From Minisyncoccota bacterium (GTDB taxonomy: Bacteria > Patescibacteriota > Minisyncoccia > UBA6257 > JAGOQP01): a stretch of DNA of 64,000 nucleotides. The stretch is from positions 36,263 through 100,262 of the forward strand of contig JBAZTS010000002.1 in assembly GCA_041661795.1 (NCBI GenBank), in the 5' to 3' direction. Below the pieces are notes generated by a model. It saw only the letters and a list, made by a program, of their open reading frames with translations. It had not been told where the DNA came from and searched no databases. Positions 1-64,000 of this stretch are shown one piece after another. The translations under genes and the position numbers were made by a program. Each line of letters starts with the position of its first letter. The stretch's first letter is position 1.

Positions 1-1468
1 AGAAGTTGAGGAAAAAAGGGCTCATTTGATTGAAAAAATAGTTGAAAAAGATGAGGTCTCAATGGAAAAATATTTAAACGGCCAAGAGGTTGATTTGGAT
101 ACTTTAAGAAAAATTATGCGCAAGGCCACCATTGAAAATGAAATTTTTCCGGTTTACTGCGGTTCAGCTCTAAAAAATAAAGGAACTCAATTGGTTCTGG
201 ACGGAGTAATTGATTATTTGCCTTCTCCTCTGGACATAGGTCATTTAAAACCGATAAAAGGAACAAATCCGAGTACGGGAGAAGAAATAATAAGAAAACC
301 AAGCGATGAAGAACCGTTAACGGCTTTGGCTTTTAAAATAGCCACTGATCCATTTGTCGGAAATCTTACTTATTTTAGAGTCTACAGCGGAATAATAAAA
401 AAAGGGACTTATATTCTTAACTCTTCAAAAGAAAATCAGGAAAGAATCGGTAGAATAGTCCGTATGCATGCCAATCACAGAGAAGATGTGGAGGAAATGT
501 ACGCTGGAGATATCGGCGCTATTGTAGGATTAAAAAATACATCCACGGGGGACACTCTTTGTGACCCTGAAAATCCAATAATTCTTGAAAAGATCATTTT
601 CCCAGAACCGGTTATTAATCTTAAAATTGAACCTAAAACCAAAATTGACCAAGAAAAAATGGGCATGGCTCTTAGGCGTTTGTCCGAAGAAGACCCAACC
701 TTTAGAGTTACGGGAGATTCGGATACTGGAGAAACTATTATTTGGGGAATGGGAGAATTACATTTGGAAATTTTGGTGGAAAGAATGAAAAGAGAATTTG
801 GAGTTGAAGCCGACGTAGGAAGGCCTCGGGTTTCTTATAAAGAAACTATCAAGGGGTCTGCCGAAGCGGAAGGTAAATATATCAGGCAATCGGGAGGACG
901 TGGTCAATATGGACACGTTAAGGTAAAAATTAAACCTCTTGAAAGAGGTAAGGGTTTTGTTTTTGCTAATCAGATCAGAGGAGGTGTTATTCCTCAAGAA
1001 TTTATTTCAGCCGTTGAAAAAGGTATAAAGGAATCTATGGAAAAAGGAGTTGTGGCAGGATATACTTTAACTGACTTTGAAATAACTCTTTTTGATGGTT
1101 CTTATCATGAGGTTGACTCTTCGGAGGCAGCTTTCAAAATTGCCGGGTCTATGGCTTTGCAAGAAGCGGCTAAACAAGCTCAGCCGGTTATATTGGAGCC
1201 AGTTATGAAAATTCAGGTTACTATGCCCGCTGATTTCTTGGGAGACGTTACAGGGGACTTGAACTCAAAAAGAGGTAGAATAGAATCGTTGTCTGACAGG
1301 GCTTTTGCTAAAGTTATTGATGCCAAGGTGCCCTTGTCGGAAATGTTTGGATATGCTACAAAGTTAAGATCAATTACTCAAGGAAGAGGGTCTTTTACCA
1401 TGGAATTTGACCATTATGAAGAGGTTCCTAAAAGCGTTGAACTATTAATTATAGAGGGAAAAAAATAA
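1..1468 (+). CDS. fusA: Elongation factor G, C-terminal portion (5' end lies outside the window)
   Basis: Translation matches EF-G domains II-V (…[12 protein letters not shown]…, …GRGQYGHV…, …[10 protein letters not shown]…); the reading frame is open from base 1; the rplM-rpsI context fits. Confidence 0.9.
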
Positions 1469-1472
1469 ATTT

Positions 1473-1814
1473 ATGGAATATACAATTGATTGCAAGGGGA
1501 GGAGTTTAGGAAGAGTGGCTTCGGAAGTTGCCTCTATTTTGCAAGGTAAAAGGGATCCTTCTTATGAACCGAGATTAGTCGGGGACGATACGGTTGTTAT
1601 CAAAAATGTTGACCAAATTAAACTTACCGGCAATAAGGGTCAGCAAAAAATTTATTATTCTCATACAACTCAGCTGGGACATCTTAAAGAAAGAAAAATA
1701 AAAGACGTTATCCAAAAACACGGAATGAAATTTATTTTGAAAAAATCGATTGTTAATATGCTTCCTAAAAATAAATTGAGAGTTGCGAGAATTAAAAAGA
1801 TGTCATTTGAATAA
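1473..1814 (+). CDS. rplM: 50S ribosomal protein L13
   Basis: 113 aa starting MEYTIDCKGRSLGRVASEVA…; typical L13 N-terminus and length; immediately followed by S9. Confidence 0.9.
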   Translation: MEYTIDCKGRSLGRVASEVASILQGKRDPSYEPRLVGDDTVVIKNVDQIKLTGNKGQQKIYYSHTTQLGHLKERKIKDVIQKHGMKFILKKSIVNMLPKNKLRVARIKKMSFE

Positions 1815-1819
1815 AAAAT

Positions 1820-2245
1820 ATGGAAAAGAAAAAAACAACCAAAAAGGCGGAGAAATATTTTGAGGCGGTCGGGAGAAGAAAAACTTCTACAGCCAGAATC
1901 AGAATATATCTTTCTAAAAAAGGAGACGACGGGTTTTTGATAAACGACAAGAATATATCTTCTTATTTTCCCATAAAAAATCATCAAGATACTGTTTTGA
2001 GCCCATTTAAAAGGTTGGATAATTTAGGCGATTTTTCCTTAACCGTTAAAGTTTCAGGTGGAGGAGTTTCTTCACAAGCCCAAGCTATAAGGCATGGTAT
2101 TGCCAGAGCTTTAATAATATTCAACCCCGATTTTAGAAAAAAGCTAAAATCTCTTGGATACCTTAAAAGGGATCCTCGTATGGTTGAAAGGAAGAAATAT
2201 GGATTGAAAAAAGCCAGACGAGCCCCTCAGTGGTCAAAGAGATAA
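1820..2245 (+). CDS. rpsI: 30S ribosomal protein S9
   Basis: C-terminal …GLKKARRAPQWSKR and GGG…QAIRHGIARAL are S9 hallmarks; conserved L13-S9 operon order. Confidence 0.9.
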   Translation: MEKKKTTKKAEKYFEAVGRRKTSTARIRIYLSKKGDDGFLINDKNISSYFPIKNHQDTVLSPFKRLDNLGDFSLTVKVSGGGVSSQAQAIRHGIARALIIFNPDFRKKLKSLGYLKRDPRMVERKKYGLKKARRAPQWSKR

Positions 2246-2321
2246 TTGGTATCTTGTAGCTTGTGATGTGTATTTTGGATGATAACCAGATACGAGCTAC
2301 TAAATACTAGCTACTAATAAC

Positions 2322-2756
2322 ATGACTGTTTCCCTAAAACCAATAGTTATCTTTTTTGTTGTTGTATTTATCATCTATATACCCACAATGATTTTTCAGT
2401 GGTATGTAGATTTACCTTGGATTGATATCCCTTTGCACCTAATGGGTGGAGCTTGGGTAGCTTTGCTTTTCTTTCGTCTTTTTGGAGACCTGTTTTTTGA
2501 GAAACTCTATGAACACAAATATGAGGCGGCTAGAGTTTTAATTTTGGCTGTGGCCTTTAGTGTATTAATAGGAGTTTTTTGGGAATTCTTTGAATATCTA
2601 CTCACTCAATATACCCCCATTGAATTTCAAGGGAGCTTGACTGATACCATGGGAGATCTTTTAATGGATATATTAGGTTCTCTGGCTATGGCTTATTTTA
2701 TCCTTTTTTATCTTTTCCCCAAGAAGAGGCAGGTCGTCTCTCAATTAGAAGGATAA
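2322..2756 (+). CDS. hypothetical integral membrane protein
   Basis: 144 aa with 3-4 predicted hydrophobic helices; no recognisable motif. Confidence 0.4.
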   Translation: MTVSLKPIVIFFVVVFIIYIPTMIFQWYVDLPWIDIPLHLMGGAWVALLFFRLFGDLFFEKLYEHKYEAARVLILAVAFSVLIGVFWEFFEYLLTQYTPIEFQGSLTDTMGDLLMDILGSLAMAYFILFYLFPKKRQVVSQLEG

Positions 2757-4019
2757 ATTAACTGAAGAAATCTTTCCTTCCTTAAGAAGATAAACAACTT
2801 CTTCTTCTTTGTCGTAAACCCAGGATCCCGGGTTATTTTTTATAGTAAACTTGTTGGCCGGCTTATATATACTTAGGTCTGAAATATCCAGAGTTTTTGA
2901 GGAATAATCTATAATGAAATGAAACGAATCATCAAGCCACTCAATCTGCTTGGTTTTTAGGGCGTCTATTATCTCAATTTTCATAATTTCTCCTTTTTTC
3001 TTTTCCAGTGTTACAATTTCGTCTTCAATAAAATAAATAAACGACTTTCCGTCTTTATCCTGATAAAACACTTTCTTTTCGTCAGGAGATATTTTAGCTG
3101 TTTTACCTGAGTGAGCCAATTGGAAAAAATTCTCATCTTTATTATTATAAAACCATATGCTTCCGTCTTTTAATATAAACAGTTGATAATTTTGACTGAC
3201 ATCAATGTTTTCTATTTGATTTCCGTTGAACGGGAGTTTTATTCTTCTGGTTTCTTCAATTAAATTCAAATCAGTGGTGGTGATAAAAGAGTCGGTTGAT
3301 GTGGAATTTTTTTGTTTTGTTGGTAATTCCACCAAATAAAGATTATTTCTTGCCACTGTCATTTTTTCTAAAATTCCCTCTTTTATTGTTTTAAAACTCT
3401 GTTTATTTATGTCTATCCAATAAATCCCCGTAGAAGTCCTGACTATAATTTTGTTTTCTTCTTGAGGATAAATACGAATGTCTTCTATTTTTTGTCTAAA
3501 AAAAGAGGATATTTTTGAATTAAGATTTATTATATTCGGACTATTTAGATTGTATAAGTAATAAATATTCTTTTGGTCGTCCAGAACAATGATTCTCTTA
3601 TCTTTTTTATCTAAAATAATATTTCCCTTAACGTTGTCGATTAATTGTTGTTCATCTATTTTTTGAGGAGCAAGTATGACATTGGAGATTCTGGCAACCT
3701 GAGAAGGGAAAACTTCTATATTTTTTTCATAATCAAGATATCCCTCCTTTTTTAATTCAAGGCGGTATTTTTTAGGCAAGACATTGGAGATTAAAGTCCC
3801 TTTTTGGATTAACCCTAAAGAACTGTCGTATTTTTTATCATTAAGGAATATATCCAAAGATCTTGGTTGCGCCTCAACATAAACAGCCCCAGTTTTAGTG
3901 GCGCTTAGAGTGGAGAAATCAAATCTATATCCTTGGGAATAATAAATAACCCCGGTTCCTATCAATAGGAAAATGACCAAAAAAGAGTAAAAAAGTTTTC
4001 TTCTGAATGGCAGAGTCAT
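2745..4019 (-). CDS. membrane-anchored PEGA-domain protein with a beta-rich C-terminal region
   Basis: N-terminal TM anchor; the segment …GAVYVEAQPRSLDIFLNDKKY…LPKKYRLELKKEGYLDYEKNIEV resembles the PEGA domain; the remainder is repetitive and beta-rich. Confidence 0.45.
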   Translation of the reverse strand: MTLPFRRKLFYSFLVIFLLIGTGVIYYSQGYRFDFSTLSATKTGAVYVEAQPRSLDIFLNDKKYDSSLGLIQKGTLISNVLPKKYRLELKKEGYLDYEKNIEVFPSQVARISNVILAPQKIDEQQLIDNVKGNIILDKKDKRIIVLDDQKNIYYLYNLNSPNIINLNSKISSFFRQKIEDIRIYPQEENKIIVRTSTGIYWIDINKQSFKTIKEGILEKMTVARNNLYLVELPTKQKNSTSTDSFITTTDLNLIEETRRIKLPFNGNQIENIDVSQNYQLFILKDGSIWFYNNKDENFFQLAHSGKTAKISPDEKKVFYQDKDGKSFIYFIEDEIVTLEKKKGEIMKIEIIDALKTKQIEWLDDSFHFIIDYSSKTLDISDLSIYKPANKFTIKNNPGSWVYDKEEEVVYLLKEGKISSVNLSF

Positions 4020-4117
4020 GTTGTAAAGTTGGCTATTTATGAATATTATTAACTAATACAGTTTTAAGCATACCTTTAAGTTGGGCTGTTTTCAATGACG
4101 ATTTATTTGACATTTTT

Positions 4118-5374
4118 ATGAAATTTATAGTAAACGGTAATAAAAAACTCAACGGGAACGTTGATATTAAGGGAGCTAAAAATGCCGCCTTAAAAATAAT
4201 TCCCGCGTCTATTCTGGCTTCTTCTCTTTGTGTTATAAAAAATATTCCACAAATAACCGATATAGAAAAACTTCTGGAAATATTAAAAGGAATAGGGTCA
4301 AAAGTTGAATTTAAAGACGGAGTACTCAAGATAGGTAATAAAGACATTAATTCTTTCCATCCGGATGAAAAATTGGTTAATAAATTCAGAGGATCTATAG
4401 TTCTAATCGGTCCTCTTTTGGCGAGATTTGGCGAGGCAGTTCTTAGTGAACCGGGGGGATGTTTAATTGGTTCAAGACCGATTGATGACCATTTAGATCT
4501 TTTTGAGCAAATGGGAGTTGGTATTGAATATAAGGATAATAAATTTTATTTTCACGGGAAACCAAAAAGCGGTCACATAGTTCTAAAAAAGATGAGTGTT
4601 ACGGCAACTGAAAATGCCATTATGGCGTCAGTTTTTTCCAAGGGTATTACTAAAATTCATATAGCGGCGGCTGAACCGGAAATAAAAGATCTGGCTGATT
4701 TTCTCAATAAAATGGGAGCTAAAATAAAGGGAGCCGGAACCAATGAGATAGAAATAGAAGGAGTGGATGAATTAAAAGGAGCGGAGTATGAAGTTTTGCC
4801 GGACAGAATTGAGATGGGAACATATTTAATAGCCGGTATTTTGACTAACTCGGAAATTACAGTTGGTCCGATTATTTCTTGCCATTCTGACCTGTTTTTT
4901 AAAAAATTAAAGGATGTTGGGGCAAAATTTGAAATAATAGAGAAAGACGGCAAAAAATATGTAAGAACTTTAAAAAGAGGGGATTTAATTCCTCAAAACA
5001 TAGACCCAAGACCATATCCGGGATTTGCCACCGATCTTCAGCCCCAATACGCGGTCTTAATGACTCAGGCCCAAGGCAAAACGGAAATTTTTGATACTAT
5101 GTTTGAAGGAAGATTTAGGTATATTGAGGAATTAAAATTAATGAAGGTTGAAGCCGAAATTTTAAATCCCAATAAAGCCATTATAAATGGTCCCGCTCAT
5201 CTAAAGGGAGCCGAGGTGTCGTGTTTGGATATTAGAGCTGGAGTAGCAGTGGTTCTGGCTTCTCTTATAGCGGAAGGAAAAACAACCATAAATAACATTG
5301 AATTTATAGACAGAGGGTACGAGGATATAGATGGAAAGCTAAGAGAGTTGGGGGCGGATATTAAGAGGGAATAA
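4118..5374 (+). CDS. murA: UDP-N-acetylglucosamine 1-carboxyvinyltransferase
   Basis: 418 aa; MKFIVNGNKKLNGNVDIKGAKNAALKIIPASILAS… matches the MurA N-terminus and full-length architecture. Confidence 0.9.
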   Translation: MKFIVNGNKKLNGNVDIKGAKNAALKIIPASILASSLCVIKNIPQITDIEKLLEILKGIGSKVEFKDGVLKIGNKDINSFHPDEKLVNKFRGSIVLIGPLLARFGEAVLSEPGGCLIGSRPIDDHLDLFEQMGVGIEYKDNKFYFHGKPKSGHIVLKKMSVTATENAIMASVFSKGITKIHIAAAEPEIKDLADFLNKMGAKIKGAGTNEIEIEGVDELKGAEYEVLPDRIEMGTYLIAGILTNSEITVGPIISCHSDLFFKKLKDVGAKFEIIEKDGKKYVRTLKRGDLIPQNIDPRPYPGFATDLQPQYAVLMTQAQGKTEIFDTMFEGRFRYIEELKLMKVEAEILNPNKAIINGPAHLKGAEVSCLDIRAGVAVVLASLIAEGKTTINNIEFIDRGYEDIDGKLRELGADIKRE

Positions 5375-5378
5375 TAAG

Positions 5379-5990
5379 ATGATTGAATTAGTATTATCTT
5401 GGATTGCCAATATTGTCATAGTAATTATTAACTCTACTGGTTATTTGGGGATTTTTTTGTTAATGGCTTTAGAAAGCGCTAATATTCCAGTGCCTTCGGA
5501 AATTATTATGCCCTTTTCAGGATTTTTGGTTTTTGGGGGAAATTTTAGTTTTTGGTTAGTGGTTTTAGCAGGAACATTTGGAAATCTTTTTGGTTCTCTG
5601 GTTTCTTTCCGGTTTGCCGAGTGGATAGTGGCTAGTCGTTCCAAATTTAAATTAATATCCCATATTTTTTCAGAAAAGTTTTTGTACAAATCTCATGTTT
5701 GGTTTGAGAAGTATGGCTATTGGTCAGTATTTTTTTCCCGTCTCTTACCGGTAGCAAGGACTTTTATTTCTCTCCCAGCCGGATTGGCAAAAATGAACAT
5801 ATGGAAATTTTCCATACTAACTCTTTTCGGGTCGTTTATCTGGTCTTGGATTTTAACTTACATTGGCTTATTTTTAGGGGTTAATTGGCACACTTTGGGT
5901 AAATATTTCAGACAACTTGATTTATTGATATTAGTGATTGTACTTATTCTATTTTTTTGGTGGCTTTATAATCACAATAAACGACACTAA
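5379..5990 (+). CDS. DedA/SNARE-associated family membrane protein
   Basis: LLMALESANIPVPSEIIMPFSGFLV… matches the DedA (VTT domain) signature; multiple TM helices. Confidence 0.75.
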   Translation: MIELVLSWIANIVIVIINSTGYLGIFLLMALESANIPVPSEIIMPFSGFLVFGGNFSFWLVVLAGTFGNLFGSLVSFRFAEWIVASRSKFKLISHIFSEKFLYKSHVWFEKYGYWSVFFSRLLPVARTFISLPAGLAKMNIWKFSILTLFGSFIWSWILTYIGLFLGVNWHTLGKYFRQLDLLILVIVLILFFWWLYNHNKRH

Positions 5991-6043
5991 TGCTCGTGTC
6001 TAAACACCTTTTTTAAAACGATTCTTTCTGGTAAAATTAATAC

Positions 6044-6769
6044 ATGTCTAAATTGGTGGTTTTAAATTGGAAGATGAATTTGCCCGATCTGCCGTCTTGG
6101 AGTGAAGCTTTGAAATTTAAAGGGAATAATAGAATTGTAGTTTGTCCTTCTTTCACTCATATAAATAAGCTAAGGAATTTATTAAAAGGAAAGGGGATAT
6201 ATATTGGGGCCCAAAACGTTTCTTATAAAGAAAATGGAGCTTTGACTGGAGAGGTGTCGGTTGAGATGTTAAAAGATGTCGGCGCTTCATATGCAATTAT
6301 AGGACATTCTGAAAGAAGATATGTTTTTGGAGAAACCGATGAAATTATAGCTAAGAAAGCAAAAGTTGTTCTTGAAGGCAGAATTACTCCTATTCTTTGT
6401 GTGGGAGAAACAAAGAAAATGACTAGAGAAAAATCCTGGAATTTTATCCGCTCTCAACTTCAAAAAGACTTATCTCTTACCCCTTACCCCTTACCCCTTA
6501 CCACTAGTTTAGTTGTGGCTTACGAGCCGGTCTGGTCTATTGGGGGAAATAAAAATATTGATGCGTCACATTCGGCTCATCTAATCGACAGAATAAGAGA
6601 GTTTCTATATACTAACTACAAGATGCGAGCCACCATCTTATACGGCGGAAGTGTTAATAGTAAAAATATTAAATCGCTTTTGTCTGTTGGTGAAATTGAC
6701 GGATTTTTGGTCGGGTCCGCCAGTTTAAAAAAAGAAGAAGTTAAAAAATTATTAAAATTAATAAATTAA
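6044..6769 (+). CDS. tpiA: triosephosphate isomerase, with an in-frame heptamer-repeat insertion
   Basis: …AYEPVWSIGGNK…, …YGGSVN… and IGHSERR motifs; the LTPYPLPLTTS segment is encoded by (TTACCCC)n at 6478-6505. Confidence 0.9.
   Translation: MSKLVVLNWKMNLPDLPSWSEALKFKGNNRIVVCPSFTHINKLRNLLKGKGIYIGAQNVSYKENGALTGEVSVEMLKDVGASYAIIGHSERRYVFGETDEIIAKKAKVVLEGRITPILCVGETKKMTREKSWNFIRSQLQKDLSLTPYPLPLTTSLVVAYEPVWSIGGNKNIDASHSAHLIDRIREFLYTNYKMRATILYGGSVNSKNIKSLLSVGEIDGFLVGSASLKKEEVKKLLKLIN
6478..6505 (+). repeat. (TTACCCC)x3 plus TTACCAC in-frame within tpiA
   Basis: Direct reading. Confidence 0.85.
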
Positions 6770-6773
6770 TAAA

Positions 6774-7553
6774 ATGAACGAACAATCAAAAAATTCTCTT
6801 TTCGGAGCGCTAACTTTATTTGTCTTGGTTCTCACTGTTATTTTTGTTTATTCAATTTTTTGGGGACCTCTTCACAGATATTCTCAATCTTTAATCTCCC
6901 CAAGAACAATGGCGGTTTCGGCCTCGGATAAAGTAACCGTAAAACCGGATATAGCCAATTTATCTTTTTCGGTGATTACCGAGGGGATGGATACAGCCAA
7001 AGTTGTTGATGAAAACAATAAAAAAATAAATTTAGCCATAGATATTATTAAACAAGAAGGAGTAAGCGAGGAGGATATAAGAACATCAGAATACAATCTT
7101 TCTCCCGTTTATACCTATCCTACCAGGAGCTCTTCTGGCGAGTTTGTCCCAAAAATTGCCAAGTATACTCTGACCCAGTCGGTTTCTTTAAAAATCAGGG
7201 ATTTTACAAAAATCTCTGTTGTTTTACAAAAACTTCCGGCGCTTGGTATAAACAAGATTGAAAATATCTATTTTAGCATTGATGATCCAGATATATTTCT
7301 TTCCAGTGCTAGAGAAGGAGCTTTTAAAAAGGCCTTTGAGAAAGCGGATAAAATGGCCAGACAAAACGGAGTTAGCTTGGGAAGAGTCGTAAGCATTTCG
7401 GATTATTCCAATAACTATTATCCTACCTATGAAAAATATGGAATGGGAGGGGATATGATGTCGTCTTCTGCGTCACCCATCAGCGCTCCTGATATTCAGC
7501 CGGGAAGCAAGGAGTTGACTGTTAATGTTAGTGTCGTTTATGAAATCAAATAG
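6774..7553 (+). CDS. SIMPL/DUF541-like secreted protein
   Basis: N-terminal TM or signal; …VTVKPDIANLSFSVITEG…EEDIRTSEYNLSPVY… resembles the SIMPL (BP26-like) domain. Confidence 0.5.
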   Translation: MNEQSKNSLFGALTLFVLVLTVIFVYSIFWGPLHRYSQSLISPRTMAVSASDKVTVKPDIANLSFSVITEGMDTAKVVDENNKKINLAIDIIKQEGVSEEDIRTSEYNLSPVYTYPTRSSSGEFVPKIAKYTLTQSVSLKIRDFTKISVVLQKLPALGINKIENIYFSIDDPDIFLSSAREGAFKKAFEKADKMARQNGVSLGRVVSISDYSNNYYPTYEKYGMGGDMMSSSASPISAPDIQPGSKELTVNVSVVYEIK

Positions 7554-8328
7554 GAAAAAATTTGGAGCTTCTGTTGTTGTTATTTTGGTTGGGTTAATGA
7601 CTATAATCGGACTTTCTGATATCATTTTTATTATTCCCAATCAAAATAACCAAACAGATAATCAAGCCAAAACAATGGAAGAATCCGGTTTCTTAAACGC
7701 CAGCGATGGCAAAAAGATTTCCTATCAATACTTTAAATCTCCAGACCCAAAAGGATGGGTTGTTTATCTACATATGATGCCTTCTACTAAGGAGTCATTT
7801 TTTGATTTAGCCGTAAAACTACAAACTCTTGGATATGAAGGGATAAGTATAGATTTTAGGGGGCATGGGCAATCGGAAGGAGGGCCTGACGGTTATTTGA
7901 ATTTTTCTGATAGTGAGCATCAAAATTATTATAATGATGTTTTGGGAACCGTTGATTTTCTTGTAAGCCAAGGAGCCAAAAAAGAAAAGATATATTTTGT
8001 GGGCGCTTCTATTGGAGCTAATGTTGCTCTAAAATATTTATCTTTAAATAAAGAAACTACAAAAGCAGTCCTGCTTTCTCCTGGGTTTAATTATCGTGGA
8101 ATTACCACAAAAGATTTAGTTGTTAATCTTAGCGAAACAAAAGACATTCTTTTTGTATCCAGCCAAGACGACGAATCTAATTCTGGCGAGGTTGAAGAGT
8201 TATTTTCCTTGGTTCCGCAATCTGCAAAAAAAGATAAAGTTATTTTTGAAAAGGCCGGTCATGGGACTGATATGTTCGCCGTCCAGTCGGATTTATATGA
8301 AAAAATAATTAGTTTTATTACCAATTAA
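7525..8328 (+). CDS. alpha/beta-fold hydrolase (dienelactone-hydrolase-like)
   Basis: GASIGANVAL nucleophile elbow (G-x-S-x-G); IDFRGHGQSEG; C-terminal GHGTD histidine. The annotated start overlaps the upstream gene; an alternative ATG lies at about 7540. Confidence 0.6.
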   Translation: MLVSFMKSNRKKFGASVVVILVGLMTIIGLSDIIFIIPNQNNQTDNQAKTMEESGFLNASDGKKISYQYFKSPDPKGWVVYLHMMPSTKESFFDLAVKLQTLGYEGISIDFRGHGQSEGGPDGYLNFSDSEHQNYYNDVLGTVDFLVSQGAKKEKIYFVGASIGANVALKYLSLNKETTKAVLLSPGFNYRGITTKDLVVNLSETKDILFVSSQDDESNSGEVEELFSLVPQSAKKDKVIFEKAGHGTDMFAVQSDLYEKIISFITN

Positions 8329-8341
8329 ATTAAAAAATAAG

Positions 8342-8956
8342 ATGGCCATAAAAAAGGATTACTTGTTGGTGTCTCTTATTGGACTGCTCTTTGGGTTGTT
8401 CTCGGCTCCTATTATAAAAAATCTAAATCTCTCATTTTTACCTTTTAGCTGGGTCGCTGTCATTGTTATTGTTGTATTGTTTACTTTGGGAGCTCCCGTT
8501 GCTCTTTTTATAGCGTCTTTTGTCGGCAAGAAAATTCCTGTCATTTTTCAATTTGCCAAATTTGCGGCTGTTGGAGCATTAAATACATTCGTTGATTGGG
8601 GAATATTGAACTTTTTAATATTACTAACTGGAACTGTTACCGGAGTAGGTTTTAGTATTTTTAAAGGAATTTCTTTCCTGTTTTCTGCGTCTAACAGTTA
8701 TGTTTGGAATAAATTTTGGACTTTTGGAGCAACTAATAAAGAAAATTCAGGAAAAGAATTTGGTAAGTTTATTATTATTAGTTTGATAGGATTTCTAATA
8801 AATGTAGGAGTGGCTTCTTTCATAGTAAATTATATATCTCCCTTCGGTGGCTTTTCTTTGACTCAGTGGGCTAACTTAGGAGCTTTGGTGGCTACTTTAG
8901 TGGCTCTTGTCTGGAATTTTGTGGGTTATAAGTTCTTTGTGTTTGACAGTAAATAA
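8342..8956 (+). CDS. GtrA-family membrane protein
   Basis: KFAAVGALNTFVDWGILNFLI…YVWNKFWTF is the GtrA-family signature; four TM helices. Confidence 0.65.
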   Translation: MAIKKDYLLVSLIGLLFGLFSAPIIKNLNLSFLPFSWVAVIVIVVLFTLGAPVALFIASFVGKKIPVIFQFAKFAAVGALNTFVDWGILNFLILLTGTVTGVGFSIFKGISFLFSASNSYVWNKFWTFGATNKENSGKEFGKFIIISLIGFLINVGVASFIVNYISPFGGFSLTQWANLGALVATLVALVWNFVGYKFFVFDSK

Positions 8957-9036
8957 AAAAGAGAGTATAATGCCTCTTGAGTGAAGTGCCGAGCAGCCCT
9001 CTGCGATGATATCGATAGAGGATTGCCCTTTCGTTT

Positions 9037-9067
9037 CCCTCCGCCCTCGGGCGGAGGGTTTTGTTTT
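9037..9067 (+). terminator. rho-independent terminator (CCCTCCGCCC-loop-GGGCGGAGGG followed by a T-run)
   Basis: Perfect 10-bp GC stem followed by TTTTGTTTT, downstream of the GtrA-like gene. Confidence 0.7.
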
Positions 9068-9175
9068 CATATATGTTTTTTGTTATTATATTAGTGGTGG
9101 TGGGAGAGCACTCACTCATAATAAAAAAACGGAGGTCACCCCCGCCACCATGAAATATAAGGTTCTCATTTAGTT

Positions 9176-10078
9176 ATGTTTATTAGGAAAAATGTTTTGT
9201 TGAAAAATTACAGCGGTTATAAGATCGGAGGACCAGCCGATTTTTTTTGTGAACCCAAATCAAAAAAAGAGCTTTTAACGGCTCTTAATTTTTCACTTAA
9301 AAAAAATATTCCGGTTTATATGTTAGGCGGAGGATTTAATATTTTAATTTCGGATAGTGGTTTTAGAGGTTTGATAATAAAGCCGAAAATAAATTATCTG
9401 GCTGTTAAAAAGAATGGTATGATCGCCGGAGCTGGTGTTGATTTAGGCAGGGCAATTAAATTTTCTTTGAAAAACGGATTGCTTGGACTTGAAGAATTCT
9501 CTGGAATTCCTGGAACTATTGGTGGGGCTCTTTACATAAATATTCATTATTATCAGGCGCTTTTAAATAATTTTGTAGAATGGATTGAATGTGTCGATAA
9601 TAAATTGAATTCGTACTTAATTAAAGCCAAGAACGAAAATTGGAAATATGAATTCTCTCAAATTCAAAAAAGCGGACTTATTGTTGTCAGGGCTTGTTTT
9701 AAACTAAAGAAAGTTAACCAGGAACAAAAATGGAAAGCAATTGGTAAGGCCGAAGAAATTATCCGGACTCGCTTTTACAAATACCCGCAAGAACCGTCGG
9801 CTGGCAGTGTTTTCCAAAACATTGATTCTAAAAATTTTTATGGGGCTCCTTCAATATCAGCGGCTCATTATATTGATCGCTTGGGTATGAAAGGAACGAG
9901 GGTGGGTGGAGCAGAAATTTCCGGGAGGCACGCAAATATGATTATAAATAAAGGCGGAGCTACCGCTAAAGATGTTATTAAGTTAGCTTCTTTAATCAAA
10001 AAACGAGTGAAGAATAAATTTGGAATTGAGTTTAAGCCAGAAGTTCAGTTTATTGGATTTAAAAGTGATCCTTTTTAA
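9176..10078 (+). CDS. murB: UDP-N-acetylenolpyruvoylglucosamine reductase
   Basis: YSGYKIGGPADFFCEPKSKKELLTAL…VYMLGGGFNILISD (FAD-binding) and the C-terminal MurB domain motifs. Confidence 0.8.
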   Translation: MFIRKNVLLKNYSGYKIGGPADFFCEPKSKKELLTALNFSLKKNIPVYMLGGGFNILISDSGFRGLIIKPKINYLAVKKNGMIAGAGVDLGRAIKFSLKNGLLGLEEFSGIPGTIGGALYINIHYYQALLNNFVEWIECVDNKLNSYLIKAKNENWKYEFSQIQKSGLIVVRACFKLKKVNQEQKWKAIGKAEEIIRTRFYKYPQEPSAGSVFQNIDSKNFYGAPSISAAHYIDRLGMKGTRVGGAEISGRHANMIINKGGATAKDVIKLASLIKKRVKNKFGIEFKPEVQFIGFKSDPF

Positions 10079-10276
10079 GAAAAAAGTTTAAAAAAGAAAA
10101 AATTTTTAACTGTCGTGAAAGTTATCCACAGTTTTGGTTTCCATTTTGTTGTAAAATGTTCTAAAATTAGATTAGTAAAAGGTTAAAAACTTTTTCAACA
10201 TCATAGTTGAATAGTCGGCGGCTCTGGTGTTGGTAAAATTTATTTTTCTTCCATTAATCTTGGGAGAAATCATAAA

Positions 10277-10363
10277 ATGGCTAAGAAAAAAGCGGCCAAG
10301 AAAGGCAAGAAAGTTGCCAAAAAGGCCAAAAAATCAAAAAAATCAAAGAAATCAAAAAGATAA
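10277..10363 (+). CDS. putative 28-aa lysine-rich peptide (MAKKKAAKKGKKVAKKAKKSKKSKKSKR)
   Basis: GGGAGA RBS 6 nt upstream of the ATG; an extended -10 candidate (TGgTAAAAT) upstream; a strong terminator (AAAAACCCC-TTTT-GGGGTTTTTGTTTTTTT) immediately downstream. Confidence 0.3.
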   Translation: MAKKKAAKKGKKVAKKAKKSKKSKKSKR

Positions 10364-10390
10364 ATTTTTGAACTAATTTTTAAGATTTAC

Positions 10391-10420
10391 AAAAACCCCT
10401 TTTGGGGTTTTTGTTTTTTT
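10391..10420 (+). terminator. rho-independent terminator
   Basis: aaaaaCCCCttttGGGGtttttgttttttt. Confidence 0.7.
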
Positions 10421-10421
10421 A

Positions 10422-10450
10422 CCCCCACACTAATGGAATTAGTGTGGGGG
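10422..10450. repeat. hairpin repeat CCCCCACACTAAT-n5-ATTAGTGTGGGGG (family copy a)
   Basis: Perfect 12-bp inverted repeat. Confidence 0.8.
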
Positions 10451-10469
10451 TTTATGGTAATATACTGGG

Positions 10470-10787
10470 ATGAAGATAATAGTAAAATCAACAGGTTTAG
10501 AGCTTTCTGAGGCGCTAAACGAATTTATAAGTATTAAGCTATCTTCTCTGTCTAAATTTATTGTAAAATTTGAGAAGAAATCAGAAGCTATTTTAAAAGT
10601 TGAAGTGGCTAGATCCACTAAGCATCGCCATAAAGGGGATGTCTATTACGTGGAGTTGTCATTAGCGCTTCCAAAAAATGATTTAAGAATAGAACAATAC
10701 GATGAAGATATAAGATCGGGAATTGATAAAGCCAAAAGAAAAATGGCTCTTGAAATAAAAAAGATTGATGACAAGCATTTTAGATAA
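10470..10787 (+). CDS. hpf: ribosome hibernation promoting factor (short RaiA/YfiA type)
   Basis: 105 aa; MKIIVKSTGLELSEALNEFISIKL… is typical of the S30AE family. Confidence 0.7.
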   Translation: MKIIVKSTGLELSEALNEFISIKLSSLSKFIVKFEKKSEAILKVEVARSTKHRHKGDVYYVELSLALPKNDLRIEQYDEDIRSGIDKAKRKMALEIKKIDDKHFR

Positions 10788-13350
10788 AATTTTTTCTCCT
10801 CTTGGTTCTTACCGTAAGAGAGTGGTTAAGATAAATGATTTTGAAAAAGAATTGTCTTTGCTCTCTGATGAGGAAATTAAGAATAAATCTCTTAAATTAA
10901 AAGAGGGTTTTTCCGGTGATCAAGAATATCTGGAAAACAACCTTGAATTGGCTTTTGCTTTAGTTAGAGAATCCTCCAAAAGAAATTTAAAGCAAAGACA
11001 TTTTGATGTCCAGCTTATTGGAGGTTTGGCAATGTCAGATGGAAAAATAGTTGAAATGGCAACGGGAGAAGGAAAAACTTTATCAGCCACACTGCCGGCT
11101 TATCTTTATGGAATCAGTGGAAAAGGAGTTCATGTTATTACTGTCAATGATTATCTTGCCAAAAGAGACGCTGTCTGGATGGGACAGATATATGATTTTT
11201 TAGGATTAACAGTTAGTTGTTTAGTTCATGACGGGGCGTATGTGTATGATTCTAAATATACAAATGAAATTCAAAGTGAAGAAGTGGCAGATGAAAAAAG
11301 AGATGTTGTTGGGGGTTTTAAAGTAATTCAAGAGTTTTTGAAACCAATATCAAGAAGAGAGGCCTATTTGTCAGATATAGTTTATGGAACTAACCACGAG
11401 TTTGGTTTTGATTATCTTAGAGATAATTTGGCTTACAATTCTAAAAATCAGGTCCAACGAGAGCATTATTTTGCTATTATTGACGAGGTAGACAGTATTT
11501 TAATAGATGAAGCCAGAACTCCTTTGATTATTTCAGCTCCAGACGTTGAAGCGGCTCAATACTACAAGGTTTTTGCCAAAGTAGTTAGTTCTTTGGAGAT
11601 TGAAAAGGATTATACAGTTGAAGAGAAAGATAGATCGGCCGTTATGACAGATGATGGTATTGCCAAGGTGGAAAAAATGCTGAATATAGAAAATATTTAT
11701 GATGCTCAATCTGCTTCCCTAGTTCACTATCTTGAAGAATCTTTAAAAGCCAAAGCTCTTTTTAGAAGAGACAGGCATTATGTTGTTAAATCCACTCCTT
11801 CTGGCGAGGGAGAAATTATTATAGTTGATGAATTTACCGGTCGCTTAATGCATGGAAGAAGGTATTCTGGGGGACTTCACCAGGCCATTGAAGCCAAAGA
11901 GGGGGTGAGAATTCAAGAGGAATCAAAAACGTTTGCTCAAATAACTATACAAAATTATTTTCGTCTTTATGAAAAAATAAGCGGAATGACGGGAACCGCC
12001 AAAACCAGCGCTGAAGAATTTAGGAAGGTTTACGGATTGGAAGTTGCTGTTATTCCATCCAATAAGCCCAGAGTAAGAAACGATAAATCGGATTTGATTT
12101 TCAAAACAAAAGAATCCAAATATCAGGCCATCGTGGGTGCTATAAAAGAAATGGTTGAAAAAGGCCAACCGGTTTTAGTTGGCACAACATCAATAGATGA
12201 GAACGAACTTTTATCCTCATATTTTTCCAATGCGGGAATAAAACATGAAGTGCTTAATGCCAAAAACCACGAAAGAGAGGGAGAAATAATTGCTCAGGCC
12301 GGAAGGTCGGAAGGCGTAACTTTAGCCACCAACATGGCTGGAAGAGGAGTGGATATAGTTTTAGGAGGAAATCCTCAAGATGTTTTGGATGCGCAAAAAG
12401 TTAAAGATGCCGGAGGACTTTTTGTTTTAGGAACTCAAAGAAATGAAGCCAGAAGAGTTGATAATCAGTTAAGAGGGCGCTCGGGAAGACAGGGGGATCC
12501 CGGAGAAACACAATTTTTTCTTTCTTTGGAGGATGATATGTTAAGAATTTTTGGAGGAGACAGAATCAAGTCAATGATGAATAGAATGAATATGCCCGAT
12601 GACGTTCCCATAGAATCATCTTTAATCGGAAAAGTAGTGGACGAAGCCCAAAAGAAAGTTGAAGGAATGAATTTTGATATCAGAAAACACCTGTTGGAAT
12701 ATGACGATGTTTTAAACAAACAAAGAAAAGCTGTTTATAGGAAAAGACAAAATATCTTAGAAAGGTTAGAAAAAGGGGAGTTGGAAGATGTTTTAAAAGA
12801 ATTGATTTTAGACGTCCTTAAATTTATTTTTTCAAATCCAACCAAGGATTTGGATTCTATAAAACAATGGTTTGAAGAAGTCGGGTTGGTTAGTAAAGAA
12901 GAAAAAGACAGTTTTAACGTTGAACAAGTGGAAAGCTCAATAAATCAGGGAGTGTTGGATGAATTTATTCTATCTAAAATAAATAACGTCTGTCAGGACC
13001 CGCAAGTTGGATTAAAAATACTTGGGTCCTTGGACGGGTTTTGGACTAATCACTTGGAAAATCTGGAGGCCTTATTGGAATCGGTAAGGATGAGAGCTTA
13101 TGGTCAAAAGGACCCACTGGTTGAATATAAAAGAGAAGGCCATCAGCTTTTTAAGGATTTAATAATTAACGCTCAAGTTTGGGTTGTCTCTAATGTTTTT
13201 AAGGAAATTCAAATCAATCCCAACAAAAATGTTTCTCAGAAATCTTTAGATACGATATACGATATACGAAATACGGATTCCAAATTAGGCCGTAATGACC
13301 CTTGTTATTGCGGAAGCGGTAAAAAATATAAAAAGTGCCATGGAAAATAA
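10765..13350 (+). CDS. secA: preprotein translocase ATPase SecA
   Basis: 861 aa; DEAD-like motor motifs (MATGEGKTL, …DEVDSILIDEARTPLIIS…); C-terminal zinc finger CYCGSGKKYKKCHG. Confidence 0.95.
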   Translation: MMTSILDKIFSPLGSYRKRVVKINDFEKELSLLSDEEIKNKSLKLKEGFSGDQEYLENNLELAFALVRESSKRNLKQRHFDVQLIGGLAMSDGKIVEMATGEGKTLSATLPAYLYGISGKGVHVITVNDYLAKRDAVWMGQIYDFLGLTVSCLVHDGAYVYDSKYTNEIQSEEVADEKRDVVGGFKVIQEFLKPISRREAYLSDIVYGTNHEFGFDYLRDNLAYNSKNQVQREHYFAIIDEVDSILIDEARTPLIISAPDVEAAQYYKVFAKVVSSLEIEKDYTVEEKDRSAVMTDDGIAKVEKMLNIENIYDAQSASLVHYLEESLKAKALFRRDRHYVVKSTPSGEGEIIIVDEFTGRLMHGRRYSGGLHQAIEAKEGVRIQEESKTFAQITIQNYFRLYEKISGMTGTAKTSAEEFRKVYGLEVAVIPSNKPRVRNDKSDLIFKTKESKYQAIVGAIKEMVEKGQPVLVGTTSIDENELLSSYFSNAGIKHEVLNAKNHEREGEIIAQAGRSEGVTLATNMAGRGVDIVLGGNPQDVLDAQKVKDAGGLFVLGTQRNEARRVDNQLRGRSGRQGDPGETQFFLSLEDDMLRIFGGDRIKSMMNRMNMPDDVPIESSLIGKVVDEAQKKVEGMNFDIRKHLLEYDDVLNKQRKAVYRKRQNILERLEKGELEDVLKELILDVLKFIFSNPTKDLDSIKQWFEEVGLVSKEEKDSFNVEQVESSINQGVLDEFILSKINNVCQDPQVGLKILGSLDGFWTNHLENLEALLESVRMRAYGQKDPLVEYKREGHQLFKDLIINAQVWVVSNVFKEIQINPNKNVSQKSLDTIYDIRNTDSKLGRNDPCYCGSGKKYKKCHGK

Positions 13351-13387
13351 AAACCCCGACACTGTCGGGATTTTTATTGATAGAATA

Positions 13388-15280
13388 TTATTGTTCTATA
13401 CAGTAAAGTCTATTAGTCAAGTTGCATGCCTCAATACCAGTGTAAGCCCAGCCACCGATAGCAGTGTTGGTGTATCCATAAGCTCCGTATCCACCCGCAG
13501 AGTTAGTTGTCCAGTTTGAACAGTCACTTGCCCCCTTGTAAAGTCCGGTAAAATCAAAATCTGTCCATACATAATCATTAACAAGAGTTCCATTTTCATC
13601 ATACTCTACTTTATTCATTAGATAATTTGTGCCATCAAATCTTACCCACGGCATTACGTATGGAGAAGTTGTTGTTGCCAAGCTAGAATCGGCGACAACA
13701 TAACCACCCATATTAATTAAACGTATCCAGTTATATCCTATTGTTGTTATTGGTTCTACGGTTGTACTGTATTGTCCAATAATTGCCTCCCACGTTCCGC
13801 CTAAGCTAGCAGCGTTTGCTCGTGCCTGACACTTAGCATGAGCTCCAGAAACTCCACCAAGATTTCCGTCATATAGAGCGGATGTTACAAATACTCTTTT
13901 TGTGAGAGTTGTTGTTGCCGATCCAGAAGCAACAGCCGCGTCAACATAGGCCTTTGTAGTGGCATCGGAATCAGCTGTGGGAGCAGCTAAGTTGGTTAGT
14001 TTGTATGTCGGCGTTGCACCAGTAAGTTTTATATTACCTTTAACTTCAAGCGCTTCTGTTGGAAGAGTTGAAGAAGATAATCCTATCCCAACTTTTGAAT
14101 TAGTTAAGTCCAAAGTCAGTGTTGATGTATCGGATAAAACTTGATAACCGGCAATACAAGGATTTCCAAGACAGATGTCATCTGTAAGAAGAAATTGAAC
14201 ATTTTTTCTACCATAAAATATCATATCATTAAGGGAACTTACTGCCGAAGATGCTCTGCCAAACCACCCTACCGCATAACCTTCATCATCTTCATTGCCA
14301 AAAGAACTTTTTGCTCTACTGGATGAGAATCCATATTGTGGTTCCGATGATACTCCTTCTGCCCACCAATATCCAAAATTATAAGGAGCTCTTGCAGACA
14401 AAACTGATCCGGCCACATCCAGTTTCGCTTTATATGCTGCTGACGTTGATGTTCCTATAACAACTTTATCTCCACTATTACCAACGGTAAAAACAGAAGT
14501 GCTTGAAGCTTTTATTCCCCCTGCGGTTTCTAAACTATAAGACGGAGCTGTTGTGCCTATTCCCACATTTCCTTGCACAATAAGTCCGTTTGAAGGAGCT
14601 GTGCTAGCTCCGGCATATGAAGACCCGATAGCCGCGCCTCCTGCTACGTCCAATTTATTTATTAAAGTTGAAACCCCTATCCCAACGTTTCCGGAAAATG
14701 CAGCGTTCTTCCATCTGGTTGGATTTATTCCAACAGAATATGAGTTGTCCGTTCCGGGAAGCAAATCGGAATCAAATGTCGCTGCCGAAGCTCTGGAAAC
14801 AGCTGATCTCAAACTTCTTGTTACGTTATTTCCTCCAACGTCTTGAGCAGATGATAAAGCCAAATCAATTTGAACCACGTCTTTTCCGGGATATTGAGTT
14901 AACTTCTTAAATTCTAAAGAATCAACCACCACTTTTTCATTAGTAAGCGCTTGAGCTGAATTATTTCCTTCTCTTATGTAAATTTGTCCTCCAGAAAGAT
15001 AAATTGTGGATGTGGTCGTATCTTTCATTCTTAGAACTAAGGAATCAGTGCTGGCTCCCGCTCCTATTTCTATTACGCTGGACTCTTTAACTAATCTTTG
15101 AATGGTATTCATCACAAAATTCAATTGACCCGATAACTCATTTTCAGCAGATTGCTCGACTTGGGTTTTTGTTACCGTTGTCATTATGCCAGTAATAATT
15201 CCTGTAGATATTGCCAAAATACCCACATAAATAAGCACCTCGGTTAAAGTAAAACCTTTGTTTTGTTTGTAGATTCTCAT
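13388..15280 (-). CDS. type IV pilin-like protein (prepilin N-terminal methylation motif) with a large lectin-like C-terminal domain
   Basis: N-terminus MRIYKQNKG|FTLTEVLIYVGILAIS (class III signal: G-FTLxE plus hydrophobic helix); 630 aa; C-terminal Cys-containing region with a WIxL motif; the gene is GC-richer than its flanks. Confidence 0.65.
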   Translation of the reverse strand: MRIYKQNKGFTLTEVLIYVGILAISTGIITGIMTTVTKTQVEQSAENELSGQLNFVMNTIQRLVKESSVIEIGAGASTDSLVLRMKDTTTSTIYLSGGQIYIREGNNSAQALTNEKVVVDSLEFKKLTQYPGKDVVQIDLALSSAQDVGGNNVTRSLRSAVSRASAATFDSDLLPGTDNSYSVGINPTRWKNAAFSGNVGIGVSTLINKLDVAGGAAIGSSYAGASTAPSNGLIVQGNVGIGTTAPSYSLETAGGIKASSTSVFTVGNSGDKVVIGTSTSAAYKAKLDVAGSVLSARAPYNFGYWWAEGVSSEPQYGFSSSRAKSSFGNEDDEGYAVGWFGRASSAVSSLNDMIFYGRKNVQFLLTDDICLGNPCIAGYQVLSDTSTLTLDLTNSKVGIGLSSSTLPTEALEVKGNIKLTGATPTYKLTNLAAPTADSDATTKAYVDAAVASGSATTTLTKRVFVTSALYDGNLGGVSGAHAKCQARANAASLGGTWEAIIGQYSTTVEPITTIGYNWIRLINMGGYVVADSSLATTTSPYVMPWVRFDGTNYLMNKVEYDENGTLVNDYVWTDFDFTGLYKGASDCSNWTTNSAGGYGAYGYTNTAIGGWAYTGIEACNLTNRLYCIEQ

Positions 15281-15334
15281 ATGAGATTATTATATCACAA
15301 TGGTGATTTTTATTCACTAAGATTGTGGATAAAT

Positions 15335-15361
15335 CCCCACACTAATTCTATTAGTGTGGGG
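15335..15361. repeat. hairpin repeat CCCCACACTAAT-tct-ATTAGTGTGGGG (family copy b)
   Basis: Same stem sequence as copy a; between the lepB-like gene and the pilin-like gene. Confidence 0.8.
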
Positions 15362-15367
15362 ATAAAC

Positions 15368-15973
15368 TTACCAGACAACCTTGCCTATGATGTTTTCTTT
15401 GGGTATTAAACCAAATCTGGTGCTATCCAAACTTCCTTCCGGAATGTTTCCTAAAATCAAAAAAGTGTCTTTTGGAATAATGGGATAATCTTTGGTATAC
15501 AACTTGAGCATGGCAGATTTTTGAGTAGATAAAACATAAGGAATAGATTGCTGGTTTCTCAATACTTTTTCGTTAACTATTATTTGATATCCGCTGTTTA
15601 TTTTTTTTAAGTTCCAAGAATCTCCATCTATGGCTTTTACTGTTTTTATGAGCGGTTCAGGATTGCCTGCATATTTGTATATGACAATATCATCTCTTTT
15701 GACTGGATTACACTTATAATATCCTTCCAAAACTTTTATTTTAGTTCCCGACTCTATTAATCCGCTCATGGAAGAACCAACTACGATGTCTTCTTTTTCG
15801 TCGTACGCGCAAGAAGAATTATTGGCAGAAACTATTTGTTTATCAGGGTGTTGGTTAATCTGAATCAGCTGGTCCGTGTTGCTTGATATGTTGAAAATAA
15901 TAATCAACAAAAAAATAACCGAGACGAGAACAAATATTTTGAATGTTTTTTTAAAAATCTTTGAATTTATCAT
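15368..15973 (-). CDS. lepB: signal peptidase I (S26 family)
   Basis: VVGSSMSGLIESGTKI (SM box), RDDIVIYKY, …LGNIPEGSLDSTRFGLIPKENIIGKV (GDN…S.DSR.FG box E). Confidence 0.6.
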   Translation of the reverse strand: MINSKIFKKTFKIFVLVSVIFLLIIIFNISSNTDQLIQINQHPDKQIVSANNSSCAYDEKEDIVVGSSMSGLIESGTKIKVLEGYYKCNPVKRDDIVIYKYAGNPEPLIKTVKAIDGDSWNLKKINSGYQIIVNEKVLRNQQSIPYVLSTQKSAMLKLYTKDYPIIPKDTFLILGNIPEGSLDSTRFGLIPKENIIGKVVW

Positions 15974-16012
15974 AAATTGAACTTGATGCCTATTTAAATT
16001 ATACTTCTTTGT

Positions 16013-18334
16013 ATGTTAAGCGACAATATACGCAATTTTTGTATTATAGCCCACATAGATCACGGCAAATCTACATTGGCTGATAGGTTGCTTGAAATTA
16101 CAGGAACTATAGATAAGAGGAAGATGAAGAACCAATATCTTGATCAATTGGAATTGGAAAGAGAAAGAGGGATAACTATCAAAATGGCTCCTGTCCGCAT
16201 GCTCTATGCGCTGACTAACGCCGACTCTACGCCGACTGACGCAGACAATAAGAAATTAGATAATGCGAGTAGTCAATTATTGTATGAAGATTTAACCTAT
16301 AAAATAAGAGGAGTGTTGTTTGGCGTAAAGAAAAAAATAGGACTTGGTCATAAAGAAGTTATTTACCAAAAGGCCATAGAAGAAGAATTGACAAAAGAGA
16401 ACATACCTTTTGAAAAAGAAAAAATAATTAATATAGAACTTGATAATAAAAGTCTTGGCGTATACAGACCAGATTTTGTTATTGATAATAAAATTATATT
16501 AGAGATAAAATCTTTGCCTTTTATTGGAGATGTTGAGAAAAGGCAAGTTTGGACATATCTTAAGGGATCAGAATATAAATTGGCTTTATTAGTCAATTTC
16601 AATTCTAGAGATATTGATATTAAAAGAGTTGTGTATGATACAGCCAGAGAAATTCAGCGTGAGTCAGCGTTTAGTCAGCGTAAGTCGGCGCAGGTTGAGC
16701 AGTATGTGCTCAACCTGATAGACACTCCCGGGCATCCGGATTTTGGTTATGAAGTTTCCAGAGCTTTGGAAGCGGTTGAGGGGGCAATTTTGTTGGTTGA
16801 TGGAATGCAAGGAATACAAGCACAAACGTTATCTAATTTTTATGCTGCCAAAAAAGCCGGACTTACAATTATTGGCGCGGTTAACAAAGTGGATTTAAAT
16901 ATTCCTGACATAGATAAAGTTGTAATGGAAACAGCGGAGCTAATTGGTTGTGGGCCAGAACAAATTCATAAAATATCAGGAAGAACAGGAGAGGGAGTTC
17001 AACAGCTTTTGGGAGCAGTTATTCTTAGAATCCTACCTCCAAAAGCTGTAATTCCCAATTTCCAATTCCCAATTTCCAATTTTGGAAGGGCATTAATATT
17101 TGATTCTTTTTATGACGACCACAAAGGAATTATAGCCAGTGTCAGGGTATTTAATGGAGAATTTAATCAGTTTGATGATGTGGTTTTGGTGGCTGCTAAA
17201 GAAAAATTTAAAACAAAAGAAGTCGGATATTTTTCTCCGACCCTAAATCCTTCAAAAAGAATTTTAGAGGGAGAGATAGGTTATTTGGTTACCGGGATAA
17301 GAGACCCGTATAAAATAAAAATCGGTGACACGGTAATAGGTCACAAATCACAAGTCGCGCATCACGAATCGTATGCTTTGCCCGGATACAAAGAACCAAA
17401 GCCGGTGGTGTTTGTTTCTTTCTATCCAGACAATCCGGATGAATATGATGATTTAAAAAAATCTTTGGAAAGATTAAAGCTTAACGACTCTTCTTTTGCT
17501 TTTGAGCCGGATTTAAATGAAGTGTTGGGCAGGGGATTTAAAGGAGGATTTTTGGGAAAGCTTCATTTTGAAATAATTTCTCAGCGTCTTGAAAGAGAGT
17601 TTGGAATAAAAACAATCACATCTTTTCCTTCGGTCAGTTATAAAATAAAAACTTCTTCCAAACACTTAGCTCATCTAAAATTGGACGAAGATGGATTTTT
17701 CATAGCGTATAATCCCAAAGATATTCCTGAAGAATTTGAAAAGATATTAGAACCGATGATAAAAGTTGAAATTGTTTCATCACAAAAAATATTGGGAACA
17801 GTTTTGGGACTTAAAGATGCTTTTCGTTGGGAATACATAGAGACCCAACAATTGGGAGAAAAAGTTATTATTAAAACCAGAATGCCCTTGGCTGAGCTTA
17901 TCTCGGATTTTGACGACCAGTTAAAATCGGTTTCAGGTGGATTTGCTTCTTTTAGTTATGAAGAAGACGGCTATCAACAGGGCGATTTAATTAGGATGGA
18001 TATTTTAGTGGCAGACGAAATAGTTCCTGGGCTTTCTAGAATTCTTCCCAAAAAAGACATAGAATATCCGGCCAGGAAAATGGTTGTTCGCTTAAAGGAA
18101 GTATTGCCTCATCAGCAATTTACCCAAGCTATTCAAGCCAAAGTCGGAGGGAGAATTATAGCCAGAGAAACTATTGCGGCTTTAAGAAAAGATGTGACCG
18201 GATATCTTTATGGAGGAGACAGAACAAGAAAAATGAAACTTTGGAAAAAACAGCAAAGAGGCAAAAAGAAACTTCTTTCTATGGCCAAAGTGACCATATC
18301 TCCAGAAAACTTCAAGAAACTTCTTTCAAAATAA
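16013..18334 (+). CDS. lepA: elongation factor 4 (LepA) carrying a ~165-aa in-frame insertion (GxxExxY/PDDEXK_3 domain) in the G domain
   Basis: N-terminal NFCIIAHIDHGKSTLADRLL, …LIDTPGHPDFGYEVSRAL…, NKVDL, and the LepA C-terminal domain; the insertion lies between the ITIK (G2) and DTPGH (G3) motifs. Confidence 0.9.
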   Translation: MLSDNIRNFCIIAHIDHGKSTLADRLLEITGTIDKRKMKNQYLDQLELERERGITIKMAPVRMLYALTNADSTPTDADNKKLDNASSQLLYEDLTYKIRGVLFGVKKKIGLGHKEVIYQKAIEEELTKENIPFEKEKIINIELDNKSLGVYRPDFVIDNKIILEIKSLPFIGDVEKRQVWTYLKGSEYKLALLVNFNSRDIDIKRVVYDTAREIQRESAFSQRKSAQVEQYVLNLIDTPGHPDFGYEVSRALEAVEGAILLVDGMQGIQAQTLSNFYAAKKAGLTIIGAVNKVDLNIPDIDKVVMETAELIGCGPEQIHKISGRTGEGVQQLLGAVILRILPPKAVIPNFQFPISNFGRALIFDSFYDDHKGIIASVRVFNGEFNQFDDVVLVAAKEKFKTKEVGYFSPTLNPSKRILEGEIGYLVTGIRDPYKIKIGDTVIGHKSQVAHHESYALPGYKEPKPVVFVSFYPDNPDEYDDLKKSLERLKLNDSSFAFEPDLNEVLGRGFKGGFLGKLHFEIISQRLEREFGIKTITSFPSVSYKIKTSSKHLAHLKLDEDGFFIAYNPKDIPEEFEKILEPMIKVEIVSSQKILGTVLGLKDAFRWEYIETQQLGEKVIIKTRMPLAELISDFDDQLKSVSGGFASFSYEEDGYQQGDLIRMDILVADEIVPGLSRILPKKDIEYPARKMVVRLKEVLPHQQFTQAIQAKVGGRIIARETIAALRKDVTGYLYGGDRTRKMKLWKKQQRGKKKLLSMAKVTISPENFKKLLSK
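16209..16693 (+). mobile_element. in-frame inserted element: GC-rich terminal inverted repeats (tandem decamers CGCYGACTNA / inverted AGTCRGCG) flanking an AT-rich GxxExxY (PDDEXK_3) nuclease-domain cargo
   Basis: Left TIR 16209-16244 (cgctgactaa cgccgactcta cgccgactgac); right TIR 16661-16693 (gagtcagcgt ttagtcagcgt aagtcggcg); cargo YKIRGVLFGV…GLGHKEVIYQKAIEEEL…YRPDFVIDNKIILEIKS…LALLVNFNS…IKRVV matches the GxxExxY family. Confidence 0.7.
17050..17084 (+). repeat. heptamer array AATTCCC-AATTTCC-AATTCCC-AATTTCC-AATTTTG in-frame within lepA
   Basis: Direct reading; encodes IPNFQFPISNF. Confidence 0.85.
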
Positions 18335-18365
18335 TTTTTATTTGTGTCTTTTTTTAAATAAGCTT

Positions 18366-18462
18366 TAGGAAAGATTTTGAGGCCATGCGGAAGACGGCGG
18401 TCTGAGCTAGAGGGATTTTTCAGCAGAAAAATACCCGTGCCTAAAAATTTTTTCTAAAGCGG
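18366..18462 (+). repeat. ~100-nt MITE-like element, copy 1 (imperfect TIRs GAAAGATTTTGAGG / CCTAAAAATTTTTTC flanking a conserved 60-nt core)
   Basis: Core GGCCATGCGGAAGACGGCGGTCTGAGCTAGAGGGATTTTTCAGCAGAAAAATACCCGTGCC; its reverse complement recurs at 46836-46932. Confidence 0.7.
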
Positions 18463-18472
18463 ATTAGTATTA

Positions 18473-18787
18473 TTGGTTGTAAGTTATTGGCTGTCTTGTT
18501 ATTATTTACTTATGAGTGTTAAGAGGGCTGTTTGGCTGACGGTTTTTGGTTTGTTTTTGCTACTTTTGTGGGTTAATTTATTTGTCATATTTAAAGAATT
18601 AAGAAAGTTGTCTTTGGAATACAAGCAAGTGAGTGAAGATTTTGTGAAACTGGAAGATGAAAACAAGATGATAGAAAGAGATATAGCTTTTTATTCTTTT
18701 CCGGCTAATTTAGAAAAGAATTTAAGAGAGAAATTTAATTATAAAAAAACGGGGGAGAAAATGATTATTGTTGTTCCGGGAAATTAA
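18473..18787 (+). CDS. FtsB/DivIC-like septum formation initiator (small bitopic membrane protein)
   Basis: A TM helix, then a coiled-coil (LRKLSLEYKQVSEDFVKLEDENKMIERDI), then a C-terminal …NLREKFNYKKTGEKMIIV resembling the FtsB C-terminal motif; the true start is probably the internal Met at about 18512. Confidence 0.45.
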   Translation: MVVSYWLSCYYLLMSVKRAVWLTVFGLFLLLLWVNLFVIFKELRKLSLEYKQVSEDFVKLEDENKMIERDIAFYSFPANLEKNLREKFNYKKTGEKMIIVVPGN

Positions 18788-18789
18788 AT

Positions 18790-19374
18790 ATGATTTTGTT
18801 TTTAAACAAGTACAAAAAATTGACCATTATTTTGTTAATAATGGCTCTTGTTGCGTTCGTTTTTATTTTAATTATCGGATTTGGAATTTATCCTTTGGCT
18901 ATAGCTGATGGAAAAATAATCACATCTCGCCAATACTACAAAAGCTATAATTTGGCTTACAATTATTTTAGCTATTTTAATAATTTTTACGGAGTCAAAG
19001 ATTCTCCCGAATTTGAAAAAGAAATGAAATTAACAGTAATGCAAGGATTAATTGACGAAATTATTGTTGATAAAAAACTTGCGCAGGAATTTAAAAAATC
19101 TGAATTACAGCAAAAAGTGAATGAGAAAGTAAATCAGATGTATGAGGGTGAAAACTTCAAAAAGATATTATCTGAAATCACCAAAGTTTCCGAAGATGAT
19201 ATAAAGAATTATTTTATTGAAAATCAGGCAAAAAATGATATATTGGCCGGTAGGCTGGATTTAGAAGGAAAAAACGTTGTCTCTTGGTTAGTTGAAAAAA
19301 GAAAAGAGATTAAAATTTATCTGTTGGCTCCACATATGAAATGGGAGAAAGGAGAAATAGAATGGAAAGATTGA
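18790..19374 (+). CDS. hypothetical membrane-anchored protein
   Basis: N-terminal TM helix and a charged C-terminal domain; no clear family. Confidence 0.35.
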   Translation: MILFLNKYKKLTIILLIMALVAFVFILIIGFGIYPLAIADGKIITSRQYYKSYNLAYNYFSYFNNFYGVKDSPEFEKEMKLTVMQGLIDEIIVDKKLAQEFKKSELQQKVNEKVNQMYEGENFKKILSEITKVSEDDIKNYFIENQAKNDILAGRLDLEGKNVVSWLVEKRKEIKIYLLAPHMKWEKGEIEWKD

Positions 19375-19385
19375 TATATAATTTG

Positions 19386-19456
19386 AGCGGGATACGGGAA
19401 TCGAACCCGCGCTTCAACCTTGGGAAGGTCGTGTATTACCACTGTACTAATCCCGC
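19386..19456 (-). tRNA. tRNA-Gly (anticodon CCC)
   Basis: Reverse complement reads GCGGGAU…CGACC-UUCCCAA-GGUUG…GGGUUCGAUUCCC…AUCCCGC-U: 7-bp acceptor stem, T-loop UUCGAUU, anticodon loop UUCCCAA. Confidence 0.85.
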
Positions 19457-19477
19457 ACTAAGCATCTAGATAAGTTT

Positions 19478-20668
19478 ATGAAATATCTTAGAAATGTCAA
19501 AATAGAAAAGATAAGAAACAAAACCTGCGTTTTAAGGTTGGGTTTGGATATAAAGGATGGTGAGTTAAAAAATTCGTTGAGAGTTATAAAATCTATCCCG
19601 ACACTCAAATTTCTATTAAAAAACGACTGCAAAGTAGTGATAATTTCACATCGAGGTAGACCTCAAGAGGGGAAAGAGGAAAGTGAAAAGAGGAAAGTGA
19701 AAAGAGAAGAAACTTTAAGATCATTTGTGGAGATTTTTGAAAAACTACTAAAAACAAAGATTAGTTTTGATGACTCTTTTGATTTTAAAAAGATGAGTGA
19801 AAAGATTAAAAAACTTCACTCAAAATCTATAGTTATTGTTGAAAATATAAGATTAGTAAAAGGAGAAAAGGATGATAACGATAAGCTAGGGAGAGAATTG
19901 GCTTCTTTGGGAAATTTTTATGTGAATGATGATTTTTCTACCAGTCACAGAAAAAACGCTTCTTTATGTGCGATAACAAAATTCACACCTTCTTATGTTG
20001 GCCTGCAGTTTGAAGAAGAAATAAAGAATTTAGACAAAGTTCTTAAAAATCAAAGGAAGCCAGTTGTTCTGATTGTAGGGGGAGTTAAATTGTCGGACAA
20101 AGTTGGCGTAATAAAAAATTTCTTAAACAAGGCAGATTATGTTTTGACCGGTGGGGGAGTTTCCAATACTTTCTTTGCTGCTAAAGAAATTCCAGTTGGT
20201 GATTCGTTAATTGATAAAGAAATGATGAAAATGGCAAAAACCTTACTTAAATCAAAAAAAATCATTTTACCCCAAGACGTTAGGATAAAAGGAAAATCTA
20301 TATTGGATATAGGGGATAAAACCATTGAAGAATATAAAAAAATAATAGAAAAAGCAGGGACTATTATTTGGGGTGGACCGTTAGGATATTTTGAGGACAA
20401 AAAATTTGCCAAAGGAACATTTGAAATAGCCAGAGCGATTTTAAAATCAAAAGCTTTTTGTGTTATTGGCGGCGGAGAAACTACAGTCGCCTTTCTTAAG
20501 GCAACTCGCGGACTTACACGGACTTCACGCAGAACTACGCGGAAAACAGTCAGCGTCAGTCAGCGTTCAGTCGGCGTTGGTCAGCGCTTGTTTCTGTCTA
20601 CTGGTGGAGGGGCAATGTTGGAATATCTAGCAGGTAAAAAATTACCGGCTTTGGAAGCGCTTAAATAA
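19478..20668 (+). CDS. pgk: phosphoglycerate kinase with two in-frame repeat insertions
   Basis: …KVVIISHRGRPQ…, …YVNDDFSTSHR…, …GGGETTVA…STGGGAMLEYLAGK. Extra segments KEESEKRKVKREE (14-mer tandem repeat) and TRGLTRTSRRTTRKTVSVSQRSVGVGQRL (GC-rich TIR element). Confidence 0.9.
   Translation: MKYLRNVKIEKIRNKTCVLRLGLDIKDGELKNSLRVIKSIPTLKFLLKNDCKVVIISHRGRPQEGKEESEKRKVKREETLRSFVEIFEKLLKTKISFDDSFDFKKMSEKIKKLHSKSIVIVENIRLVKGEKDDNDKLGRELASLGNFYVNDDFSTSHRKNASLCAITKFTPSYVGLQFEEEIKNLDKVLKNQRKPVVLIVGGVKLSDKVGVIKNFLNKADYVLTGGGVSNTFFAAKEIPVGDSLIDKEMMKMAKTLLKSKKIILPQDVRIKGKSILDIGDKTIEEYKKIIEKAGTIIWGGPLGYFEDKKFAKGTFEIARAILKSKAFCVIGGGETTVAFLKATRGLTRTSRRTTRKTVSVSQRSVGVGQRLFLSTGGGAMLEYLAGKKLPALEALK
19668..19713 (+). 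repeat. purine-rich 14-mer (GAGGAAAGTGAAAA)x2 with degenerate flanks, 7-nt periodic, in-frame within pgk
   Basis: Direct reading; encodes KEESEKRKVKREE. Confidence 0.85.
20507..20588 (+). mobile_element. cargo-less copy of the GC-rich decamer-TIR element, in-frame within pgk
   Basis: cgcggactta cacggacttca cgcagaacta cgcggaaaa | cagtcagcgt cagtcagcgt tcagtcggcgt tggtcagcg: the same direct-then-inverted subrepeat architecture as the lepA element; 50-60% GC against a ~35% background. Confidence 0.6.
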
Positions 20669-20673
20669 TTATT

Positions 20674-21522
20674 ATGAAAGATATTGTTGTTTTATATCAT
20701 AAAGATTGCTGGGACGGATTTGGAGCTGCTTGGGCGGCTTGGAAAAAATTTGGCGATAAAGCTCAATATATCCCAGTTGGCTACGAAGAAAATCTACCCA
20801 AGGGTTTAATTAATAAGGAAATATATCTAGTTGATTTTTGCTATGAAGATAATTTAATGAAGAAGATTATTGGTAATAATAAAAAAGTTATAGTTATTGA
20901 CCATCATTTTAGTAGGGAGAAATTTATAAAAAGTGTTAAGGGTTGTATTTATGGAAGAAATAATTCTGGGTCAATTCTCTCTTGGAAATATTTTCATCCA
21001 AACAAAAAAGTTCCCATATTTTTGAAACACATAGAAGACATTGATCTATGGAGTTTTAAATTAAAAGATTCTTACGAAATTATGCTGGCGGTTGATTTAA
21101 AAACTCGCGATTTTAATAGTTGGAGTAAAATTGCCAAAGATTTAGAAGATAAAAAAACAAAAGGTAAATATATAAATGAGGGTAAGATAATTTTAAATTA
21201 TACCAATAGAATCGTAACTGATATTGCAAAAAAAGCTGTTCCTGTTTTGATTGACGGTAAAAAAGCCATGGCGGTTAATGGACCTCATTTTATACATTCA
21301 GAAATAGGAAATGTTTTACACAATAATGAATATCCAATCGGTCTGATTTGGCGAGCGGAAGGAAACAACATTTTTGTTTCTTTGAGGTCAAAAAAAGGAG
21401 GGAAAACAGATGTTTCTAAAATTGCCAAAAAATATGGTGGCGGGGGACATAAATCGGCATCGGGATTCGGGATAAAAAATGGGTTAGGTAAAAAACTTCC
21501 CTGGCGTATTATTAAGCAGTAG
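20674..21522 (+). CDS. DHH/DHHA1 family phosphoesterase (NrnA-like)
   Basis: N-terminal HKDCWDGFGAAW (DHH-type metal site), VIDHH, and C-terminal GGGHKSASGF (DHHA1 GGGH motif). Confidence 0.65.
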   Translation: MKDIVVLYHKDCWDGFGAAWAAWKKFGDKAQYIPVGYEENLPKGLINKEIYLVDFCYEDNLMKKIIGNNKKVIVIDHHFSREKFIKSVKGCIYGRNNSGSILSWKYFHPNKKVPIFLKHIEDIDLWSFKLKDSYEIMLAVDLKTRDFNSWSKIAKDLEDKKTKGKYINEGKIILNYTNRIVTDIAKKAVPVLIDGKKAMAVNGPHFIHSEIGNVLHNNEYPIGLIWRAEGNNIFVSLRSKKGGKTDVSKIAKKYGGGGHKSASGFGIKNGLGKKLPWRIIKQ

Positions 21523-21604
21523 CTTGTATATAGTAGCTCGTATCTTGTATAAGAGAAGATTGTATGCCAACTACTAGCTACAAGATACTAGATACAATTT
21601 TATT

Positions 21605-22030
21605 ATGAATAAAATTATCATTTATACTGATGGAGGTTCTCGGGGGAACCCCGGGCCTTCGGCTCTGGGGGTTTATTTTAAGGATTTAAACAAAAAATAC
21701 TCCCAACATCTTGGCAAAGTCACTAATAATGAAGCTGAGTATCAGGCCATTGTTTTTGCTTTAAAAAAATCCAAACAATTAATTGGGAAGAAAAAAAGCG
21801 ATAAATCTCATATTGAAATTAGGTCCGATAGCCAGCTCATAGTCAACCAGTTGAGCGGAGAGTTTAAGTTGAAAGAAAAAGGCCTATGGAAATATTTTAT
21901 AGAAATTTGGAATTTAAAGCAGGAATTTGAGAAGGTGGATTTTGTTTATATTCCACGGGAGGAAAATAAAGTGGCCGATAGATTAGTTAACGAAGAATTG
22001 GATAAAGCGGGTGCCTCTAAATTATTTTAA
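21605..22030 (+). CDS. rnhA: ribonuclease HI
   Basis: IYTDGGSRGNPGPSALG…NNEAEYQAIVFAL…IRSDSQLIVNQ…ADRLVNE: the RNase H catalytic D/E/D/D arrangement. Confidence 0.8.
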   Translation: MNKIIIYTDGGSRGNPGPSALGVYFKDLNKKYSQHLGKVTNNEAEYQAIVFALKKSKQLIGKKKSDKSHIEIRSDSQLIVNQLSGEFKLKEKGLWKYFIEIWNLKQEFEKVDFVYIPREENKVADRLVNEELDKAGASKLF

Positions 22031-22038
22031 TTTTAGCT

Positions 22039-22067
22039 TTGACTTTTTCGATGTTGAGTTGTATTAT
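22039..22067 (+). promoter_or_regulatory. sigma70-like promoter for the RNase P RNA (TTGACT-N17-TATTAT)
   Basis: TTGACT at 22039-22044, a 17-nt spacer, TATTAT at 22062-22067, placing the TSS at about 22074, the 5' end of the P1 helix. Confidence 0.6.
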
Positions 22068-22071
22068 CTTA

Positions 22072-22418
22072 AAAGATAAGTGAGTGATTGCCCTGACATT
22101 TGTTGGGGAGGAAAGTCCGGACTCCCATCTCCGACGTAACGTCGGAGTAAACGTATTCGCTAACAGCGAACTATCGCAAGATAAGAGGTGCGAACAGAGA
22201 CGAGTCCTAATGGAAACATTAGGGGTGAAACGGTCCCGACGCCTATTTCGGGTTAGGGACTCCGACATCCGCAAGGATCGTCGGAGCTAAATCCTTGCGG
22301 GGTGCAAGACCGTATCCGCCCAGGGCGGGTGAGTCGCTTGAACCTGAGAGTAATTGAAGGTCCAGACAAATAATCACTATCCCGACGTAACGTCGGGACA
22401 CAGAATCCGGCTTATAGC
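22072..22418 (+). ncRNA. rnpB: RNase P RNA (bacterial type A)
   Basis: P4 consensus GGAGGAAAGUCCGGACUCC at 22109-22127; ACAGAAUCCGGCUUAUAG (ACAGARxxGGCUUA) near the 3' end; P1 pairing AGAUAAG/CUUAUCU; GC-rich relative to its surroundings. Confidence 0.8.
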
Positions 22419-22500
22419 TTATCTAAACATATCAAGAATCTCTCCTTAACGGGGGGATTTTTGATTGATTTATTAAGGGTTTTTTGATACTTTTAACAAG

Positions 22501-23556
22501 TTGCTTATGTTTAAAAAATTTCAAGAAACTCTAAGTTTTGATGATGTTCTGCTGGTTCCGATTTATTCTGAAATTGTTTCCAGAAAAGAGGTTTTGTTAC
22601 AAACCAATCTTTCTTTAAAAAGAAAATTTATTTTAGATATTCCTATTTTTTCGGCTGCGATGGATACTGTTACCGAAAGTAAGATGGCAATTGCTTTAGG
22701 GAAAATGGGCGGGATAGGAATAATTCATCGTTTTATCACAACCGAAAAACAAGTAGTTGAAGTCAAAAAATCTAAATCCGCTGGTGTTAGAGTCGGAGCG
22801 GCGGTAGGAGTTAAAAATGGAGAAATGGAAAGAGCTAAGGCATTGGTCAACGCTGGAGTTGACCTTTTGGTTTTAGATATAGCTCATGGGCATTCCAAAT
22901 ATGGACTTGAAAAAACGAAATTGTTGAGAAAAATGTTTCCTAAAACTTTTATTATTGCCGGAACCGTGGCAACAGGAAAAGGATTTTTGGATTTAGCTAG
23001 AGCTGGAGCTGACGCTGTTAGAGTTGGAATTGGAGCCGGTTCCATATGTACTACTCGCATAGTTACCGGATTTGGAGTTCCTCAAATTTCGGCTATTTTG
23101 GATTGTCTTAGCGCTTCTAAAAAAACGGGAGTGGGTCTAATTTCTGATGGAGGAATAAAAAATTCCGGTGATATTGTTAAGGCCTTGGCAGCTGGGGCTT
23201 GTGCGATAATGACCGGAAATATTTTAGCTGGGACCGACGAAGCGCCCGGCAAGTTAATTACCTATCAGGGAAAGAAATTTAAAGTTTATAGAGGAATGGC
23301 TTCTTTACAAGCCAACCTTTCCAGGTTCGATAAAAAGAATAATAAAAATGAAATTATTGCCGAAGGAGTTTCGGGAGCAGTTCCTTATAAAGGAAGTGTT
23401 GTTGATGTTATTAAAAAAACGATCGGAGGCATCAGGTCGGGCCTAAGCTATGCTGGCGCCAAAGACATAAAAACTTTTCAGAAAAAAGCGTCCTTTATTA
23501 GAATTACTCCTTCTGGGTTTAGGGAAAGTAATTTTCATGATATATTTGTTAAATAG
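22501..23556 (+). CDS. IMP dehydrogenase / GMP reductase family protein (no CBS insert)
   Basis: …FDDVLLVP…, [13 protein letters not shown], active-site loop [11 protein letters not shown]; 351 aa, so a CBS-less form (GuaC-like or short GuaB). Confidence 0.8.
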
Positions 23557-23564
23557 TAAAAATT

Positions 23565-23975
23565 ATGAACAATAACAGTGATAAAAACAGTCCATTTTTT
23601 TCAGACATTTTTTGGAGGTATCTTACTCATATTTGGACAGTTGTTTTCATAATTTTAGTTGTCTGTGATTTTTTATACACCGGTAAATTTGAATATCTTC
23701 TTACTCCATTTTCCATTATCTATGGAGCGATTTTAAGCATTTTTGTTGGTACCAAGGAATTTGATAGATGGTATAACGTTTATAAATCAAAACAGCATCC
23801 TGGGGAATTATTTGTCATAGCTTGGAGCATTGTCGTTTTTGGCCTAGTTATCGCTTCTTGGGCTTTAGGGAAGAATTATCAAATTTCTTCCGATGTAATT
23901 TCCGTCTACATAATGGTACTGACAGTTTTTGCTATTACCCAAGGTTCAAAGAGGTTGCATCACAAAAGGAGGTAA
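23565..23975 (+). CDS. hypothetical membrane protein
   Basis: 136 aa with four hydrophobic segments. Confidence 0.35.
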   Translation: MNNNSDKNSPFFSDIFWRYLTHIWTVVFIILVVCDFLYTGKFEYLLTPFSIIYGAILSIFVGTKEFDRWYNVYKSKQHPGELFVIAWSIVVFGLVIASWALGKNYQISSDVISVYIMVLTVFAITQGSKRLHHKRR

Positions 23976-23979
23976 ATTT

Positions 23980-25950
23980 ATGAGTATTTTAAAAAGAACA
24001 TTAATTTTTCTTTTTGGGGCGTTTATTCTTTTTTCTGTCGGAAATTTTGCCTATGCTCAAGGGGCTGATTCTTTAAAATATTACTATTACAAATTAATAG
24101 ACGTTTCTTTGTTTGTTAATTCCGACTCAAGCGTTAATGTAACGGAAAAACAAACGTTCAGTTATCAAGGGAATTTTCATAAAGGATGGAGAAGTATCAA
24201 CTTAGACGGGATTGGCGAAGTGAGTGACGTTTCTATTGTAGATGGAACTACTGGAAAGGCGCTAGAATATTCATATTCAAAACTCAGCCCCGAGGATTCA
24301 TCCAGCTGGGGGAAATTTACTCATTATAAATCTAGTGGAGACGAAGGAGTTTATCAAAATATTGAGTGGTACTATAATCTCTCCGATACTGACCACGATT
24401 GGATTATAAGATATAAAATTGCGGATTCAGTTTCTTTTTATGATAATTATGATCGTCTTTATTTGGATATTTTTTCTGACAGTGCTTATAACGTTCCGAT
24501 AGATCAGGTGGATGTCTCTGTTTATTTCCCCGGGCATACTTTGGACCAAAATTATCAGGCATTATATTACAGGTCTTTTGGCAAAAACGGAGATTTTACA
24601 CTAAATCAAAATAGTAATACTCTCGTGTCAAAGGCCTCCAATTTTTCTTCAAAGGAATTCTTAACTGTTGATGTTAAATTTCCAAAGGGGATTGTTGTTG
24701 AAATTTTTAGACCCAAGGCGTCTTTAGGAGATCTTTGGGGAATATTTGCGTCCATAGCTATCTCAATTATTTGTCTTATCATCGGATTTTTCTATTGGCT
24801 TTTTCAGGAGAAATTTAAAAAGGGCAAAGGAGTTATAATTCCGCAATATGAACCGCCAAAAGGCATTAAGCCGGCCATGGCCGAGTTTGTGATAAAAGAA
24901 TCGGTTGGACCCAAAGGAATATCTGCTACTATTGTGGATTTGATTGTCAGGAAATATATAGAGATTGAAGAAATGCCCGTAAAAAAATCAAAGATGCTTC
25001 TTCTCAAGATATTTGTGGGGATTATTCCTCTTGCTGTTTTAGCATCCTTTCTCGTATCTGTTTTGCTTTCTGACGCCGGAAGTGTTTTTTTTGGACTGTG
25101 GCCCTTCTTTGCCATTATAATTGTTATTTCTTTGGCTAAAATATTTTTCTCTTTTGGAAAGAATTTTTCTAAGACGCGTAAGTCATTTAAAATGATTTTA
25201 ATTAAGGACTATCAAAATGATCTACATTTAAACCATTATGAAAAGAAACTTCTTGATACGATTTTCTCTGAAAATAACAGTTTAATGTTTGGATGGGGTA
25301 TTCCTTTTTCAGAATCCGCAAAGTTTAGAAAAATGTATAGCGGAATTTTGGAATTTAAAAAAGAAGTTGGAGAAGAGTTGGAAAAAATAAGCGGAATATA
25401 CACGGCTTCTCCATCCAAGGAATACAGGTGGAAAGTCAGAGTTTTTCTTTCTTATATATTAGCTACCGGAATATTCATATTTGGTTCGTTCTTTTCTGTC
25501 TTTGTGGGCGGAGTGGAATATTCTCATCAGATGGTAATGTTTTGGGCTTATGGTTTTGCCGCCATTTATTCATTGCGTTCTTTTATAAAATACGAAACCC
25601 GGCTTTCTCACGAGGGGAATATTTTAAAAGAACATCTCTTGGGTTTTAAATATTTTTTGGAAACGGTTGAGGGAAGAAGAATACAGGATCTAACTCCGGA
25701 AATGTTCCAGACATTTTTTCCTTACGCGGTTGTTTTTGGAATAGAAAGCAAGTGGACTAATCATTTTTCATCTTTATTTATTCAAGACCAGCAACTTTCA
25801 GGCGGGTATATTAATCCGTCCATAGCGGTTGGACTTTCTTCGTCTTTGTCGTCTGCTTTTAATGTTGGCGCAACTGGAGGAGGAAGTGGTGGATTTGGAG
25901 GCGGAGGCGCAGGTGGTGGTGGAGGAGGCGGTGGCGGTGGAGCCAGTTAG
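23980..25950 (+). CDS. DUF2207-like large membrane protein with a C-terminal poly-Gly tail
   Basis: AAAGGAGG RBS 7 nt before the ATG at 23980; signal peptide, extracellular domain, a TM cluster, and the C-terminal …GATGGGSGGFGGGGAGGGGGGGGGGAS that is typical of DUF2207 proteins. Confidence 0.45.
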   Translation: MSILKRTLIFLFGAFILFSVGNFAYAQGADSLKYYYYKLIDVSLFVNSDSSVNVTEKQTFSYQGNFHKGWRSINLDGIGEVSDVSIVDGTTGKALEYSYSKLSPEDSSSWGKFTHYKSSGDEGVYQNIEWYYNLSDTDHDWIIRYKIADSVSFYDNYDRLYLDIFSDSAYNVPIDQVDVSVYFPGHTLDQNYQALYYRSFGKNGDFTLNQNSNTLVSKASNFSSKEFLTVDVKFPKGIVVEIFRPKASLGDLWGIFASIAISIICLIIGFFYWLFQEKFKKGKGVIIPQYEPPKGIKPAMAEFVIKESVGPKGISATIVDLIVRKYIEIEEMPVKKSKMLLLKIFVGIIPLAVLASFLVSVLLSDAGSVFFGLWPFFAIIIVISLAKIFFSFGKNFSKTRKSFKMILIKDYQNDLHLNHYEKKLLDTIFSENNSLMFGWGIPFSESAKFRKMYSGILEFKKEVGEELEKISGIYTASPSKEYRWKVRVFLSYILATGIFIFGSFFSVFVGGVEYSHQMVMFWAYGFAAIYSLRSFIKYETRLSHEGNILKEHLLGFKYFLETVEGRRIQDLTPEMFQTFFPYAVVFGIESKWTNHFSSLFIQDQQLSGGYINPSIAVGLSSSLSSAFNVGATGGGSGGFGGGGAGGGGGGGGGGAS

Positions 25951-25960
25951 TTTATTATAA

Positions 25961-26000
25961 AAAAATCCCGTCCCGACAATTCTATCGGGACGGATTTTTT
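25961..26000. terminator. bidirectional intrinsic terminator
   Basis: aaaaaTCCCGTCCCGAcaattctaTCGGGACGGAtttttt: an 11-bp stem flanked by A-runs and T-runs on both sides, between convergent genes. Confidence 0.7.
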
Positions 26001-26002
26001 GA

Positions 26003-26257
26003 TTACATCTTTTCCTCTTCTTTTTTGTCTACTTTACACTCTGGGCAATCTTTGCAATCTTTCCAACTCTTACAGCTTTTACATCCGCACCATGAGCAAC
26101 CCCAACCACTTTTACACTTATGTTTGAAGCACAAACTAATTCCAACAACTATCAAAGCTATGGGCCAAATAAACCCCCAAACGCTTCCGGCCACTATTCC
26201 CAATGTTTCCAAAAGGAATACAGCTCCGATGATAACTAATATCAATCCTAAAACCAT
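26003..26257 (-). CDS. small membrane protein with a Cys-rich C-terminal tail
   Basis: Two TM helices followed by CFKHKCKSGWGCSWCGCKSCKSWKDCKDCPECK (11 Cys in 33 aa). Confidence 0.4.
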   Translation of the reverse strand: MVLGLILVIIGAVFLLETLGIVAGSVWGFIWPIALIVVGISLCFKHKCKSGWGCSWCGCKSCKSWKDCKDCPECKVDKKEEEKM

Positions 26258-26371
26258 ATTTTTATTTGCTATTACAAACCGCGACCTTTTCTGTTACAAT
26301 ACGTCTAATCTAATGTAGTGATTATACAGAGTCGTCTGTATAAATCAATTATCAATAATAAATAAACAAGT

Positions 26372-27334
26372 ATGAGAAAATTATCAGTATTATCATTAGT
26401 TTTAGCGGGTCTTTTGATGGGAACTTTGGCTTTTGCCCAAAATTCTACCGGTACCAATCCGGCTATTTGGGGCATAAAGCAGGATATAAAAGAAGAAAGG
26501 GAAGATTTTAATGACGATACAAATAAGTTGCGGGAGCAAAACAGGGAGGAAATTAAAAATACTCTCAAAAACTCTATTGAACAAAACAAGGAGTTAAAAG
26601 AACAGTTTAGAGAGAAATTTCTTAAAACTGCTACCGCTACAATTGAAGAGATAAAAGATCAAAGAGAGCAGATGACGAAAGTATTAAAGGATAATAGAGA
26701 AGACGCTAAACAGTTTATTGAAGAAAAGAGAGAAGCTCTTAAGGAAAGTTTTGAAAACAGAAGAGAGGCCTTTAAACAAATGGTTGAACAGAAGAGGGAA
26801 GAAATAAAAGATTTAATAGAGCAACGCCGAGAAGAGTTTAAAAATAAGCTTGAAGGATTTAAAGATGAAAAGAAAAAAGAAGTAGCCCAAAGAGTTGATG
26901 ATAATTTGGACAAAATAAACAAAAATCGTTCCGATCATTTTGCCTCAGTTGTTGATAGGTTGGAAAAGATTTTGGCTAACATTGAATCAAGAACTGACAG
27001 GGCTCAAAGTGCTGGTCTTGATGTGACTTTAGTTAGAACCGCAATTACTGAAGCAGAAAATGTTATAGCTTCTGCCCGAACAGCCATAGAAAAACAAGCG
27101 GGAAATACTTACGTAGTTACTTTAACTACCGAAAACAGCTTGGGTCAGGATTTGAAAACTGCCAGAGAGAAACTTTACAACGACTTAAAAGTTGTTAAAG
27201 AGGCGGTGGAAAAAGCTCGTGACGCTGTCCATAAATCAGCCACCACTCTTGGACAAGTTCAGGGAATAAATGATTTGGATGATGACGATGATGATGACGC
27301 AACTGCAACTTCAACAGCTACATCAACAAATTAA
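26372..27334 (+). CDS. secreted coiled-coil protein with a poly-Asp/Thr-Ala C-terminus
   Basis: Signal peptide MRKLSVLSLVLAGLLMGTLAFA; a highly charged heptad-like E/K/R-rich middle; ends DDDDDDDATATSTATSTN. Confidence 0.45.
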   Translation: MRKLSVLSLVLAGLLMGTLAFAQNSTGTNPAIWGIKQDIKEEREDFNDDTNKLREQNREEIKNTLKNSIEQNKELKEQFREKFLKTATATIEEIKDQREQMTKVLKDNREDAKQFIEEKREALKESFENRREAFKQMVEQKREEIKDLIEQRREEFKNKLEGFKDEKKKEVAQRVDDNLDKINKNRSDHFASVVDRLEKILANIESRTDRAQSAGLDVTLVRTAITEAENVIASARTAIEKQAGNTYVVTLTTENSLGQDLKTAREKLYNDLKVVKEAVEKARDAVHKSATTLGQVQGINDLDDDDDDDATATSTATSTN

Positions 27335-27357
27335 AATTAATCAACTCAAATAAAAAT

Positions 27358-27654
27358 ATGGAACAGATGCAAAATCAAACTCCTAATATGGAAAATATGT
27401 CATCGGGAGAAAAATCAAAGTCATGGGTTTATGTAGTTGTTGCTGTAATTGCGATTCTTGTTTTTTGCTGGTTTTTCTTTGGAGAAAGGATAAAGACCTA
27501 TGACTTTAACAACCAATCACTTCTTCCTTCGGAACAGAGTCAGAACACCTCTCCTGATTCTTTAACTTCTATAAATGGTGATTTACAGAGTATTGATTTG
27601 GGAGATTTGAACGTAGAATTTCAGGCGGTGGATAAGGATATAAATTCGTTGTAA
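27358..27654 (+). CDS. small membrane-anchored protein
   Basis: One TM helix (VYVVVAVIAILVFCWFFF); translationally coupled to the upstream gene. Confidence 0.3.
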   Translation: MEQMQNQTPNMENMSSGEKSKSWVYVVVAVIAILVFCWFFFGERIKTYDFNNQSLLPSEQSQNTSPDSLTSINGDLQSIDLGDLNVEFQAVDKDINSL

Positions 27655-27781
27655 TTGGTAGAGGAAAGAGATAAGAGAAAAGGGAAAAGTAATAAGTAAT
27701 AAGCAACAAAACAAGACGCTCTAAACGGGTGTTTTGTTGATATTTATCGGGTTTTGATGTAAATTTTGAAAGGTAACTAAT

Positions 27782-27852
27782 TGGGAGATCGTCTAATGGT
27801 AGGACAGCGGCCTTTGAAGCCGTGAATCGGGGTTCGAATCCCTGTCTCCCAG
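27782..27852 (+). tRNA. tRNA-Gln (anticodon UUG)
   Basis: UGGGAGA…GCGGC-CUUUGAA-GCCGU…CGGGGUUCGAAUCCCUG…UCUCCCA-G: cloverleaf with the T-loop UUCGAAU. Confidence 0.85.
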
Positions 27853-27856
27853 CAAT

Positions 27857-28315
27857 ATGAACATTGTAGATAAGGCCGAATTGTTTGCTAAAGAAAGATA
27901 TTTAGCAAACGACCCAATTCATCAGTGGAGACATATTCAGAATGTAATGGAAAGGGCTCTTTTGATTGCTCAGAATTTTGATGACATTGATTATGAAACT
28001 CTTAAGTTAGCAGTAATTTTTCATGATATAGATTATCGGTCATATGATACACATGTTGATGCAAGCGCAAAAGTTGCAGAGAAATTTCTAAGTGAGAATA
28101 ATTATCCTAGGGAAAGAATTAATAGGGTGAAGGAAGTTATATTTGATCATTCAACGCCACATCGCGAAAAACAAGGAGAAGCGGAGTCTTTAGAAGGAAA
28201 GATAATTTATGATGCGGATAAATCTATATTTATCACTGACAAAAAAACGTACGATAAATATTATCCAAAATTATATTTAAAAGAAACCAAAAATTTGGTT
28301 GTTATCTATAAATAA
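27857..28315 (+). CDS. HD-domain phosphohydrolase
   Basis: H…HD motif (…FHDIDY…) plus a downstream D (YDADKS). Confidence 0.65.
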   Translation: MNIVDKAELFAKERYLANDPIHQWRHIQNVMERALLIAQNFDDIDYETLKLAVIFHDIDYRSYDTHVDASAKVAEKFLSENNYPRERINRVKEVIFDHSTPHREKQGEAESLEGKIIYDADKSIFITDKKTYDKYYPKLYLKETKNLVVIYK

Positions 28316-28414
28316 ATTATTAACCAAGACGCGTCGGGGTTTTTGTTGGAATGTATTTAAAAAAGCTTTATAATACTTACGTATTCTAGTCCTAAACTGG
28401 AATACACCGTAATT

Positions 28415-28918
28415 ATGACAAATAAAATATCACATGATAGTGAAACTTTAGCTGATGGACAGCAGGTTATAACTGCTTGTGCTTTTATCCATCAAAAATT
28501 TAATGGAATTGAAAAAGTTTTTTTACCAAAAAGAGCAACGACAAAAAAGTTTTTGCCGGATGTATATGAACTGCCTGGTGGTCACATTAACTACAGAGAA
28601 GATATTGTTGACGGTCTTAAGCGTGAAATAATGGAGGAATTTAATATGAAAGTAAGAGTTGGTGATCCATTTGCTGTCTTTACATATAATAACGACATCA
28701 AAAAATCTCATTCTATTGAAGTTATTTATTTTGCTGAGTTTTCCGATCCAATAGAAAATATCAAGATTCATCCGGAGGACCATTCTTGTTTTGATTGGGT
28801 TGGAGAGAACGAATTGGATAAAGTTTATACAGAGAATAAGAAATCCGATGACCCGGAAATGCAATCTATACAAAAAGGATTTAAAATTCTAAACGGAGAA
28901 TCGCCAGCGTTTAATTAA
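28415..28918 (+). CDS. NUDIX hydrolase
   Basis: Nudix box LPGGHINYREDIVDGLKREIMEEFNMKV (GX5EX7REUXEEXGU). Confidence 0.75.
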   Translation: MTNKISHDSETLADGQQVITACAFIHQKFNGIEKVFLPKRATTKKFLPDVYELPGGHINYREDIVDGLKREIMEEFNMKVRVGDPFAVFTYNNDIKKSHSIEVIYFAEFSDPIENIKIHPEDHSCFDWVGENELDKVYTENKKSDDPEMQSIQKGFKILNGESPAFN

Positions 28919-28920
28919 AT

Positions 28921-29634
28921 ATGAAAAACATCAAAACAAAAAAGCAGAGTTTAAAAAAAATTGGTCCTGACCGCATGACCACAGAGGGGAGAAAAAAATT
29001 CTTTGGTTTTTATAAAACTAATAGATCAAGAGCTCTAATAGGTTTTTTAAAGGATATTGCAAAAAGCAAGACCAACAGAAAAAGAATTTCTGCTTATTTA
29101 GGAAATAGAGAAAAAATAAACTGTTTGATTATGGGTTGTTCACATTGGGCTAATCCTAGAGACACGGCGAATTTTTTGAAAAGTTTTAATAAAAATTTAA
29201 ATATTAATCTTGCGGTTCTGGACGTATTACCCGATGCTCTTTTGGAAAGTGTTAGACATAATATTGATTGTTTGCCCATCATAACTCCCGCGCAAAAAAC
29301 TCCGTTTTTGGATAATTATTTTGATATTATAATCTGTGACTGTCTTTTGACTTGTTGTAGTTTTGACCAGCACGAACCAGTAATCAAAGAAATGAGTAGG
29401 GTCATAAAAAGAAAGGGTCTACTTATACTGGGAATTGTGCATTCTAAACGTAATATCACTTTTAAAATGACGGAACGACCTATTGTGAACTATTGCAGAC
29501 CGTTTAAGGATTATCAGAAACTTTTTGGTAAATATAACTTCATATTTCCGCCAAACTCTTCGGTTGAAACGCAACTTCCGGGAAAATGGAGCCAGATGAA
29601 AATCGCAAATGGTATTGTGATCAAGAGAAAATAA
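28921..29634 (+). CDS. putative class I SAM-dependent methyltransferase-like protein
   Basis: Weak motif I-like LIMGCSHW, post-I VLDV, FDIIICD and IKRKGLLILG; not a DNA methyltransferase (no D/NPPY). Confidence 0.4.
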   Translation: MKNIKTKKQSLKKIGPDRMTTEGRKKFFGFYKTNRSRALIGFLKDIAKSKTNRKRISAYLGNREKINCLIMGCSHWANPRDTANFLKSFNKNLNINLAVLDVLPDALLESVRHNIDCLPIITPAQKTPFLDNYFDIIICDCLLTCCSFDQHEPVIKEMSRVIKRKGLLILGIVHSKRNITFKMTERPIVNYCRPFKDYQKLFGKYNFIFPPNSSVETQLPGKWSQMKIANGIVIKRK

Positions 29635-29648
29635 TTAAAAGATTCGTT

Positions 29649-29900
29649 ATGTTCTTTGTTTATATTCTCAAATGCTCCGATAAATCTCTTTACGTAGGAT
29701 GTACCAATGACCTTGAGAAGAGATTAAAACAACACAACGAGTCAAAGCAGGGAGCGCATTATACTAAAATCAGAAGGCCGGTCACGTTAAAATATTCTCA
29801 AAAATTCAGGACTCTGGCTCAGGCAAGAAAAAGGGAAGCCGAAATAAAAACATGGCGCAGAAGCGAAAAAATTAAATTAATAAATTCTATAAAAAAATGA
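29649..29900 (+). CDS. GIY-YIG nuclease-domain protein (UPF0213-like, 83 aa)
   Basis: MFFVYILKCSDKSLYVGCTNDLEKRLKQHN…: the canonical GIY-YIG N-terminal motif. The start is the internal ATG of the listed ORF. Confidence 0.7.
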   Translation: MFFVYILKCSDKSLYVGCTNDLEKRLKQHNESKQGAHYTKIRRPVTLKYSQKFRTLAQARKREAEIKTWRRSEKIKLINSIKK

Positions 29901-30015
29901 TTATCCTTGGCCGTATCCCGCGTTAGCGGGTAGACTACAACAACGAAATGTTCACCCCCTGACATTTTTATAAAAATTTATGAGGGTTAACAAAGTGATA
30001 TAATAAGAATTAAAT

Positions 30016-30579
30016 ATGAAAAAGGTTTTATTATTACCAGGGTGGATGAGAACTCTTAGATTATACAAAGCTCACAATGATTTTGATGTGCGCATAGGAA
30101 AACTAGATGATGAATCTGTACTAGCTGATTATGTTATTGGTTTGAGTTTGGGAAGTTTAGCTGTATTGCAACAAGTTGAAAGTATCAAAGGAAAAATAAT
30201 TTTAATAAATCCTCCTCTTCCAAAAAAAAGCATTCTAATTTGGTTTGTTAACTGGCTGAAGTTTATTGTAACCGAGGGTCTATTTTTTGAAAGACAAAAA
30301 TTTACCAGAAATCCGATCAAGTTTATTTCCGCGTTAATTGTCTGTGTAAAATTACTTAATGTAGATTTTTCAAAAACGTTGGACAGCATAAAAGGGCGGT
30401 TATTGATAATTAGAGGAAGAAACGATAGATTTTTCTGTAATGATAAGACTATAAAATTTCTGAGTGCCAGGGAAATTAGAATTATAGAAATTAATGGAGG
30501 ACATAATTGGTGTGAAGAAATAGAAAAAACAATAAACGATCTGACTAAAGACACCGGTTCAGAATTATTGCCAAAGTGA
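30016..30579 (+). CDS. small alpha/beta-hydrolase-like protein
   Basis: GLSLGS (G-x-S-x-G) and a C-terminal GGHNW histidine. Confidence 0.4.
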   Translation: MKKVLLLPGWMRTLRLYKAHNDFDVRIGKLDDESVLADYVIGLSLGSLAVLQQVESIKGKIILINPPLPKKSILIWFVNWLKFIVTEGLFFERQKFTRNPIKFISALIVCVKLLNVDFSKTLDSIKGRLLIIRGRNDRFFCNDKTIKFLSAREIRIIEINGGHNWCEEIEKTINDLTKDTGSELLPK

Positions 30580-30591
30580 TATAATAAACTT

Positions 30592-30903
30592 ATGAGTTTC
30601 ATAAAAAACTACATTAATTATCTGAAAGATAATCCTAATAAATATTGGTTTAAGAGAAAACTGTATGGATGGGGATGGGTGCCGGTTAGATGGCAGGGAT
30701 GGGTTGTTATATTGGCTTTTATTCTTTTTATTGTATTGAGCGGAATGGATATGGAGTCCAATATAACTCCCACAGACGGCCAGTTAATATTGTTTTTTGT
30801 AAAAATTGTTTTATCTGTAGCGGTAGTGATGTGGATTTGCTACAAAACCGGAGAAAAACCCAAATGGCAATGGGGACCGCCTCAAAATTCAAATCAAAAA
30901 TAA
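30592..30903 (+). CDS. small membrane protein
   Basis: Two TM helices. Confidence 0.3.
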   Translation: MSFIKNYINYLKDNPNKYWFKRKLYGWGWVPVRWQGWVVILAFILFIVLSGMDMESNITPTDGQLILFFVKIVLSVAVVMWICYKTGEKPKWQWGPPQNSNQK

Positions 30904-30906
30904 ATT

Positions 30907-31602
30907 ATGCAAATAAAAATTCTTTCTTGGAATATATGGTGGGATTGTCAATTTGAGCAAGTTGCCGAGTTTTTGAATTCTTCCAATGCCGATATTATCG
31001 GTCTGCAGGAAGTATCTCCAGAGGATAAAAATAGGGATGTTATCGGCTATCTAACAAAACTTGGTTATCAATATGTATTTTCTCCAATTGTAGATATACA
31101 AAACAAAGGTTATAAAAAAGAACCTGTAGGGAACGCTATTTTTAGCAAGTTTGATATCTTAAAAAGCGAAACCCATATTTTGTCTGAAGTGGATAGTAGG
31201 ATTGCCATAGAGGCAGATTTCAAAATAGGAGATAAAGAACTCAATGTTTTCAACGTTCACTTGCTCCATACTCATCAAAATCCATCAGAGATACAAGCTC
31301 TTCAAGCCGAAAATCTTATCAAAATTCTTCCTGATAAAAATACTGTTGTTATGGGCGACTTTAACGCCACACCAGAAAGCGATGCAATAAAAAGTATGAA
31401 CAGTGTTTTAAAAAATGTTGCTGATGATTCAAATCCGACCTGGAGTTTGGATGAGAAGGGTTGCCCTGTGTGTAAGGTGGGGGACTTAAAATATTGTTTG
31501 GATTATATCTTTGTTAGCAAAGATATCCAATCACACTCATTCAAAATCGAAAATCCTAAAGGATCTGATCATTTGCCGATTTCGGTTATGATTGAAATAT
31601 AA
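30907..31602 (+). CDS. endonuclease/exonuclease/phosphatase (EEP) family protein
   Basis: ILSWNIWWD…GLQEV…GDFNATPES…GSDHLPI: the canonical EEP motifs. Confidence 0.75.
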   Translation: MQIKILSWNIWWDCQFEQVAEFLNSSNADIIGLQEVSPEDKNRDVIGYLTKLGYQYVFSPIVDIQNKGYKKEPVGNAIFSKFDILKSETHILSEVDSRIAIEADFKIGDKELNVFNVHLLHTHQNPSEIQALQAENLIKILPDKNTVVMGDFNATPESDAIKSMNSVLKNVADDSNPTWSLDEKGCPVCKVGDLKYCLDYIFVSKDIQSHSFKIENPKGSDHLPISVMIEI

Positions 31603-31607
31603 GAATT

Positions 31608-32186
31608 TTGTCATATCTTAAAACAGAGTCAAAAATAAAAATGGAAAAAATAACTCACCAGGGGAAAATAATAGAAGTTGTTCAAAAAGAAGTTGAGCAA
31701 AACGGGAAAGTTAAAACTTTTGAATTTGCGCGCCGTTCTCCCGGGACACGTCTGATTATCCCAAAGGAGGACAAAATTCTCTTGTCAAAAGAATTTAGAC
31801 ATGAAGTAGAAGGATATGACTACCGTCTCCCGGGAGGGAAAGTGTACGACTCTTTGGAAGAATACAATTTGGCTCTTCAATCGGGTGTGGATATTGGCGA
31901 AATGGCAAAAAAGGCGGCCATAAAGGAAGCGCGAGAAGAAACCGGAATTGAAATAAAAGATATTTCATTTATACATAAGTCGGTTTGCGGAGCAACTGTG
32001 GTTTGGGATTTGTTTTATTTTGTTGTAAACGACTTTAGTGAAACATCCAGACAGTTGGAGGATGGCGAAGATATAGAGGTTGAATACGTTTCTCGCGACA
32101 AAGTGAAAGAGATGTGTCTAAACGGAACAATCGGAGAGGAGCGATCCGCCCTTGTTTTGATTAGATATTTGGGTGGTGGATTCTAA
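31608..32186 (+). CDS. NUDIX hydrolase (ADP-ribose pyrophosphatase-like)
   Basis: RLPGGKVYDSLEEYNLAL…AIKEAREETGIE Nudix box. Confidence 0.7.
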   Translation: MSYLKTESKIKMEKITHQGKIIEVVQKEVEQNGKVKTFEFARRSPGTRLIIPKEDKILLSKEFRHEVEGYDYRLPGGKVYDSLEEYNLALQSGVDIGEMAKKAAIKEAREETGIEIKDISFIHKSVCGATVVWDLFYFVVNDFSETSRQLEDGEDIEVEYVSRDKVKEMCLNGTIGEERSALVLIRYLGGGF

Positions 32187-32236
32187 AATGACTATTATAG
32201 AGCTTGTGGAGGTCCAATGTTAGTAGATAAAGATTT

Positions 32237-32863
32237 ATGAGTAAAGAACTATCACATAAAGAAATAACAGACTATTTCCGATCTAATATTTATGAGGCTA
32301 TTTCTTCATATAATGCTTGGAAAATGTTGTCGTATTCTAAATCTAATAAAGTGGTTTCTGATGATATGGCAAAAAGATATCTTGAAATACAAAATTACCA
32401 TCCGGGATTTTTTGCGACAGCAGAGCGTGCCTTTTTAGTTGATTTTGTGATTATGTCACTACATCCATTTGACCACAGAGATGATTCTTATTCACTTTAT
32501 AAAATAAACAAGGAAGATACAGAAGATTTTATTAATAACAATGAGAGTGTGGTAGCCGCTTTACGGAATTTAAGGAATAAACTTTTTGCACATAGAGATG
32601 CTGATATAAATAATACAAAAAACTTAATAATTCCTTCGGTTGTTAATCAAAATAAATATTTTGAAAATTTAATTGATTTTTATAATAAGCTTACTTCTGT
32701 GGTTGACGAGTCATCAACAAATTTCGTTAATGCGAAGGAGATTAAATTAGATATAGAGAATTTATTTATGAATTTATATCGAGGCGAGGCTATTAGGAAA
32801 AAACAAATTGATATTGAATGGTTGTGGGAGAAAGACAATAAAAAAGCTTCAGATATTTTATAA
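32237..32863 (+). CDS. hypothetical protein with an R-x5-H (HEPN-like) motif
   Basis: …LRNLRNKLFAHRD… fits the HEPN Rx4-6H signature in an alpha-helical context; translationally coupled (3-nt gap) to the next ORF. Confidence 0.35.
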   Translation: MSKELSHKEITDYFRSNIYEAISSYNAWKMLSYSKSNKVVSDDMAKRYLEIQNYHPGFFATAERAFLVDFVIMSLHPFDHRDDSYSLYKINKEDTEDFINNNESVVAALRNLRNKLFAHRDADINNTKNLIIPSVVNQNKYFENLIDFYNKLTSVVDESSTNFVNAKEIKLDIENLFMNLYRGEAIRKKQIDIEWLWEKDNKKASDIL

Positions 32864-32865
32864 AT

Positions 32866-33309
32866 TTGATGAATTTAAATAAAATCCAAGAATTCGCTAA
32901 AAAGATATTAAGAAATTCAACTAAGACAAAGAATTCTTTGTCTAGCTTGGCAAAAGATAATTGTAGTGAACTGACTAGATTAGTGGGGTGTTTTATTCTA
33001 AAATCACAAAGTGGAGTTACTGTATATGTGTTAAAAGGGGACAGAGTTTTTGGTAAGAAACAATCTCATGATATATTGGCTTTACATGATAAAAACGGGG
33101 TTTTTGTTATAGACCCATCCGTTTGGCAGTTTTTTCCAAACAAGAAGAGTATTCTTATATCCAACAGTAAGAATATAAAGGACGCTATTAAATCAGCAGA
33201 AAAGATATATGGCGGAAAGTGGAAAGTATCCGAAAAACTGTCGCTGAAGAAATGTTTGAAAAATCAAAAAAAGTGGATTTCTGTCATCCGTAAAAATAAT
33301 CAAAAATAA
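32866..33309 (+). CDS. hypothetical protein (partner of the HEPN-like ORF)
   Basis: 147 aa, basic, no clear family; its start lies 3 nt after the upstream stop. Confidence 0.3.
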   Translation: MMNLNKIQEFAKKILRNSTKTKNSLSSLAKDNCSELTRLVGCFILKSQSGVTVYVLKGDRVFGKKQSHDILALHDKNGVFVIDPSVWQFFPNKKSILISNSKNIKDAIKSAEKIYGGKWKVSEKLSLKKCLKNQKKWISVIRKNNQK

Positions 33310-33311
33310 TC

Positions 33312-33878
33312 ATGAAAACAGCCGTAATCATTCACGGGAGTCCGACTAAAAAAGAATATTTTACACGCAAGAAACCAAGTCAGTCCAATAAACACTGGTT
33401 GTCCTGGATACAAAAAGAACTCAATTTGAAAGGTATTCTTGCTCAAACTCCTGAATTTCCGGAACCCTACAAACCTGTTTACGAAAAATGGTGTTCTGTT
33501 TTTGAGCAATTCAAAATTGATGAAAACACCATGCTTATAGGTCACAGCTGTGGCGGGGGATTTTTGGTAAGATGGCTAAGTGAAAACAAAGTAAAAGTTG
33601 GAAATGTAGTTTTAGTAGCTCCTTGGATAGACCCAAATCATTATTTAAAAACCAATTTTTTTGATTTTAAAATAGACCCAAATTTAGCGAAAAGAACCAA
33701 AAAGCTGATCATTTTTGAATCCAATAATGATTTTAAAGAGATACAGAAAAGCATTGATATATTAAGAACCAAGCTAAAAGGCGCCAATTTTAAAAAATTC
33801 AAAAATATGGGGCACTTTATATCAAGTAGTATGAAAACCGACAAATTTCCTGAATTATTGAAAGAGCTTATAAAATGA
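33312..33878 (+). CDS. serine hydrolase, RBBP9/YdeN-like (alpha/beta fold)
   Basis: MKTAVIIHGSPT…, GHSCGGGFLVRWL nucleophile elbow, C-terminal GHF. Confidence 0.5.
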   Translation: MKTAVIIHGSPTKKEYFTRKKPSQSNKHWLSWIQKELNLKGILAQTPEFPEPYKPVYEKWCSVFEQFKIDENTMLIGHSCGGGFLVRWLSENKVKVGNVVLVAPWIDPNHYLKTNFFDFKIDPNLAKRTKKLIIFESNNDFKEIQKSIDILRTKLKGANFKKFKNMGHFISSSMKTDKFPELLKELIK

Positions 33879-33891
33879 AGTATATAAAAAT

Positions 33892-34470
33892 ATGAACAAA
33901 TTATTTGATAAAAACAAAACTGCGTTAGTTATTATTGATCTTCAAAAAGGAATAATAAACCGACAAACTTATCCACGTAAATCTTCCGTTGTTGTCTCAA
34001 ATGCCACTAAATTAGCCGACGTATTCAGAGAAAATTCTATGCCTGTATTTTTGATTCGGGTTACTGCATCTCCAGATATGAAGGATGGCTTAAAGCCAAT
34101 TACTGACAGTCCGACTGGAACGGAAAATAAAAAAGATCCTGATTGGGCGGACATTGTTTCGGAGCTCGTTCCAAAAGAAGACGATTTTGTAATAACTAAA
34201 AGGCAATGGGGTGCTTTTTATAACACAGAGCTGGATCTTCAGCTAAGAAGACGTAAAATTGAAACCATTGTGCTTTGTGGCATTTCAACTAATATCGGAG
34301 TAGAAAGCACGGCTAGATTTGCCTATGAGTATGGCTATCAGCAAATTTTTGTAGAAGACGCTATGGCATCAGGAAAATCAAAAGAAGAACACGAAGCAAC
34401 AATAAAGTATATTTTTCCAAGAATAGGGCGTGTACGAAAAACCGACGAGATTATCAATGAGTTTAAGTAA
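33892..34470 (+). CDS. isochorismatase-family cysteine hydrolase
   Basis: TALVIIDLQKGII…, …IVLCGISTNIGVESTAR (catalytic Cys), D/K/C triad spacing. Confidence 0.75.
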   Translation: MNKLFDKNKTALVIIDLQKGIINRQTYPRKSSVVVSNATKLADVFRENSMPVFLIRVTASPDMKDGLKPITDSPTGTENKKDPDWADIVSELVPKEDDFVITKRQWGAFYNTELDLQLRRRKIETIVLCGISTNIGVESTARFAYEYGYQQIFVEDAMASGKSKEEHEATIKYIFPRIGRVRKTDEIINEFK

Positions 34471-34515
34471 ATTACATATAAAAATTTATGAAACGGGTTA
34501 TTATAGTCCATTGTT

Positions 34516-35196
34516 ATGCTGAATAAGATATTTAATAGAATCCCCAAACTTCCATTATCCGCTTTAATATTTTATTTGGTTGTTCTTTTGTTTTGGAAAC
34601 TTGGTATTATTCCCAGCCCAGCCAATGCCCTTACCTTTCTTGAGGGGTTGTATGAATCTTACGGATTGGTAGGTCTTTTTATTGCTTCGTTTCTTGAGGG
34701 AGTAGTTTATCTTGGGCTTTATTTCCCTGGTTCTTTTATAGTTGCTTTGACGGTTATTTTGTCCAACGGTTCGTTTCTGTCCTTGCTTTCCATAAGTTTG
34801 GTCGTAGCTTGCGCGCTAACCATAACTTCTCTGATTAATTATCTTATTGGAAAAAGCTTAACCAAAAATAAACCAAATAGTAGTTCGTTGACAGTCAACA
34901 AACAAATTGTATCTAAAGGTTTAGTCGCTTCTATGCTACACCCCAATTCTCTGGCTTTTTATTTTTTAAACTTGGGAATAAAAAAGGAAAATTTACTAAA
35001 AATAGTATTTGTTCCTATTTTTATGACTCTTTACGGTCTTGCTCTGGGGTACCTGCTTTATTCAGTAAAAGAACCTCTAAAAAGAGCGGCCGATAGTCCC
35101 TACGCTCTTATAACCTTAATTTTTATCTGGATAATAATCGCTTTTATCGTGGAGAGTCGCAGAAATAAAGATCTTGAGAAAGATAAACAATTATAA
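34516..35196 (+). CDS. DedA/VTT-like membrane protein
   Basis: LEGLYESYGLVGLFIASFLEGVVYLGLYFPGS resembles the DedA core; multiple TM helices. Confidence 0.45.
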   Translation: MLNKIFNRIPKLPLSALIFYLVVLLFWKLGIIPSPANALTFLEGLYESYGLVGLFIASFLEGVVYLGLYFPGSFIVALTVILSNGSFLSLLSISLVVACALTITSLINYLIGKSLTKNKPNSSSLTVNKQIVSKGLVASMLHPNSLAFYFLNLGIKKENLLKIVFVPIFMTLYGLALGYLLYSVKEPLKRAADSPYALITLIFIWIIIAFIVESRRNKDLEKDKQL

Positions 35197-35201
35197 AACA
35201 T

Positions 35202-35921
35202 ATGAGAAGCATACTAATCAAATCTATTAACGGCAGAAAAATGCCTCTTGTTATGGCGCATATGGGGGGATTGTCTCATGGGAGACCAAATTCCATTCAA
35301 GCTATTAGAAATAGTACAAAATACAATCCTGACATATTTGAAATTGATGTTAGAAAAAGCAGAGACAATATTCTTTTTTGTCACCATGGTTCTTTGCCAT
35401 TCGGTATAATATTTTCTCAAATCCTCTTTCTCTTTCGGTTCAATTTTATAGTTAAATTGCTTGGACAGATAAATACTCTTGATGAGATATTGGAAGCTAT
35501 TCCCCAAAACATTATTGTGTATTTGGATATAAAAAGCGGTTATATTACAAGTGATGACTTATTGAAAGTTATTAACAAATATCCAGCTCATCAAATATGG
35601 ATGGCTGCATATAACTTGAATTATTTAAAAAGATTGCGCGCAAAACTCGGAGAGAATTATGTATATGTTTTTAATCGTCCCATAGTTTTCTTAAATCACT
35701 TTTTAAACAACTCAAAAGGCATTGCTGATATTGTTCAATTGTTTATATGGCAGTGGAAAGAGCGTGTTGTCCAAAAAGTAAACAGTAACGGTATTGAAGT
35801 TCATTTGGCTCACTGGTTCGTTCCTCTGTCCAGAAAATATATAATTGGTAAGAAATATAATAATATATGGCTCACTTATGATGATCTTCGTTTGACACAA
35901 ACATCAAAGCAACTTTCTTAA
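35202..35921 (+). CDS. glycerophosphodiester phosphodiesterase-like protein
   Basis: VMAHMGG…RPNSIQAIRNS…IFEIDVRKSRDNILFCHH parallels the GP-PDE HR…ENT…E.D…HD motifs. Confidence 0.5.
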   Translation: MRSILIKSINGRKMPLVMAHMGGLSHGRPNSIQAIRNSTKYNPDIFEIDVRKSRDNILFCHHGSLPFGIIFSQILFLFRFNFIVKLLGQINTLDEILEAIPQNIIVYLDIKSGYITSDDLLKVINKYPAHQIWMAAYNLNYLKRLRAKLGENYVYVFNRPIVFLNHFLNNSKGIADIVQLFIWQWKERVVQKVNSNGIEVHLAHWFVPLSRKYIIGKKYNNIWLTYDDLRLTQTSKQLS

Positions 35922-35979
35922 TTTATTGAATAAAAAATCAACTATTCTTACAATGTCTTCTTTGCCTCTTTTATAGATT

Positions 35980-36627
35980 TTAGTATCTTAATACCTTATT
36001 AATTCTCTCTACCGCCAAATTCATATTCCTCATTCCCTGACCGACAGGATAGTAGGTTGGATAAACTAAAAACTTTTTGTTTCTGACATTTAAAGTTTCA
36101 CCTTCTTTATTTTTATAATTGCTTACTTTTATTTTTTTATCCAAAAGAATCGAACTTACTTGATTCCCAAAGGTTATAATTTTTTTGGGATTGACCGACA
36201 AAATTTCTCGGAACATCAAATCCAGATATTCTCTAAAAATTCTATCATTAAGGGAATGAGCGTCTATTTGGGTGCACTTTGCTAAATTGGTTATATAAAC
36301 TTTGTTTTCGTTAATTTCTTGATAGATATTTTTTGAAAAGTCATAAGTCCAGTCACCAAACTTGATCTTTTGCGTTTTGTCAAAACTGCTTTTGGAAATA
36401 AACTCTAATTTATATAAAAGCTTCCATATATTTTTTGTTCCCAGCCACGGAGCTCTCAACCCTTTCCAATTTTTATCGGCGGATATGTTCCTTGCCGTGG
36501 GATTCATAAAAATAAGCATAATCTGGGGACTTCTAATACACCCGGCTCCGTATACGGAATTGAGATTAGAATGGCCGTGTAGAACCTGTAGTCGGTCAAA
36601 TCTTTTATGTAGGTGCTTTAACTGCAT
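35980..36627 (-). CDS. uracil-DNA glycosylase superfamily-like protein
   Basis: …MLIFMNPTARN… resembles the MUG/family-6 GxNPG-type motif. Confidence 0.4.
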   Translation of the reverse strand: MQLKHLHKRFDRLQVLHGHSNLNSVYGAGCIRSPQIMLIFMNPTARNISADKNWKGLRAPWLGTKNIWKLLYKLEFISKSSFDKTQKIKFGDWTYDFSKNIYQEINENKVYITNLAKCTQIDAHSLNDRIFREYLDLMFREILSVNPKKIITFGNQVSSILLDKKIKVSNYKNKEGETLNVRNKKFLVYPTYYPVGQGMRNMNLAVERINKVLRY

Positions 36628-36861
36628 TTGTTTTATTATATACTATCAGTGTACAATATCCCTATGGACCAATTGGACCCAAAAATAACAGAAACACTTG
36701 AACAGAAAATAGATAAACTTCAGCGTTCAATAAGCAGATTAAATAAAATATTTCTTTGGACACTGATAATAGGTGTTGTCTTGTTTGTCTTGCCTTTGAT
36801 TGGACTTTTGTTTGTGATACCTCAGCTGTTTTCAAGTTATAGTAATGTATTGAATTTTTAA
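36628..36861 (+). CDS. small membrane protein
   Basis: One or two TM helices at the C-terminus. Confidence 0.25.
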   Translation: MFYYILSVYNIPMDQLDPKITETLEQKIDKLQRSISRLNKIFLWTLIIGVVLFVLPLIGLLFVIPQLFSSYSNVLNF

Positions 36862-36864
36862 TAT

Positions 36865-37176
36865 ATGAAAATAATAAAAAATGCTTTAGTGAGCGCGGTG
36901 CTGGCGGTTTTGTATATAGGATTAGTCGCCACAGTAATGACCAACATAGAAAAATTATTTGGTGAGGGAGATCCAAAAACTGTTTTGGTTCCGATGTCAT
37001 TTTTGATTTTATTCGTATTCTCAGCGGCCTTGATGGGAATAATTATTCTTGGAAAACCGATTTTGTGGTATCTGGACGGATTTAAGAAAGAGGCGGTTAA
37101 ACTTGTTTTTTATACATTAGGATTTCTGTTCATGTTTCTTGTTGTGGCTTTTCTTGTTCTTGTTTTGTTTTTTTAG
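36865..37176 (+). CDS. small membrane protein
   Basis: Three TM helices. Confidence 0.3.
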   Translation: MKIIKNALVSAVLAVLYIGLVATVMTNIEKLFGEGDPKTVLVPMSFLILFVFSAALMGIIILGKPILWYLDGFKKEAVKLVFYTLGFLFMFLVVAFLVLVLFF

Positions 37177-37310
37177 CCATACTATTCTTTTTACACCATC
37201 CTCTCTGCGCTTTTTATCAGCTCTTCCTTTTTTCTTTTGTTTATTGTATACCCTAATCAGTACTAAAAGAGAGCGATAAGGGCTCTTTTTACAGCTCTTT
37301 GACAGATACA

Positions 37311-37369
37311 CCCCCACACCAATTTTGCTTATTATCGTCAAGTGCGTGTTGGCAGAATTGGTGTGGGGG
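37311..37369. repeat. hairpin repeat variant CCCCCACACCAATT-n30-AATTGGTGTGGGGG (family copy c)
   Basis: 14-bp inverted repeat related to copies a and b, with a larger loop. Confidence 0.7.
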
Positions 37370-37418
37370 TAAATAGCGACTCTGCAAATCAGATTTAATA
37401 GAGTTTTAATGCAAAAAT

Positions 37419-38006
37419 ATGAAAAAAATAGCTTTTCTTACGGCTTTTTTGGTCTTGGGAGTAATCTTAGTATCCGGCGTAGCTAAAGCCGAATCTACTG
37501 ACGGAGTAGTAACAGTTGTAAGTCAGGAAGAGGTTTTAACTCCAGAGCTTTCTCAAATTCTTAAAGATGGATTGGATGCTTTGGAAATTACCTTAAATCA
37601 GGTAAAAGCTCGTCTTGACTCTCAGTTGATCTCAGAAGAGAAAAAACCGATTGTTGACCAAAGTTTGGTGATTATAAAAAATAGCTTGGTAACTATTGAT
37701 TATACTCTTGAAACTTTAAGCTTAGCTCCGTCTGCCGATTCGTCCGTTGCTTCCGATGTAAATCTTTCTCCGATTGTTATTAATCCGGCGGAAAATCAAG
37801 AAACATCCAATGTCGCATCTAAAGATAACTTGCTGACAGGAACAGTGTCTAATAAAACAACTTTGACTGTTGTGGGAGCGATTGTGGGATTAGCGCTGAT
37901 AGGACTAATAATGTGGTTTATTATGCGGAAACCAAAATCTAAAACCCTTCAAACAGTTCAGACGCATCAAACTCAAGAATCTTCAGATATTCCAAAACAG
38001 GCCTAA
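37419..38006 (+). CDS. secreted protein with a C-terminal TM anchor
   Basis: Signal peptide, Ser/Thr-rich linker, C-terminal TM; a terminator hairpin follows at 38008-38040. Confidence 0.35.
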   Translation: MKKIAFLTAFLVLGVILVSGVAKAESTDGVVTVVSQEEVLTPELSQILKDGLDALEITLNQVKARLDSQLISEEKKPIVDQSLVIIKNSLVTIDYTLETLSLAPSADSSVASDVNLSPIVINPAENQETSNVASKDNLLTGTVSNKTTLTVVGAIVGLALIGLIMWFIMRKPKSKTLQTVQTHQTQESSDIPKQA

Positions 38007-38007
38007 A

Positions 38008-38040
38008 AATAAATCCTCTCATTTCGAGAGGATTTATTTT
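38008..38040 (+). terminator. rho-independent terminator
   Basis: aaataAATCCTCTCatttcGAGAGGATTtatttt. Confidence 0.65.
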
Positions 38041-38168
38041 TATAATATTTTGTGTAATTTTTATATCTATCATTTCTTGCTACAGCAACCAGATTTATAT
38101 ATAACCGGTACTTAATATGTAATTTTTTGTATATAGTATTTGGTATACGGTATACGATATTCGGTATT

Positions 38169-39272
38169 CTATTTTAGATTCTCTATTATAGCTATCTCAA
38201 AGGGCACCAAGGGGAAAGGATTGTATTTCATTTGGGAGTAGGCGGTGATGAGCGCTTTTATAAGTTTTATCTGCTCGTCCGTATCTATTTTAGCCGAATG
38301 TTTTTTTATTTCTTTTATTTGGCTTTCGGCCAATTCCTTTTCAAATATCTTTTCCAGTTCCGGATTAAGATGTAAAGAAAGAACCCTTCTTAAATATTCT
38401 GTCAGATCTTTGTTAAATTGAAAAAGATTGTATCCCTGACTGTTTATTTCGTATAAAAATTCCAGCGACTTTTGTAAGTCCTTTTTTATGACCAAATCGG
38501 CCATTTTTATTGTTTTTAGAAAATCAACTTTTCCCAAGATGCTTTCCACGTATTCAACGGTAATATTCTTGCCCTTCATGGAAACAATCTGGTCAAAAAG
38601 AGATTCGGCATCTCTTAAACTTCCTTCAGCTAAAAAGGCAATCATTTCCAAAGCTTCTTTTTCGTATTCTACTTTTTCTTCTTTGGCGATAAATGAAAGT
38701 TTTTTTATAATCTCCTGTAGTGTCAGCTTTCTAAAATGAAATCTCTGGGTTCGGGAAACAATAGTGGGAGGGAGCTTGTCGTATTCGGTGGTGGCTAATA
38801 TAAAAACGGCATGGGCTGGCGGTTCTTCTAAAGTTTTTAAAAGAGCGTTAAATGCCTGTGGAGTGAGCATGTGAACTTCATCTATGATAAAGATTTTGTA
38901 TTTAAGATAAGAGGGGAGTGTTTTTATGTTTTCTTTGAGATTTCTTATTTCATCTATTCCTCGGTTGGAAGCGGCGTCAATTTCAACGACATCCAAAGCT
39001 CTGCCTTCTTCAACTTGTAAACAGGCGTGACATTCTCCACAGGGCTCTCCTTGCTTGGCAAAGTTTTCGTCCTCTTGTCTTTTCTGGCAGTTAATTATTT
39101 TGGAAAAGATTCTGGCGATAGTTGTTTTGCCGGTTCCTCTTGAACCGTAGAAAAGATAGGCATGAGAAATTTTACCTTCCTTAACTGAATTTTGAAGTAT
39201 GGTAACCGTATTTTCCTGACCGTAAATATCAGCAAGTTTTTTTGGTCGGTATTTTCTATAAATAGCTAACAT
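38169..39272 (-). CDS. dnaX: DNA polymerase III subunit gamma/tau (short form, 367 aa)
   Basis: KYRPKKLADIYGQENTVTIL…GSRGTGKTT (Walker A), Zn module CGECHAC, DEVHML, SRTQRF sensor. Confidence 0.85.
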   Translation of the reverse strand: MLAIYRKYRPKKLADIYGQENTVTILQNSVKEGKISHAYLFYGSRGTGKTTIARIFSKIINCQKRQEDENFAKQGEPCGECHACLQVEEGRALDVVEIDAASNRGIDEIRNLKENIKTLPSYLKYKIFIIDEVHMLTPQAFNALLKTLEEPPAHAVFILATTEYDKLPPTIVSRTQRFHFRKLTLQEIIKKLSFIAKEEKVEYEKEALEMIAFLAEGSLRDAESLFDQIVSMKGKNITVEYVESILGKVDFLKTIKMADLVIKKDLQKSLEFLYEINSQGYNLFQFNKDLTEYLRRVLSLHLNPELEKIFEKELAESQIKEIKKHSAKIDTDEQIKLIKALITAYSQMKYNPFPLVPFEIAIIENLK

Positions 39273-39278
39273 ATCAAT

Positions 39279-39315
<37 letters not shown>

Positions 39316-39324
39316 GCTATGAAA

Positions 39325-39366
39325 TAAAAAAAGCCCGCCGGTGTCTTCCGAGGAAGTCCTGGCGGG
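39325..39366 (-). terminator. intrinsic terminator of the minus-strand GC-rich transcript
   Basis: Minus-strand RNA …CCCGCCAGGACUUCC-UCGG-GGAAGACACCGGCGGG followed by UUUUUUU. Confidence 0.65.
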
Positions 39367-39922
39367 GTGGAACAGGTGGTGCGACCTTAGCTCACTCGGT
39401 GCTGTCGAGTTCGCTCGCCCGATATACTCTCCGGGTGATACGAGAGCTCGAATCTGCCGAGACGTGACGCGTGGTCACTTTTTGCTAAGGTTTTTTGGGG
39501 TGCTGCTCCTCTTCCTGTTCGGTACTTTCTAAGAACGGTTCCCACACCGTTCTCGCCGGCGAGCTTAGCTCGCGCAGGGTAGAGGCGCCTCCTAAAGGAG
39601 GCAAAACATGAGTACAAATTCGGAATTGGATTTTTGTGAGTTTCCGGACTCACTATCTCGTTTGGTGCACCTCCCGAGAAGTCCTTTTCCTTCCACTTAT
39701 TATTGGGCCAGTTTGAGATCAGCGGTGGACACTCAAACTGTTTGCGTGCTTTCACCGAGCTTGCCGGATTTACTCGGATCTTTGGTGAGATGGCGCAACC
39801 CCACAGTTTTGACCTCCCTCAGCTGCGCGCGCAACTGAGTTGTCAGCTCACCTAGTGACAGAGGCCCCCTTTTTGACCGTTTTTTCTTCTTGGTCCGGAA
39901 GGGTTTCCGTGCTACATTTTTA
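39335..39922 (-). ncRNA. unclassified GC-rich structured transcript (~590 nt) upstream of and co-directional with dnaX; candidate SRP RNA, tmRNA or other ncRNA
   Basis: Consensus promoter (TTGACA-N16-TATAAT at 39930-39957, minus strand) and intrinsic terminator; 55-60% GC; many hairpins (CCUCCuuuaGGAGG, GCGAGCuaaGCUCGC, GAGAACGGUgugggaACCGUUCUU); no convincing long ORF. Confidence 0.4.
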
Positions 39923-39929
39923 TGCCTGT

Positions 39930-39957
39930 ATTATACTCCTTTTGTTTTATTTGTCAA
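39930..39957 (-). promoter_or_regulatory. consensus sigma70 promoter (TTGACA-N16-TATAAT) on the minus strand
   Basis: Reverse complement of 39930-39957 reads TTGACAaataaaacaaaaggagTATAAT. Confidence 0.6.
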
Positions 39958-40020
39958 GTACCCATAATAAAGTTCTAAAAACCTTGGAATTTAGTGTTTT
40001 TGGCTATATAATTAATTAGT

Positions 40021-40737
40021 ATGTTTGAAATGAAGTCGGTTGAGTTCTCTGGGCCCCTGGACAAGCTTTTGGAACTTATTGAGGGGAAAAAAATGGATAT
40101 AACCAGAATCAGTTTAGCCGAAGTGACGGCTGATTTTTTGACATATCTTAAAGACCTAACGCAGGCAAATCAAGAAAATAAAAATGACTCTCTTTCAAGA
40201 ATAATAGCTGATTTTTTAGTGGTGGCTTCTCAATTGATTTTGATAAAATCTAAAGCTATACTGCCCGAGATAGAACTTTCTGAAGAGGAAGAGGAGAGCA
40301 TTCAAGATTTGGAGAAACGCTTGGAGCTTTACAATCAAATCAAACCGATGTTGGCTGTCTTAAAAAAATCGTGGAAAGAAAACAGTCCCTCTTTTTCAAG
40401 AGAAATGTTTTCTTCAATACAACCGGTTTTCTATCCTCCCTTAAAAATTTCAATAAATGACTTAAAACTTTCACTGCAGTCGCTGGTTGATTCGCTGGGA
40501 TCATTTATTCTGGAAACGGAAAAGATAGAAAGACAAATATTTACGCTGGAGGAAAAAGTGGCAGAACTTTCCCAAAGAATTACAGATGGGATTTCAAAGT
40601 TTTCCCAGGTTATTTCAAAGAAATCAAGACAGGAGGCGATTGTTATGTTTTTAGCCCTGCTTCACTTGTTAAGAGATCAGGTTCTAAGAGTCAAACAATC
40701 GGAAATTTTTAAAGAAATAGAATTAGAAAGAGTATAA
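40021..40737 (+). CDS. scpA: segregation and condensation protein A
   Basis: MFEMKSVEFSGPLDKLLELIEGKKMDITRISLAEVTADFLTYL…: ScpA N-terminal consensus. Confidence 0.75.
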   Translation: MFEMKSVEFSGPLDKLLELIEGKKMDITRISLAEVTADFLTYLKDLTQANQENKNDSLSRIIADFLVVASQLILIKSKAILPEIELSEEEEESIQDLEKRLELYNQIKPMLAVLKKSWKENSPSFSREMFSSIQPVFYPPLKISINDLKLSLQSLVDSLGSFILETEKIERQIFTLEEKVAELSQRITDGISKFSQVISKKSRQEAIVMFLALLHLLRDQVLRVKQSEIFKEIELERV

Positions 40738-40746
40738 AATAATTTC

Positions 40747-41325
40747 ATGGAAGAAAATAAACAAAATCAAAATAATGTGGCGGCTTTGGAGGCGGTAATG
40801 TTTTTATACGGGGAACCGATGGATTTGGAAAAATTGTCCAAGGTTATGAAAATTTCTACAGAGGAAGCCAAGACGGCTCTGGAGGAATTGAAAAATAATC
40901 TCTTGTCGGAAAATAGGGGACTTATCCTTATTGAAAAAGGAGGGTCTTTTGTCTTGGCCACTAAGCCGGAGTTTTCATCTTTTTTGGATAACTTTGTCAG
41001 AGAAAATTTAAAAGAGGATTTAACTCCCGCGTCCTTGGAAACTCTCTCTTTAATCGCTTATTTTTCTCCAATTTCCAGAGCTCAAATTGATTATATCAGA
41101 GGAGTCAATTCCAGCTTTATATTAAGAAACCTACTAATAAGAGGTCTTGTGGATAGAAAAATGAAAGGTAATATGTATCTTTACGAACCAAGTTTTGATT
41201 TCTTAAAACATCTTGGACTGGAGAACATTTCCCAGCTTCCAGAATTTGTTCGCTTCCAACAGATAAAAGATAATTATTTTTCTGCAGAATCAAGTAAATC
41301 CGAAAATCAACCAGCATTCATATGA
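40747..41325 (+). CDS. scpB: segregation and condensation protein B
   Basis: ALEAVMFLYGEPMDLEKLSKVM…: tandem winged-helix ScpB pattern; follows scpA. Confidence 0.75.
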   Translation: MEENKQNQNNVAALEAVMFLYGEPMDLEKLSKVMKISTEEAKTALEELKNNLLSENRGLILIEKGGSFVLATKPEFSSFLDNFVRENLKEDLTPASLETLSLIAYFSPISRAQIDYIRGVNSSFILRNLLIRGLVDRKMKGNMYLYEPSFDFLKHLGLENISQLPEFVRFQQIKDNYFSAESSKSENQPAFI

Positions 41326-42269
41326 AATTACAAGCTCTTATTTTAATATTTGTCATTGTGATTTCTTTTTATGTATTAAAGGAAGGATCGTCCATATCCC
41401 AAGGCAAATCCGAAATTGACCAGTCGGTCGGCATGGCTTCTTTGGGGGAAATTAATAATGGTGAACCAATAGTGGTAAAAGAAGAAATTACTGTTATCCC
41501 TGCCAACGCTGTTGTTGAGTCGCCTAAAATAGAAAAAGATGAAGAGCTTCCGATAAATTGCCGGTCGGTTAGTTCTAAAATTTTTGCCATAAAAGATTTG
41601 GATGATAATAAAGTTATTTTAGAAAAAAATCCTGATAACCATTGGCCGGTCGCTTCTATTACCAAGTTGATGACGGCCATAGTTGCTTTAGAAAATCTTA
41701 ATCTTTCCAGTGTCGTGGAAATAACTCAGGAAGCTATTTTGTCGGCTGACGGTTTTAGTACGCTGGCGATAAAAGAAAAGTATTCAGTTGAAGATTTATT
41801 GGAGGCCTCTTTGGTTTTTTCCAGTAACGACGCTTCTTATGCTTTAGCGCAGGGGTTAGGGCAAGATATATTTGTTCAAAAGATGAACGACAAAGCCAAA
41901 GAAATAGGTATGAGTCAAACATCTTTTGTTGAGCCGTCGGGACTCTCTTATCTTAATCAATCAACCGCCAATGATCTGGCTACACTACTATCATATATAT
42001 ACAGAAACCATCCTCTTATTTTAAATATGACCAGGCAGAAAACCGCTTCAATAAAAGAAAGAGTTTCTGGGAAAACAAAAAAGTTTTCCAATATAGATTT
42101 GTTTGCCGGACAATCCAACTTCTTTGGAGGAAAAACTGGGTTTATAGACCAGTCGGGAGGAAATTTGGTTACTTTATTTCAGAAAGGTGGTAAGATGTTT
42201 TTTGTAGGAGTTTTGGGAAGTCAGGACAGATTTGGAGAAGTGAGTAAATTATTAGAGTGTATTGAATAA
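41322..42269 (+). CDS. D-alanyl-D-alanine carboxypeptidase (S11, PBP5-like)
   Basis: SxxK = WPVASITKLMT, SxN = SSND, KTG = GKTGF; signal peptide. Confidence 0.75.
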   Translation: MKLQALILIFVIVISFYVLKEGSSISQGKSEIDQSVGMASLGEINNGEPIVVKEEITVIPANAVVESPKIEKDEELPINCRSVSSKIFAIKDLDDNKVILEKNPDNHWPVASITKLMTAIVALENLNLSSVVEITQEAILSADGFSTLAIKEKYSVEDLLEASLVFSSNDASYALAQGLGQDIFVQKMNDKAKEIGMSQTSFVEPSGLSYLNQSTANDLATLLSYIYRNHPLILNMTRQKTASIKERVSGKTKKFSNIDLFAGQSNFFGGKTGFIDQSGGNLVTLFQKGGKMFFVGVLGSQDRFGEVSKLLECIE

Positions 42270-42271
42270 TT

Positions 42272-43321
42272 ATGTTAAGTTCCCAGGTCATAAGAGTTTT
42301 AATGTTGATGGGCGTGTCGTTCGTAACGGCTTTGCTTTTAACACCCTTGGTAACCAAGTTTCTTTATCGTTACAAAATGGGAAAGCAAATCAGGCAAAGT
42401 GCCGAAACCCCCATATTTTCCGCTTTACATAAAAACAAAGAAGGAACGCCAACTATGGGCGGAATAATAATTTGGGCAACCGTTCTTGGTTTGTCTCTTA
42501 TCTTTTTTATTCTTAATCTTATTTTTGACGGATTTTGGGATTATTTTAATTTTGTTGACAGAGCGCAAACTTATCTTCCGATTGCAGCTATGTTGATTGC
42601 CGCTATCTTAGGACTAGTAGATGATTTGTTTGGAGTTTTTAAAAGAGGGCCTAATGGCGGGGGAATGTCTGCTAAAAGAAAGTTAATAATTTATCTTGTT
42701 ATATCTTTGATTGGTGCTTATTGGTTTTATTTCAAACTTAACTGGACGATTCTTCATATTCCTTTTTTAGGGAGCTTTGAAATTGACGGATGGTATATTC
42801 CCTTGTTTATATTTATTATTTTTGCCTCGGCTTTTTCGGCTAACGAAACTGATGGCTTAGACGGGCTTTTGGGCGGAGTTTCTCTTTTTTCATTTGGCTC
42901 GTTGGCGGTTGTCTCTTTTGCTTTGGGAAGATACGAGCTGGCGGCTTTTTCTACTGTAGTGGCTGGAGCCCTGTTGGCTTTCTTGTGGTTTAATATTTAT
43001 CCGGCCAAGTTTTTTATGGGGGACACTGGTTCTATGGCTCTTGGTATTACCATGGGAGTTATAGCTTTGCTCACCAATACCATTATATTCTTACCTTTAT
43101 TTGCTCCGATATTGGTTATTGAATCGCTGTCCGTAATAATTCAGATGATTTCTAAAAAACTTTTTAAAAAGAAAATATTTCTTTCCACTCCCATTCACCA
43201 TCACTTTGAGGCCTTGGGGTGGCATGAATCCAAAGTAACAATGAGATTTTGGATTATAACGGCCGTCTCCAACGGCCTGGGACTAGTCCTGTTTTTCCTT
43301 TCAAGAATCGTGTTGAGATAA
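42272..43321 (+). CDS. mraY: phospho-N-acetylmuramoyl-pentapeptide transferase
   Basis: …NETDGLDGL…, …FMGDTGSMALG…; 10 TM helices. Confidence 0.85.
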   Translation: MLSSQVIRVLMLMGVSFVTALLLTPLVTKFLYRYKMGKQIRQSAETPIFSALHKNKEGTPTMGGIIIWATVLGLSLIFFILNLIFDGFWDYFNFVDRAQTYLPIAAMLIAAILGLVDDLFGVFKRGPNGGGMSAKRKLIIYLVISLIGAYWFYFKLNWTILHIPFLGSFEIDGWYIPLFIFIIFASAFSANETDGLDGLLGGVSLFSFGSLAVVSFALGRYELAAFSTVVAGALLAFLWFNIYPAKFFMGDTGSMALGITMGVIALLTNTIIFLPLFAPILVIESLSVIIQMISKKLFKKKIFLSTPIHHHFEALGWHESKVTMRFWIITAVSNGLGLVLFFLSRIVLR

Positions 43322-43324
43322 ATA

Positions 43325-43930
43325 TTAAAGAAATTCTTTTAGAACTTTAAAATCCTCTTTTAAAGTGTCTTTTGTTTTATTGTTGTAGATAGCAACTGCC
43401 GGGTGGTAGAGAGGAATAATAGTTATTAATCTTCCCGAAAGTGAATTTGTTTTAAAAACTTTCCCATGAAGTTGGCTTATCGGTCCAAGCTCGTTGTGGA
43501 GTCCCATCTTTTCCATTATATAAGCCATAGAAAATCTTCCCAAAGAAGCAATAACTTCTGGTTGAATAATTTCAATTTGTCTGTCTAAAAAAGGTCCATA
43601 TATTTTTATTTCTTCTGGTAACGGGTCTCTGTTTTGTGGGGGTCTGTCTTTAACGATGTTGGTTATGTAAACATTTTCTCTTTTAAGACCTATTGAATCG
43701 CAAAGCTCATCTAAAATCTTTCCTGCCGCTCCGCAAAATGGATGACCTGTTTTTGCTTCGTTTCTTCCTGGACCTTCTCCTACAAACATTATTTTGGCAT
43801 AGTGGCTCCCTTGCCCGATAACGGGAAAGTAATTATTGTCTACCCGATATTGGTAGAGAGGAGAGTCCTTTAAGTCAATTACCTCATCTCTTATCTTTTT
43901 TAATTCTTCATCTCTATTTGTGTCTTTCAT
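43325..43930 (-). CDS. uracil-DNA glycosylase, family 4
   Basis: FVGEGPGRNEAKTGHPFCGAAGKILDEL (GEGPG…PF.G.AG motif A) and a C-terminal HPA motif. Confidence 0.8.
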   Translation of the reverse strand: MKDTNRDEELKKIRDEVIDLKDSPLYQYRVDNNYFPVIGQGSHYAKIMFVGEGPGRNEAKTGHPFCGAAGKILDELCDSIGLKRENVYITNIVKDRPPQNRDPLPEEIKIYGPFLDRQIEIIQPEVIASLGRFSMAYIMEKMGLHNELGPISQLHGKVFKTNSLSGRLITIIPLYHPAVAIYNNKTKDTLKEDFKVLKEFL

Positions 43931-43992
43931 ATTTTGGACAAATGCTATTTTTTATGTAATTATACCAGAAAGAGTTCTTTTTCAAAATTTTT

Positions 43993-44721
43993 ATGTATAA
44001 AAGAAGTGATCCTTTCAAACAAGGAGAAGATTTCAAATTAAGCCGAAGCAAACTTGAAGCATTTACACAATGCCCAAGATGTTTTTATTTGGACAGACGT
44101 TTAAAAATTCCTCAGCCCTCAGGGCCGGCCTTTACTCTTAATTCGGCAGTTGATGCTCTTTTAAAGAAAGAATTTGATATTCACAGGGCTAAGGGTTCTA
44201 CCCACCCTCTTATGAAGGAGTATGGAATAAAAGCAATTCCTTTTTCCCATGAAAATATAAATATTTGGAGAGAGAATTTTAAAGGTGTGACTTTTTATCA
44301 CGAGCCCACTAAGTTAACAATTTCAGGGGCTATTGATGATATTTGGCAAGACGATTCTGGAAAACTTTTTATAGTTGATTATAAAGCCACCAGCACTACC
44401 GCTGAACTTTCTTTGGATACCGAATACCGTCAGGCCTATAAGAGACAAATGGAAATATATCAGTGGCTTTTTAGGAGAAACGGATTTGATATTTCTGATA
44501 TCGGATACTTTGTTTATGCCAACGGAAGAAAGGATAAGGAGGCCTTTGACGGCAAACTGGAATTTGACGTTCAAATCATTACTTATCATGGAAATGATTC
44601 ATGGGTGGAAAAAACGATAATTGATGCCAGAAAATGCCTTGATTCAGATGATCTTCCTCAAAGTTCTCCAACTTGCCAGTTTTGTGAATATAGGAAAAAG
44701 GCCGTCAAAGTAGAAGAATAA
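43993..44721 (+). CDS. Cas4-like PD-(D/E)XK nuclease (stand-alone, Cys-cluster containing)
   Basis: N-terminal FTQCPRCFY; core …IDDIWQDDSGKLFIVDYKAT… (D…D/ExK); C-terminal CQFCEY Cys pair, so an iron-sulfur-cluster RecB-type nuclease topology; no CRISPR nearby. Confidence 0.55.
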   Translation: MYKRSDPFKQGEDFKLSRSKLEAFTQCPRCFYLDRRLKIPQPSGPAFTLNSAVDALLKKEFDIHRAKGSTHPLMKEYGIKAIPFSHENINIWRENFKGVTFYHEPTKLTISGAIDDIWQDDSGKLFIVDYKATSTTAELSLDTEYRQAYKRQMEIYQWLFRRNGFDISDIGYFVYANGRKDKEAFDGKLEFDVQIITYHGNDSWVEKTIIDARKCLDSDDLPQSSPTCQFCEYRKKAVKVEE

Positions 44722-44730
44722 ATACATGAC

Positions 44731-45426
44731 ATGAAAGTGCATCGATTTTTTATTGACAAAGATCTGTCGGAATACAATCTAAATCTTTCCGATTCAAAAA
44801 TTATTAATCAAATAAAAAATGTTTTGAGATTGAAAATTGGAGAGGAAGTGTCTTTTTTTAATGGCCGAGATGAAGTTTTGGCAAAGATAAATTCATTGGA
44901 AAAAGATAAAATTCTTTTTTCGTGCAAGAAGATATCCATCAAAAAAGACAGAGGAATTATAGTTTCTTTGTACTGTTCCGTTGTCAAAAAGGACAAATTT
45001 GAATGGATTGTGGAAAAAGCATCCGAAGTGGGGATTTTTAAAATTATTCCTGTCATATCTTCCAGAACAATAAAAACATCTCTTAATCTAAAAAGATTGA
45101 ACGATATATCCAAAGAAGCGTCCGAGCAGTCAGGAAGGATAACCTTGCCTCTTATTAGCGATATAATGACTTTTAGCCAATCCATAGAAGATGCCAAATT
45201 CAATAAAATGAATGTTTTTTTAAACACCGATATTGATGATCGAAAAATTCCCAAAATCGGAGATGGAGAAAGTATTGGAATATTTGTAGGTCCAGAAGGC
45301 GGATGGACTCAAGAAGAATCTGATCTTGCCAAAAAGAATGGGTTTTTGGAAAAGTCCTTAGGGAATAATATTTTTAGAACCGAAACTGCTGCTATTGTTG
45401 CTTCCTATTTATTTGCCAATAGCTGA
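44731..45426 (+). CDS. rsmE: 16S rRNA (uracil1498-N3)-methyltransferase
   Basis: MKVHRFFID…; C-terminal GPEGGWTQEE…LGNNIFRTETAAI (SPOUT knot region). Confidence 0.75.
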   Translation: MKVHRFFIDKDLSEYNLNLSDSKIINQIKNVLRLKIGEEVSFFNGRDEVLAKINSLEKDKILFSCKKISIKKDRGIIVSLYCSVVKKDKFEWIVEKASEVGIFKIIPVISSRTIKTSLNLKRLNDISKEASEQSGRITLPLISDIMTFSQSIEDAKFNKMNVFLNTDIDDRKIPKIGDGESIGIFVGPEGGWTQEESDLAKKNGFLEKSLGNNIFRTETAAIVASYLFANS

Positions 45427-45448
45427 AGTTTTGTATTAGAATACAGAC

Positions 45449-45901
45449 ATGACAAGAAAAAAATACTTTATGTTGGCGGGCGTGGTGGTGGTTATTTTAG
45501 TAGGTGTTTTTCTGTTTTTAAATAAAGACGGAGGATTTACGGTTTTGGCTTCTTATAATAATCCGATTTATAAATATAGTTTAGGTATACCCAAAGAGTG
45601 GCAGGGAAAATATGAAATTCAAGAATCGTCAGATTTTAGGACGGCCTCTTTTATTTATTCCAACGACCAAAAAAAGAGTCCTATTATGACTTTGGTTATT
45701 TTTAATAAAAATGAATGGGATTTAATTCCGGATAAATCTGGGGCCGGGACAGAGCTTGGAACAAAAGATAATAATGTCTTTCTATATTTGGCTTATCCTA
45801 TTTCTCAAGGCAATCCTTATGAAGGCCAGGCAGGAAAAGAATTTTCTTCTTTTGTAAAACAAGCTAATTTGGTAGCTAAAACATTTAAATTTGCTGAGTA
45901 A
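45449..45901 (+). CDS. secreted hypothetical protein
   Basis: Signal-anchor and soluble domain; no family recognised. Confidence 0.35.
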   Translation: MTRKKYFMLAGVVVVILVGVFLFLNKDGGFTVLASYNNPIYKYSLGIPKEWQGKYEIQESSDFRTASFIYSNDQKKSPIMTLVIFNKNEWDLIPDKSGAGTELGTKDNNVFLYLAYPISQGNPYEGQAGKEFSSFVKQANLVAKTFKFAE

Positions 45902-46328
45902 TTTTATGTGGCTTTTATACGCTTTTTTGGCATCTGTTTTCGCTGCTTTGGTGGCTGTTTTGGGAAAATTAGGCCTGAAAAATATAGACCCGATTTTGGC
46001 AACTACAGTCAGAGGGATAATTATGGCGATCTTTCTTTTTGTTGTAACTTTAGGTTTGAACAAAATAAATCTGACTAATATTAAATCAATTTCTACAAAA
46101 GATTGGGGGTTTATAGCTGCATCGGGAATAGCCGGAGCTTTGTCTTGGCTTTTCTATTTTGTGGCTCTTAAAAACGGCAGCGCTTCAAAAGTTTCGGCTA
46201 TTGACAGGACCAGTATAATTTTTGTCATTTTTTTGTCCGCCTTATTTTTAGGAGAAAGTTTTGGATGGAAAAGCGCTTTCGGGGCTTTGTTTATAGCTTT
46301 GGGAGCGATTCTTATTACTCTTAGATAA
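45891..46328 (+). CDS. EamA-like (DMT) small transporter
   Basis: Four TM helices; …VLGKLGLKNIDPILATTVRG… EamA-type motif; the real start is probably at about 45906. Confidence 0.5.
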   Translation: MLSNFMWLLYAFLASVFAALVAVLGKLGLKNIDPILATTVRGIIMAIFLFVVTLGLNKINLTNIKSISTKDWGFIAASGIAGALSWLFYFVALKNGSASKVSAIDRTSIIFVIFLSALFLGESFGWKSAFGALFIALGAILITLR

Positions 46329-46331
46329 TTA

Positions 46332-46817
46332 TTATTTTATCTTCTGTATTGAAACATCATCTTCTTTTTGAATGGACAATTTGTCTATAGTTCCGGCATT
46401 TATTTCTAAGACCATATCAATTAATTGCTGAGGTAAAATTGTTATCGGATCTTCTCCGTTTTTTGGGTAATCAACATTTTTATCTACTCTCACCACTTTA
46501 TTGTTATTAATCCAGACAAAGTCCAGCGGGAATTTCATTTCTCTCATTGAAAATCCAACCGCCTGGCTTGTTCCAAAAATGAATAACATTCCTTTATCTT
46601 CTTCCATGAAAACTACTCCAGAAAGGCCTTGCGCTTTTTTATATGAAGAAGCCGAAACTTGAGCTTCTATTTCTTTTCCGTTGATTGATATTATGGCCGT
46701 GTTTTCGTCGTTCCATTCTATTTCTCCCTTTTGATAATAATTACTTACGATAAACCAAATCAAAAACAGCAAAGCAACGGAGATTATTATGATGAATAAA
46801 ATAGTAATCATTTTCAT
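46332..46817 (-). CDS. DUF192-family protein
   Basis: …GMLFIF…FSMREMKFPLDFVWINNNKVVRV… resembles the DUF192/COG1430 core. Confidence 0.5.
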   Translation of the reverse strand: MKMITILFIIIISVALLFLIWFIVSNYYQKGEIEWNDENTAIISINGKEIEAQVSASSYKKAQGLSGVVFMEEDKGMLFIFGTSQAVGFSMREMKFPLDFVWINNNKVVRVDKNVDYPKNGEDPITILPQQLIDMVLEINAGTIDKLSIQKEDDVSIQKIK

Positions 46818-46835
46818 GGGTTTTATTATTTCGTT

Positions 46836-46932
46836 TCAGAAAAGGTTTTGGGGCACGGGTATTTTTCTGCTGAAAAATCCCTCAAGCTCAGCCCGTCGGC
46901 TTCCGCACGGTCCCAAAACCTTTTCTAAAACT
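46836..46932 (-). repeat. ~100-nt MITE-like element, copy 2 (TIRs AGAAAAGGTTTTGGG / CCCAAAACCTTTTCT)
   Basis: Core is about 90% identical to the reverse complement of 18381-18441; 15-bp perfect flanking inverted repeats. Confidence 0.7.
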
Positions 46933-46955
46933 ACAAATATGTTAAAATCATTATT

Positions 46956-47384
46956 ATGAAAAATTATCTATATATAGCAATTGTGTTGGTTTTAGTTATC
47001 GGGGGAATCGTATATAATTCTTATAATAAAAATAACATAAATAATATGAGTAATACACAAGAGGGACTTATTATTGAGGACTTGATAGTTGGCGGTGGAA
47101 AAGAGGCGCAGGTTAAAGATAGTGTGGTGGTGAATTATGTAGGCACTCTTACCGATGGAACTAAGTTTGATAGCTCTTATGATAGAGGTCAGCCATTTCC
47201 TTTTATACTGGGAGCGGGCGACGTCATAAAGGGTTGGGACAAGGGAGTTTTAGGGATGAAAGTCGGTGGTAAAAGAAAATTAACAATTTCTCCCGAACTG
47301 GCTTATGGCGACAGTGGAGCCGGGTCAATTATCCCTCCCAACGCCACCTTGATATTTGAAGTTGAGTTATTAAAAGTTGAATAG
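46956..47384 (+). CDS. FKBP-type peptidyl-prolyl cis-trans isomerase
   Basis: [61 protein letters not shown]…LIFEVELL. Confidence 0.85.
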
Positions 47385-47386
47385 AA

Positions 47387-48235
47387 ATGAAAATGAGGAT
47401 TGGGGCTCATGTTTCTGCTTCCGGAGGTTTAGGAGAAACGATAAAGAGAGCTAAAGAAATAGGTGCTAACACCATTCAAATTTTTGGCGCTTCTCCTGTC
47501 AGATGGCAAGCGTCTTTACCGGATAAAAAAGAGGCGGAAAAATTTTATTTAGAAGCAAAAGAAAACGACATCTTACCTATTTTTCTTCATGCCCCCTATC
47601 TTATTAATTTACCCAGTCAAAAAGAAAATTTACCCTCTCTTTCAAAAAATCTTTTAAAAAAACATTTGGAAATATCAAATGCCATTAAAGCCAATGGTGT
47701 TATTTTTCATATAGGTTCTAGGGGAGACAGGGAAGAAAAAGAAGGTCTAAAAATTGTAATTGATTCAATTAAACAAATATTAGAAGACGTTAAAGAAGGA
47801 AATCTTCTGATAGAAAACAGCGCTGGAGCTGGAAATTTGGTTGGTGACACCTTAGAAGAGATATCGGAAATCATAAAGAGTGTGAAAAGTAATCGCTTAG
47901 GAATGTGTTTGGATACGGCTCACGCTTTTGAATCGGGAATACTTCCCGACTATTCCAAAAAATCCATTGATGAATTTTCAAAAAAAATTGATAAGTTAAT
48001 CGGATTTGATAAGATTTTGGCTGTCCATCTTAACGACAGCAAAACGCCCTCTTTCTCAAACAAAGACAGACATGAAAATATAGGGGAGGGAATGATAGGA
48101 AAAGAGGGTATAAAGAATTTTATTAACCATAAGGACTTTAAAAAACTCCCATTTCTTCTTGAAGTTCCCGGGTTTGACGATAATGGACCGGATAAAAAGA
48201 ATATTGATATAGTCAAATCTCTCGTGGTAGAATAA
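47387..48235 (+). CDS. nfo: deoxyribonuclease IV (AP endonuclease family 2)
   Basis: MRIGAHVSASGGL…IQIF…, …HAPYLINL…, …HLNDSK…: Nfo TIM-barrel metal-site motifs. Confidence 0.85.
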   Translation: MKMRIGAHVSASGGLGETIKRAKEIGANTIQIFGASPVRWQASLPDKKEAEKFYLEAKENDILPIFLHAPYLINLPSQKENLPSLSKNLLKKHLEISNAIKANGVIFHIGSRGDREEKEGLKIVIDSIKQILEDVKEGNLLIENSAGAGNLVGDTLEEISEIIKSVKSNRLGMCLDTAHAFESGILPDYSKKSIDEFSKKIDKLIGFDKILAVHLNDSKTPSFSNKDRHENIGEGMIGKEGIKNFINHKDFKKLPFLLEVPGFDDNGPDKKNIDIVKSLVVE

Positions 48236-48240
48236 GCAAG

Positions 48241-48321
48241 ATGAATAAGAAAAGAAAAATTGCCGGCAGGAAACACGCTAAAAAAGCTGGCAAGAAGATA
48301 AAGTCAATTCGTAACCGTTAA
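48241..48321 (+). CDS. putative 26-aa basic peptide (MNKKRKIAGRKHAKKAGKKIKSIRNR)
   Basis: Short Lys/Arg-rich ORF between nfo and the HAD gene; compositionally like the 10277-10363 peptide; weak RBS. Confidence 0.25.
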   Translation: MNKKRKIAGRKHAKKAGKKIKSIRNR

Positions 48322-48326
48322 GGTTT

Positions 48327-48998
48327 ATGAAACCCCTGGCTATATTTGATATAGACGGAACTATATTTAGAAGCTCTTTAGTTATAGAACTTAACAGGGC
48401 TTTAGTTAAATATGGTGTTTTTCCTCCGATAGTGGAAAAGGAGATAGAACATCATTATATAAAGTGGGTGAATAGAAAAGGTGACTATGATGATTATATC
48501 AATCAAGTTATTAAGGCATTTGATAAAAGGATAGAGGGATGTTCGGTGGAGGATATAAAAAGAGTCAGTGAGGTTGTTATCAAGGAACAGAAAGATAAAG
48601 TATATCGTTTCACTAGAGATCTTATAAAAGAAATAAAAAAGAAGTATGTTTTGGTGGCTATTTCCGGGTCTCCTATTGAAATTGTAAAGATATTTGCAAG
48701 AAAATGGGGATTTGAAGTTTTTTATGGAACTTTCCATTATTCTAAAAATGGAAGATATACCGGTGAAATTAACGTGCCGGCAAGAAACAAAGAGAAAGTA
48801 GTTCTTGATTTGAAAAATAAAACTGGTTGGAGTTTAAAAAACTCTATTGGTGTAGGGGATACTGAAACTGATATCGGATTTTTGAAATTAGTTTCTAAAC
48901 CAATTTGTTTTAATCCCAACAAAAAACTTTACAATATCGCTAAAAAGAACGATTGGAAGATTGTTGTTGAAAGAAAAGACATGGTCTACAAAATATAA
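48327..48998 (+). CDS. HAD-superfamily hydrolase (HAD-IB / phosphoserine-phosphatase-like)
   Basis: Motif I IFDIDGTI; motif III/IV …GVGDTETD. Confidence 0.75.
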   Translation: MKPLAIFDIDGTIFRSSLVIELNRALVKYGVFPPIVEKEIEHHYIKWVNRKGDYDDYINQVIKAFDKRIEGCSVEDIKRVSEVVIKEQKDKVYRFTRDLIKEIKKKYVLVAISGSPIEIVKIFARKWGFEVFYGTFHYSKNGRYTGEINVPARNKEKVVLDLKNKTGWSLKNSIGVGDTETDIGFLKLVSKPICFNPNKKLYNIAKKNDWKIVVERKDMVYKI

Positions 48999-49663
48999 TG
49001 TTATACGTTGTTTCTACTCCAGTCGGTAATTTAAAAGATATTTCGGAACGTGCTTTAGAAACATTGAAAAATGTTGATTTTATAATTGCTGAAAGTCCGA
49101 CCGACTCAATAAAACTTCTTAACGCTTATTCTATAAAAAAAGAAATAGTTAAGTATAACGACAAAAATAACAAGTTGGTTGTTAATAAAATTGTTGAACG
49201 GCTGGAGAATGAAAATGCCGCTTATATAACGTCTGCTGGAACTCCTGGCATAAGTGATCCTGGTGCTGATTTGGTTAAAAAAACAAGAGAAACTGGAGTG
49301 ATAATAAATATAATTCCTGGAGCATCGGCTTTAGTTAGTGCCGTTGCCGTTTCTGGAATAAGAGCCAAGCTGTTTACATTTATTAGTTTTCCGCCAAAAA
49401 AATCGGGGCAGATGAAAAATTTTTTTGATGAATATAAAGAAAGAAAAGAAGTTTTGGTATTTTTTGAATCAACCCATCGTATATTAAAAACTTTAAATAT
49501 TTTAAAAGAAACAGTGCCTGATTGTTATGTTTGTGTAGCCAAAGAAATGACCAAGATATTTGAAAATTATTTTACCGGAAGTCCACAGGAGGTTATTGAT
49601 AAAATTAGTGAATTGCCTAAAAACGTAAGAGGGGAGTTTACGATTGTGATTGACTTTAAATAA
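48998..49663 (+). CDS. rsmI: 16S rRNA (cytidine1402-2'-O)-methyltransferase
   Basis: MLYVVSTPVGNLKDISERALETLKNVDFIIAE… (tetrapyrrole-methylase fold, RsmI N-terminus). Confidence 0.8.
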   Translation: MLYVVSTPVGNLKDISERALETLKNVDFIIAESPTDSIKLLNAYSIKKEIVKYNDKNNKLVVNKIVERLENENAAYITSAGTPGISDPGADLVKKTRETGVIINIIPGASALVSAVAVSGIRAKLFTFISFPPKKSGQMKNFFDEYKERKEVLVFFESTHRILKTLNILKETVPDCYVCVAKEMTKIFENYFTGSPQEVIDKISELPKNVRGEFTIVIDFK

Positions 49664-49698
49664 ATAAAAAGATATTTTTCTGTTAAGGGGGATGGATA

Positions 49699-49926
49699 AT
49701 GGCTAGAAGAAAACCGGCAAGATCGATAACCATAGATAGGATGACAAGGATGATTTGCGGAGTGCTGATTCCGTCAATTATCCTTCCTCGACTACAAGAG
49801 GCGGAAGACATCGCCCTTCGGACTCTGGGGGCTTTAGGAAAGTCCCAGAGTGAAGCTCGTCATCTTTTCTGGGTGGCTATTGAGACACTCGCCAAGAGTG
49901 AGCAGATTTCCAACGGCACGCAATAG
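49699..49926 (+). CDS. GC-rich small hypothetical protein (75 aa)
   Basis: AGGGGGA RBS about 5 nt upstream of the ATG; candidate promoter TTGACT-N17-TATTTT at 49649-49677; hairpin GGCGCGGAACttgtTCCGCGCC downstream; about 50% GC against a ~35% background. Confidence 0.35.
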   Translation: MARRKPARSITIDRMTRMICGVLIPSIILPRLQEAEDIALRTLGALGKSQSEARHLFWVAIETLAKSEQISNGTQ

Positions 49927-49975
49927 ACAGCTCTTTCCAACTATAGGCGCGGAACTTGTTCCGCGCCTTCTGCAT

Positions 49976-51133
<1,158 letters not shown>

Positions 51134-51178
51134 TTATAATAATCATATACCGAATACAGTATACCGTATACCGCAAAA

Positions 51179-52666
51179 ATGACTAAGTATATTAAATCTA
51201 AATTAAATAGTTGCTTTTCTTATCCCGATATACGGTCTACGGTTTACAGTTCCCGTTCCTTCACCCTTGTAGAACTCCTCGTCGTCATAGGTATCCTAGC
51301 AGTCCTTACTACAGCAGTCGTTATCATCCTCAATCCTGCTGATTATCTTGCTCAATCTCGTGACTCTAGAAGAATGAATGACCTCTCTCTCCTCAATAAC
51401 TCTCTCCAGAACTTAGAAGCCATAGACCCTACCATATCTTTTGGAACATCTCTTACCGTCTATATCTCCATCCCAGACGATGCTTCTTCTACCTGTGGAA
51501 CCTTAGGATTACCCAATCTTTCTTCAGGATATACATATAACTGTGTCTCTACAGCTAATCTCACCAAAACAGATGGTACAGGTTGGGTTCCTGTCAACTT
51601 TACTACTCAATCTATTGTTCAATTATCTGCTCTTCCTATAGATCCTACTAATACCCCTACAGATGGACTTTATTATACATATACTCCTGGAGGGAGTTGG
51701 CATCTAAGATCTATTCTTGAATCATCTAAATATCAATCCAAAGCTCTAAACGATGGAGGCACATCAGACAACGCCTTTGAAACAGGAACGAACATGGCTC
51801 TTGCTCCAGCAGTATTCCCCAACAACTGGATAAAGGTTCCCGGAAGCTCCACATACAATACCTCTGATTTTTGGGTTATGAAGTATGAGGCCAAGTATGA
51901 CAAGGATAATGATGGAAAAGGAGATGCAACATCATATTGTAGATACGGTGGTTATAATTCAATTTCTATTGGTTGTGTTACTGGTGGCAGTTTTATATCC
52001 TCAGCTTATGGTTTTCCTGTTGCTACCGCTTATTCTGCTTCTGACGCTAACAATGCCTGTTCTTCTACCGGTGCTCATCTTGTTACAAATAACGAATGGA
52101 TGACGATCGCCAGAAATGTAGAACAAGTTGATTCCAACTGGACAGGCGGTTCTGTTGGTTCCGGAAAATTATTTATTGGCAACTATGGTTATTGTTATGG
52201 AGTTAGTAATTGCTATACCTTTAGTGGCACGTTTCAAGATTATGGAACTAATAGAAACTCAAGAGCAAAGTTGACTCTTTCCAATAAGGAAGAAATATAT
52301 GACTTTTCTGGTAATATGGCCGAAAATGTAAAACTCGGATCTTCTTTTGCTATTACCGAAGCAAATCATCCGGATGCGATCAGTATAGGAGATTGGGCCA
52401 ATAATGATTTTTTATCTCTTACTAGTTATGGAGATTTTTCTTCTTATGATAATCTAGGACCATCTGATGACTCATGGACTAATGCCAGTCAAGGAGTTGG
52501 ATATATGTATCATTGCGATGGATGTTCTTCTGGTGGCGCCTCAACAATAATTAGAGGAGGATCAGTTGATTCTCAAGCCGCTGGAGCTCCTGGAATATAT
52601 ACGATTCGTCTGCGTTATATAGGTGGCGATTATAATGCTTATAGTGGTTTTCGCTGCGCTAAATAA
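51179..52666 (+). CDS. type IV pilin-like protein with a C-terminal FGE-sulfatase/C-type-lectin-like domain
   Basis: …RS|FTLVELLVVIGILAVLTTAVVII (prepilin-type N-terminal helix); C-terminal …NNEWMTIARN…DFSGNMAENV… resembles FGE-sulfatase-domain motifs; C-ending codon bias unlike its neighbours. Confidence 0.55.
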   Translation: MTKYIKSKLNSCFSYPDIRSTVYSSRSFTLVELLVVIGILAVLTTAVVIILNPADYLAQSRDSRRMNDLSLLNNSLQNLEAIDPTISFGTSLTVYISIPDDASSTCGTLGLPNLSSGYTYNCVSTANLTKTDGTGWVPVNFTTQSIVQLSALPIDPTNTPTDGLYYTYTPGGSWHLRSILESSKYQSKALNDGGTSDNAFETGTNMALAPAVFPNNWIKVPGSSTYNTSDFWVMKYEAKYDKDNDGKGDATSYCRYGGYNSISIGCVTGGSFISSAYGFPVATAYSASDANNACSSTGAHLVTNNEWMTIARNVEQVDSNWTGGSVGSGKLFIGNYGYCYGVSNCYTFSGTFQDYGTNRNSRAKLTLSNKEEIYDFSGNMAENVKLGSSFAITEANHPDAISIGDWANNDFLSLTSYGDFSSYDNLGPSDDSWTNASQGVGYMYHCDGCSSGGASTIIRGGSVDSQAAGAPGIYTIRLRYIGGDYNAYSGFRCAK

Positions 52667-52668
52667 TT

Positions 52669-54618
52669 TTATGAAGATGCTTTTTTAATTGCCTCCATTT
52701 CTTTTTTTATTTGAGTAGCTTTTTCAAACTGTAAATTTCTCTGTGCCATTTCCAGTTTTTGCCTTAATTCTTTCAAATAATCCCTCTTAAATTCACTGCT
52801 GATATTTTTGAACTCTTCGCTTTTCTCTTCTTTATTATCTAATAATGTATTTTTTATTTCTTTTATTATGGCCTGTGGCTTTTTATTGTGTTTGCGATTA
52901 TATTCCTGCTGAATTTTTCTTCTTCTGTCCATTTCGGATATTGCTCCTTTCATTGATTTAGTAGTTTTGTCGGCATACATAATCACATGGCTGTTTAAGT
53001 TTCTGGCAGATCTTCCGGCAATTTGAATGAAAGAAGTTTTATCTCTTAAAAATCCTTCTTTGTCGGCGTCTAAAATAGCTATTAATGAAACTTCAGGTAA
53101 ATCCAATCCCTCTCTTAATAAGTTTATCCCAACCAGAACATCAAACTTTCCGGTTCTCAAATCAAAAAGAATTTTTGGTCTTTCCAATGTATCAATTTCG
53201 GAATGTAAAAACTCAGCTTTTATTTTTTTATCCTTAAAATGTTGAACTAGGGCTTCTGACAAGCGCTTGGTAAGAACAGTTACTAAAACTCTTTCTTTCC
53301 TTTTTATTCTTTCTTCTATTTCTTTTATTAAGTCAGGGATTTGATTTTCCGTGGGGCGAATCTCAGTTTCCGGGTCCAAAAGATAAGTTGGTCTGACAAT
53401 CTGTTGGGCAACCAAAGATGATTTTTCCAATTCATATTCAGCTGGGGTAGCCGAAGCAAACAAACATTTATTTATTTTTGAATGAAACTCGTTAAATTTA
53501 AGAGGTCGATTATCTAAGGCCGATGGTATGCGAAATCCGTGTTCTATAAGAGTTTCTTTTCTGGCTTTGTCGCCGTGATACATCCCTCTTACCTGAGGAA
53601 GAGTCATGTGGGACTCGTCTATAATCATCAAAAAATCTTTAGGAAAATAATCAATCAAAGTGAATGGGGGACTGTCTGGTTTTCTTCCCTCAAAATAACG
53701 GGAATAATTTTCAATTCCTTTACACCAGCCAACTTCAGATATCAAAGCCATATCATAATTAGTCCTTCTCTTGAGACGCTCGGCTTCTATCATTTTTCCT
53801 CTTTCCTGAAGTTTTTTAACTTGTTCTTCCAAATCCAAACGTATATTGGATATGGCTACTTGTCTTACACTCTCTTCCGATGACCAGAATTTTGCCGGAA
53901 ATAAATTAATTTCTTTTATATCTTTACTTTTTCCAAACGGCGCTTCCATTTCCACTATTTTCTCAATTGATTCGTGGTTTATCTTAAATCTGTATAAAAT
54001 ATCTCCTCCCGGGGGCCAAACATCTATAAACTCGGCCCTCTGTCTAAAATTTCCTCTCCAAAAACCAAATTCGTTTCTCTCAAACTGTAAAGTTAGTAAT
54101 TTTTTTAGAAGTTCTCTTTTAGTTGTTTTTTGACCCACTTTTATTTTTAAAGAAAGATTTTTGTATGCCTCTGGAGAACCCAAATTATAAATACAGGAAA
54201 CAGAAGCCACGATTATGGTGTTTGGATTTTTTAAAACTGATTGGACGGCCGCGTGTCTTAGTTTGTCTATCTCTTCATTAATTTGAACTTCCTTTTCTAT
54301 ATAAGTATCGGATGTGGGTAAGTAGGCCTCTGGTTGGTAGTAGTCGTAGTAGGAAACAAAATAATGGACATTGTCTTTAGGAAATATCATTTTAAATTCT
54401 TCATAAAGCTGGGCGGCTAAAGTTTTGTTATGGGAAATAACTAAGGTGGGCTTGTTAAGTGCCTGAATGGTGTGGGCCATAGTAAACGTTTTACCGCTTC
54501 CGGTAACTCCCAAAAGTGTCTGGAATTTATTGTTTTTACGGAACCCAGAAACTATCTGTTTTATAGCTTTGGGTTGATCGCCAGCTGGCTTTAGTTTTTT
54601 TGATATATTAAATGGCAT
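52669..54618 (-). CDS. uvrB: excinuclease ABC subunit B
   Basis: …LLGVTGSGKTFTMA…, DESH, helicase motifs, and a C-terminal UVR coiled-coil (…LQFEKATQIKKEMEAIK). Confidence 0.95.
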   Translation of the reverse strand: MPFNISKKLKPAGDQPKAIKQIVSGFRKNNKFQTLLGVTGSGKTFTMAHTIQALNKPTLVISHNKTLAAQLYEEFKMIFPKDNVHYFVSYYDYYQPEAYLPTSDTYIEKEVQINEEIDKLRHAAVQSVLKNPNTIIVASVSCIYNLGSPEAYKNLSLKIKVGQKTTKRELLKKLLTLQFERNEFGFWRGNFRQRAEFIDVWPPGGDILYRFKINHESIEKIVEMEAPFGKSKDIKEINLFPAKFWSSEESVRQVAISNIRLDLEEQVKKLQERGKMIEAERLKRRTNYDMALISEVGWCKGIENYSRYFEGRKPDSPPFTLIDYFPKDFLMIIDESHMTLPQVRGMYHGDKARKETLIEHGFRIPSALDNRPLKFNEFHSKINKCLFASATPAEYELEKSSLVAQQIVRPTYLLDPETEIRPTENQIPDLIKEIEERIKRKERVLVTVLTKRLSEALVQHFKDKKIKAEFLHSEIDTLERPKILFDLRTGKFDVLVGINLLREGLDLPEVSLIAILDADKEGFLRDKTSFIQIAGRSARNLNSHVIMYADKTTKSMKGAISEMDRRRKIQQEYNRKHNKKPQAIIKEIKNTLLDNKEEKSEEFKNISSEFKRDYLKELRQKLEMAQRNLQFEKATQIKKEMEAIKKASS

Positions 54619-54842
54619 AATTTTCTGCCACCTTTTTGGTCAGAAAAAGGTGGCGCCAAAACTGACAACCCTGTATATCCTCTCAAACAAATGAAACAAA
54701 TATCTCGCTTTGTCTTGAACTCGTATCTGCTATACTCACACACTCAAGACACTAAAAGCTCATATTTGCTTTATTTGTTAGTGTTCGGACATACGGGTTG
54801 ATATTTAGCTAATAATAGCCCTAAATCTAGTGTTTGTTAATA

Positions 54843-54871
54843 TTGACTTATTAGTAATAATATGATATACT
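54843..54871 (+). promoter_or_regulatory. consensus sigma70 promoter TTGACT-N17-TATACT preceding the GC-rich membrane-protein gene
   Basis: ttgact tattagtaataatatga tatact; a ~90-nt structured GC-rich leader follows. Confidence 0.55.
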
Positions 54872-54962
54872 CAAAACAAGTTTCGAAACCGCTTCACTGC
54901 CGTGAACAACACTACAGAAAGAGCGGTCGGAGCACTGCTCTTTCACAGAAAGGGGAACTTCG

Positions 54963-55361
54963 ATGAGTGGGATCGCTTGGTTTTTCGAGGTGTTCGCTCT
55001 GCTGTTTTTCGTGGGGACTCTGGGCGTTGCTTTCATCGGACGCCGCATCCTCAAGGCGGAGCAGGAGTCGTCGGTTCTGATGTCTTTCCTCCAGATCTGC
55101 AGTGGAGCGCTCTTCATCTTCTACGTTTTCGGACTGGGTCAACTCATGGCTCTGTCTGGACTGGAAGGTGCAAGGGCGCCCCGGTGGCTGATTCCGGGCA
55201 CCTACATCACTCTCACCATCTTCAGCGCGTTGACTCGGCTGGCTCTTCCAAGGTGGGGCAGTGACAACAAAGCGATGCAACTCTGGAGTGTCGTCAGCGT
55301 CCTGACGTTCCTACTCGGCACGTTCTGCCTCGGGGCGTACTCGTCCAACTACTTCGAGTAG
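54963..55361 (+). CDS. GC-rich (~58% GC) 4-TM membrane protein of unknown function
   Basis: AAAGGGGAAC RBS before the ATG at 54963; four hydrophobic helices; terminator hairpin at 55386-55420; overlapping alternative-frame ORFs were rejected. Confidence 0.4.
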   Translation: MSGIAWFFEVFALLFFVGTLGVAFIGRRILKAEQESSVLMSFLQICSGALFIFYVFGLGQLMALSGLEGARAPRWLIPGTYITLTIFSALTRLALPRWGSDNKAMQLWSVVSVLTFLLGTFCLGAYSSNYFE

Positions 55362-55385
55362 GTCTCCTTCTTCAGCTCTTCAACT

Positions 55386-55420
55386 GGCGGCGTCTCTCAC
55401 GAGGCGCCGCACTGCTTTTT
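55386..55420 (+). terminator. intrinsic terminator (GGCGGCGucucucacgagGCGCCGC followed by a T-run)
   Basis: GC stem followed by ACTGCTTTTT. Confidence 0.55.
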
Positions 55421-55467
55421 ATATGGTTATAAAATTTATATAAATTTCCCCGTCAATATAAATCCGC

Positions 55468-56607
55468 TTAATCGGTATATGTCCGTGACCGACGTAGTCG
55501 GTGGTATCGTATAGCAAATCTGTGGGCTTCGTTTCTTAACGAAAGTAATGTATTTTTAACATCTTCGGGGATTTGGCTCAAGCTGATAGGGGATTTTGAA
55601 TAGGGACTGTAAATCAATCCTTTTGTTTGTGATCTTTTATATTTCTTGCCAACATCGTTAATTAACTTACCATTACAATTAGAACGATCGTTGTAATTGT
55701 AATGGTGTGGATTATTACCCACAGATTGCAATTTGCCCACGTTTAGTTTTGCTAGAGCTATCATCGGAATCTTAATTGTTTTGAGTTGTGAGATTTGTGA
55801 TTTTCCTCCGTCAATGATAATTAAATCCGGATATTTCCATTCTTTGTGGTTAAGGCGTCTTTCTATAATTTCTTTTATTGAAGCCGGGTCATTGGCTCCT
55901 TTTATCGTTTTTATTTTAAATTTTCTGTAAAGATTTTTATTAGGTTTATTTCCGATAAACGTTACCATTGAGCCAACTGACAAACTACCTTGGGTATTGG
56001 AAATGTCGTAGCACTCAATATGTGTTTTTTCTCCATTATATAAACGAAGAAAAGTTTTTAATCCATTAACCACCTGGATGTATTTTTTTACTTCGATATT
56101 ATGAGCGGAACATAACCCTAAGTGATAATACAAGCACGGCTTTTCCGGTTTATTTTTACATGTGCGATAGGGGAATATTCTTCTGATTATCAATAAGAGA
56201 TGCTTAATCTCTTTTGCGTCTACAAACGGGCCAACAAAATCGGCTTTAAATTTTTTTGTTTGGTGTGTTAAAAGCACTCTGGGGTACTTTTCGTCGGTAA
56301 AAGCTATATACAAAAAATCCTTGTCATCTTTAAGTTCAATGTTATATTTTGGCTGATACTGTCTAACTAATTTTCTTTCTAAAATCAAGGCGTCTTTTTC
56401 AGATGGGGTTTCTATAAAATCTAAGTCAGCTACTTGTTTGTAAAAATTAATAGAAGCATTCTCTTGTCTAGAAAAATGCGATTCTATTCTCTTTTTTATA
56501 TTAATAGCTTTTCCGATATACAAAATCTTCTCATTCTTATCTTTGAAAATATATACTCCCGGTTTCTTAGGAAGTGCTTTTATCTTATTCTTCAGGATTG
56601 TTTTCAC
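55468..56607 (-). CDS. uvrC: minimal UvrC-like endonuclease (GIY-YIG, Cys motif and C-terminal endonuclease domain; no UvrB-binding or HhH domains), with a 36-bp palindrome in-frame
   Basis: GVYIFKDKNEKILYIGKAINIKKRIESHF (GIY-YIG); YRTCKNKPEKPCLYYHLGLC; IECYDISNTQG…DLIIIDGGKSQ…NEAHRFAIRYHR matches the UvrC catalytic D/D/H triad region; 379 aa. Confidence 0.7.
   Translation of the reverse strand: MKTILKNKIKALPKKPGVYIFKDKNEKILYIGKAINIKKRIESHFSRQENASINFYKQVADLDFIETPSEKDALILERKLVRQYQPKYNIELKDDKDFLYIAFTDEKYPRVLLTHQTKKFKADFVGPFVDAKEIKHLLLIIRRIFPYRTCKNKPEKPCLYYHLGLCSAHNIEVKKYIQVVNGLKTFLRLYNGEKTHIECYDISNTQGSLSVGSMVTFIGNKPNKNLYRKFKIKTIKGANDPASIKEIIERRLNHKEWKYPDLIIIDGGKSQISQLKTIKIPMIALAKLNVGKLQSVGNNPHHYNYNDRSNCNGKLINDVGKKYKRSQTKGLIYSPYSKSPISLSQIPEDVKNTLLSLRNEAHRFAIRYHRLRRSRTYTD
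55670..55705. repeat. 36-bp palindrome CCATTACAATTAGAACGATCGTTgTAATTGTAATGG (copy 1, in-frame inside the uvrC-like CDS)
   Basis: Near-perfect palindrome; translated as …HHYNYNDRSNCN… within the 379-aa ORF. Confidence 0.85.
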
Positions 56608-56645
56608 TGTTTTTTTATTTTTATCCTTATCTTAATCTTAATCTA

Positions 56646-56681
56646 CCATTACATTTAGAACGATCGTTCTAAATGTAATGG
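56646..56681. repeat. 36-bp perfect palindrome CCATTACATTTAGAACGATCGTTCTAAATGTAATGG (copy 2, intergenic)
   Basis: Between the uvrC-like start and the PaaX-like stop. Confidence 0.85.
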
Positions 56682-56684
56682 TGG

Positions 56685-57245
56685 CTAGATTTTCTTTATA
56701 GTCCCCATTTTTCCTATTTCCAATATCTCCACGTATTCGTTTATTCTCATTTTTTCTAAATCTTCCACAAACTTTTTAGGAATTTTTATTTTTCCTATCC
56801 AGACACTTTTTTGCAACATTTCAAATCCAATATTCTTTACAGCTGATCTTAACCAAGCCCTCTTCCTTTTAAATTTTTCCGGAACATCAAAAGCTATCAA
56901 AATAACATTGTTTCCGGCTTCTTTCTTATAATCTAAAGCTGGAGATTGATTATTGGATACCCGGTTAATAAGTTTTTTGGCTTTTTTAGTAATCTTGATA
57001 ATCAACCCCTCTTTTTGTTCTATGAGTCCGTCTTTCTTAAGACGATAAATCATTACCCTATATCTGTTTCTTATTTTTTCTTTCTCTGTTTTGATAGTCT
57101 CATTTTTAGTGCCGATTCTATTTAAATTGTCTCTTAATATAGACGTTGAGCCCCAAGAGAATAAAAACGCTTCAAAAGCATTAGAGTATGTTTGTCTATC
57201 TACATTATTTAGAAAACTTATTGTTTCTCTATTTCTTGCCCTCAT
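56685..57245 (-). CDS. PaaX-like regulator: N-terminal winged helix plus a C-terminal Cas2/VapD-like domain
   Basis: …RNRYRVMIYRLKKDGLIEQKEGLIIKITKKAKKLI (wHTH) followed by VILIAFDVPEKFKRKRAWLRSAVKNIGFEMLQKSVWIG (PaaX C-terminal-type fold). Confidence 0.45.
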   Translation of the reverse strand: MRARNRETISFLNNVDRQTYSNAFEAFLFSWGSTSILRDNLNRIGTKNETIKTEKEKIRNRYRVMIYRLKKDGLIEQKEGLIIKITKKAKKLINRVSNNQSPALDYKKEAGNNVILIAFDVPEKFKRKRAWLRSAVKNIGFEMLQKSVWIGKIKIPKKFVEDLEKMRINEYVEILEIGKMGTIKKI

Positions 57246-57270
57246 AACAATATTATATCATCATTTATTA

Positions 57271-57306
57271 CCATTACAATTAGAACGATCGTTCTAATTG
57301 TAATGG
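57271..57306. repeat. 36-bp perfect palindrome CCATTACAATTAGAACGATCGTTCTAATTGTAATGG (copy 3, upstream of the PaaX-like gene)
   Basis: Lies 26 nt upstream of the PaaX-like start codon. Confidence 0.85.
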
Positions 57307-57417
57307 AGGGAGTATATATGATTAAGAATATTAAATAATTATCATAGAGTTATTATGATTATAGATTGATTTTATCGTTTTAATTAAAGAGTGCCTTATA
57401 AATTAGCACGGACCGCT

Positions 57418-57570
57418 TTATGGGCGGTCCGGGATGGGTGGAGCGGGTGCGGGCTTGACCACTTTGGCCACGAGGCCGATTAATATGGTCAGCATTGAAA
57501 CGGGTACTACGGTGGCGATGATGACGGACGATTCCACCACCACCAGAGACCACTTGACTAGGTAGTGCAT
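57418..57570 (-). CDS. GC-rich 50-aa hydrophobic peptide (MHYLVKWSLVVVESSVIIATVVPVSMLTILIGLVAKVVKPAPAPPIPDRP)
   Basis: AGGAGG 4 nt upstream of the ATG; single TM; terminator hairpin GGACCGC/GCGGUCC overlaps the stop codon. Confidence 0.3.
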   Translation of the reverse strand: MHYLVKWSLVVVESSVIIATVVPVSMLTILIGLVAKVVKPAPAPPIPDRP

Positions 57571-57689
57571 TCAACCTCCTTTCTTCTGAGAATCTTGGTG
57601 ATCCACAGATAGAGGTTGTATCCTGTTTGAATAACGTGGGCCATCTTTTGGCCCAGTATTGTCGTCCGATGAAACGTTGTTGTAGACAT
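57558..57689 (-). CDS. GC-rich 43-aa peptide (MSTTTFHRTTILGQKMAHVIQTGYNLYLWITKILRRKEVECTT)
   Basis: AAAGGAGAC RBS 5 nt before the ATG; the downstream part of the listed 57558..57860 ORF, whose upstream part is the wrong frame of the neighbouring gene. Confidence 0.25.
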   Translation of the reverse strand: MSTTTFHRTTILGQKMAHVIQTGYNLYLWITKILRRKEVECTT

Positions 57690-57703
57690 CACGTCTCCTT
57701 TGG

Positions 57704-57949
57704 TTAGGCGATGGCGCCGGGGTATTCTTCGGAGATCTTCTCGATCTCTTTTTCCTCTTTCTTCACTTGGTCTGTGAGCACAAGGAAGAAAAAGATGATG
57801 GCCATGATTCCCACAAGAGTGGCAAAGGCCCATGAAAAGCTCTTGGGGAGTTGGAACCATCGTGATAAGTGATATCCTCCAAAAGTGAGAATTACCACGG
57901 CCACGGTCGCTCCAACTTTACGGAGCAAGTTGAGTAGTCCCGGGAACAT
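57704..57949 (-). CDS. GC-rich 81-aa 2-TM protein
   Basis: AAGGAGG RBS 6 nt before the ATG; two hydrophobic helices. Confidence 0.3.
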   Translation of the reverse strand: MFPGLLNLLRKVGATVAVVILTFGGYHLSRWFQLPKSFSWAFATLVGIMAIIFFFLVLTDQVKKEEKEIEKISEEYPGAIA

Positions 57950-58193
57950 TACTCTCCTCCTTTTTGGTGTACATCTTTCGAAGTTTCTCCTGTAGAGCGT
58001 TGAGCCCCGTGAAGACCAGGGCTCCGGTCAGAAACCCGATACAAGCCAACGATCCTCGGATCTCCAATCCTGGAGGCAGTGGAACTCGGTCTGCCCATAG
58101 GACCGTGAAGAAACAGGAAGCAGCAGTTGAAAGGCCAACGAAAGTGAACCAAACCACTCTTGCGATCAACTCCAGAACTTTTCCGATTTTCAT
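57918..58193 (-). CDS. GC-rich 91-aa 2-TM protein
   Basis: GAGGAGG RBS 7 nt before the ATG; first gene of a 4-ORF GC-rich micro-operon. Confidence 0.3.
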   Translation of the reverse strand: MKIGKVLELIARVVWFTFVGLSTAASCFFTVLWADRVPLPPGLEIRGSLACIGFLTGALVFTGLNALQEKLRKMYTKKEESNVPGTTQLAP

Positions 58194-58280
58194 GCTCTGA
58201 TCCTCCTCTGTTTTTCACATTATAATAATCATTGAATTTTGTCCATGTTTGATTTAGAATAACCCTTTGGTTGGCATTTT

Positions 58281-61193
58281 ATGAAAAAAGAGAATCAATC
58301 AATAGAAATAATCGGGGCGCGTGTCCACAACTTAAAAAATGTGGATGTTTCTATACCTAAAAATAAATTGGTAGTTGTTTGCGGAGTTTCTGGTTCCGGA
58401 AAATCATCTTTAGCTTTTGATACTTTATACGAAGAGGGACAGAGAAGATATTTAGAAAGTTTGTCCTCTTATGTCAGACAGTTTTTAGGAGGATTTAAAA
58501 AACCAGATGTTGAAAAAATAATCGGCTTGTCTCCGACTATCGCCATCAACCAAAAAAGCGTTTCTTCCAATCCGCGTTCAACTGTGGGCACAATAACTGA
58601 AATTTACGATCATCTCCGTCTTCTCTTTGCTCGAGTTGGAATTCCTCATTGTCCAAATGACAACATTGTCATAACCGCTCAGACACCACAAGAAATCGCC
58701 AATAGAATTATTGACTTGGCTCATAACAACGAAATTGTTTTGCTGGCTCCAATAATCTCGGGGAAAAAGGGTCAGCACCAGGCGATTTTTGACGAGATTG
58801 AGAGGGGCGGATATTCACAGGTCAGGGTTGATGGGTATTTTTATCCCATTGCCGAAGCCAAAAATATTTCTCTGGATAAAAATAAAAAACACGATATCGA
58901 AGTTACCGTAGGTAAGTTTTTTACTGGAGTAAAAATAGATATCCAAAGAAATATATCCAAAATGGAAAGAGAGGCATTGAAAAACAAAAATAAAAAGATA
59001 GATAAGTTGATAAAAGAAGAAAAGTTAGAACTTTTAGAAAACATCAGAAAAGGACTGGCCATGGGGCAGGGAAATATTGTTGCTCATACCAAGGGGAAGG
59101 ATTTTTCCTTTTCCGAGAATTATTCCTGTTCTAAATGCGGATTTTCTTTACCCAAAATTGAACCCAGAACTTTTTCATTCAACAGTCCTTTTGGAGCTTG
59201 TAAAAATTGTCAGGGATTGGGAACTAAACTTGAAATAGATTTGGATTTGATAATCAACCCGGAAATCTCTTTGGAAGCGGGAGCTATAAAGCCCTGGTTT
59301 TCTTTAAGCCGTATGGGAAGAAGAGCTCTTGGCGCCAATTGGCAGAGATTTGTTACTGAGACCATTATTAGGGATTCTGGGCTGTCCCCAAGAACTCCTT
59401 TTGGAAAACTTCCCAAAGAAGTCCAGGATAAAATTTTATATGGTGATAAAGAAAATTATACTCATCTTAAAGACGGCGATTGGGAAGGAAAAACTTTATT
59501 TGAGGGAATTATTCCTCGCTTGGAGCGACTTTATTACGAAACTGAATCTGATTTTATCAGACAGGAACTTTCTAAATACATGCTTGAAAAAACCTGTCCC
59601 GTTTGTAATGGGTCGCGTTTAAGAGAAGAAGCATTGGCGGTAAGAGTGGGAGGAAAGAACATTTCTGAATTGACTTCAATGGCGGTTTTGGATTTTGTTA
59701 GTTTTTGCCAAAAACATATTTATGAAAAAATGTCGGAAAATCAAAAAACGGTTGCTGTTTCAATAATCAAAGAAATTTCCACTAAATCAAATTTTTTAAT
59801 TAACGTTGGTTTGGAATATATGAACTTGGGAAGGTCAGCGACTACTTTGTCAGTAGGAGAAAATCAAAGAATCCGCCTGGCTACCCAGTTGGGTTCTGGA
59901 TTGTCTGGAGTGATTTATGTTTTAGACGAACCGACTATTGGGCTTCATCCTCGCGACACTGACCGTCTCATAAAAACATTAAAAGAACTTAGAGATTTAA
60001 ATAATACCGTGATTGTGGTGGAACATGATGAGAGGGTTATAGAAAGCGCCGATTGGGTTATTGAAATTGGACCATTAGCCGGAGAAGAAGGTGGCAAGGT
60101 TGTTTTTGAAGGAACGCCATCAGATTTGAAAAAATCAAAAACGTTAACTGGATTATATTTTGCCGGCAAGAAAAAAGCGCAATCGGGACTTTCTAAAAAT
60201 AATTCTGAAAATAAAGAATTTATAAAACTGTATGGCGCTTCACAGTTTAATTTAAAAAACATAAATCTTTCCATTCCTTTAAAAAAATTTGTCTGTGTGG
60301 CAGGAGTTTCGGGCTCGGGTAAAAGCACGTTAATGTTAGATGTTTTTGCCAAGGCCCTTCAGAAAGAAGTTCTTAGGATGAGCGTGGCTGTAGGTGAATA
60401 TAAAAAACTTGAGGGGGAAAGAAATATAGACAAAGTGGTTATTATTGACCAAAGTCCTATCGGCAGAACCCCTCGTTCCAATCCGGCTACTTATACGGGA
60501 ATTTTTACTCCCATTAGACAATTTTTCACTCGCTTGGAAGAGTCGCAGATAAGGGGATATGGGCCATCATATTTTAGTTTCAACGTTAAGCCGGGAAGAT
60601 GTGAGGCCTGCAGAGGGGAAGGATTTAAAAAGGTGGAGATGTATTTTTTGCCGGATATGTACGTAGAGTGTGAAGTTTGTAAAGGCACCAGATTTTCTCC
60701 CGAGGTTTTGGATGTTAAATATAAAAACAAAAACATTGCTGATGTTCTTTCTATGAGCGTTAAGGAAGCGCTGGCGTTTTTTCACCAGTTTCCTTTTATT
60801 GGCGATAAGTTAAAAATTCTTGATGAAATCGGTCTTGGATATATGAAACTGGGACAGCCGGCGACAACTTTGTCGGGAGGAGAAGCTCAAAGGATAAAAC
60901 TTTCCGATGAACTTGCCAAAAGAGCTACAGGAAGGACTATTTATATTTTAGACGAACCGACTGTGGGACTTCACTTTGAAGACACAAAAAAACTTTTATA
61001 TATTTTGCGCTCGTTGGTTCTAAAAGGTAATACGGTTTTAGTTATAGAACACAATCCTGATGTTTTAAAAGAATCGGACTGGATTATTGAACTTGGTCCC
61101 GAAGGTGGAGACAAGGGAGGAAAAATAATTTTTGAGGGAACACTGGAAGAGATAAAAAAGAAAAAAACAATGACGGGGAAGTATTTAATATGA
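58281..61193 (+). CDS. uvrA: excinuclease ABC subunit A
   Basis: 970 aa; two ABC modules ([12 protein letters not shown]…, LSGGE), zinc-finger Cys pairs, C-terminal …[16 protein letters not shown]. Confidence 0.95.
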
Positions 61194-61411
61194 AGATAAT
61201 AATCATCGTAAAACCAAATAAAAAAGAAAATAAGGTTGTGAAAATAGGAGAGAACATTTTTGAAATTTATACGAATCAACCGGCTAAAGAAAATAAAGCC
61301 AATTTGGATATTATTCAACAAATGTCCAAGTATTTTAAAGTATCAAAATCAAAGGTTTCTATATCTTCCGGATTAAAGTCAAAGAAGAAAATTTTGGAAA
61401 TAAATATATAA
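61190..61411 (+). CDS. DUF167 (YggU-like) family protein
   Basis: 73 aa; …KANLDIIQQMSKYFKVSKSKVSISSGLKSKKKILEI matches the DUF167 C-terminal consensus (AN…L…VxKsxVxIxxGxxSRxK). Confidence 0.65.
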   Translation: MKIIIIVKPNKKENKVVKIGENIFEIYTNQPAKENKANLDIIQQMSKYFKVSKSKVSISSGLKSKKKILEINI

Positions 61412-61443
61412 AAAAAGGGGGCTCCCGGTGTTGCTGGGAGCCC
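61410..61443 (-). terminator. intrinsic terminator of the minus-strand GC-rich transcript (GGGCUCCCagcaacaccGGGAGCCC followed by UUUUUUU)
   Basis: Seen on the reverse complement; it also caps the convergent DUF167 gene. Confidence 0.6.
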
Positions 61444-61940
61444 AAAGTGCGGTAAGGAGGTCAATGTACGATGCGGTGCCTGCCGTGCGTCGCTTCGCTC
61501 GTTCGGGTCTTGGTGGTTCAGATCAGGGCCAGTCGTGCCCGAAAACTTAACTTTCTGGCCCATTGCTTCTCGGCACGCATGGTTTCTCCTTGCATGGATT
61601 TTTGGTCCACGCAGCTCTGCCCTCAGCGCTTGACGGTGGCCTCGTCGTTGGTGCGGTGGTTGTTCTGACGCTGTTGCATGGGATTTCTCCTCGCGTGAAC
61701 GTCGTCGGTTGTTGGTGCTAGCTATGGCTCAAGTCAAGCTTTCTTTTCGGTGAGCTTGACGAGCAGTGCTAGCGCCTGTTCTGGGTTTCGTTTTTTATCG
61801 GTATAACCTTCACAAGGTTATACCAGGGTTTCCTTCCTGATTGGCGGTCAAGAAGGTTGTTTAATCATCCAGCATTGTCCTAACTAACGGAACGGCGGTT
61901 CGACGTCCACGTGCATCGCTTTCCTCCTTATGTAGTTTAC
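61443..61940 (-). ncRNA. GC-rich (~57% GC) transcript with only mini-ORFs (10, 18 and 20 codons, each with a strong SD); function unknown
   Basis: Promoter TTGACT-N17-TATCCT (minus strand, 61948-61976); first mini-ORF UAAGGAGGAAAGCG-AUG (MHVDVEPPFR); ends at the terminator at 61410-61443. Confidence 0.35.
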
Positions 61941-61947
61941 TTATTTC

Positions 61948-61976
61948 AGGATAAAACAAAAACGGCTATTAGTCAA
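61948..61976 (-). promoter_or_regulatory. sigma70-like promoter (TTGACT-N17-TATCCT) on the minus strand
   Basis: Reverse complement reads TTGACTaatagccgtttttgtttTATCCT. Confidence 0.5.
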
Positions 61977-61991
61977 ATATTTTTGTGAAAC

Positions 61992-62693
61992 TTACTTTTG
62001 ATGCTGAAACACATCTATTATCAAATTTTGGTCGGGGATAATTTCTTTTTTTAATGCTTTGACAATGACCTGAGCAACTTGATTTGGAGTATGTTTTGGT
62101 TCATGGTCGGGAAAACATGTTTTAAACATTCCAGTATCGGTTGAGCCGGGAGTAATTGTAAAAACGTCTATATTGTATTTGGAAAGTTCGTCTTTTAACG
62201 ACTGAGAAAGATTTATAATCGCCGCTTTAGTTAGAGAATAAATAGAGAGTCCTTCAATCCCGTAAAATCCGGCTCCAGAAGAAATATTGACGATTAATCC
62301 GGATTTCTTTTCTTTCATAATTTCAAGAACCCTTTTTATAACATTTAAAGTTCCTTTGATGTTAACGTCTATAATAAAATTCCAGTCAGGATAATCGGTT
62401 TCTTCAAAATTTTTATTCTGGGCAACAGCCGCATTGTTTACTAAAATATCTATACTTCCGAATTTATCAATCGTTTCTTCAATAACTTTTTCAACATCTT
62501 CTTTTGTTCTTATATCGCCTTGAGTAACTAAAAAATTGGGATTTTTTAAAATCACTTCCGTATCCAAATTATCGGGGATATTAATGGAAACCGTAGAAAC
62601 TTTACATCCTTGGTCAAGCAAGAGTTTGGCTGTTTCAAGACCTATTCCCGACGTTGCTCCAGTTATAAATACAACTTTATTTTTTATGTCCAT
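61992..62693 (-). CDS. short-chain dehydrogenase/reductase (SDR)
   Basis: VVFITGATSGIGLETAK (TGxxxGxG), NNAA, and a S…YxxxK catalytic tetrad arrangement. Confidence 0.8.
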   Translation of the reverse strand: MDIKNKVVFITGATSGIGLETAKLLLDQGCKVSTVSINIPDNLDTEVILKNPNFLVTQGDIRTKEDVEKVIEETIDKFGSIDILVNNAAVAQNKNFEETDYPDWNFIIDVNIKGTLNVIKRVLEIMKEKKSGLIVNISSGAGFYGIEGLSIYSLTKAAIINLSQSLKDELSKYNIDVFTITPGSTDTGMFKTCFPDHEPKHTPNQVAQVIVKALKKEIIPDQNLIIDVFQHQK

Positions 62694-62699
62694 AAGATT

Positions 62700-62734
62700 A
62701 GTATATAGTATTTAGTAGTTAGTATATAGTATAA
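62700..62734. repeat. heptamer tandem array AGTATAT-AGTATTT-AGTAGTT-AGTATAT-AGTATAA
   Basis: Direct reading; in the divergent SDR/rmuC promoter region. Confidence 0.75.
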
Positions 62735-62743
62735 TAGAAACAA

Positions 62744-63790
62744 ATGGATACCCAAAGCTTTGTAATTCTCATAATTATCCAAGCCGCTTTTCTTGCGGGT
62801 ATTTATTTTGTATTTAAAAAATTATCTACAAAAAAGCCGGAGGATTCTTCTTTCTTGATGATCCAAAATCAGCTTAATGAGCTGACTAAAAATATGGACT
62901 CTAAACTGGGGGAATCACATAAGGCCGCTCAGCACCAATTCTCCGAGAGCGCCAAAATTATTCGCGATGTTACCGAACGCTTAACCCGTCTTGATGAAAC
63001 CAATAAGCAGGTTATTGATATCACCGACCAGCTTAAGAATCTTCAAGATATTTTAAAAAATCCAAAACAAAGGGGAGTTCTTGGGGAATATTATCTAGAA
63101 ACAGTTTTAAAAAATGTTTTGCCTCCCGGAGTTTTTCAAATGCAATACGAATTTGCCGACGGCAATATCGTTGATGCGGTAGTTTTTGTGAAAGACAAAA
63201 TAATTCCCATTGATTCCAAGTTCAGTTTGGAAAATTACAACAGAATTCTGGAAGCTAAAACGGATGAGGACAGAAAAAGATTTGAAAACGCTTTTTCCCA
63301 AGATTTAAAAAACAGAATTGATGAAACATCCAAATATGTTCGTCCGGAAGAAAAAACGACCGAGTTTGCTTTTATGTTTATTCCATCCGAAGCGGTGTTT
63401 TACGACTTATTAATAAACAAGGTTGGAGTAATGCAATCCAACACCAGGAGCTTGATTGATTATGCTTCGGGAGAAAAGAAAGTGGTAATTGTTTCTCCAA
63501 CAACATTCTTGGCTTATTTACAAACTGTGCTTCAGGGCCTTAAAGCCATGCAGATAGAAGAATCGGCTAAAGAAATCAAAAAAAGAGTTATTGATTTGGG
63601 AAAACATCTGGCCGGTTACGACAGTTATTTTAGTAAGCTTGGAAATCATCTTTCTACGACCGTTAATGCTTATAACTCGGCTTATAAGGAACTGGGAAAA
63701 ATTGACAAGGATGTTTTGAAAATCTCTGGCGTAGCTCCGGGGATAGAAGTCAGCCAGATAGAAAAACCAAGAGAAGAAGAGGAGGAATAA
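62744..63790 (+). CDS. rmuC: DNA recombination protein RmuC
   Basis: N-terminal TM, a long coiled-coil, and C-terminal …YEFADGNIVDAVVFVKDKIIPIDSKFSLENY… (RmuC nuclease-like domain). Confidence 0.7.
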   Translation: MDTQSFVILIIIQAAFLAGIYFVFKKLSTKKPEDSSFLMIQNQLNELTKNMDSKLGESHKAAQHQFSESAKIIRDVTERLTRLDETNKQVIDITDQLKNLQDILKNPKQRGVLGEYYLETVLKNVLPPGVFQMQYEFADGNIVDAVVFVKDKIIPIDSKFSLENYNRILEAKTDEDRKRFENAFSQDLKNRIDETSKYVRPEEKTTEFAFMFIPSEAVFYDLLINKVGVMQSNTRSLIDYASGEKKVVIVSPTTFLAYLQTVLQGLKAMQIEESAKEIKKRVIDLGKHLAGYDSYFSKLGNHLSTTVNAYNSAYKELGKIDKDVLKISGVAPGIEVSQIEKPREEEEE

Positions 63791-63899
63791 ATTTTTGTTG
63801 ACTTTGTTAAGAATTTGAATAGAATTTTGACTGTAAAGAGCAGGGTCGAAAGCTTAACTTTACAAACCTTTAACTTTATAAACTTTAATAACTAATAAT

Positions 63900-64000
63900 A
63901 TGAATTTAAAACCACTTTCTAATCGTATAGTTCTTGAGCCGGTAGGCGAGGAAAAAGTAACTCAATCGGGGATAGTTCTTCCCGAAAGCTCGGAGGCAAA
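63900..64000 (+). CDS. groES: co-chaperonin GroES, N-terminal part (the gene continues beyond the window)
   Basis: MNLKPLSNRIVLEPVGEEKVTQSGIVLPESSEA: canonical GroES start. Confidence 0.85.
   Translation, partial: MNLKPLSNRIVLEPVGEEKVTQSGIVLPESSEA

What the first reader, a model, noticed from the sequence alone, without database searches (positions are those of the whole stretch)
2247..2321. Pervasive heptanucleotide-periodic tandem arrays, both intergenic and in-frame inside tpiA, lepA and pgk
7-nt periodic arrays recur across the window. Intergenic examples: GTATCTT-GTAGCTT-GTGATGT-GTATTTT…TACGAGC-TACTAAA-TACTAGC-TACTAAT (2247-2321, downstream of rpsI); a related mosaic AGTAGCT-TGTATAT-AGTAGCT-CGTATCT-TGTATAA… (21517-21600), which shares the 13-mer GTATCTTGTAGCT and its complement; GTATATA-GTATTTG-GTATACG-GTATACG… (38139-38180); (GTATAAA)x4 (39281-39315); ATACCGA-ATACAGT-ATACCGT-ATACCGC (51137-51164); AGTATAT-AGTATTT-AGTAGTT-AGTATAT-AGTATAA (62700-62734). 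In-frame examples: (TTACCCC)x3-4 in tpiA (6478-6505, encoding LTPYPLPLTTS); AATTCCC/AATTTCC x5 in lepA (17050-17084, encoding IPNFQFPISNF); a purine-rich 14-mer x2 in pgk (19668-19713, encoding KEESEKRKVKREE). A period of seven is neither codon-based nor the helical repeat. It suggests either a replication-slippage signature peculiar to this genome or binding-site arrays for an unknown sequence-specific factor. The intergenic ones sit in promoter-proximal positions.
Basis: seen in the sequence. Interest (0 to 1): 0.5.

Follow-up and report, generated by a model that had tools for sequence, protein, structure and literature searches.

The report
Seven-base repeat arrays between genes
The 7-base repeat arrays are real, and the ones between genes belong to a widespread family that elsewhere forms the two inverted arms around a small "intervening-sequence protein" gene. 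They therefore look like leftovers of a hairpin-forming selfish cassette, resized by replication slippage, rather than a dedicated promoter code.

Summary
**Observation: confirmed.**
- Runs of at least 4 copies of one trinucleotide at fixed spacing number 30 at period 7, against 0-3 at every other period from 4 to 12.
- 8 of 13 merged arrays lie in the 9% of the window that is non-coding.

**Source.** The window comes from a Candidatus Paceibacterota (CPR) contig whose genes mostly lack Shine-Dalgarno sites and look leaderless.

**The intergenic arrays are one family.** They share a GTA/TAC core, with consensus GTAGCTn/GTATyTn and usually 4-6 units.
- One 27-nt version occurs twice in the window and again at the orthologous site of a relative with 70% protein identity.
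- A 21-specified-base pattern from it hits 76 metagenome contigs and no viral contigs.

**Architecture.** Paired arms are almost always GTA-arm then TAC-arm (29 against 1).
- The gap between arms is either under 100 nt or 367-412 nt.
- The long gaps I checked hold a 23S_rRNA_IVP ("S23p", bAvd-like) gene.
- Three S23p genes chosen without reference to the repeats carry the same arms.

This is the build of rRNA intervening sequences. The window holds two ORF-less two-arm copies and four solo arms, and no S23p gene.

**Turnover.** Arm length changes by one heptad between strains 96.5% identical, which fits slippage.

**In-frame arrays.** They sit in hypervariable loops and are not ancestral.

Function remains inferred. 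I rate this a new variant of a known kind.

The parts
2249..2276 (+). Left (GTA) arm of ORF-less two-arm element #1: GTATCTT GTAGCTT GTGATGT GTATTTT. It starts 4 nt after the rpsI stop codon.
2288..2318 (-). Right (TAC) arm of element #1. On the minus strand it reads GTAGCTA GTATTTA GTAGCTC GTATCT. The last TAC ends 7 nt before the ATG of the DUF2238 gene at 2322.
21519..21553 (+). Left (GTA) arm of ORF-less two-arm element #2: GTAGCTT GTATATA GTAGCTC GTATCTT GTATAAG. The TAG of the first heptad is the stop codon of the DHH-family gene. This is the same 27-nt element as 2288-2314(-), and it is conserved at the orthologous site in L083.
21568..21599 (-). Right (TAC) arm of element #2: TACTAGC TACAAGA TACTAGA TACAATT. 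It ends 9 nt before the rnhA ATG at 21605 and gives TACAAT + 6 nt + ATG.
38129..38170 (+). Solo arm: GTATATA GTATTTG GTATACG GTATACG ATATTCG GTATTCT. It lies between a bidirectional terminator (38004-38042) and the dnaX stop codon.
39281..39315 (+). Solo arm: (GTATAAA)x4 GTAAAGA. On the minus strand it reads TTTATAC x4, giving TATACT + 7 nt + the dnaX ATG, and it sits just downstream of a G+C-rich hairpin and T-run read by eye on the minus strand. A Logan contig ends inside it.
51148..51175 (-). Solo arm: TACCGAA TACAGTA TACCGTA TACCGCA, 7 nt before the ATG of the pilin-like gene at 51179. It lies between divergent genes, the other being tgt.
62701..62735 (+). Solo arm between divergent genes: GTATATA GTATTTA GTAGTTA GTATATA GTATAAT. 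It gives TATAAT + 8 nt + the rmuC ATG on the plus strand, and TATACT + 6 nt + the ATG of the SDR gene on the minus strand.
13250..13279 (-). GTAT-type array (TACGATA x2, TACGAAA, TACGGAT) inside secA, in the linker just before the C-terminal SEC-C zinc motif.
6476..6505 (+). In-frame (CTTACCC)x3.9 array in tpiA, encoding LTPYPLPLTT in the loop before beta-strand 6. The loop is 2 residues longer than in the best-matching solved TIM.
17050..17084 (+). In-frame AATTCCC/AATTTCC array in lepA, in the hypervariable linker between the G domain and domain II. Length and sequence differ in all five relatives.
19671..19713 (+). In-frame purine-rich array in pgk (period 7/14), in a variable loop after the SHRGRP motif.
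27666..27707 (+). Intergenic period-7 array with an AAG core (AAGAGAT ... AAGTAAT AAGTAAT), about 75 nt upstream of tRNA-Gln. It is not of the GTA family.

Best explanation
Two things overlap in this window.

**1. A general slippage bias.** Replication slippage with a 7-nt step makes heptads the dominant non-codon repeat period. This accounts for the unrelated in-frame arrays, which sit in tolerant protein loops.

**2. A dispersed repeat family.** The intergenic arrays with a GTA/TAC core are copies of one family, (GTAGCTn/GTATyTn) x 4-6.
- In CPR bacteria this family forms the two inverted terminal arms of a small cassette.
- The cargo, when present, is a 23S_rRNA_IVP gene ('S23p', a four-helix-bundle, bAvd-like protein).
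- This is the build of the intervening sequences (IVS) known from rRNA genes.
- The window carries two ORF-less two-arm copies (2249-2318 and 21519-21599) and four solo arms.

**How it most likely works.** In any transcript that crosses an element, the arms can pair into an imperfect stem of about 30-40 bp. That is the kind of duplex RNase III cuts in rRNA IVS. The cassette can therefore sit between cistrons, or in rRNA, without harm, and behaves as a tolerated selfish insertion. Arm length drifts by slippage. Where an arm abuts a leaderless gene, its last heptad has been co-opted as a -10-like hexamer.

**Shown here:** family identity, arm polarity, the bimodal gap, the link with S23p, pairing potential, and a one-heptad length change between strains.

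**Inferred:** RNA processing, mobility, and any present-day function.
For: - **Period-7 excess.**
- **One sequence family.** The same 27-nt element occurs twice in the window, with 0 expected by chance. It is conserved at the orthologous DHH|rnhA spacer of L083, whose rnhA is 70% identical.
- **Wide distribution.** A pattern of 21 specified bases hits 76 metagenome contigs and 0 of 2.9 million viral contigs.
- **Unit consensus.** Heptads outside the search seed still give GTA-T/G-Y-T-n, and arrays most often have 4-5 units.
- **Arm polarity.** With gaps under 100 nt, GTA-arm then TAC-arm occurs 29 times and the reverse order once.
- **Bimodal gap.** Gaps are either under 100 nt or 367-412 nt, with none between 100 and 360.
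- **Cargo.** S23p ORFs lie between a GTA arm and a TAC arm in L097, L101, L105, L140 and L162 and in L117.
- **Test free of the repeat seed.** Three of three S23p genes taken from a protein search (Portnoybacteria, and Moranbacteria twice) have a GTATyTn arm abutting the ATG and an nArATAC arm right after the stop. They are inserted inside operons.
- **Other lineages.** More divergent S23p genes carry other tandem units, such as GCTAAnn and octamers AAGTnnTT. Three to four GACAGAT heptamers lie upstream of S23p in the Coxiella IVS, whose stem RNase III cuts (PMC4990558).
- **Known CPR context.** CPR rRNA insertions are reported to carry 23S_rRNA_IVP ORFs and short ORF-less IVS (PMC11270868).
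- **Pairing potential.** Arms can pair at -21 to -45 kcal/mol, or -0.84 kcal/nt against -0.28 for shuffled arms.
- **Cassette conservation.** The whole cassette is 90% identical between L140 and L162, while the sequence on both sides falls outside the only BLAST alignment.
- **Slippage.** One arm differs by one heptad between strains 96.5% identical.
- **Patchy distribution.** Related Paceibacterota loci L086, L087, L167 and L168 have no arrays.
- **No regulon.** Neighbours are diverse housekeeping genes; the only recurrent family is 23S_rRNA_IVP, in 6 of 86.
Against: - There is no S23p homologue in the 64-kb window. Four of the six intergenic GTA-family loci are solo arms with no partner.
- No transposase and no proven excision or insertion event was seen; target-site duplications were not looked for. 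Mobility is an inference.
- Arms of one element pair no better than arms taken from different elements: -0.835 against -0.80 +/- 0.03 kcal/nt. Position 7 is complementary in only 34% of cases.
- The window's own hairpins are weak, with z-scores of about -1 to -2.
- Near-exact conservation of an arm at 70% protein identity points to some selected function beyond tolerated junk. So does the tight 5-8 nt spacing between the last TAC and the start codon, seen in 16 of 41 cases.
Confidence: 0.55

Rival explanations
1. The arrays are binding-site arrays for a sequence-specific factor acting in trans. One unit would bind one subunit, and adjacent subunits would bind cooperatively. The factor could be an omega/RHH-like repressor, or the pentameric S23p protein itself. 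It would control or insulate the adjacent leaderless promoters.
For: - Six of the seven positions are constrained across contigs from many environments, while position 7 is free.
- The arrangement is strictly -> <-. From my own knowledge, not tested here, this is the orientation preference described for omega repressor heptads of pSM19035.
- An arm is conserved at the orthologous site at 70% protein identity.
- The 3' arm has exactly 5 heptads in 7 of 8 loaded cassettes. S23p is reported to be a homopentamer (PMC4990558), and PDB entry 2gsc holds five chains.
- The repeat unit changes along with the S23p lineage.
- The arrays overlie the core-promoter position of leaderless genes.
Against: - No candidate binder was found in the window: there is no RHH domain among the small ORFs and no S23p.
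- The neighbours show no regulon, and gene starts and ends face the arrays equally often.
- Related genomes lack the arrays altogether.
- Co-variation of unit and protein is equally expected if the whole cassette is simply inherited as one piece.
Confidence: 0.2
2. The arrays are the core promoters, or part of the promoter architecture, of leaderless genes in this lineage.
For: - Most genes here lack a Shine-Dalgarno site and carry (TGn)TATAAT 6-8 nt before the ATG.
- In arrays at 39281, 62701, 21572 and 51148 the last heptad gives TATACT, TATAAT, TACAAT or TATACC 6-8 nt before the ATG.
- The array at 39281 lies in the 114-bp gap upstream of dnaX and follows what reads as a terminator hairpin, leaving no room for a separate promoter.
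- The last TAC ends 5-8 nt from the ATG in 16 of 41 cases.
Against: - Many arms end in GCTACT or GCTACC, which lack the essential TA of a -10 hexamer.
- Arms abut stop codons as often as start codons.
- Arrays occur next to convergent gene ends (38129) and inside genes (13250).
- In S23p cassettes the 5' arm runs to within 0-3 nt of the ATG, too close for a -10 element.
- The sigma-70 scan finds nothing in elements #1 and #2.
- Relatives have ordinary TATAAT promoters and no arrays.
Confidence: 0.1
3. The arrays are purely neutral simple-sequence repeats. Each arose locally by slippage, and the arrays have no common identity or function.
For: - The period-7 bias is seen in all bacterial loci sampled and is known from the literature (PMC4679880 and PMC4692102, both citing Mrazek 2007).
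- Arrays with unrelated units occur in coding loops.
- The unit number changes between strains.
Against: Independent slippage cannot explain the following:
- the same GTAGCTn/GTATyTn units in 76 unrelated contigs;
- the identical 27-mer at two window loci;
- the 29:1 arm polarity;
- the constant association with S23p ORFs.
Confidence: 0.08
4. The arrays are RNA-level elements of the translation-initiation region. They would replace Shine-Dalgarno sites, as proposed for the TAACTGA repeats of Beggiatoaceae, or act as HutP/TRAP-like protein-binding repeats in 5' UTRs.
For: - The arrays end a few nucleotides before start codons that lack a Shine-Dalgarno site.
- The heptad TAGCTnG resembles TAACTGA.
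- UAG or UAU recurs every 7 nt, as in HutP sites (my own knowledge, not tested here).
Against: - Genes without arrays also lack Shine-Dalgarno sites.
- The arrays occur in both orientations relative to neighbouring genes and next to gene ends.
- Solo arms lie at convergent gene ends.
- If the mRNAs are leaderless, the arrays are not in the transcript at all.
Confidence: 0.07

Closest known systems
23S rRNA intervening sequences (IVS) carrying an S23p / 23S_rRNA_IVP ORF (Coxiella, Leptospira, Salmonella; PMC4990558), and the IVS-like insertions in CPR rRNA genes (PMC11270868)
   Same: - A small four-helix-bundle ORF, or no ORF, sits between terminal inverted repeats that can form a long stem.
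[quoted passage not shown]
- Distribution across lineages is patchy.
   Different: - The elements here sit in ordinary intergenic spacers and inside operons, not in helix 25 or 45 of 23S rRNA.
- Both arms are built entirely of heptad arrays (GTAGCTn/GTATyTn), not unique sequence.
- ORF-less and solo copies outnumber loaded ones.
- RNase III cleavage was not tested.
Lineage-specific heptamer repeat families: GGGAATC in Xanthomonas and GGGGAYT in Nostoc (PMC4692102); the STRR heptamers of Calothrix mentioned there
   Same: - Intergenic arrays of degenerate heptamers with some positions conserved.
- The commonest size is about four units.
- Convergent inverted pairs are frequent (70-75 cases per Xanthomonas genome).
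- Length varies between related genomes, and no regulon is evident.
   Different: - The unit is different and AT-rich, with no G-quadruplex potential.
- A link between those families and S23p cassettes has not been reported. X. campestris does encode an S23p (XCC0516, PDB 2gsc), but I could not inspect its flanks.
TAACTGA direct repeats of marine Beggiatoaceae, cyanobacteria and some Bacteroidetes (PMC4679880)
   Same: - 2-6 heptamers lie just upstream of start codons that lack a Shine-Dalgarno site.
- The downstream genes show no functional pattern.
- A few copies lie inside ORFs.
- The unit is related: TAACTGA against TAGCTnG.
   Different: - The TAACTGA sets are near-perfect direct repeats in one orientation, and only one inverted pair was found.
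- Here inverted pairs are the rule, and the units alternate between GTAGCTn and GTATyTn.
Heptanucleotide excess among long simple-sequence repeats of prokaryotes (Mrazek et al. 2007, as summarised in PMC4679880 and PMC4692102)
   Same: Period 7 is the favoured non-codon tandem period, and polymerase slippage is the proposed cause.
   Different: That work describes a general bias. It does not explain a conserved unit, the arm polarity or the cargo gene.
REP/REPIN elements mobilised by RAYT transposases (PMC3116915)
   Same: - Short extragenic palindromic doublets in a fixed inverted orientation.
- A conserved GTAG head (my own knowledge).
- Many dispersed copies.
   Different: - REPs are unique-sequence hairpins, not tandem heptads.
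- No Y1 transposase (RAYT) was seen among 86 neighbouring genes.
Omega repressor heptad operators of plasmid pSM19035 (my own knowledge; not tested here)
   Same: - Contiguous 7-bp units in direct and -> <- orientation overlie promoters.
- One dimer binds per heptad, and the <- -> order is disfavoured.
   Different: - The unit there is WATCACW.
- It is a plasmid partition and copy-control system.
- No ribbon-helix-helix protein was identified here.

Membership tests
Heptanucleotide simple-sequence repeats (Mrazek class) | Head-to-tail units of 7 nt, longer and more frequent than chance | tested here: met
Heptanucleotide simple-sequence repeats (Mrazek class) | Unit-number polymorphism between close strains (slippage) | tested here: inconclusive
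   A one-heptad difference was seen in a related element, L099/L112 against L164. For the window itself, the only other assemblies are 100% identical.
S23p / IVS-type cassette | Two terminal arms in inverted orientation that can pair | tested here: met
   Elements at 2249-2318 and 21519-21599. Family-wide arm polarity is 29:1 and pairing energy is -0.84 kcal/nt.
S23p / IVS-type cassette | A 23S_rRNA_IVP (PF05635) ORF between the arms | tested here: not met
   There is no homologue in the window. The feature is met in related loci L097, L101, L105, L117, L140, L162, L171, L174 and L177. The window copies are therefore ORF-less derivatives at best.
S23p / IVS-type cassette | Location in 23S (or 16S) rRNA helices | tested here: not met
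   All window copies are intergenic or lie in protein-coding genes. There is no rRNA in the window.
S23p / IVS-type cassette | Excision of the stem by RNase III | not testable with these tools
   This needs RNA end mapping or an in vitro cleavage assay.
REP/REPIN | An associated RAYT (Y1 transposase) and a unique-sequence hairpin with a GTAG head | tested here: not met
   The arms are tandem heptads. No Y1_Tnp appears among the 25 most frequent of the 98 Pfam families listed for 86 neighbouring genes. Whole genomes were not searched.
Omega-type RHH heptad operators | Contiguous heptads in ->-> and -><- order over a promoter, plus a cognate ribbon-helix-helix protein | tested here: inconclusive
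   The arrangement is met. No RHH protein was found among the small ORFs of the window, and the rest of the genome was not available.
TAACTGA repeat network | The unit TAACTGA, in forward orientation, ending about 1 nt before the start codon | tested here: not met
   The unit is GTAGCTn/GTATyTn. The TAC-oriented arms end 5-8 nt before the ATG.
TIGR or CRISPR arrays | Repeat-spacer units of about 36 nt or 60-70 nt, with adjacent Tas or Cas genes | tested here: not met
   The unit here is 7 nt. TIGR units are 36 nt (PMC12045711). No Nop, Tas or Cas domain appears among the most frequent Pfam families of the neighbouring genes.

The most novel reading that the evidence does not exclude
Tandem heptad arrays may be the cognate nucleic-acid sites of the ring-shaped pentameric S23p / bAvd-like proteins, with five 7-nt units binding one pentamer. 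ORF-less and solo arrays scattered through a genome would then form a trans-acting network, regulatory or selfish. The same pairing could underlie the unexplained heptamer families of Xanthomonas (GGGAATC), Nostoc, Beggiatoaceae (TAACTGA) and the Coxiella IVS (GACAGAT).

What I saw that fits this reading:
- The repeat unit changes with the S23p lineage.
- The 3' arm has exactly 5 heptads in 7 of 8 loaded cassettes.
- PDB entry 2gsc, an S23p from X. campestris, holds five chains.

No binding evidence exists.
Probability: 0.2. Interest if true: 0.8.

Novelty: new variant of a known kind. Interest (0 to 1): 0.55.

Why it matters
Heptamer repeat families have been catalogued in several phyla for 35 years without an explanation. 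[quoted passage not shown]

If heptad arrays really are the arms of S23p cassettes, the two puzzles become one testable question: does the S23p pentamer bind the heptads, and are the arms cut by RNase III?

For CPR genomics it also matters in practical ways:
- These elements fill whole intergenic spacers.
- They break assemblies.
- They get translated into spurious N-termini.
- They can supply -10 boxes to leaderless genes.

Tried and rejected
- **A stable RNA hairpin as the selected feature.** Window folds give z-scores of only about -1 to -2. There is no element-specific complementarity.
- **A known RNA family.** Rfam finds nothing at arrays #1, #2 and #3 beyond terminator-like or hairpin-like noise.
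- **A small RNA downstream of the array at 38129.** None was found.
- **A regulon.** Neighbouring genes are diverse: rnhA, dnaX, rmuC, tgt, a pilin-like gene, an SDR and a DUF2238 gene in the window, and 98 Pfam families among 86 neighbours elsewhere.
- **A binder encoded nearby.** No RHH domain and no S23p were found in the window.
- **A Shine-Dalgarno substitute.** Genes without arrays also lack Shine-Dalgarno sites.
- **Strain-level polymorphism of the window's own arrays.** Only 100% identical assemblies exist. The closest relatives are 66-77% identical at the protein level.
- **Conservation of the array after rpsI.** Relatives at 62-65% identity have no arrays.
- **TIGR or CRISPR arrays.** The unit size is wrong.
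- **A phage-borne origin.** There are 0 hits in viral contigs.
- **One literature search** returned mostly irrelevant 'STRR' hits.

Full report

Yes.

TRF reports 14 period-7 rows, against 2.9 expected from 100 dinucleotide-preserving shuffles (maximum 7). Periods 9 and 10 are also raised in that test.

A sharper statistic removes the ambiguity. Maximal runs of at least 4 copies of one trinucleotide at exact spacing p number 30 at p=7 and 0-3 at every other p from 4 to 12. The commonest cores are TAC and GTA, which are reverse complements of each other. Arrays matching GTA or TAC in at least 11 of 12 core positions over four units number 10 at p=7 and 0-1 at p=5, 6, 8, 9 and 10.

After merging there are 13 arrays. 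Eight are intergenic, although only 9.2% of the window is non-coding (p = 4e-6). The shared 13-mer is confirmed.

Density is uneven. A further 18 kb of the same contig holds only one weak array.

**2. Context**

The dnaX, rnhA and rpsI proteins place the window in Candidatus Paceibacterota (CPR/Patescibacteria). The source is an ENA contig of 156 kb.

The window is 91% coding. Almost no gene has a Shine-Dalgarno site, and many have (TGn)TATAAT 6-8 nt before the ATG. Leaderless mRNAs therefore seem to be the rule, and anything in a 50-110-bp spacer is 'promoter-proximal' by necessity.

**3. The intergenic arrays are one family**

- The flagged stretch 2247-2321 is a GTA array followed by a TAC array, and so is 21519-21599.
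- The right arm of the first (minus strand, 2288-2314) and the left arm of the second (21519-21545) are the same 27-nt element, GTAGCTnGTATnTnGTAGCTCGTATCT, with none expected by chance.
- That element is kept at the orthologous DHH|rnhA spacer of L083, whose rnhA is only 70% identical.
- A pattern with 21 specified bases, GTAGCTNGTATNTNGTAGCTNGTAT, hits 76 metagenome contigs and none of 2.9 million viral contigs.
- Position 7 of the unit is uniform within an array but differs between arrays, while positions 1-6 are shared.
- Heptads outside the search seed still give GTA-(T>G)-(C/T)-T-n, and arrays most often have 4-5 units.

**4. Architecture**

Where two arms are adjacent, the order is GTA-arm then TAC-arm in 29 cases with a gap under 100 nt. 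The reverse order occurs once.

The gap is bimodal, either under 100 nt or 367-412 nt, with nothing between 100 and 360. In the long-gap elements I checked, the gap is a 23S_rRNA_IVP / bAvd-like ('S23p') ORF. The GTA arm abuts its ATG and the TAC arm follows its stop.

This association came from loci selected by the repeat, so I tested it the other way round. Three S23p genes taken from a protein search (Portnoybacteria, and Moranbacteria twice) all have a GTATyTn arm against the ATG and an nArATAC arm after the stop. They sit inside operons: YcaO|nitroreductase, and between a ferredoxin-type (Fer4) subunit gene and the POR_N catalytic subunit gene of a pyruvate:ferredoxin oxidoreductase operon.

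More divergent S23p genes carry other tandem units. These are GCTAAnn heptads, CyAGCCA heptads, and octamers AAGTnnTT with an inverted partner.

This is the build described for the Coxiella 23S rRNA IVS. There, an S23p ORF is preceded by 3-4 GACAGAT heptamers whose number varies between strains, and it sits inside a terminal inverted-repeat stem cut by RNase III (PMC4990558). CPR rRNA insertions are already known to include 23S_rRNA_IVP ORFs and short ORF-less IVS (PMC11270868).

**5. Turnover and mobility**

- Between strains 96.5% identical (L099/L112 against L164), the left arm is identical. The right arm differs by one heptad plus several substitutions.
- The whole cassette of about 520 nt (arm, S23p, arm) is 90% identical between L140 and L162, while the sequence on both sides falls outside the only BLAST alignment.
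- Homology between L115 and L159 stops at the array.
- Contigs end or are gapped inside arrays.
- Related Paceibacterota loci may have several arrays (L083, L089) or none (L086, L087, L167, L168).

All of this fits a slippage-resized, patchily distributed insertion. No transposase or insertion event was seen, and target-site duplications were not looked for.

**6. In-frame arrays**

- The lepA array lies in the hypervariable linker between the G domain and domain II.
- The pgk array lies in a variable loop after SHRGRP.
- The tpiA array lies in the loop before beta-strand 6.
- A GTAT-type array lies in the secA linker before the SEC-C motif.

Where relatives were available (lepA and pgk), sequence and length differ in all of them, so these are not ancestral loops. 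Their units, apart from secA, are unrelated to the GTA family. They are best read as products of the general 7-nt slippage bias. That bias is also visible in non-CPR loci, where 21 arrays occur at p=7 against 2-6 at p=5, 8, 10 and 11, and it is known from Mrazek 2007 (cited in PMC4679880 and PMC4692102).

**7. Functional readings tested**

- *Hairpin.* Arms can pair at -21 to -45 kcal/mol, far better than shuffled arms. They pair no better than arms taken from different elements, and position 7 is complementary in only 34% of cases. Window folds are weak. Pairing is thus a property of the family, not something maintained in each element.
- *Promoter.* TAC-oriented arms end 5-8 nt before an ATG in 16 of 41 cases. 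Four window arms give TATACT, TATAAT, TACAAT or TATACC at leaderless distance. However, many arms end in GCTACT, arms abut stop codons as often as start codons (43 and 43), and S23p 5' arms run right up to the ATG.
- *Regulon.* None is evident.
- *Binder.* None was found in the window.
- *Known RNA families and TIGR/CRISPR arrays.* No match.

**8. Comparison with what is known**

The closest relatives in kind are:
- IVS/S23p elements;
- the Xanthomonas GGGAATC family, which shows about four units, many convergent pairs and length variation (PMC4692102);
- the TAACTGA repeats (PMC4679880).

The window copies fail two defining IVS features, having no S23p ORF and no rRNA location. I therefore file them as ORF-less or solo derivatives that work like IVS arms, not as IVS proper.

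**9. Verdict**

The real identity of the intergenic arrays is a conserved heptad-arm family tied to S23p cassettes, which is a new variant of a known kind. The most novel reading not excluded is that S23p pentamers bind the heptads.

Noticed in passing
window 16209-16246 and 16654-16690 (inside lepA, 16013-18334): lepA carries an in-frame insertion of about 150 aa with a PDDEXK_3-like ('GxxExxY') domain. It is flanked by inverted arrays of tandem decamers (ACGCyGACTn). The same insertion is present in L086 but absent from L087, although the rest of their lepA aligns almost identically. It looks like a second class of cassette with repeat-built arms, this one living inside a protein-coding gene.
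   Followed up: partly
window 20509-20586 (inside pgk): Related decamer arrays (CGGACTTCA..., CAGTCAGCGT...) encode an Arg/Thr/Ser-rich insertion of about 22-28 aa that is absent from four relatives. It may be a cargo-less copy of the lepA-type element.
   Followed up: partly
L083 4546-4640, L084 5608-5635, L089 6058-6092 (lepA of relatives): The loop just before the DTPGH motif of LepA is a hot spot. Three relatives each carry in-frame heptad arrays of a different unit there. It is the same site that holds the PDDEXK_3 insertion in the window and in L086.
   Followed up: partly
whole window, e.g. upstream of 13388-15280(-), 30016, 30592, 35980-36627(-), 56685-57245(-): Nearly all genes lack a Shine-Dalgarno site and have (TGn)TATAAT 6-8 nt before the ATG, which suggests mostly leaderless mRNAs. 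Exceptions with a clear GGAGG site are the small ORFs 57558-57860(-) and 57918-58193(-).
   Followed up: partly
window 18361-18458 (+) and 46834-46932 (-): A roughly 100-nt intergenic sequence is repeated at 85% identity (motif ...AAAATACCCGTGCC..AAAACCTTTTCTAAAAC...). A similar motif lies upstream of the gene at 46956. I could not identify it.
   Followed up: no
L174 3001-3375, L177 3001-3375, L171 3001-3384: S23p cassettes are inserted inside operons. In L174 and L177 the cassette lies between a ferredoxin-type (Fer4) subunit gene and the POR_N catalytic subunit gene of a pyruvate:ferredoxin oxidoreductase operon, and the S23p stop codon overlaps the next gene's start. In L171 it lies between YcaO and nitroreductase genes.
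   Followed up: partly
L117 633-1583; L105 783-1181; L133 1000-1428: TAC arms are read into called proteins as 'KYKIQDT(K/R)YKI'-type peptides at N-termini, and once in mid-protein in L117. Gene callers probably start these genes too early.
   Followed up: no
L002 about 11150-11600: A divergent S23p gene is flanked by tandem octamers (AAGTnnTT) with an inverted partner downstream. The arm period is therefore not always 7.
   Followed up: partly
L082 start (= window 39308); L018 about 2852-2917: Assemblies break inside heptad arrays. One Logan contig ends within the (GTATAAA)x4 array, and a (CATACTA)x8 array runs into an N gap.
   Followed up: no
window 22017-22274 (-): An 85-aa ORF overlaps the RNase P RNA gene (22072-22430, Rfam 138.8 bits) and is almost certainly spurious.
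   Followed up: no

What the first reader, a model, noticed from the sequence alone, without database searches (positions are those of the whole stretch)
13388..15280. Giant pilin-like adhesin (630 aa) with a lectin-like C-terminus, flanked by a signal peptidase I gene
It has the classic prepilin N-terminus (…NKG|FTLTEVLIYVGILAIS) but is about four times the length of a major pilin. The C-terminal region carries Cys pairs and WIxL and Gly/Tyr-rich motifs reminiscent of C-type-lectin-like folds. The gene is noticeably GC-richer than its neighbours. Together with the second pilin-like gene at 51179, this points to acquired or fast-evolving surface adhesins, which is relevant to host attachment in CPR-like organisms.
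Basis: partly seen in the sequence, partly recalled or inferred. Interest (0 to 1): 0.5.

Follow-up and report, generated by a model that had tools for sequence, protein, structure and literature searches.

The report
Pilin carrying a tail-fibre-like adhesin
This gene from an ultrasmall Patescibacteria (CPR) bacterium encodes a type IV pilin fused to a phage-tail-fibre-like stalk and an endostatin-like binding tip, probably a pilus-borne attachment fibre; it is a clear example of the already described "modular pilins", not a new kind of system.

Summary
The ORF is real: 13388-15280, minus strand, 630 aa. It has four parts.

1. A canonical prepilin signal, MRIYKQNKG|FTLTE.
3. A Gly/Ser/Ala-rich stalk of "GNVGIGTxxPxxKLxV" repeats. 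The family profile matches Bdellovibrio trimeric "MAT" fibre proteins (E 7e-18).
4. A C-terminal DUF1554 domain (aa 460-630, four conserved Cys) that folds like collagen XVIII endostatin (Foldseek E 2e-8; profile E 6e-10).

So "pilin-like adhesin with a lectin-like tip" is broadly right: the tip's best matches are all endostatin, with only weak C-type-lectin hits. "Acquired" is not supported. The extra GC sits at codon position 2 (amino-acid composition), GC3 is ordinary, and the lepB-pilin-secA arrangement recurs in many Paceibacteria genomes.

What does vary is the tip. Genes at the same locus carry DUF1554, S74, LamG, an unannotated Cys-rich tip, or no fibre at all.

No pilus machinery lies in the 84 kb examined. 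In six related genomes, family members sit next to pilM/N/O/B/T or pilB/C.

Verdict: a new member of a known kind (modular pilins), of moderate interest.

The parts
13388..15280 (-). Complete CDS (630 aa plus stop) of the modular pilin. Identical to NCBI MFA6136034.1 / MFA6353044.1.
15254..15280 (-). Class III (prepilin) leader peptide, aa 1-9, MRIYKQNKG. Predicted cleavage after G9.
   Evidence: F10 and E14 are at least 90% conserved in 58 homologs. Among 120 homologs the cleavage site reads G|F in 81 and A|F in 17.
15083..15253 (-). Alpha1 helix of the mature pilin (aa 10-66), including the hydrophobic alpha1N segment and Glu at +5.
   Evidence: AF2 helix 12-66, pLDDT about 90 or more. The family profile hits Geopilin and PilA N-termini.
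14771..15082 (-). Beta-sheet head of the pilin module (aa 67-170), GspJ/XcpW/TTHA1219-like.
14696..14770 (-). Linker segment (aa 171-195), the C-terminal part of the family's most conserved stretch (aa 163-190, ..RSAVSRASAATFDSDLLPGxDNxYxVG....RW..), joining the pilin module to the stalk.
   Evidence: Invariant P175, G184 and W190 lie in this span; invariant R163, A166, A167, F169 and D170 lie just upstream in the pilin head. The pattern [IV][AS]R[VA]SAATFD retrieved 104 relatives.
14411..14695 (-). Stalk, first part (aa 196-290): three GNVGIG-type repeats at aa 197, 237 and 271.
   Evidence: The family profile matches Bdellovibrio MAT fibre proteins 8ond, 8oml, 8ojn, 8ol4 and 8on4.
14105..14410 (-). 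Insert within the stalk (aa 291-392), containing C370 and C375. Found only in close homologs. Structure not predicted (pLDDT below 50).
13904..14104 (-). Last stalk repeat (aa 395) and the conserved junction ..LTNLAAPTADSDATTKAYVDAAVASG (aa 393-459), which precedes the tip.
   Evidence: The same junction precedes different tips in homologs.
13391..13903 (-). Tip: DUF1554 / endostatin-like domain (aa 460-630) with conserved Cys 484, 587, 619 and 627.
   Evidence: Pfam PF07588 36 bits against 27.5. Alignment A1. AF2 pLDDT 77.5, pTM 0.79. Foldseek endostatin E 2e-8, TM 0.62-0.70. A1 profile against PDB endostatin E 6e-10.
15289..15297 (-). Possible extended -10 promoter element (TGATATAAT), 8 nt before the ATG with no Shine-Dalgarno. 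My reading only, low weight.
   Evidence: Sequence. Not reported by the consensus scan, which requires a -35 element.
13355..13369 (.). GC-rich hairpin between the convergent secA and pilin genes, with T-rich tails on both strands (terminator-like).
15368..15973 (-). Signal peptidase I (lepB), the conserved upstream neighbour. Listed as context only; no functional link shown.

Best explanation
The gene encodes a modular type IV minor pilin.

Shown by sequence and modelling:
- a class III signal peptide;
- a GspJ-like pilin module;
- a stalk of tail-fibre/MAT-type repeats;
- an endostatin-like DUF1554 tip.

Inferred mechanism:
1. A prepilin peptidase cleaves after Gly9.
2. The hydrophobic alpha1 helix lets the type IV pilus machinery incorporate the protein into a pilus. 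It most likely enters at the tip and in low copy, as GspJ-class and other bulky modular pilins are thought to do.
3. The stalk holds the tip domain away from the filament.
4. The tip binds a surface molecule on the host or partner cell that these episymbiotic bacteria attach to.
5. Specificity is changed over evolutionary time by exchanging the tip module behind a conserved ATKxYVDAA junction.

The stalk may form a trimer, as the homologous fibres do. In that case three copies would cap the pilus, as reported for CofB.
For: Prepilin motif:
- It passes the Pfam cutoff.
- F+1 and E+5 are conserved in at least 90% of 58 homologs.

Pilin fold:
- AF2 models a 55-residue alpha1 helix plus beta-sheet with block-mean pLDDT 84-97 over most of aa 11-160.

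Stalk:
- The family profile hits Bdellovibrio MAT fibres (8ond, E 6.9e-18). These are trimeric, surface-displayed and carry swappable adhesive tips (PMC10769870).
- About 20 pilin-bearing homologs end in the S74 tail-fibre chaperone domain.

Tip:
- DUF1554, endostatin fold and endostatin profile match.
- Leptospira DUF1554 proteins are adhesins (PMC2063517).

Tip exchange: different tips follow the same junction, including at the same lepB/secA locus.

Link to pilus machinery: family members lie directly beside pilM-N-O-pilB-pilT (L048, L054, L059) or pilB-pilC plus other modular pilins (L027).

Concept: modular pilins are an established class that includes CPR examples (PMC8179133).
Against: - No pilB/C/M/N/O/T homolog occurs in the window plus 10 kb on each side (84 kb).
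- The gene is solitary, not in a minor-pilin operon.
- Tip location, trimerisation and the ligand are all inferred.
- The monomer model of the stalk is poor (pLDDT below 50 for aa 283-382).
- Foldseek on the same N-terminal model gave nothing significant.
- The query alone, unlike the family profile, does not hit MAT proteins in PDB.
Confidence: 0.65

Rival explanations
1. It is a membrane-anchored surface fibre, not a pilus subunit. The class III signal peptide serves only for export and anchoring. The alpha1 helix stays in the cytoplasmic membrane and the fibre projects through the wall. The closest analogy is Bdellovibrio MAT fibres held by their own N-terminal anchor.
For: - The gene is solitary and lies among secA, lepB and lepA, not among pilus genes.
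- No pilus machinery occurs in 84 kb.
- The same stalk and DUF1554 cassette occurs behind an ordinary Sec signal or anchor in P0111.
- The DUF1554 domain alone follows an N-terminal hydrophobic, probably membrane-anchoring segment in P0121.
- So the fibre does not need a pilin.
Against: - The N-terminal 170 aa is a complete, well-conserved pilin head of the GspJ class, not just a hydrophobic anchor.
- Glu+5, typical of assembling pilins, is conserved.
- Relatives are encoded immediately beside pilMNO-pilB-pilT or pilB-pilC.
Confidence: 0.2
2. It is a minor pilin of a competence (Com-type) pilus, whose main job is DNA uptake rather than attachment to cells.
For: - Weak NCBIfam similarity to ComGE and ComGF (E 8e-4 and 1e-3).
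- A comEC gene lies about 9 kb beyond the left end of the window.
Against: - The ComG scores (about 19 bits) are far below the cutoffs (49 and 80) and cover only the generic N-terminal helix.
- None of the DUF1554, endostatin or MAT/tail-fibre matches found here involves a DNA-binding protein.
- The described relatives are adhesins (PMC2063517, PMC10769870).
Confidence: 0.08
3. It is a recently acquired foreign or phage-derived gene, as the first reader suggested from the GC content.
For: - It has the highest overall GC of 63 ORFs.
- The stalk repeats resemble phage tail fibres, and many homologs carry S74.
Against: - GC3 is 0.269 against a window mean of 0.303. The excess is at codon position 2 only.
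- The lepA/lepB-pilin-secA arrangement is kept in at least 17 genomes, with orthologs only 45-65% identical.
- There are no mobile-element genes or flanking repeats.
Confidence: 0.04

Closest known systems
Modular type IV pilins (S. sanguinis PilB with a vWA module, PilC with a lectin module; Raynaud et al. 2021, PMC8179133)
   Same: [quoted passage not shown]
- That paper's survey already lists CPR proteins and the architectures IPR012902-S74 (29 proteins) and IPR012902-PF13385 (229 proteins).
- It also lists IPR012902-IPR011448 (2 proteins). I believe from memory, unverified, that IPR011448 is DUF1554.
   Different: Here a long tail-fibre/MAT-type repeat stalk separates the pilin from the tip. 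The tip is endostatin-like. The organism is a Paceibacteria MAG. Nothing has been tested experimentally.
GspJ / XcpW / EpsJ minor pseudopilins and Thermus TTHA1219
   Different: Sequence identity is only 6-13%. Those proteins have no C-terminal extension. No GspI- or GspK-like partners were seen next to this gene.
Bdellovibrio bacteriovorus MAT (mosaic adhesive trimeric) fibres, e.g. Bd2133 (8ond); Caulton et al. 2024, PMC10769870
   Same: - Shared SGNVGIGTxxPxxKLxV repeat (family profile E 6.9e-18).
- The same anchor-stalk-variable tip logic.
- The same split into S74 and non-S74 members.
- Tips that include a C-type-lectin fold and TNF/C1q-like domains.
- Both organisms live by attaching to other bacteria.
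   Different: The invariant MAT N-terminal anchor is replaced by a type IV pilin module. This protein is much shorter (630 aa against about 1,000 aa). Trimerisation is not shown here.
Endostatin domain of collagens XVIII/XV and Leptospira Len proteins (DUF1554)
   Same: - Fold match TM 0.62-0.70.
- Profile match E 6e-10 across the whole domain.
- Four Cys at positions similar to endostatin's two disulfides. The endostatin disulfide positions are from memory.
- Len proteins are surface adhesins (PMC2063517).
   Different: Identity to endostatin is 17-18%. It is not a LenA/LenB equivalog (30 bits against a cutoff of 300). It is presented on a pilin rather than on a collagen or an outer-membrane protein. 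The ligand is unknown.
CofB / TcpB minor pilins of type IVb pili
   Same: A pilin module, a beta-repeat region and a C-terminal binding domain. CofB is reported to form a trimer predicted to sit at the pilus tip (as summarised in PMC8179133; PMC6048534).
   Different: No sequence or fold match to CofB or TcpB appeared in the searches. This is an analogy of architecture only.

Membership tests
Type IV pilin / type 4 filament subunit | Class III signal peptide: short basic leader ending in Gly, hydrophobic residue at +1, Glu at +5 | tested here: met
   MRIYKQNKG|FTLTE. Pfam N_methyl 23.2 bits against 21.2. F10 and E14 are at least 90% conserved in the family.
Type IV pilin / type 4 filament subunit | Extended alpha1 helix of about 50 residues packed against an antiparallel beta-sheet head | tested here: met
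Type IV pilin / type 4 filament subunit | Processed by a prepilin peptidase and polymerised by a PilB/PilC machinery encoded in the same genome | not testable with these tools
   No homolog in the 84 kb seen. The rest of the MAG is inaccessible. Family members in 6 of 80 related loci adjoin pilM/N/O/B/T or pilB/C.
Modular pilin (sensu Raynaud et al. 2021) | Pilin module followed by an additional domain not specific to pilus biology | tested here: met
   N_methyl plus DUF1554. Modules mapped.
DUF1554 (PF07588) / endostatin-like domain | Match to the Pfam model above its gathering score | tested here: met
   36 bits against 27.5, aa 469-606, model positions 3-135 of 136.
DUF1554 (PF07588) / endostatin-like domain | Endostatin fold with conserved Cys pairs | tested here: met
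   Foldseek 1koe, 1bnl, 1dy0 and 1dy2, E 2e-8 to 2e-6, TM 0.58-0.70. C484 (near-invariant) and C587, C619, C627 conserved in A1. Disulfide bonding itself was not checked.
LenA/LenB endostatin-like outer membrane proteins (NF047482) | Equivalog-level score | tested here: not met
   30.4 bits against a cutoff of 300. It shares the domain and is not an ortholog.
Canonical C-type lectin domain | Significant match to CTLD structures or models | tested here: not met
   Best CTLD hits (LOX-1, snake-venom C-type lectins) have E at least 0.06 and TM 0.2-0.3. No Lectin_C Pfam hit. Ca2+ and sugar-binding motifs were not examined.
FGE-sulfatase fold | Match to PF03781 or FGE structures | tested here: not met
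   No hit for this protein.
MAT / tail-fibre-like trimeric fibres | SGNVGIGTxxPxxKLxV-type repeats homologous to solved MAT fibres | tested here: met
   Family profile A4 against 8ond E 6.9e-18, and against 8oml, 8ojn, 8ol4 and 8on4 E 3e-10 to 2e-6. Four repeats in the query. The query alone gives no PDB hit.
MAT / tail-fibre-like trimeric fibres | Homotrimeric assembly | not testable with these tools
   Only monomer prediction was available. The stalk has low confidence.
MAT / tail-fibre-like trimeric fibres | Invariant MAT N-terminal anchor domain | tested here: not met
   Indirect. The N-terminus is a pilin module. The A4-profile hits on MAT chains cover only the stalk-repeat region (profile positions 218-389), and the solved MAT chains may not include the N-terminal anchor.

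The most novel reading that the evidence does not exclude
Paceibacteria carry a tail fibre on a pilus. Three copies of this GspJ-like pilin would be joined by a trimeric MAT/phage-type stalk to cap a type IV pilus. They would present exchangeable receptor-binding tips (DUF1554, S74-matured, LamG, Kelch, C1q and others). The tips would be swapped by recombination at the conserved ATKxYVDAA junction, at a fixed lepB-secA locus. This would be the host-range determinant of these episymbionts, built from the same parts as Bdellovibrio prey-recognition fibres and phage receptor-binding proteins.
Probability: 0.3. Interest if true: 0.65.

Novelty: new member of a known kind. Interest (0 to 1): 0.4.

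Why it matters
How Patescibacteria (CPR) recognise and hold on to their host cells is largely unknown outside a few cultivated Saccharibacteria. There, type IV pili are implicated in the association with the host (PMC9894109, PMC12206443; titles and abstracts only).

This family is restricted to Patescibacteria and has several hundred 50%-identity clusters. It has a constant pilin carrier, a tail-fibre-like stalk and interchangeable tips. That makes it a concrete candidate for the specificity-determining adhesin of Paceibacteria pili.

The tip domains are small, disulfide-bonded modules. They could be expressed and used as probes to find the unknown hosts of uncultivated lineages.

The sequence link to Bdellovibrio MAT fibres suggests that very different bacteria which attach to other bacteria share one toolkit.

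Tried and rejected
1. Horizontal transfer inferred from GC: rejected. The excess is at codon position 2 and GC3 is normal. Synteny is conserved.
2. A diversity-generating retroelement acting on the lectin-like tips: no template/variable repeat pair and no reverse transcriptase in the window.
3. LenA/LenB orthology: 30 bits against a cutoff of 300.
4. Weak Pfam hits (MVL mannan-binding E 0.12, PH_17 E 0.2, Pertactin E 0.49): treated as noise.
5. ComGE, ComGF and GspH NCBIfam hits: only the generic N-terminal helix, far below cutoffs.
7. A full-length alignment for structure prediction (A2, A3): non-homologous tips were forced onto the query's C-terminus. The protein was therefore modelled in two pieces (A1, A4).
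8. Looking for pilus machinery by extending the contig 10 kb each side: none found, only comEC.
9. FGE-like C-terminus of the second pilin gene: E 0.11, not significant.
10. Verifying that IPR011448 is DUF1554: no paper mentions the accession. It remains my recollection.
Full report
**1. The observation**

The window has an ATG-to-stop ORF of 630 aa at 13388..15280 on the minus strand. Its N-terminus is MRIYKQNKG|FTLTEVLIYVGILAIS. This is a textbook prepilin (class III) signal:
- a short basic leader ending in Gly;
- Phe at +1;
- Glu at +5;
- about 20 hydrophobic residues after the cleavage site.

Pfam N_methyl scores above its cutoff (23.2 against 21.2 bits). It is the only canonical G|F[ST]LxE site in a six-frame scan of the window.

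Cys lie at 484, 587, 619 and 627, WIRL is at 518, and there is a Gly/Tyr-rich stretch.

The co-oriented upstream neighbour, 15368..15973, is signal peptidase I (TIGR02227 67 bits against a cutoff of 47).

The identical protein is public as MFA6136034.1, annotated [quoted passage not shown]. JGI calls it "pseudopilin PulG". It lies on a 156-kb metagenomic contig.

**2. GC content**

The gene has the highest GC of 63 ORFs (0.405). The excess lies at codon position 2 (0.49, z = 3.8), which reflects a protein that is 42% Gly, Thr, Ser and Ala. GC3 is 0.269 against a window mean of 0.303.

The same pattern holds for the second pilin-like gene at 51179. So the raw observation is correct, but it carries no signal of foreign origin.

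**3. Anatomy**

BLAST of the query against its 120 best database relatives, two AlphaFold models and motif mapping give five segments.

*(a) Pilin module, aa 1-170.*
- AF2 models a helix at 12-66 and a beta-sheet at 80-164, with block-mean pLDDT 84-97.
- Foldseek on the same model was not significant.
- By fold, then, it is a GspJ-class minor pilin, not a major pilin.

*(b) Conserved stretch, aa 163-195.* This is the most conserved part of the family. R163, A166, A167, F169, D170, P175, G184 and W190 are invariant in 58 sequences.

*(c) Stalk, aa 196-459.*
- It has four copies of a GNVGIG(T)xxPxxxL(D/E)V motif, at aa 197, 237, 271 and 395.
- It is interrupted by an insert (aa 291-392) that is poorly predicted and found only in close homologs.
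- A profile of the family hits the solved Bdellovibrio "cell wall surface anchor family" proteins: 8ond (Bd2133) at E 6.9e-18, and 8oml, 8ojn, 8ol4 and 8on4.
- These are the "mosaic adhesive trimeric" (MAT) fibres of Caulton et al. 2024. They are phage-tail-fibre-like and surface-displayed. They come in S74 and non-S74 subfamilies and carry interchangeable adhesive tips (PMC10769870).

*(d) Junction.* The sequence ..APTADSDATTKAYVDAAVASG (aa 430s-450s) precedes the tip.

*(e) Tip, aa 460-630.*
- Pfam DUF1554 scores 36 bits against 27.5.
- With an alignment of 14 sequences, AF2 gives pLDDT 77.5 and pTM 0.79.
- The only significant Foldseek hits in PDB are endostatin domains of collagens XVIII and XV (E 2e-8 to 2e-6, TM 0.58-0.70). 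Canonical C-type lectins follow at E of at least 0.06.
- A sequence profile of the tip also finds endostatin (E 6e-10).
- Four Cys are conserved.

**4. The family**

The N-terminal 195 aa alone finds many relatives among 1.84 billion cluster representatives: 1,870 at E up to 1e-3, 573 at E up to 1e-10 and 196 at E up to 1e-30. In the 150 best hits listed, the match is always at the N-terminus of proteins of 184 to 1,930 aa.

In a scan of one genome per species, 104 relatives were found. Nearly all are in Patescibacteria MAGs: Paceibacterota, Wolfe-, Harrison-, Jorgensen-, Colwell-, Lipton- and Brennerbacteria, and many bins labelled Saccharibacteria. One 2.3-kb contig was binned as Caldithrix.

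Behind the constant pilin module, the listed relatives carry different domains:

| Domain | Number of listed relatives |
|---|---|
| Peptidase_S74 tail-fibre chaperone | about 20 |
| LamG-like | 4 |
| Kelch | 4 |
| Glycine-rich PF21722 | 5 |
| C1q | 2 |
| Dockerin, phage collar, YadA-head | 1 each |
| DUF1554 | query, P0002, P0014 |
| No Pfam domain | the remainder |

The same ATKxYVDAAxGG junction precedes several different tips:
- DUF1554;
- an unannotated Cys-rich tip ending ..CGTGECVIK;
- Kelch propellers;
- a small Cys-containing tip.

P0111 carries the same stalk, junction and DUF1554 behind an ordinary Sec-type signal instead of a pilin. So anchor, stalk and tip are separable modules.

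**5. Genomic context**

The window is housekeeping DNA. It includes EF-G, rplM and rpsI, murA, tpiA, murB, secA, lepB, lepA, pgk, RNase P RNA, dnaX, scpAB, mraY, tgt and uvrABC.

The order lepA <- | -> lepB -> pilin | <- secA is kept in several places:
- the genomes of P0002 and P0007 (45-47% identical proteins);
- at least 14 of the 80 related loci, which keep secA and/or lepA/lepB beside the gene.

At that locus the gene ranges from 239 aa (bare pilin module) to 780 aa. Its tips include DUF1554, the Cys-rich tip, S74 and LamG+S74.

The locus is therefore old and vertically inherited, and what turns over is the fibre and tip. I found no reason to link signal peptidase I functionally to the pilin. 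Prepilins are cut by a different enzyme (established knowledge). lepA, lepB and secA are simply neighbours.

**6. Pilus machinery**

None was found in the window or in 10 kb on either side. tblastn with PilB, PilC, PilM, PilN, PilO and PilT from related loci gave only a spurious P-loop match to uvrB. A comEC gene lies about 9 kb to the left of the window.

The remaining 72 kb of the contig and the rest of the genome could not be read.

In related genomes the link is direct:
- In L048, L054 and L059 the family member is immediately followed by pilM, pilN, pilO, a small gene, pilB and pilT.
- L080 has pilM/N/O nearby, and L057 has pilB.
- In L027 the family member sits in the cluster pilA-like, pilB, pilC and three modular pilins.
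- Pfam confirms PilM_2, PilO, T2SSE+MshEN, T2SSF and N_methyl.

**7. Most likely mechanism**

Shown: the sequence and the predicted folds of the four modules, the family's modular variation, and the genomic association of relatives with pilus genes.

Inferred:
1. A prepilin peptidase cleaves after G9.
2. The pilin module is incorporated into a type IV pilus. This is most likely at the tip and in low copy, because GspJ-class pilins belong to tip complexes and because a 460-residue appendage is hard to fit on every subunit. Raynaud et al. argue the same for modular pilins.
3. The stalk projects the endostatin-like tip.
4. The tip binds an envelope component of the partner cell.

More speculative: the stalk trimerises, as MAT fibres and S74-matured tail fibres do. 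Three pilin modules would then cap the filament, as reported for CofB (PMC6048534). The low monomer confidence for the stalk is compatible with an obligate oligomer but proves nothing.

**8. Comparison with known systems, and novelty**

The protein meets the definition of a modular pilin (PMC8179133). That paper's survey already counted more than 1,200 such proteins in 264 architectures, including CPR examples. It lists IPR012902-S74 (29 proteins) and IPR012902-IPR011448 (2 proteins). I believe from memory, unverified, that IPR011448 is DUF1554.

On membership of the narrower families:
- It is not a LenA/LenB ortholog.
- It is not a canonical C-type lectin.
- It is not FGE-like.
- It shares the stalk repeats and overall logic of Bdellovibrio MAT fibres, but not their N-terminal anchor.

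I did not find the explicit link between the CPR pilin family and MAT/tail-fibre stalks in the papers I searched. The same is true of the tip turnover at a fixed lepB/secA locus. This is an extension of a known kind, not a new kind.

**9. Verdict**

The most novel reading not excluded is a trimeric, tip-swappable "tail fibre on a pilus" that acts as host-range determinant. I give that about 0.3 probability.

Noticed in passing
window 16013-18334 (+); also L003 6746-8914 and L004 6786-9158: LepA (773 aa) carries an in-frame PDDEXK_3 (PF13366) nuclease-like domain. In the window gene and L004 the domain order is GTP_EFTU, PDDEXK_3, GTP_EFTU, i.e. inside the GTPase domain. In L003 PDDEXK_3 is listed before a single GTP_EFTU hit. 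The insertion is present in all three genomes.
   Followed up: partly
window 51179-52666 (+): A second modular pilin-like gene (495 aa). N_methyl scores 24.7 bits, but Ser rather than Gly precedes the FTLVE, and the leader is 27 aa long. Its first 190 aa are 38% identical to the pilin gene that heads the pilB-pilC cluster in locus L027, so it may be a major-pilin-type module with a 300-aa extension. The C-terminus ends ..YSGFRCAK. The FGE-sulfatase match is only E 0.11.
   Followed up: partly
window 55662-55707, 56638-56683, 57263-57308: Three copies (87-100% identical) of a 46-nt palindromic element, TACCATTACAATTAGAACGATCGTTCTAATTGTAATGG. The first lies inside the uvrC reading frame.
   Followed up: no
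window 18361-18469 and 46824-46932: A 109-nt sequence present twice in inverted orientation (83% complementary), 28 kb apart. Both copies are in intergenic DNA. It could be a small mobile element or an RNA gene.
   Followed up: no
window 15281-15367 (-): Between lepB and the pilin gene there is a hairpin (CCCCACAC...GTGTGGGG). There is also an extended -10-like TGATATAAT only 8 nt before the ATG, with no Shine-Dalgarno. The pilin gene may have its own promoter and a leaderless or near-leaderless mRNA.
   Followed up: no
L006 1-2192 (about 8-10 kb beyond the left end of the window): A comEC-type DNA-uptake channel gene pair (DUF4131 + Competence, then Lactamase_B) on the same contig.
   Followed up: no
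window 39001-40000 and 54900-55400: Locally GC-rich stretches (0.44-0.45 in a 0.35 genome). Only dubious ORFs lie at 39387-39755 and 54900-55400, and there is no Rfam match at gathering threshold. They may be unrecognised RNA genes.
   Followed up: no
L027 4450-5913 (+): In a related Paceibacterota genome, another modular pilin (N_methyl plus an NHL-repeat beta-propeller) sits next to the family member, inside a pilB-pilC cluster. Several differently tipped pilins can therefore be encoded side by side.
   Followed up: partly

What the first reader, a model, noticed from the sequence alone, without database searches (positions are those of the whole stretch)
16209..16693. lepA carries an in-frame, TIR-flanked element with a GxxExxY (PDDEXK_3) nuclease-domain cargo
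The LepA frame stays open across a ~165-aa insertion between the conserved ITIK and DTPGH G-domain motifs. The inserted core (YKIRGVLFGV…GLGHKEVIYQKAIEEEL…YRPDFVIDNKIILEIKS…LALLVNFNS…IKRVV) aligns motif for motif with the GxxExxY / PDDEXK_3 family, which is best known from 23S rRNA intervening sequences. The cargo has native AT-rich composition, but it is bounded by GC-rich imperfect terminal inverted repeats built from three tandem roughly 10-nt subrepeats (left CGCTGACTAA-CGCCGACTCTA-CGCCGACTGAC; right GAGTCAGCGT-TTAGTCAGCGT-AAGTCGGCG). This is the architecture of a small mobile element, yet it sits in-frame in an essential-class translation GTPase and lacks intein boundary residues. The flanks translate into hydrophilic S/T/R/D/Q-rich linkers, as with Rickettsia palindromic elements.
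Basis: partly seen in the sequence, partly recalled or inferred. Interest (0 to 1): 0.88.

Follow-up and report, generated by a model that had tools for sequence, protein, structure and literature searches.

The report
Nuclease gene living in-frame inside lepA
A small selfish DNA element that encodes a Cas4-like nuclease sits in-frame inside the translation factor gene lepA of a Paceibacterota (CPR) bacterium; related copies sit in many other housekeeping genes of that group, and I found no published description of this kind of element.

Summary
lepA (16013-18334) stays open across a 495-nt insert (16208-16702) that replaces the tip of the beta2-beta3 hairpin of the G domain. The insert carries a full-length GxxExxY/PDDEXK_3 nuclease domain with its catalytic residues intact. 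Two GC-rich arms flank it, each made of 3-4 tandem 10-11-nt subrepeats in inverted orientation.

This is not special to lepA. The same arms-plus-nuclease unit lies in-frame in RecG, GatB, SecA, RtcB, LeuRS, a second LepA site and glycosyltransferases of Patescibacteria. Free-standing intergenic copies occur in several phyla.

In LepA, nuclease similarity does not track LepA similarity (Spearman 0.02), so the site has been invaded repeatedly. Arms-only derivatives are common, and one sits in pgk in this window (20503-20590).

In the window this is 16691-16701 against 16707-16717.

There are no intein motifs, no link to rRNA, and no sign of RNA-level pairing. The most likely reading is a selfish DNA element that is translated as an inserted domain with disordered linkers. 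The insertion mechanism is inferred, and fold-back or hairpin intermediates are my best guess. I found no prior description in the literature I could search.

The parts
16013..18334 (+). lepA (elongation factor 4) ORF, 773 aa, host gene, open across the insert
   Evidence: TIGR01393 scores 645.5 bits in two stretches. In the AF2 model all LepA domains are folded.
16208..16702 (+). The whole inserted element, 495 nt or 165 codons, between Tyr65 and Tyr231 of LepA. It replaces the beta2-beta3 turn.
   Evidence: Filled and empty sites in relatives are aligned.
16196..16210 (.). Left junction hairpin, weak here: CGCAT gctct ATGCG. The 3' half is an inverted copy of the host sequence.
   Evidence: In relatives the stem reaches 10-17 bp (L017, L019, L020, L081).
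16209..16246 (+). Left arm: CGCTGACT, CGCCGACT, CGCCGACT and CGCAGAC at a period of 10-11 nt. It encodes the disordered linker ALTNADSTPTDAD.
   Evidence: TRF period 10, 3.7 copies. pLDDT is 31-40 for aa 68-87.
16277..16639 (+). Cargo: GxxExxY / PDDEXK_3 nuclease domain with a Cas4-like PD-(D/E)XK fold. It has the motifs GHKEVIY, PDF and LEIK.
16652..16690 (+). Right arm: ATTCAGCG, AGTCAGCG, AGTCAGCG and AGTCGGCG, the reverse complement of the left-arm unit. It encodes ...QRESAFSQRKSA.
   Evidence: pLDDT is 31-39 for aa 210-228.
16691..16717 (.). Right junction palindrome: CAGGTTGAGCA gtatg TGCTCAACCTG. The 5' half (QVE) is an inverted copy of the host codons for LNL that follow.
   Evidence: pair I11, 11 nt, 100% complementary. 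One search gives z = -5.2.
19478..20668 (+). pgk ORF, the second host gene in the window
   Evidence: (PF00162).
20503..20590 (+). Cargo-less (arms-only) element in-frame in pgk. The left arm, 20507-20545, reads CGCGGACT, CACGGACT, CGCAGAAC, CGCGGAAA. The right arm, 20548-20586, reads AGTCAGCG twice, then AGTCGGCG and GGTCAGCG. It encodes TRGLTRTSRRTTRKTVSVSQRSVGVGQR.
   Evidence: There are 38 residues between GGGET and STGGGA against a baseline of 15-19. The fold is -19.7 kcal/mol, z = -2.1.

Best explanation
The insert is one copy of a family of selfish DNA elements. Each element is about 0.5 kb. It consists of one ORF for a small Cas4/RecB-like PD-(D/E)XK nuclease (the GxxExxY family), bracketed by two arms. 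Each arm is an array of 3-6 tandem 10-11-bp subrepeats, and the two arrays are in inverted orientation.

Shown:
- The arms and the nuclease travel together. They occur between genes in several phyla, and in-frame inside many housekeeping genes of Patescibacteria.
- The tip of the LepA beta2-beta3 hairpin is a hot spot that unrelated lineages of the element have invaded again and again.
- Embedded copies always keep both arms and the cargo open in the host frame, and they keep the nuclease active site.
- Cargo-less arms-only copies, as in pgk, share the same junction structure.
- Each junction carries an inverted copy of 5-18 nt of the local host flank.

Inferred:
- The element moves as DNA.
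- In gene-dense CPR genomes, copies persist only where they are harmless: in a surface loop, in frame and without a stop codon.
- LepA is therefore made with the nuclease domain hanging from the G domain on two disordered, arm-encoded linkers, and that is how the nuclease gets expressed.
- Insertion goes through a break in the target. Both target ends fold back or become hairpin-capped and are copied, which creates the inverted flank copies, before the element is joined in.
- The phased subrepeats are binding sites for the nuclease on one face of the DNA helix.
For: Domain identity and fold. The catalytic E, D, E and K are 116/116 in embedded copies.

In the whole-protein model, LepA and the nuclease are both folded and the arm-encoded segments have pLDDT 31-40.

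The same unit lies in-frame in RecG, LepA site 2, GatB (two sites), RtcB, SecA and LeuRS, and is fused to RecJ, RibF and pilins. A census of 70 embedded representatives hits 47 Pfam families.

Free-standing copies with arms occur in Omnitrophota, Endomicrobiales, Verrucomicrobiota and Bacteroidota.

Arm statistics: the left arm and the reverse complement of the right arm share 5.85 7-mers within an element, against 1.30 between elements and 1.10 in direct orientation. Autocorrelation peaks at lag 10.

Mobility: LepA backbone identity and cargo identity are uncorrelated (Spearman 0.02, 2850 pairs). BLASTP confirms this: L020 versus L053 is 46.5% in the backbone and 81.8% in the cargo, while P0161 versus P0206 is 81% and 52%. 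A GatB insert is 82% identical to a LepA insert. LepAs that are 92% identical over 330 residues differ in whether they carry an insert.

Reading frame: both arms are open in the cargo frame in 33/33 embedded copies. The other frames are open in 9-42%. In free copies the right arm is open in the cargo frame in 0/15.

Junction palindromes: a score of 9 or more in 22/62 junction windows against 2.9% of 649 control windows. The inverted copies match their own host flank better than the flanks of other loci, with permutation p at or below 1e-4 on both sides. Arms-only copies have them too.

Arms-only copies with the window's own subrepeat occur in at least 118 metagenome stretches, many of them in-frame in aminoacyl-tRNA synthetases, PolX, TsaD, PGK and LepA.
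Against: No transposition or cleavage has been observed, so the nuclease's substrate is unknown.

The arms are only about 78% complementary. In arms-only copies the left unit (CGCAGAC) and the right unit (GTCAGCG) differ systematically at the central base. The arms therefore do not behave as a simple strict TIR.

Only about a third of junctions have strong inverted flank copies, and the window's left junction has just 5 bp.

A hydrolytic PD-(D/E)XK nuclease cannot make hairpins by itself, so the fold-back step needs host functions that I did not identify.

Translation of the insert is inferred from the open frame and has not been observed.

The LepA sample is biased towards insert-bearing proteins because the query contained the insert.
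Confidence: 0.7

Rival explanations
1. The arms and junction palindromes are not transposon ends. They grow in place by template switching or fold-back replication at a fragile loop-coding site. The nuclease ORF then spreads between such palindromic sites by recombination or gene conversion through the similar arm arrays, not by transposition of a defined element.
For: In AT-rich arms-only inserts at the LepA site (L087), the units (AAATTCTAAAT, AAATTCAAAAT) resemble the inverted copy of the adjacent host flank (AAATTCAGAAT). The inverted flank copies must be made locally. The same loops of LepA and PGK hold inserts of many unit types and lengths.
Against: The GC-rich units share one consensus across unrelated host genes, intergenic sites and phyla. 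Unit type follows cargo relatedness; for example L081 in GatB and L020 in LepA both use CGCAGAA and have 82% identical cargo. The arms therefore travel with the cargo.
Confidence: 0.12
2. The insert is an intervening sequence that is removed before the mature LepA is made. Removal could be by RNA cleavage in the two junction hairpins followed by RtcB-type ligation (as in HAC1/XBP1 or archaeal bulge-helix-bulge splicing), by protein splicing, or by ribosomal bypass from Tyr codon to Tyr codon.
Against: The reading frame is kept open through both arms and into the host gene in 33/33 embedded copies, whereas free copies end in a stop. Removal at the RNA level would not require this. Mismatches between the arms show no excess of G-U-compatible changes on the sense strand (77 against 88, p = 0.44). 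There is no Hint or intein domain, no conserved Cys/Ser/Thr or His-Asn at the boundaries, and the +1 residue is Tyr. Removing everything between the two Tyr codons would leave a hairpin shorter than in any orthologue without an insert.
Confidence: 0.07
3. The nuclease domain is an old, vertically inherited and domesticated insertion that gives LepA of Paceibacteria a new function, for instance a nuclease delivered to the ribosome. It is not a mobile element.
For: The insert is widespread at exactly the same LepA site, always in frame, with intact catalytic residues.
Against: Cargo and LepA phylogenies are uncoupled. The window's cargo is closer to inserts in RecG and at LepA site 2 than to most site-1 inserts. 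The same unit occurs in dozens of unrelated proteins and between genes. Close LepA relatives carry no insert or arms only.
Confidence: 0.06
4. It is an assembly or gene-calling artefact, such as a chimeric contig or a merged ORF.
For: Several orthologous contigs end, or have N gaps, just after the right arm. This shows that the repeats disturb assembly.
Against: The identical 773-aa protein is encoded on contigs from two assembly sources. More than 60 full-length orthologues from many studies have the same structure.
Confidence: 0.01

Closest known systems
Rickettsia palindromic elements (RPEs)
   Same: Both are short palindromic repeats inserted in-frame into many unrelated housekeeping genes. 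Both are translated as extra peptide segments compatible with the protein fold (review PMC10969869). The arms-only copies in pgk, aminoacyl-tRNA synthetases, TsaD and others behave in just this way.
   Different: RPEs have no known enzyme partner and occur in Rickettsia. Here an autonomous form carries a nuclease ORF. The arms are arrays of 10-11-nt subrepeats, the hosts are Patescibacteria, and the junctions carry inverted copies of host sequence. I did not test sequence relatedness to RPE families.
Homing endonuclease genes in inteins or group I introns
   Same: Both are nuclease genes lodged at a conserved site of a conserved, essential-class gene. In both, the same site is occupied repeatedly by lineages whose phylogeny disagrees with the host gene, and empty and degenerate sites exist.
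   Different: There is no splicing vehicle: no Hint domain, no boundary nucleophiles and no intron structure. The nuclease belongs to the GxxExxY PD-(D/E)XK family. LepA backbones only 46% identical share 82% identical cargo, so transfer cannot rest on flank homology. The same element family also uses many other genes and intergenic sites.
REPtrons (a RAYT transposase gene flanked by inverted REP sequences, with many cargo-less REP/BIME copies)
   Same: A single small enzyme gene is bracketed by inverted short repeats, and cargo-less repeat copies far outnumber it in the same genomes.
   Different: RAYTs are Y1 (HUH) transposases and REPs are extragenic hairpins. Here the enzyme is a PD-(D/E)XK nuclease, the repeats are phased arrays, and copies sit inside coding sequence. 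This comparison rests on my own knowledge.
Cas4 / RecB-family nucleases
   Different: At 121 residues it is much smaller. It has no CRISPR context in the window and is not in PADLOC. The absence of an Fe-S cluster is read directly from the sequence, which has no Cys cluster.

Membership tests
GxxExxY / PDDEXK_3 (TIGR04256, PF13366) | Profile score above the curated cut-off over the full length of the model | tested here: met
   PF13366 scores 101-103 bits (cut-off 22), covering profile positions 2-117 of 117. TIGR04256 scores 105.6-108.5 bits (cut-off 35), covering positions 1-116 of 116.
GxxExxY / PDDEXK_3 (TIGR04256, PF13366) | GxxExxY motif and a PD-(D/E)XK catalytic triad on a restriction-endonuclease-like fold | tested here: met
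LepA / EF4 (TIGR01393) | Equivalog profile above the cut-off, with G-domain motifs and the LepA C-terminal domain | tested here: met
   645.5 bits against 533.9. LepA_C has E = 8e-32. AHIDHGKST, DTPGH and NKVD are present.
Intein | Hint-domain splicing blocks: Cys/Ser/Thr as the first residue, His-Asn as the last, and Cys/Ser/Thr at +1 | tested here: not met
   No Hint or intein family at E <= 0.01. In orthologues the first inserted residue is Ala, or His, Arg or Lys. The last is Gln or Glu, and +1 is Tyr.
Rickettsia palindromic elements | A short palindromic repeat with no enzyme gene, inserted in-frame in unrelated genes | tested here: inconclusive
   The pgk copy and the metagenomic arms-only copies meet this feature. 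The lepA copy does not, because it carries a nuclease ORF. Sequence relatedness to RPE families was not tested.
Classical TIR transposon / MITE | Terminal inverted repeats, a direct target-site duplication, and a DDE-type or serine transposase in the autonomous form | tested here: not met
   Inverted arms are present. The junctions, however, carry inverted and not direct copies of the flanks. The flanking TAT codons are native to sites without an insert. The only ORF is a PD-(D/E)XK nuclease.
Homing endonuclease gene | A nuclease that cleaves the empty allele, so that repair copies the element in | not testable with these tools
   Only indirect support: recurrent occupation of one site, with cargo phylogeny uncoupled from the host.
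23S rRNA intervening sequence ORF | Located inside an rRNA gene, within a helix extension | tested here: not met
   Rfam finds no rRNA in the window or next to 20 free-standing copies.
Anti-phage defence nuclease | A match to a known defence-system component | tested here: not met
   PADLOC: 0 families.

The most novel reading that the evidence does not exclude
GxxExxY genes with their phased inverted arms form a large, previously unrecognised class of mobile DNA. The class inserts through hairpin or fold-back intermediates and leaves inverted target-site duplications, a signature I know from no other prokaryotic element. In CPR bacteria it occupies the niche of inteins without any splicing. 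It is expressed as a live nuclease domain grafted onto essential proteins such as LepA, RecG, GatB, SecA and aminoacyl-tRNA synthetases. Its cargo-less derivatives account for many of the unexplained disordered insertions in CPR housekeeping proteins.
Probability: 0.5. Interest if true: 0.93.

Novelty: categorically new. Interest (0 to 1): 0.88.

Why it matters
If this is right, a protein family with thousands of members and no assigned function turns out to be the engine of a mobile element with an unusual way of life and an unusual insertion signature.

It would show that bacteria tolerate whole enzyme domains dropped into surface loops of essential proteins. That amounts to a natural map of sites that permit domain insertion.

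It would explain the length variation of CPR housekeeping proteins and some of their annotation problems. Several of these LepAs are named 'GxxExxY protein' in NCBI, and this one is deposited from an internal Met. It would also explain assembly breaks at the repeats.

The phased 10-11-bp repeats and the nuclease form a simple two-part system that can be tested in vitro. The inverted flank duplications point to a DNA-joining pathway not yet described in bacteria.

Tried and rejected
- RNA-level pairing of the arms. Mismatches between the left arm and the reverse complement of the right arm show no excess of G-U-compatible changes on the sense strand (77 against 88). I therefore treat the symmetry as a DNA property.
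- Intein. There are no motifs and no Hint domain.
- rRNA intervening-sequence context. There is no rRNA in the window or near 20 free copies.
- Phage carriage. tblastn against 50,697 phage records found nothing. PHROGs gave only weak endonuclease hits.
- Defence system. PADLOC found nothing.
- Vertical inheritance in LepA. Rejected.
- A direct target-site duplication. None was found. The flanking TAT codons are native.
- A second GxxExxY copy in the window. None was found in a six-frame HMM search.
- A shared target motif among the insertion sites. I saw none by eye in the loops of the junction palindromes.
- Literature. Searches for GxxExxY, PDDEXK_3, PF13366, TIGR04256, and for Patescibacteria or CPR combined with in-frame and palindromic terms found no description of this phenomenon.
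Full report
**What is in the window**

The ORF at 16013-18334 (773 aa) is elongation factor 4 (LepA). TIGR01393 scores 645.5 bits against a cut-off of 533.9, but the match is split into two stretches. Between the two lies a complete GxxExxY / PDDEXK_3 domain. PF13366 scores 101 bits and covers profile positions 2-117 of 117; TIGR04256 scores 105.6 bits.

Reading the DNA, the insert is 495 nt, or 165 codons, at 16208-16702. It lies between the Tyr codon that ends strand beta2 (16205-16207) and the Tyr codon that starts beta3 (16703-16705).

In orthologues without an insert, 15-20 residues separate GITIK from IDTPGH. The window has 178.

The insert is bounded by a left arm (16209-16246: CGCTGACT, CGCCGACT, CGCCGACT, CGCAGAC) and a right arm (16652-16690: ATTCAGCG, AGTCAGCG, AGTCAGCG, AGTCGGCG). 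Three results show the arms are real:
- The 8-mer occurs 10 times in the window against 0.78 expected.
- TRF reports a period of 10.
- With the cargo replaced by a short loop, the arms fold as DNA at -38.9 kcal/mol, z = -7.9.

The arms are 55-64% GC, the cargo is 27%, and the rest of lepA is 37%.

The identical protein is encoded on contigs from two assembly sources. NCBI names the organism Candidatus Paceibacterota.

**The protein**

AlphaFold models give a confident nuclease core, with pLDDT above 90. In the full-length model all LepA domains are folded and strands beta2 (59-66) and beta3 (230-237) are intact. The nuclease forms a separate domain. The two arm-encoded segments (68-87 and 210-228) have pLDDT 31-40, so they are probably flexible linkers.

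The catalytic Glu of GxxE, the Asp of PDF and the Glu and Lys of ExK are present in the window. They are invariant in 116 of 116 embedded copies.

There is no Hint or intein domain. The boundary residues vary and are never the intein nucleophiles.

**The insert is not specific to lepA**

The best homologues of the insert are other Patescibacteria LepAs with an insert at the same site. They also include copies in-frame in RecG and at the N-terminus of a pilin.

A scan of one genome per species returned 80 loci. Stop-to-stop ORFs and Pfam show the domain embedded in-frame in these genes:
- LepA site 1
- LepA site 2, between domains II and III
- RecG, between the DEAD and Helicase_C domains
- GatB, at two or more sites
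- RtcB
- SecA
- LeuRS

It is also fused to the C-terminus of RecJ and of riboflavin kinase.

An exhaustive profile search found 5810 cluster representatives (clusters at 50% identity). About half of the best 150 are embedded in proteins of 240-907 aa. A Pfam census of 70 of these hits 47 families, among them GT1/GT4 and GT2 glycosyltransferases, transketolase, Wzy, asparagine synthase and pilins.

Free-standing copies occur in Omnitrophota, Endomicrobiales, Verrucomicrobiota, Saganbacteria and Bacteroidota.

**The arms are a property of the whole family**

Every copy examined, embedded or free, has arrays of 7-8-nt cores at a 10-11-nt period on both sides. The core differs between elements: CGCGGAT, CGCAGAA, CACGGAC, CTCGAAT, CACGAAT, CACAAAT or CGCYGACT. 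The right side carries the reverse complement of the left.
- Within an element, the left arm and the reverse complement of the right arm share 5.85 7-mers. Between elements the figure is 1.30, and in direct orientation 1.10.
- Autocorrelation peaks at lag 10.
- Unit type follows cargo relatedness. The GatB copy L081 and the LepA copy L020 both use CGCAGAA and their cargo is 82% identical.

Arms and cargo are therefore one unit.

Complementarity is imperfect, about 78%. Mismatches show no bias towards G-U-compatible changes on the sense strand (77 against 88, p = 0.44). I therefore see no evidence that an RNA stem is under selection. The periodicity of one helical turn fits phased protein-binding sites on DNA; this is an inference.

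**Evidence for mobility**

Four lines of evidence support it.

1. Among 76 full-length LepAs with the insert, backbone identity and cargo identity are uncorrelated (Spearman 0.02 over 2850 pairs). BLASTP confirms the extremes. L020 versus L053 is 46.5% in the backbone and 81.8% in the cargo. P0161 versus P0206 is 81% in the backbone and 52% in the cargo, with different arm types.

2. The window's cargo is closest to LepA site-2 inserts (74%) and to a RecG insert (71%). It is no closer than 70% to any other site-1 insert.

3. Of 119 LepAs that could be classified, 63 carry cargo, 28 carry arms only and 28 have no insert. The sample is biased towards cargo because the query contained it. Pairs that are 92% identical over 330 residues differ in status. 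DNA alignments show the insert replacing the six-codon turn between the two Tyr codons.

4. The window's closest LepA relatives (P0123, P0124) have an arms-only remnant at site 1 and a cargo copy at site 2.

**Selection on the reading frame**

In 33 embedded copies both arms are open in the cargo frame (100%). The other two frames are open in only 9-42%. In 15 free-standing copies the right arm is never open in the cargo frame, and the ORF ends with its own stop.

Embedded copies are thus the survivors of a filter for uninterrupted translation through the element into the rest of the host gene. This argues for translation of the insert and against its removal at the RNA level.

**Arms-only derivatives**

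pgk in the window (19478-20668) carries a cargo-less insert at about 20503-20590. Its right arm is nearly the same as the right arm in lepA.

The PGK baseline between GGGET and STGGGA is 15-19 residues. The window has 38. About a third of roughly 100 Paceibacteria orthologues have 22-43 residues, with peptides of the same kind.

None of these ORFs contains cargo. Many are in-frame inserts in the following genes:
- PolX-like proteins
- PheT
- Val/IleRS
- LeuRS
- TsaD
- an RluA-type synthase
- cysteine desulfurase
- a second PGK site
- LepA site 2

**Inverted copies of the host flank at the junctions**

In the window, 16691-16701 (CAGGTTGAGCA, encoding QVE) is the exact reverse complement of 16707-16717 (TGCTCAACCTG, the host LNL codons) (z = -5.2). 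The left junction has only 5 bp here.

In relatives both sides can be long:
- L017: 12 bp on the left and 15 bp on the right.
- L020: 17 bp with one mismatch on the left and 18 bp on the right.
- L024 (LeuRS): 17 bp with one mismatch on the left and 13 bp on the right.
- L081 (GatB): 16 bp with one mismatch on the left.
- L008 (RecG): 8 bp on the left and 10 bp on the right.

Junction windows reach a hairpin score of 9 or more in 22 of 62 cases, against 2.9% of 649 control windows from the same genes.

The inverted copies match the synonymous codon choices of their own host gene better than those of other loci, with permutation p at or below 1e-4 on each side. They are therefore made from, or kept matched to, the local flank.

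They also explain the conserved linker peptides. HSDR, HPHR and HFDR are the reverse complements of the codons for VRM or IKM. QVE and SEY are the reverse complements of the LNL or ILN codons.

Arms-only copies have them too.

**How it most likely works**

Shown: the anatomy, the distribution, the mobility, the frame filter and the junction signature.

Inferred:
- The element is selfish DNA.
- The nuclease is made as part of the host protein.
- Insertion follows a break in the target. Both ends of the break fold back, or become hairpin-capped, and are copied for 5-18 nt before the element is joined in. This is the only simple way I can see to obtain an inverted copy of each flank at each junction.
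- The phased units are where the nuclease binds.

A Cas4/RecB-like enzyme could supply 5' resection. The polymerase and ligase steps would be host functions.

I put about 0.7 on the overall reading (mobile DNA, translated in place) and about 0.35 on the fold-back step.

**Comparison with known systems**

In behaviour the arms-only copies resemble Rickettsia palindromic elements. In its niche the cargo copy resembles a homing endonuclease gene in an intein. In architecture it resembles a REPtron. It meets the defining features of none of these (see the membership table).

The literature I could search contains three papers that mention GxxExxY and two that mention PF13366. None addresses this phenomenon, and the 2012 PD-(D/E)XK survey lists the family's function as unknown.

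**Limits**

Nothing here shows activity, expression or an actual transposition event. Identity matrices stand in for trees. The taxon labels of some MAGs are unreliable. The junction signature is strong in only about a third of junctions.

Noticed in passing
window 20503-20590 (in pgk, 19478-20668): A cargo-less arms-only element lies in-frame in pgk. Its right arm is almost identical to the right arm in lepA. Its left arm uses different units (CGCGGACT, CACGGACT, CGCAGAAC), so the two arms are poorly complementary (z only -2.1).
   Followed up: yes
window 17050-17082 (in lepA, aa 346-357): A tandem heptamer AATTTCC, 4.7 copies, followed by a short palindrome TTCCAA tt TTGGAA. It is in-frame (IPNFQFPISNFG) in the variable linker between the G domain and domain II, where the model has pLDDT below 50. 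It may be another kind of repeat insertion.
   Followed up: partly
L087:295-560 (LepA P0133) compared with L088 (P0138): AT-rich arms-only inserts occupy the same LepA site in relatives. Their units (AAATTCTAAAT, AAATTCAAAAT) resemble the inverted copy of the adjacent host flank (AAATTCAGAAT). This hints that some palindromic inserts may grow in place from the flank.
   Followed up: partly
metagenome loci L104, L105, L146, L164, L203 and others: In arms-only copies that carry the AGTCAGCG right unit, the left unit is mostly CGCAGAC and not CGCTGAC. The result is a systematic central A-A mismatch. One possible reason is avoidance of TGA in the coding frame.
   Followed up: partly
P0121, P0129, P0145, P0193, P0206, P0238: Public annotation is disturbed by the insert. 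The NCBI record for this very LepA starts at the internal Met63 (711 aa, MLYALTN...). Several orthologous LepAs are named 'GxxExxY protein'.
   Followed up: partly
P0001-P0004; L003 3546-3652; L027: Contigs of orthologous loci often end, or contain runs of N, in or just after the right arm. This suggests the repeats break assemblies.
   Followed up: partly
window 19671-19706 (in pgk): A tandem heptamer GGAAAGA, 5 copies (14-nt unit, 100% match), in-frame in pgk (EGKEESEKRKVKREE).
   Followed up: no
window 6476-6502, 13250-13275, 38125-38169, 39279-39311, 51146-51173, 62699-62733: Several perfect or near-perfect tandem heptamer arrays: CTTACCC, ATACGAT, GTATTCG/GGTATAC, AAGTATA, TATACCG and TAGTATA. 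The arrays near 38.1 kb and 51.1 kb are roughly reverse complements of each other, 13 kb apart.
   Followed up: no
window 39326-39869 and 61411-61932: GC-rich islands of 150-550 nt in a 36% GC genome. They have no Rfam match at gathering threshold and could be structured RNAs.
   Followed up: no
L184 449-477 and 5233-5261: A single 8.2-kb metagenome contig carries two arms-only inserts, one at LepA site 2 and one in PheT. This indicates a high density of these elements in some CPR genomes.
   Followed up: no
window 22072-22430, 19385-19456, 27782-27853: RNase P RNA (class A, 138.8 bits), tRNA-Gly(CCC) and tRNA-Gln(UUG). These are ordinary features.
   Followed up: no
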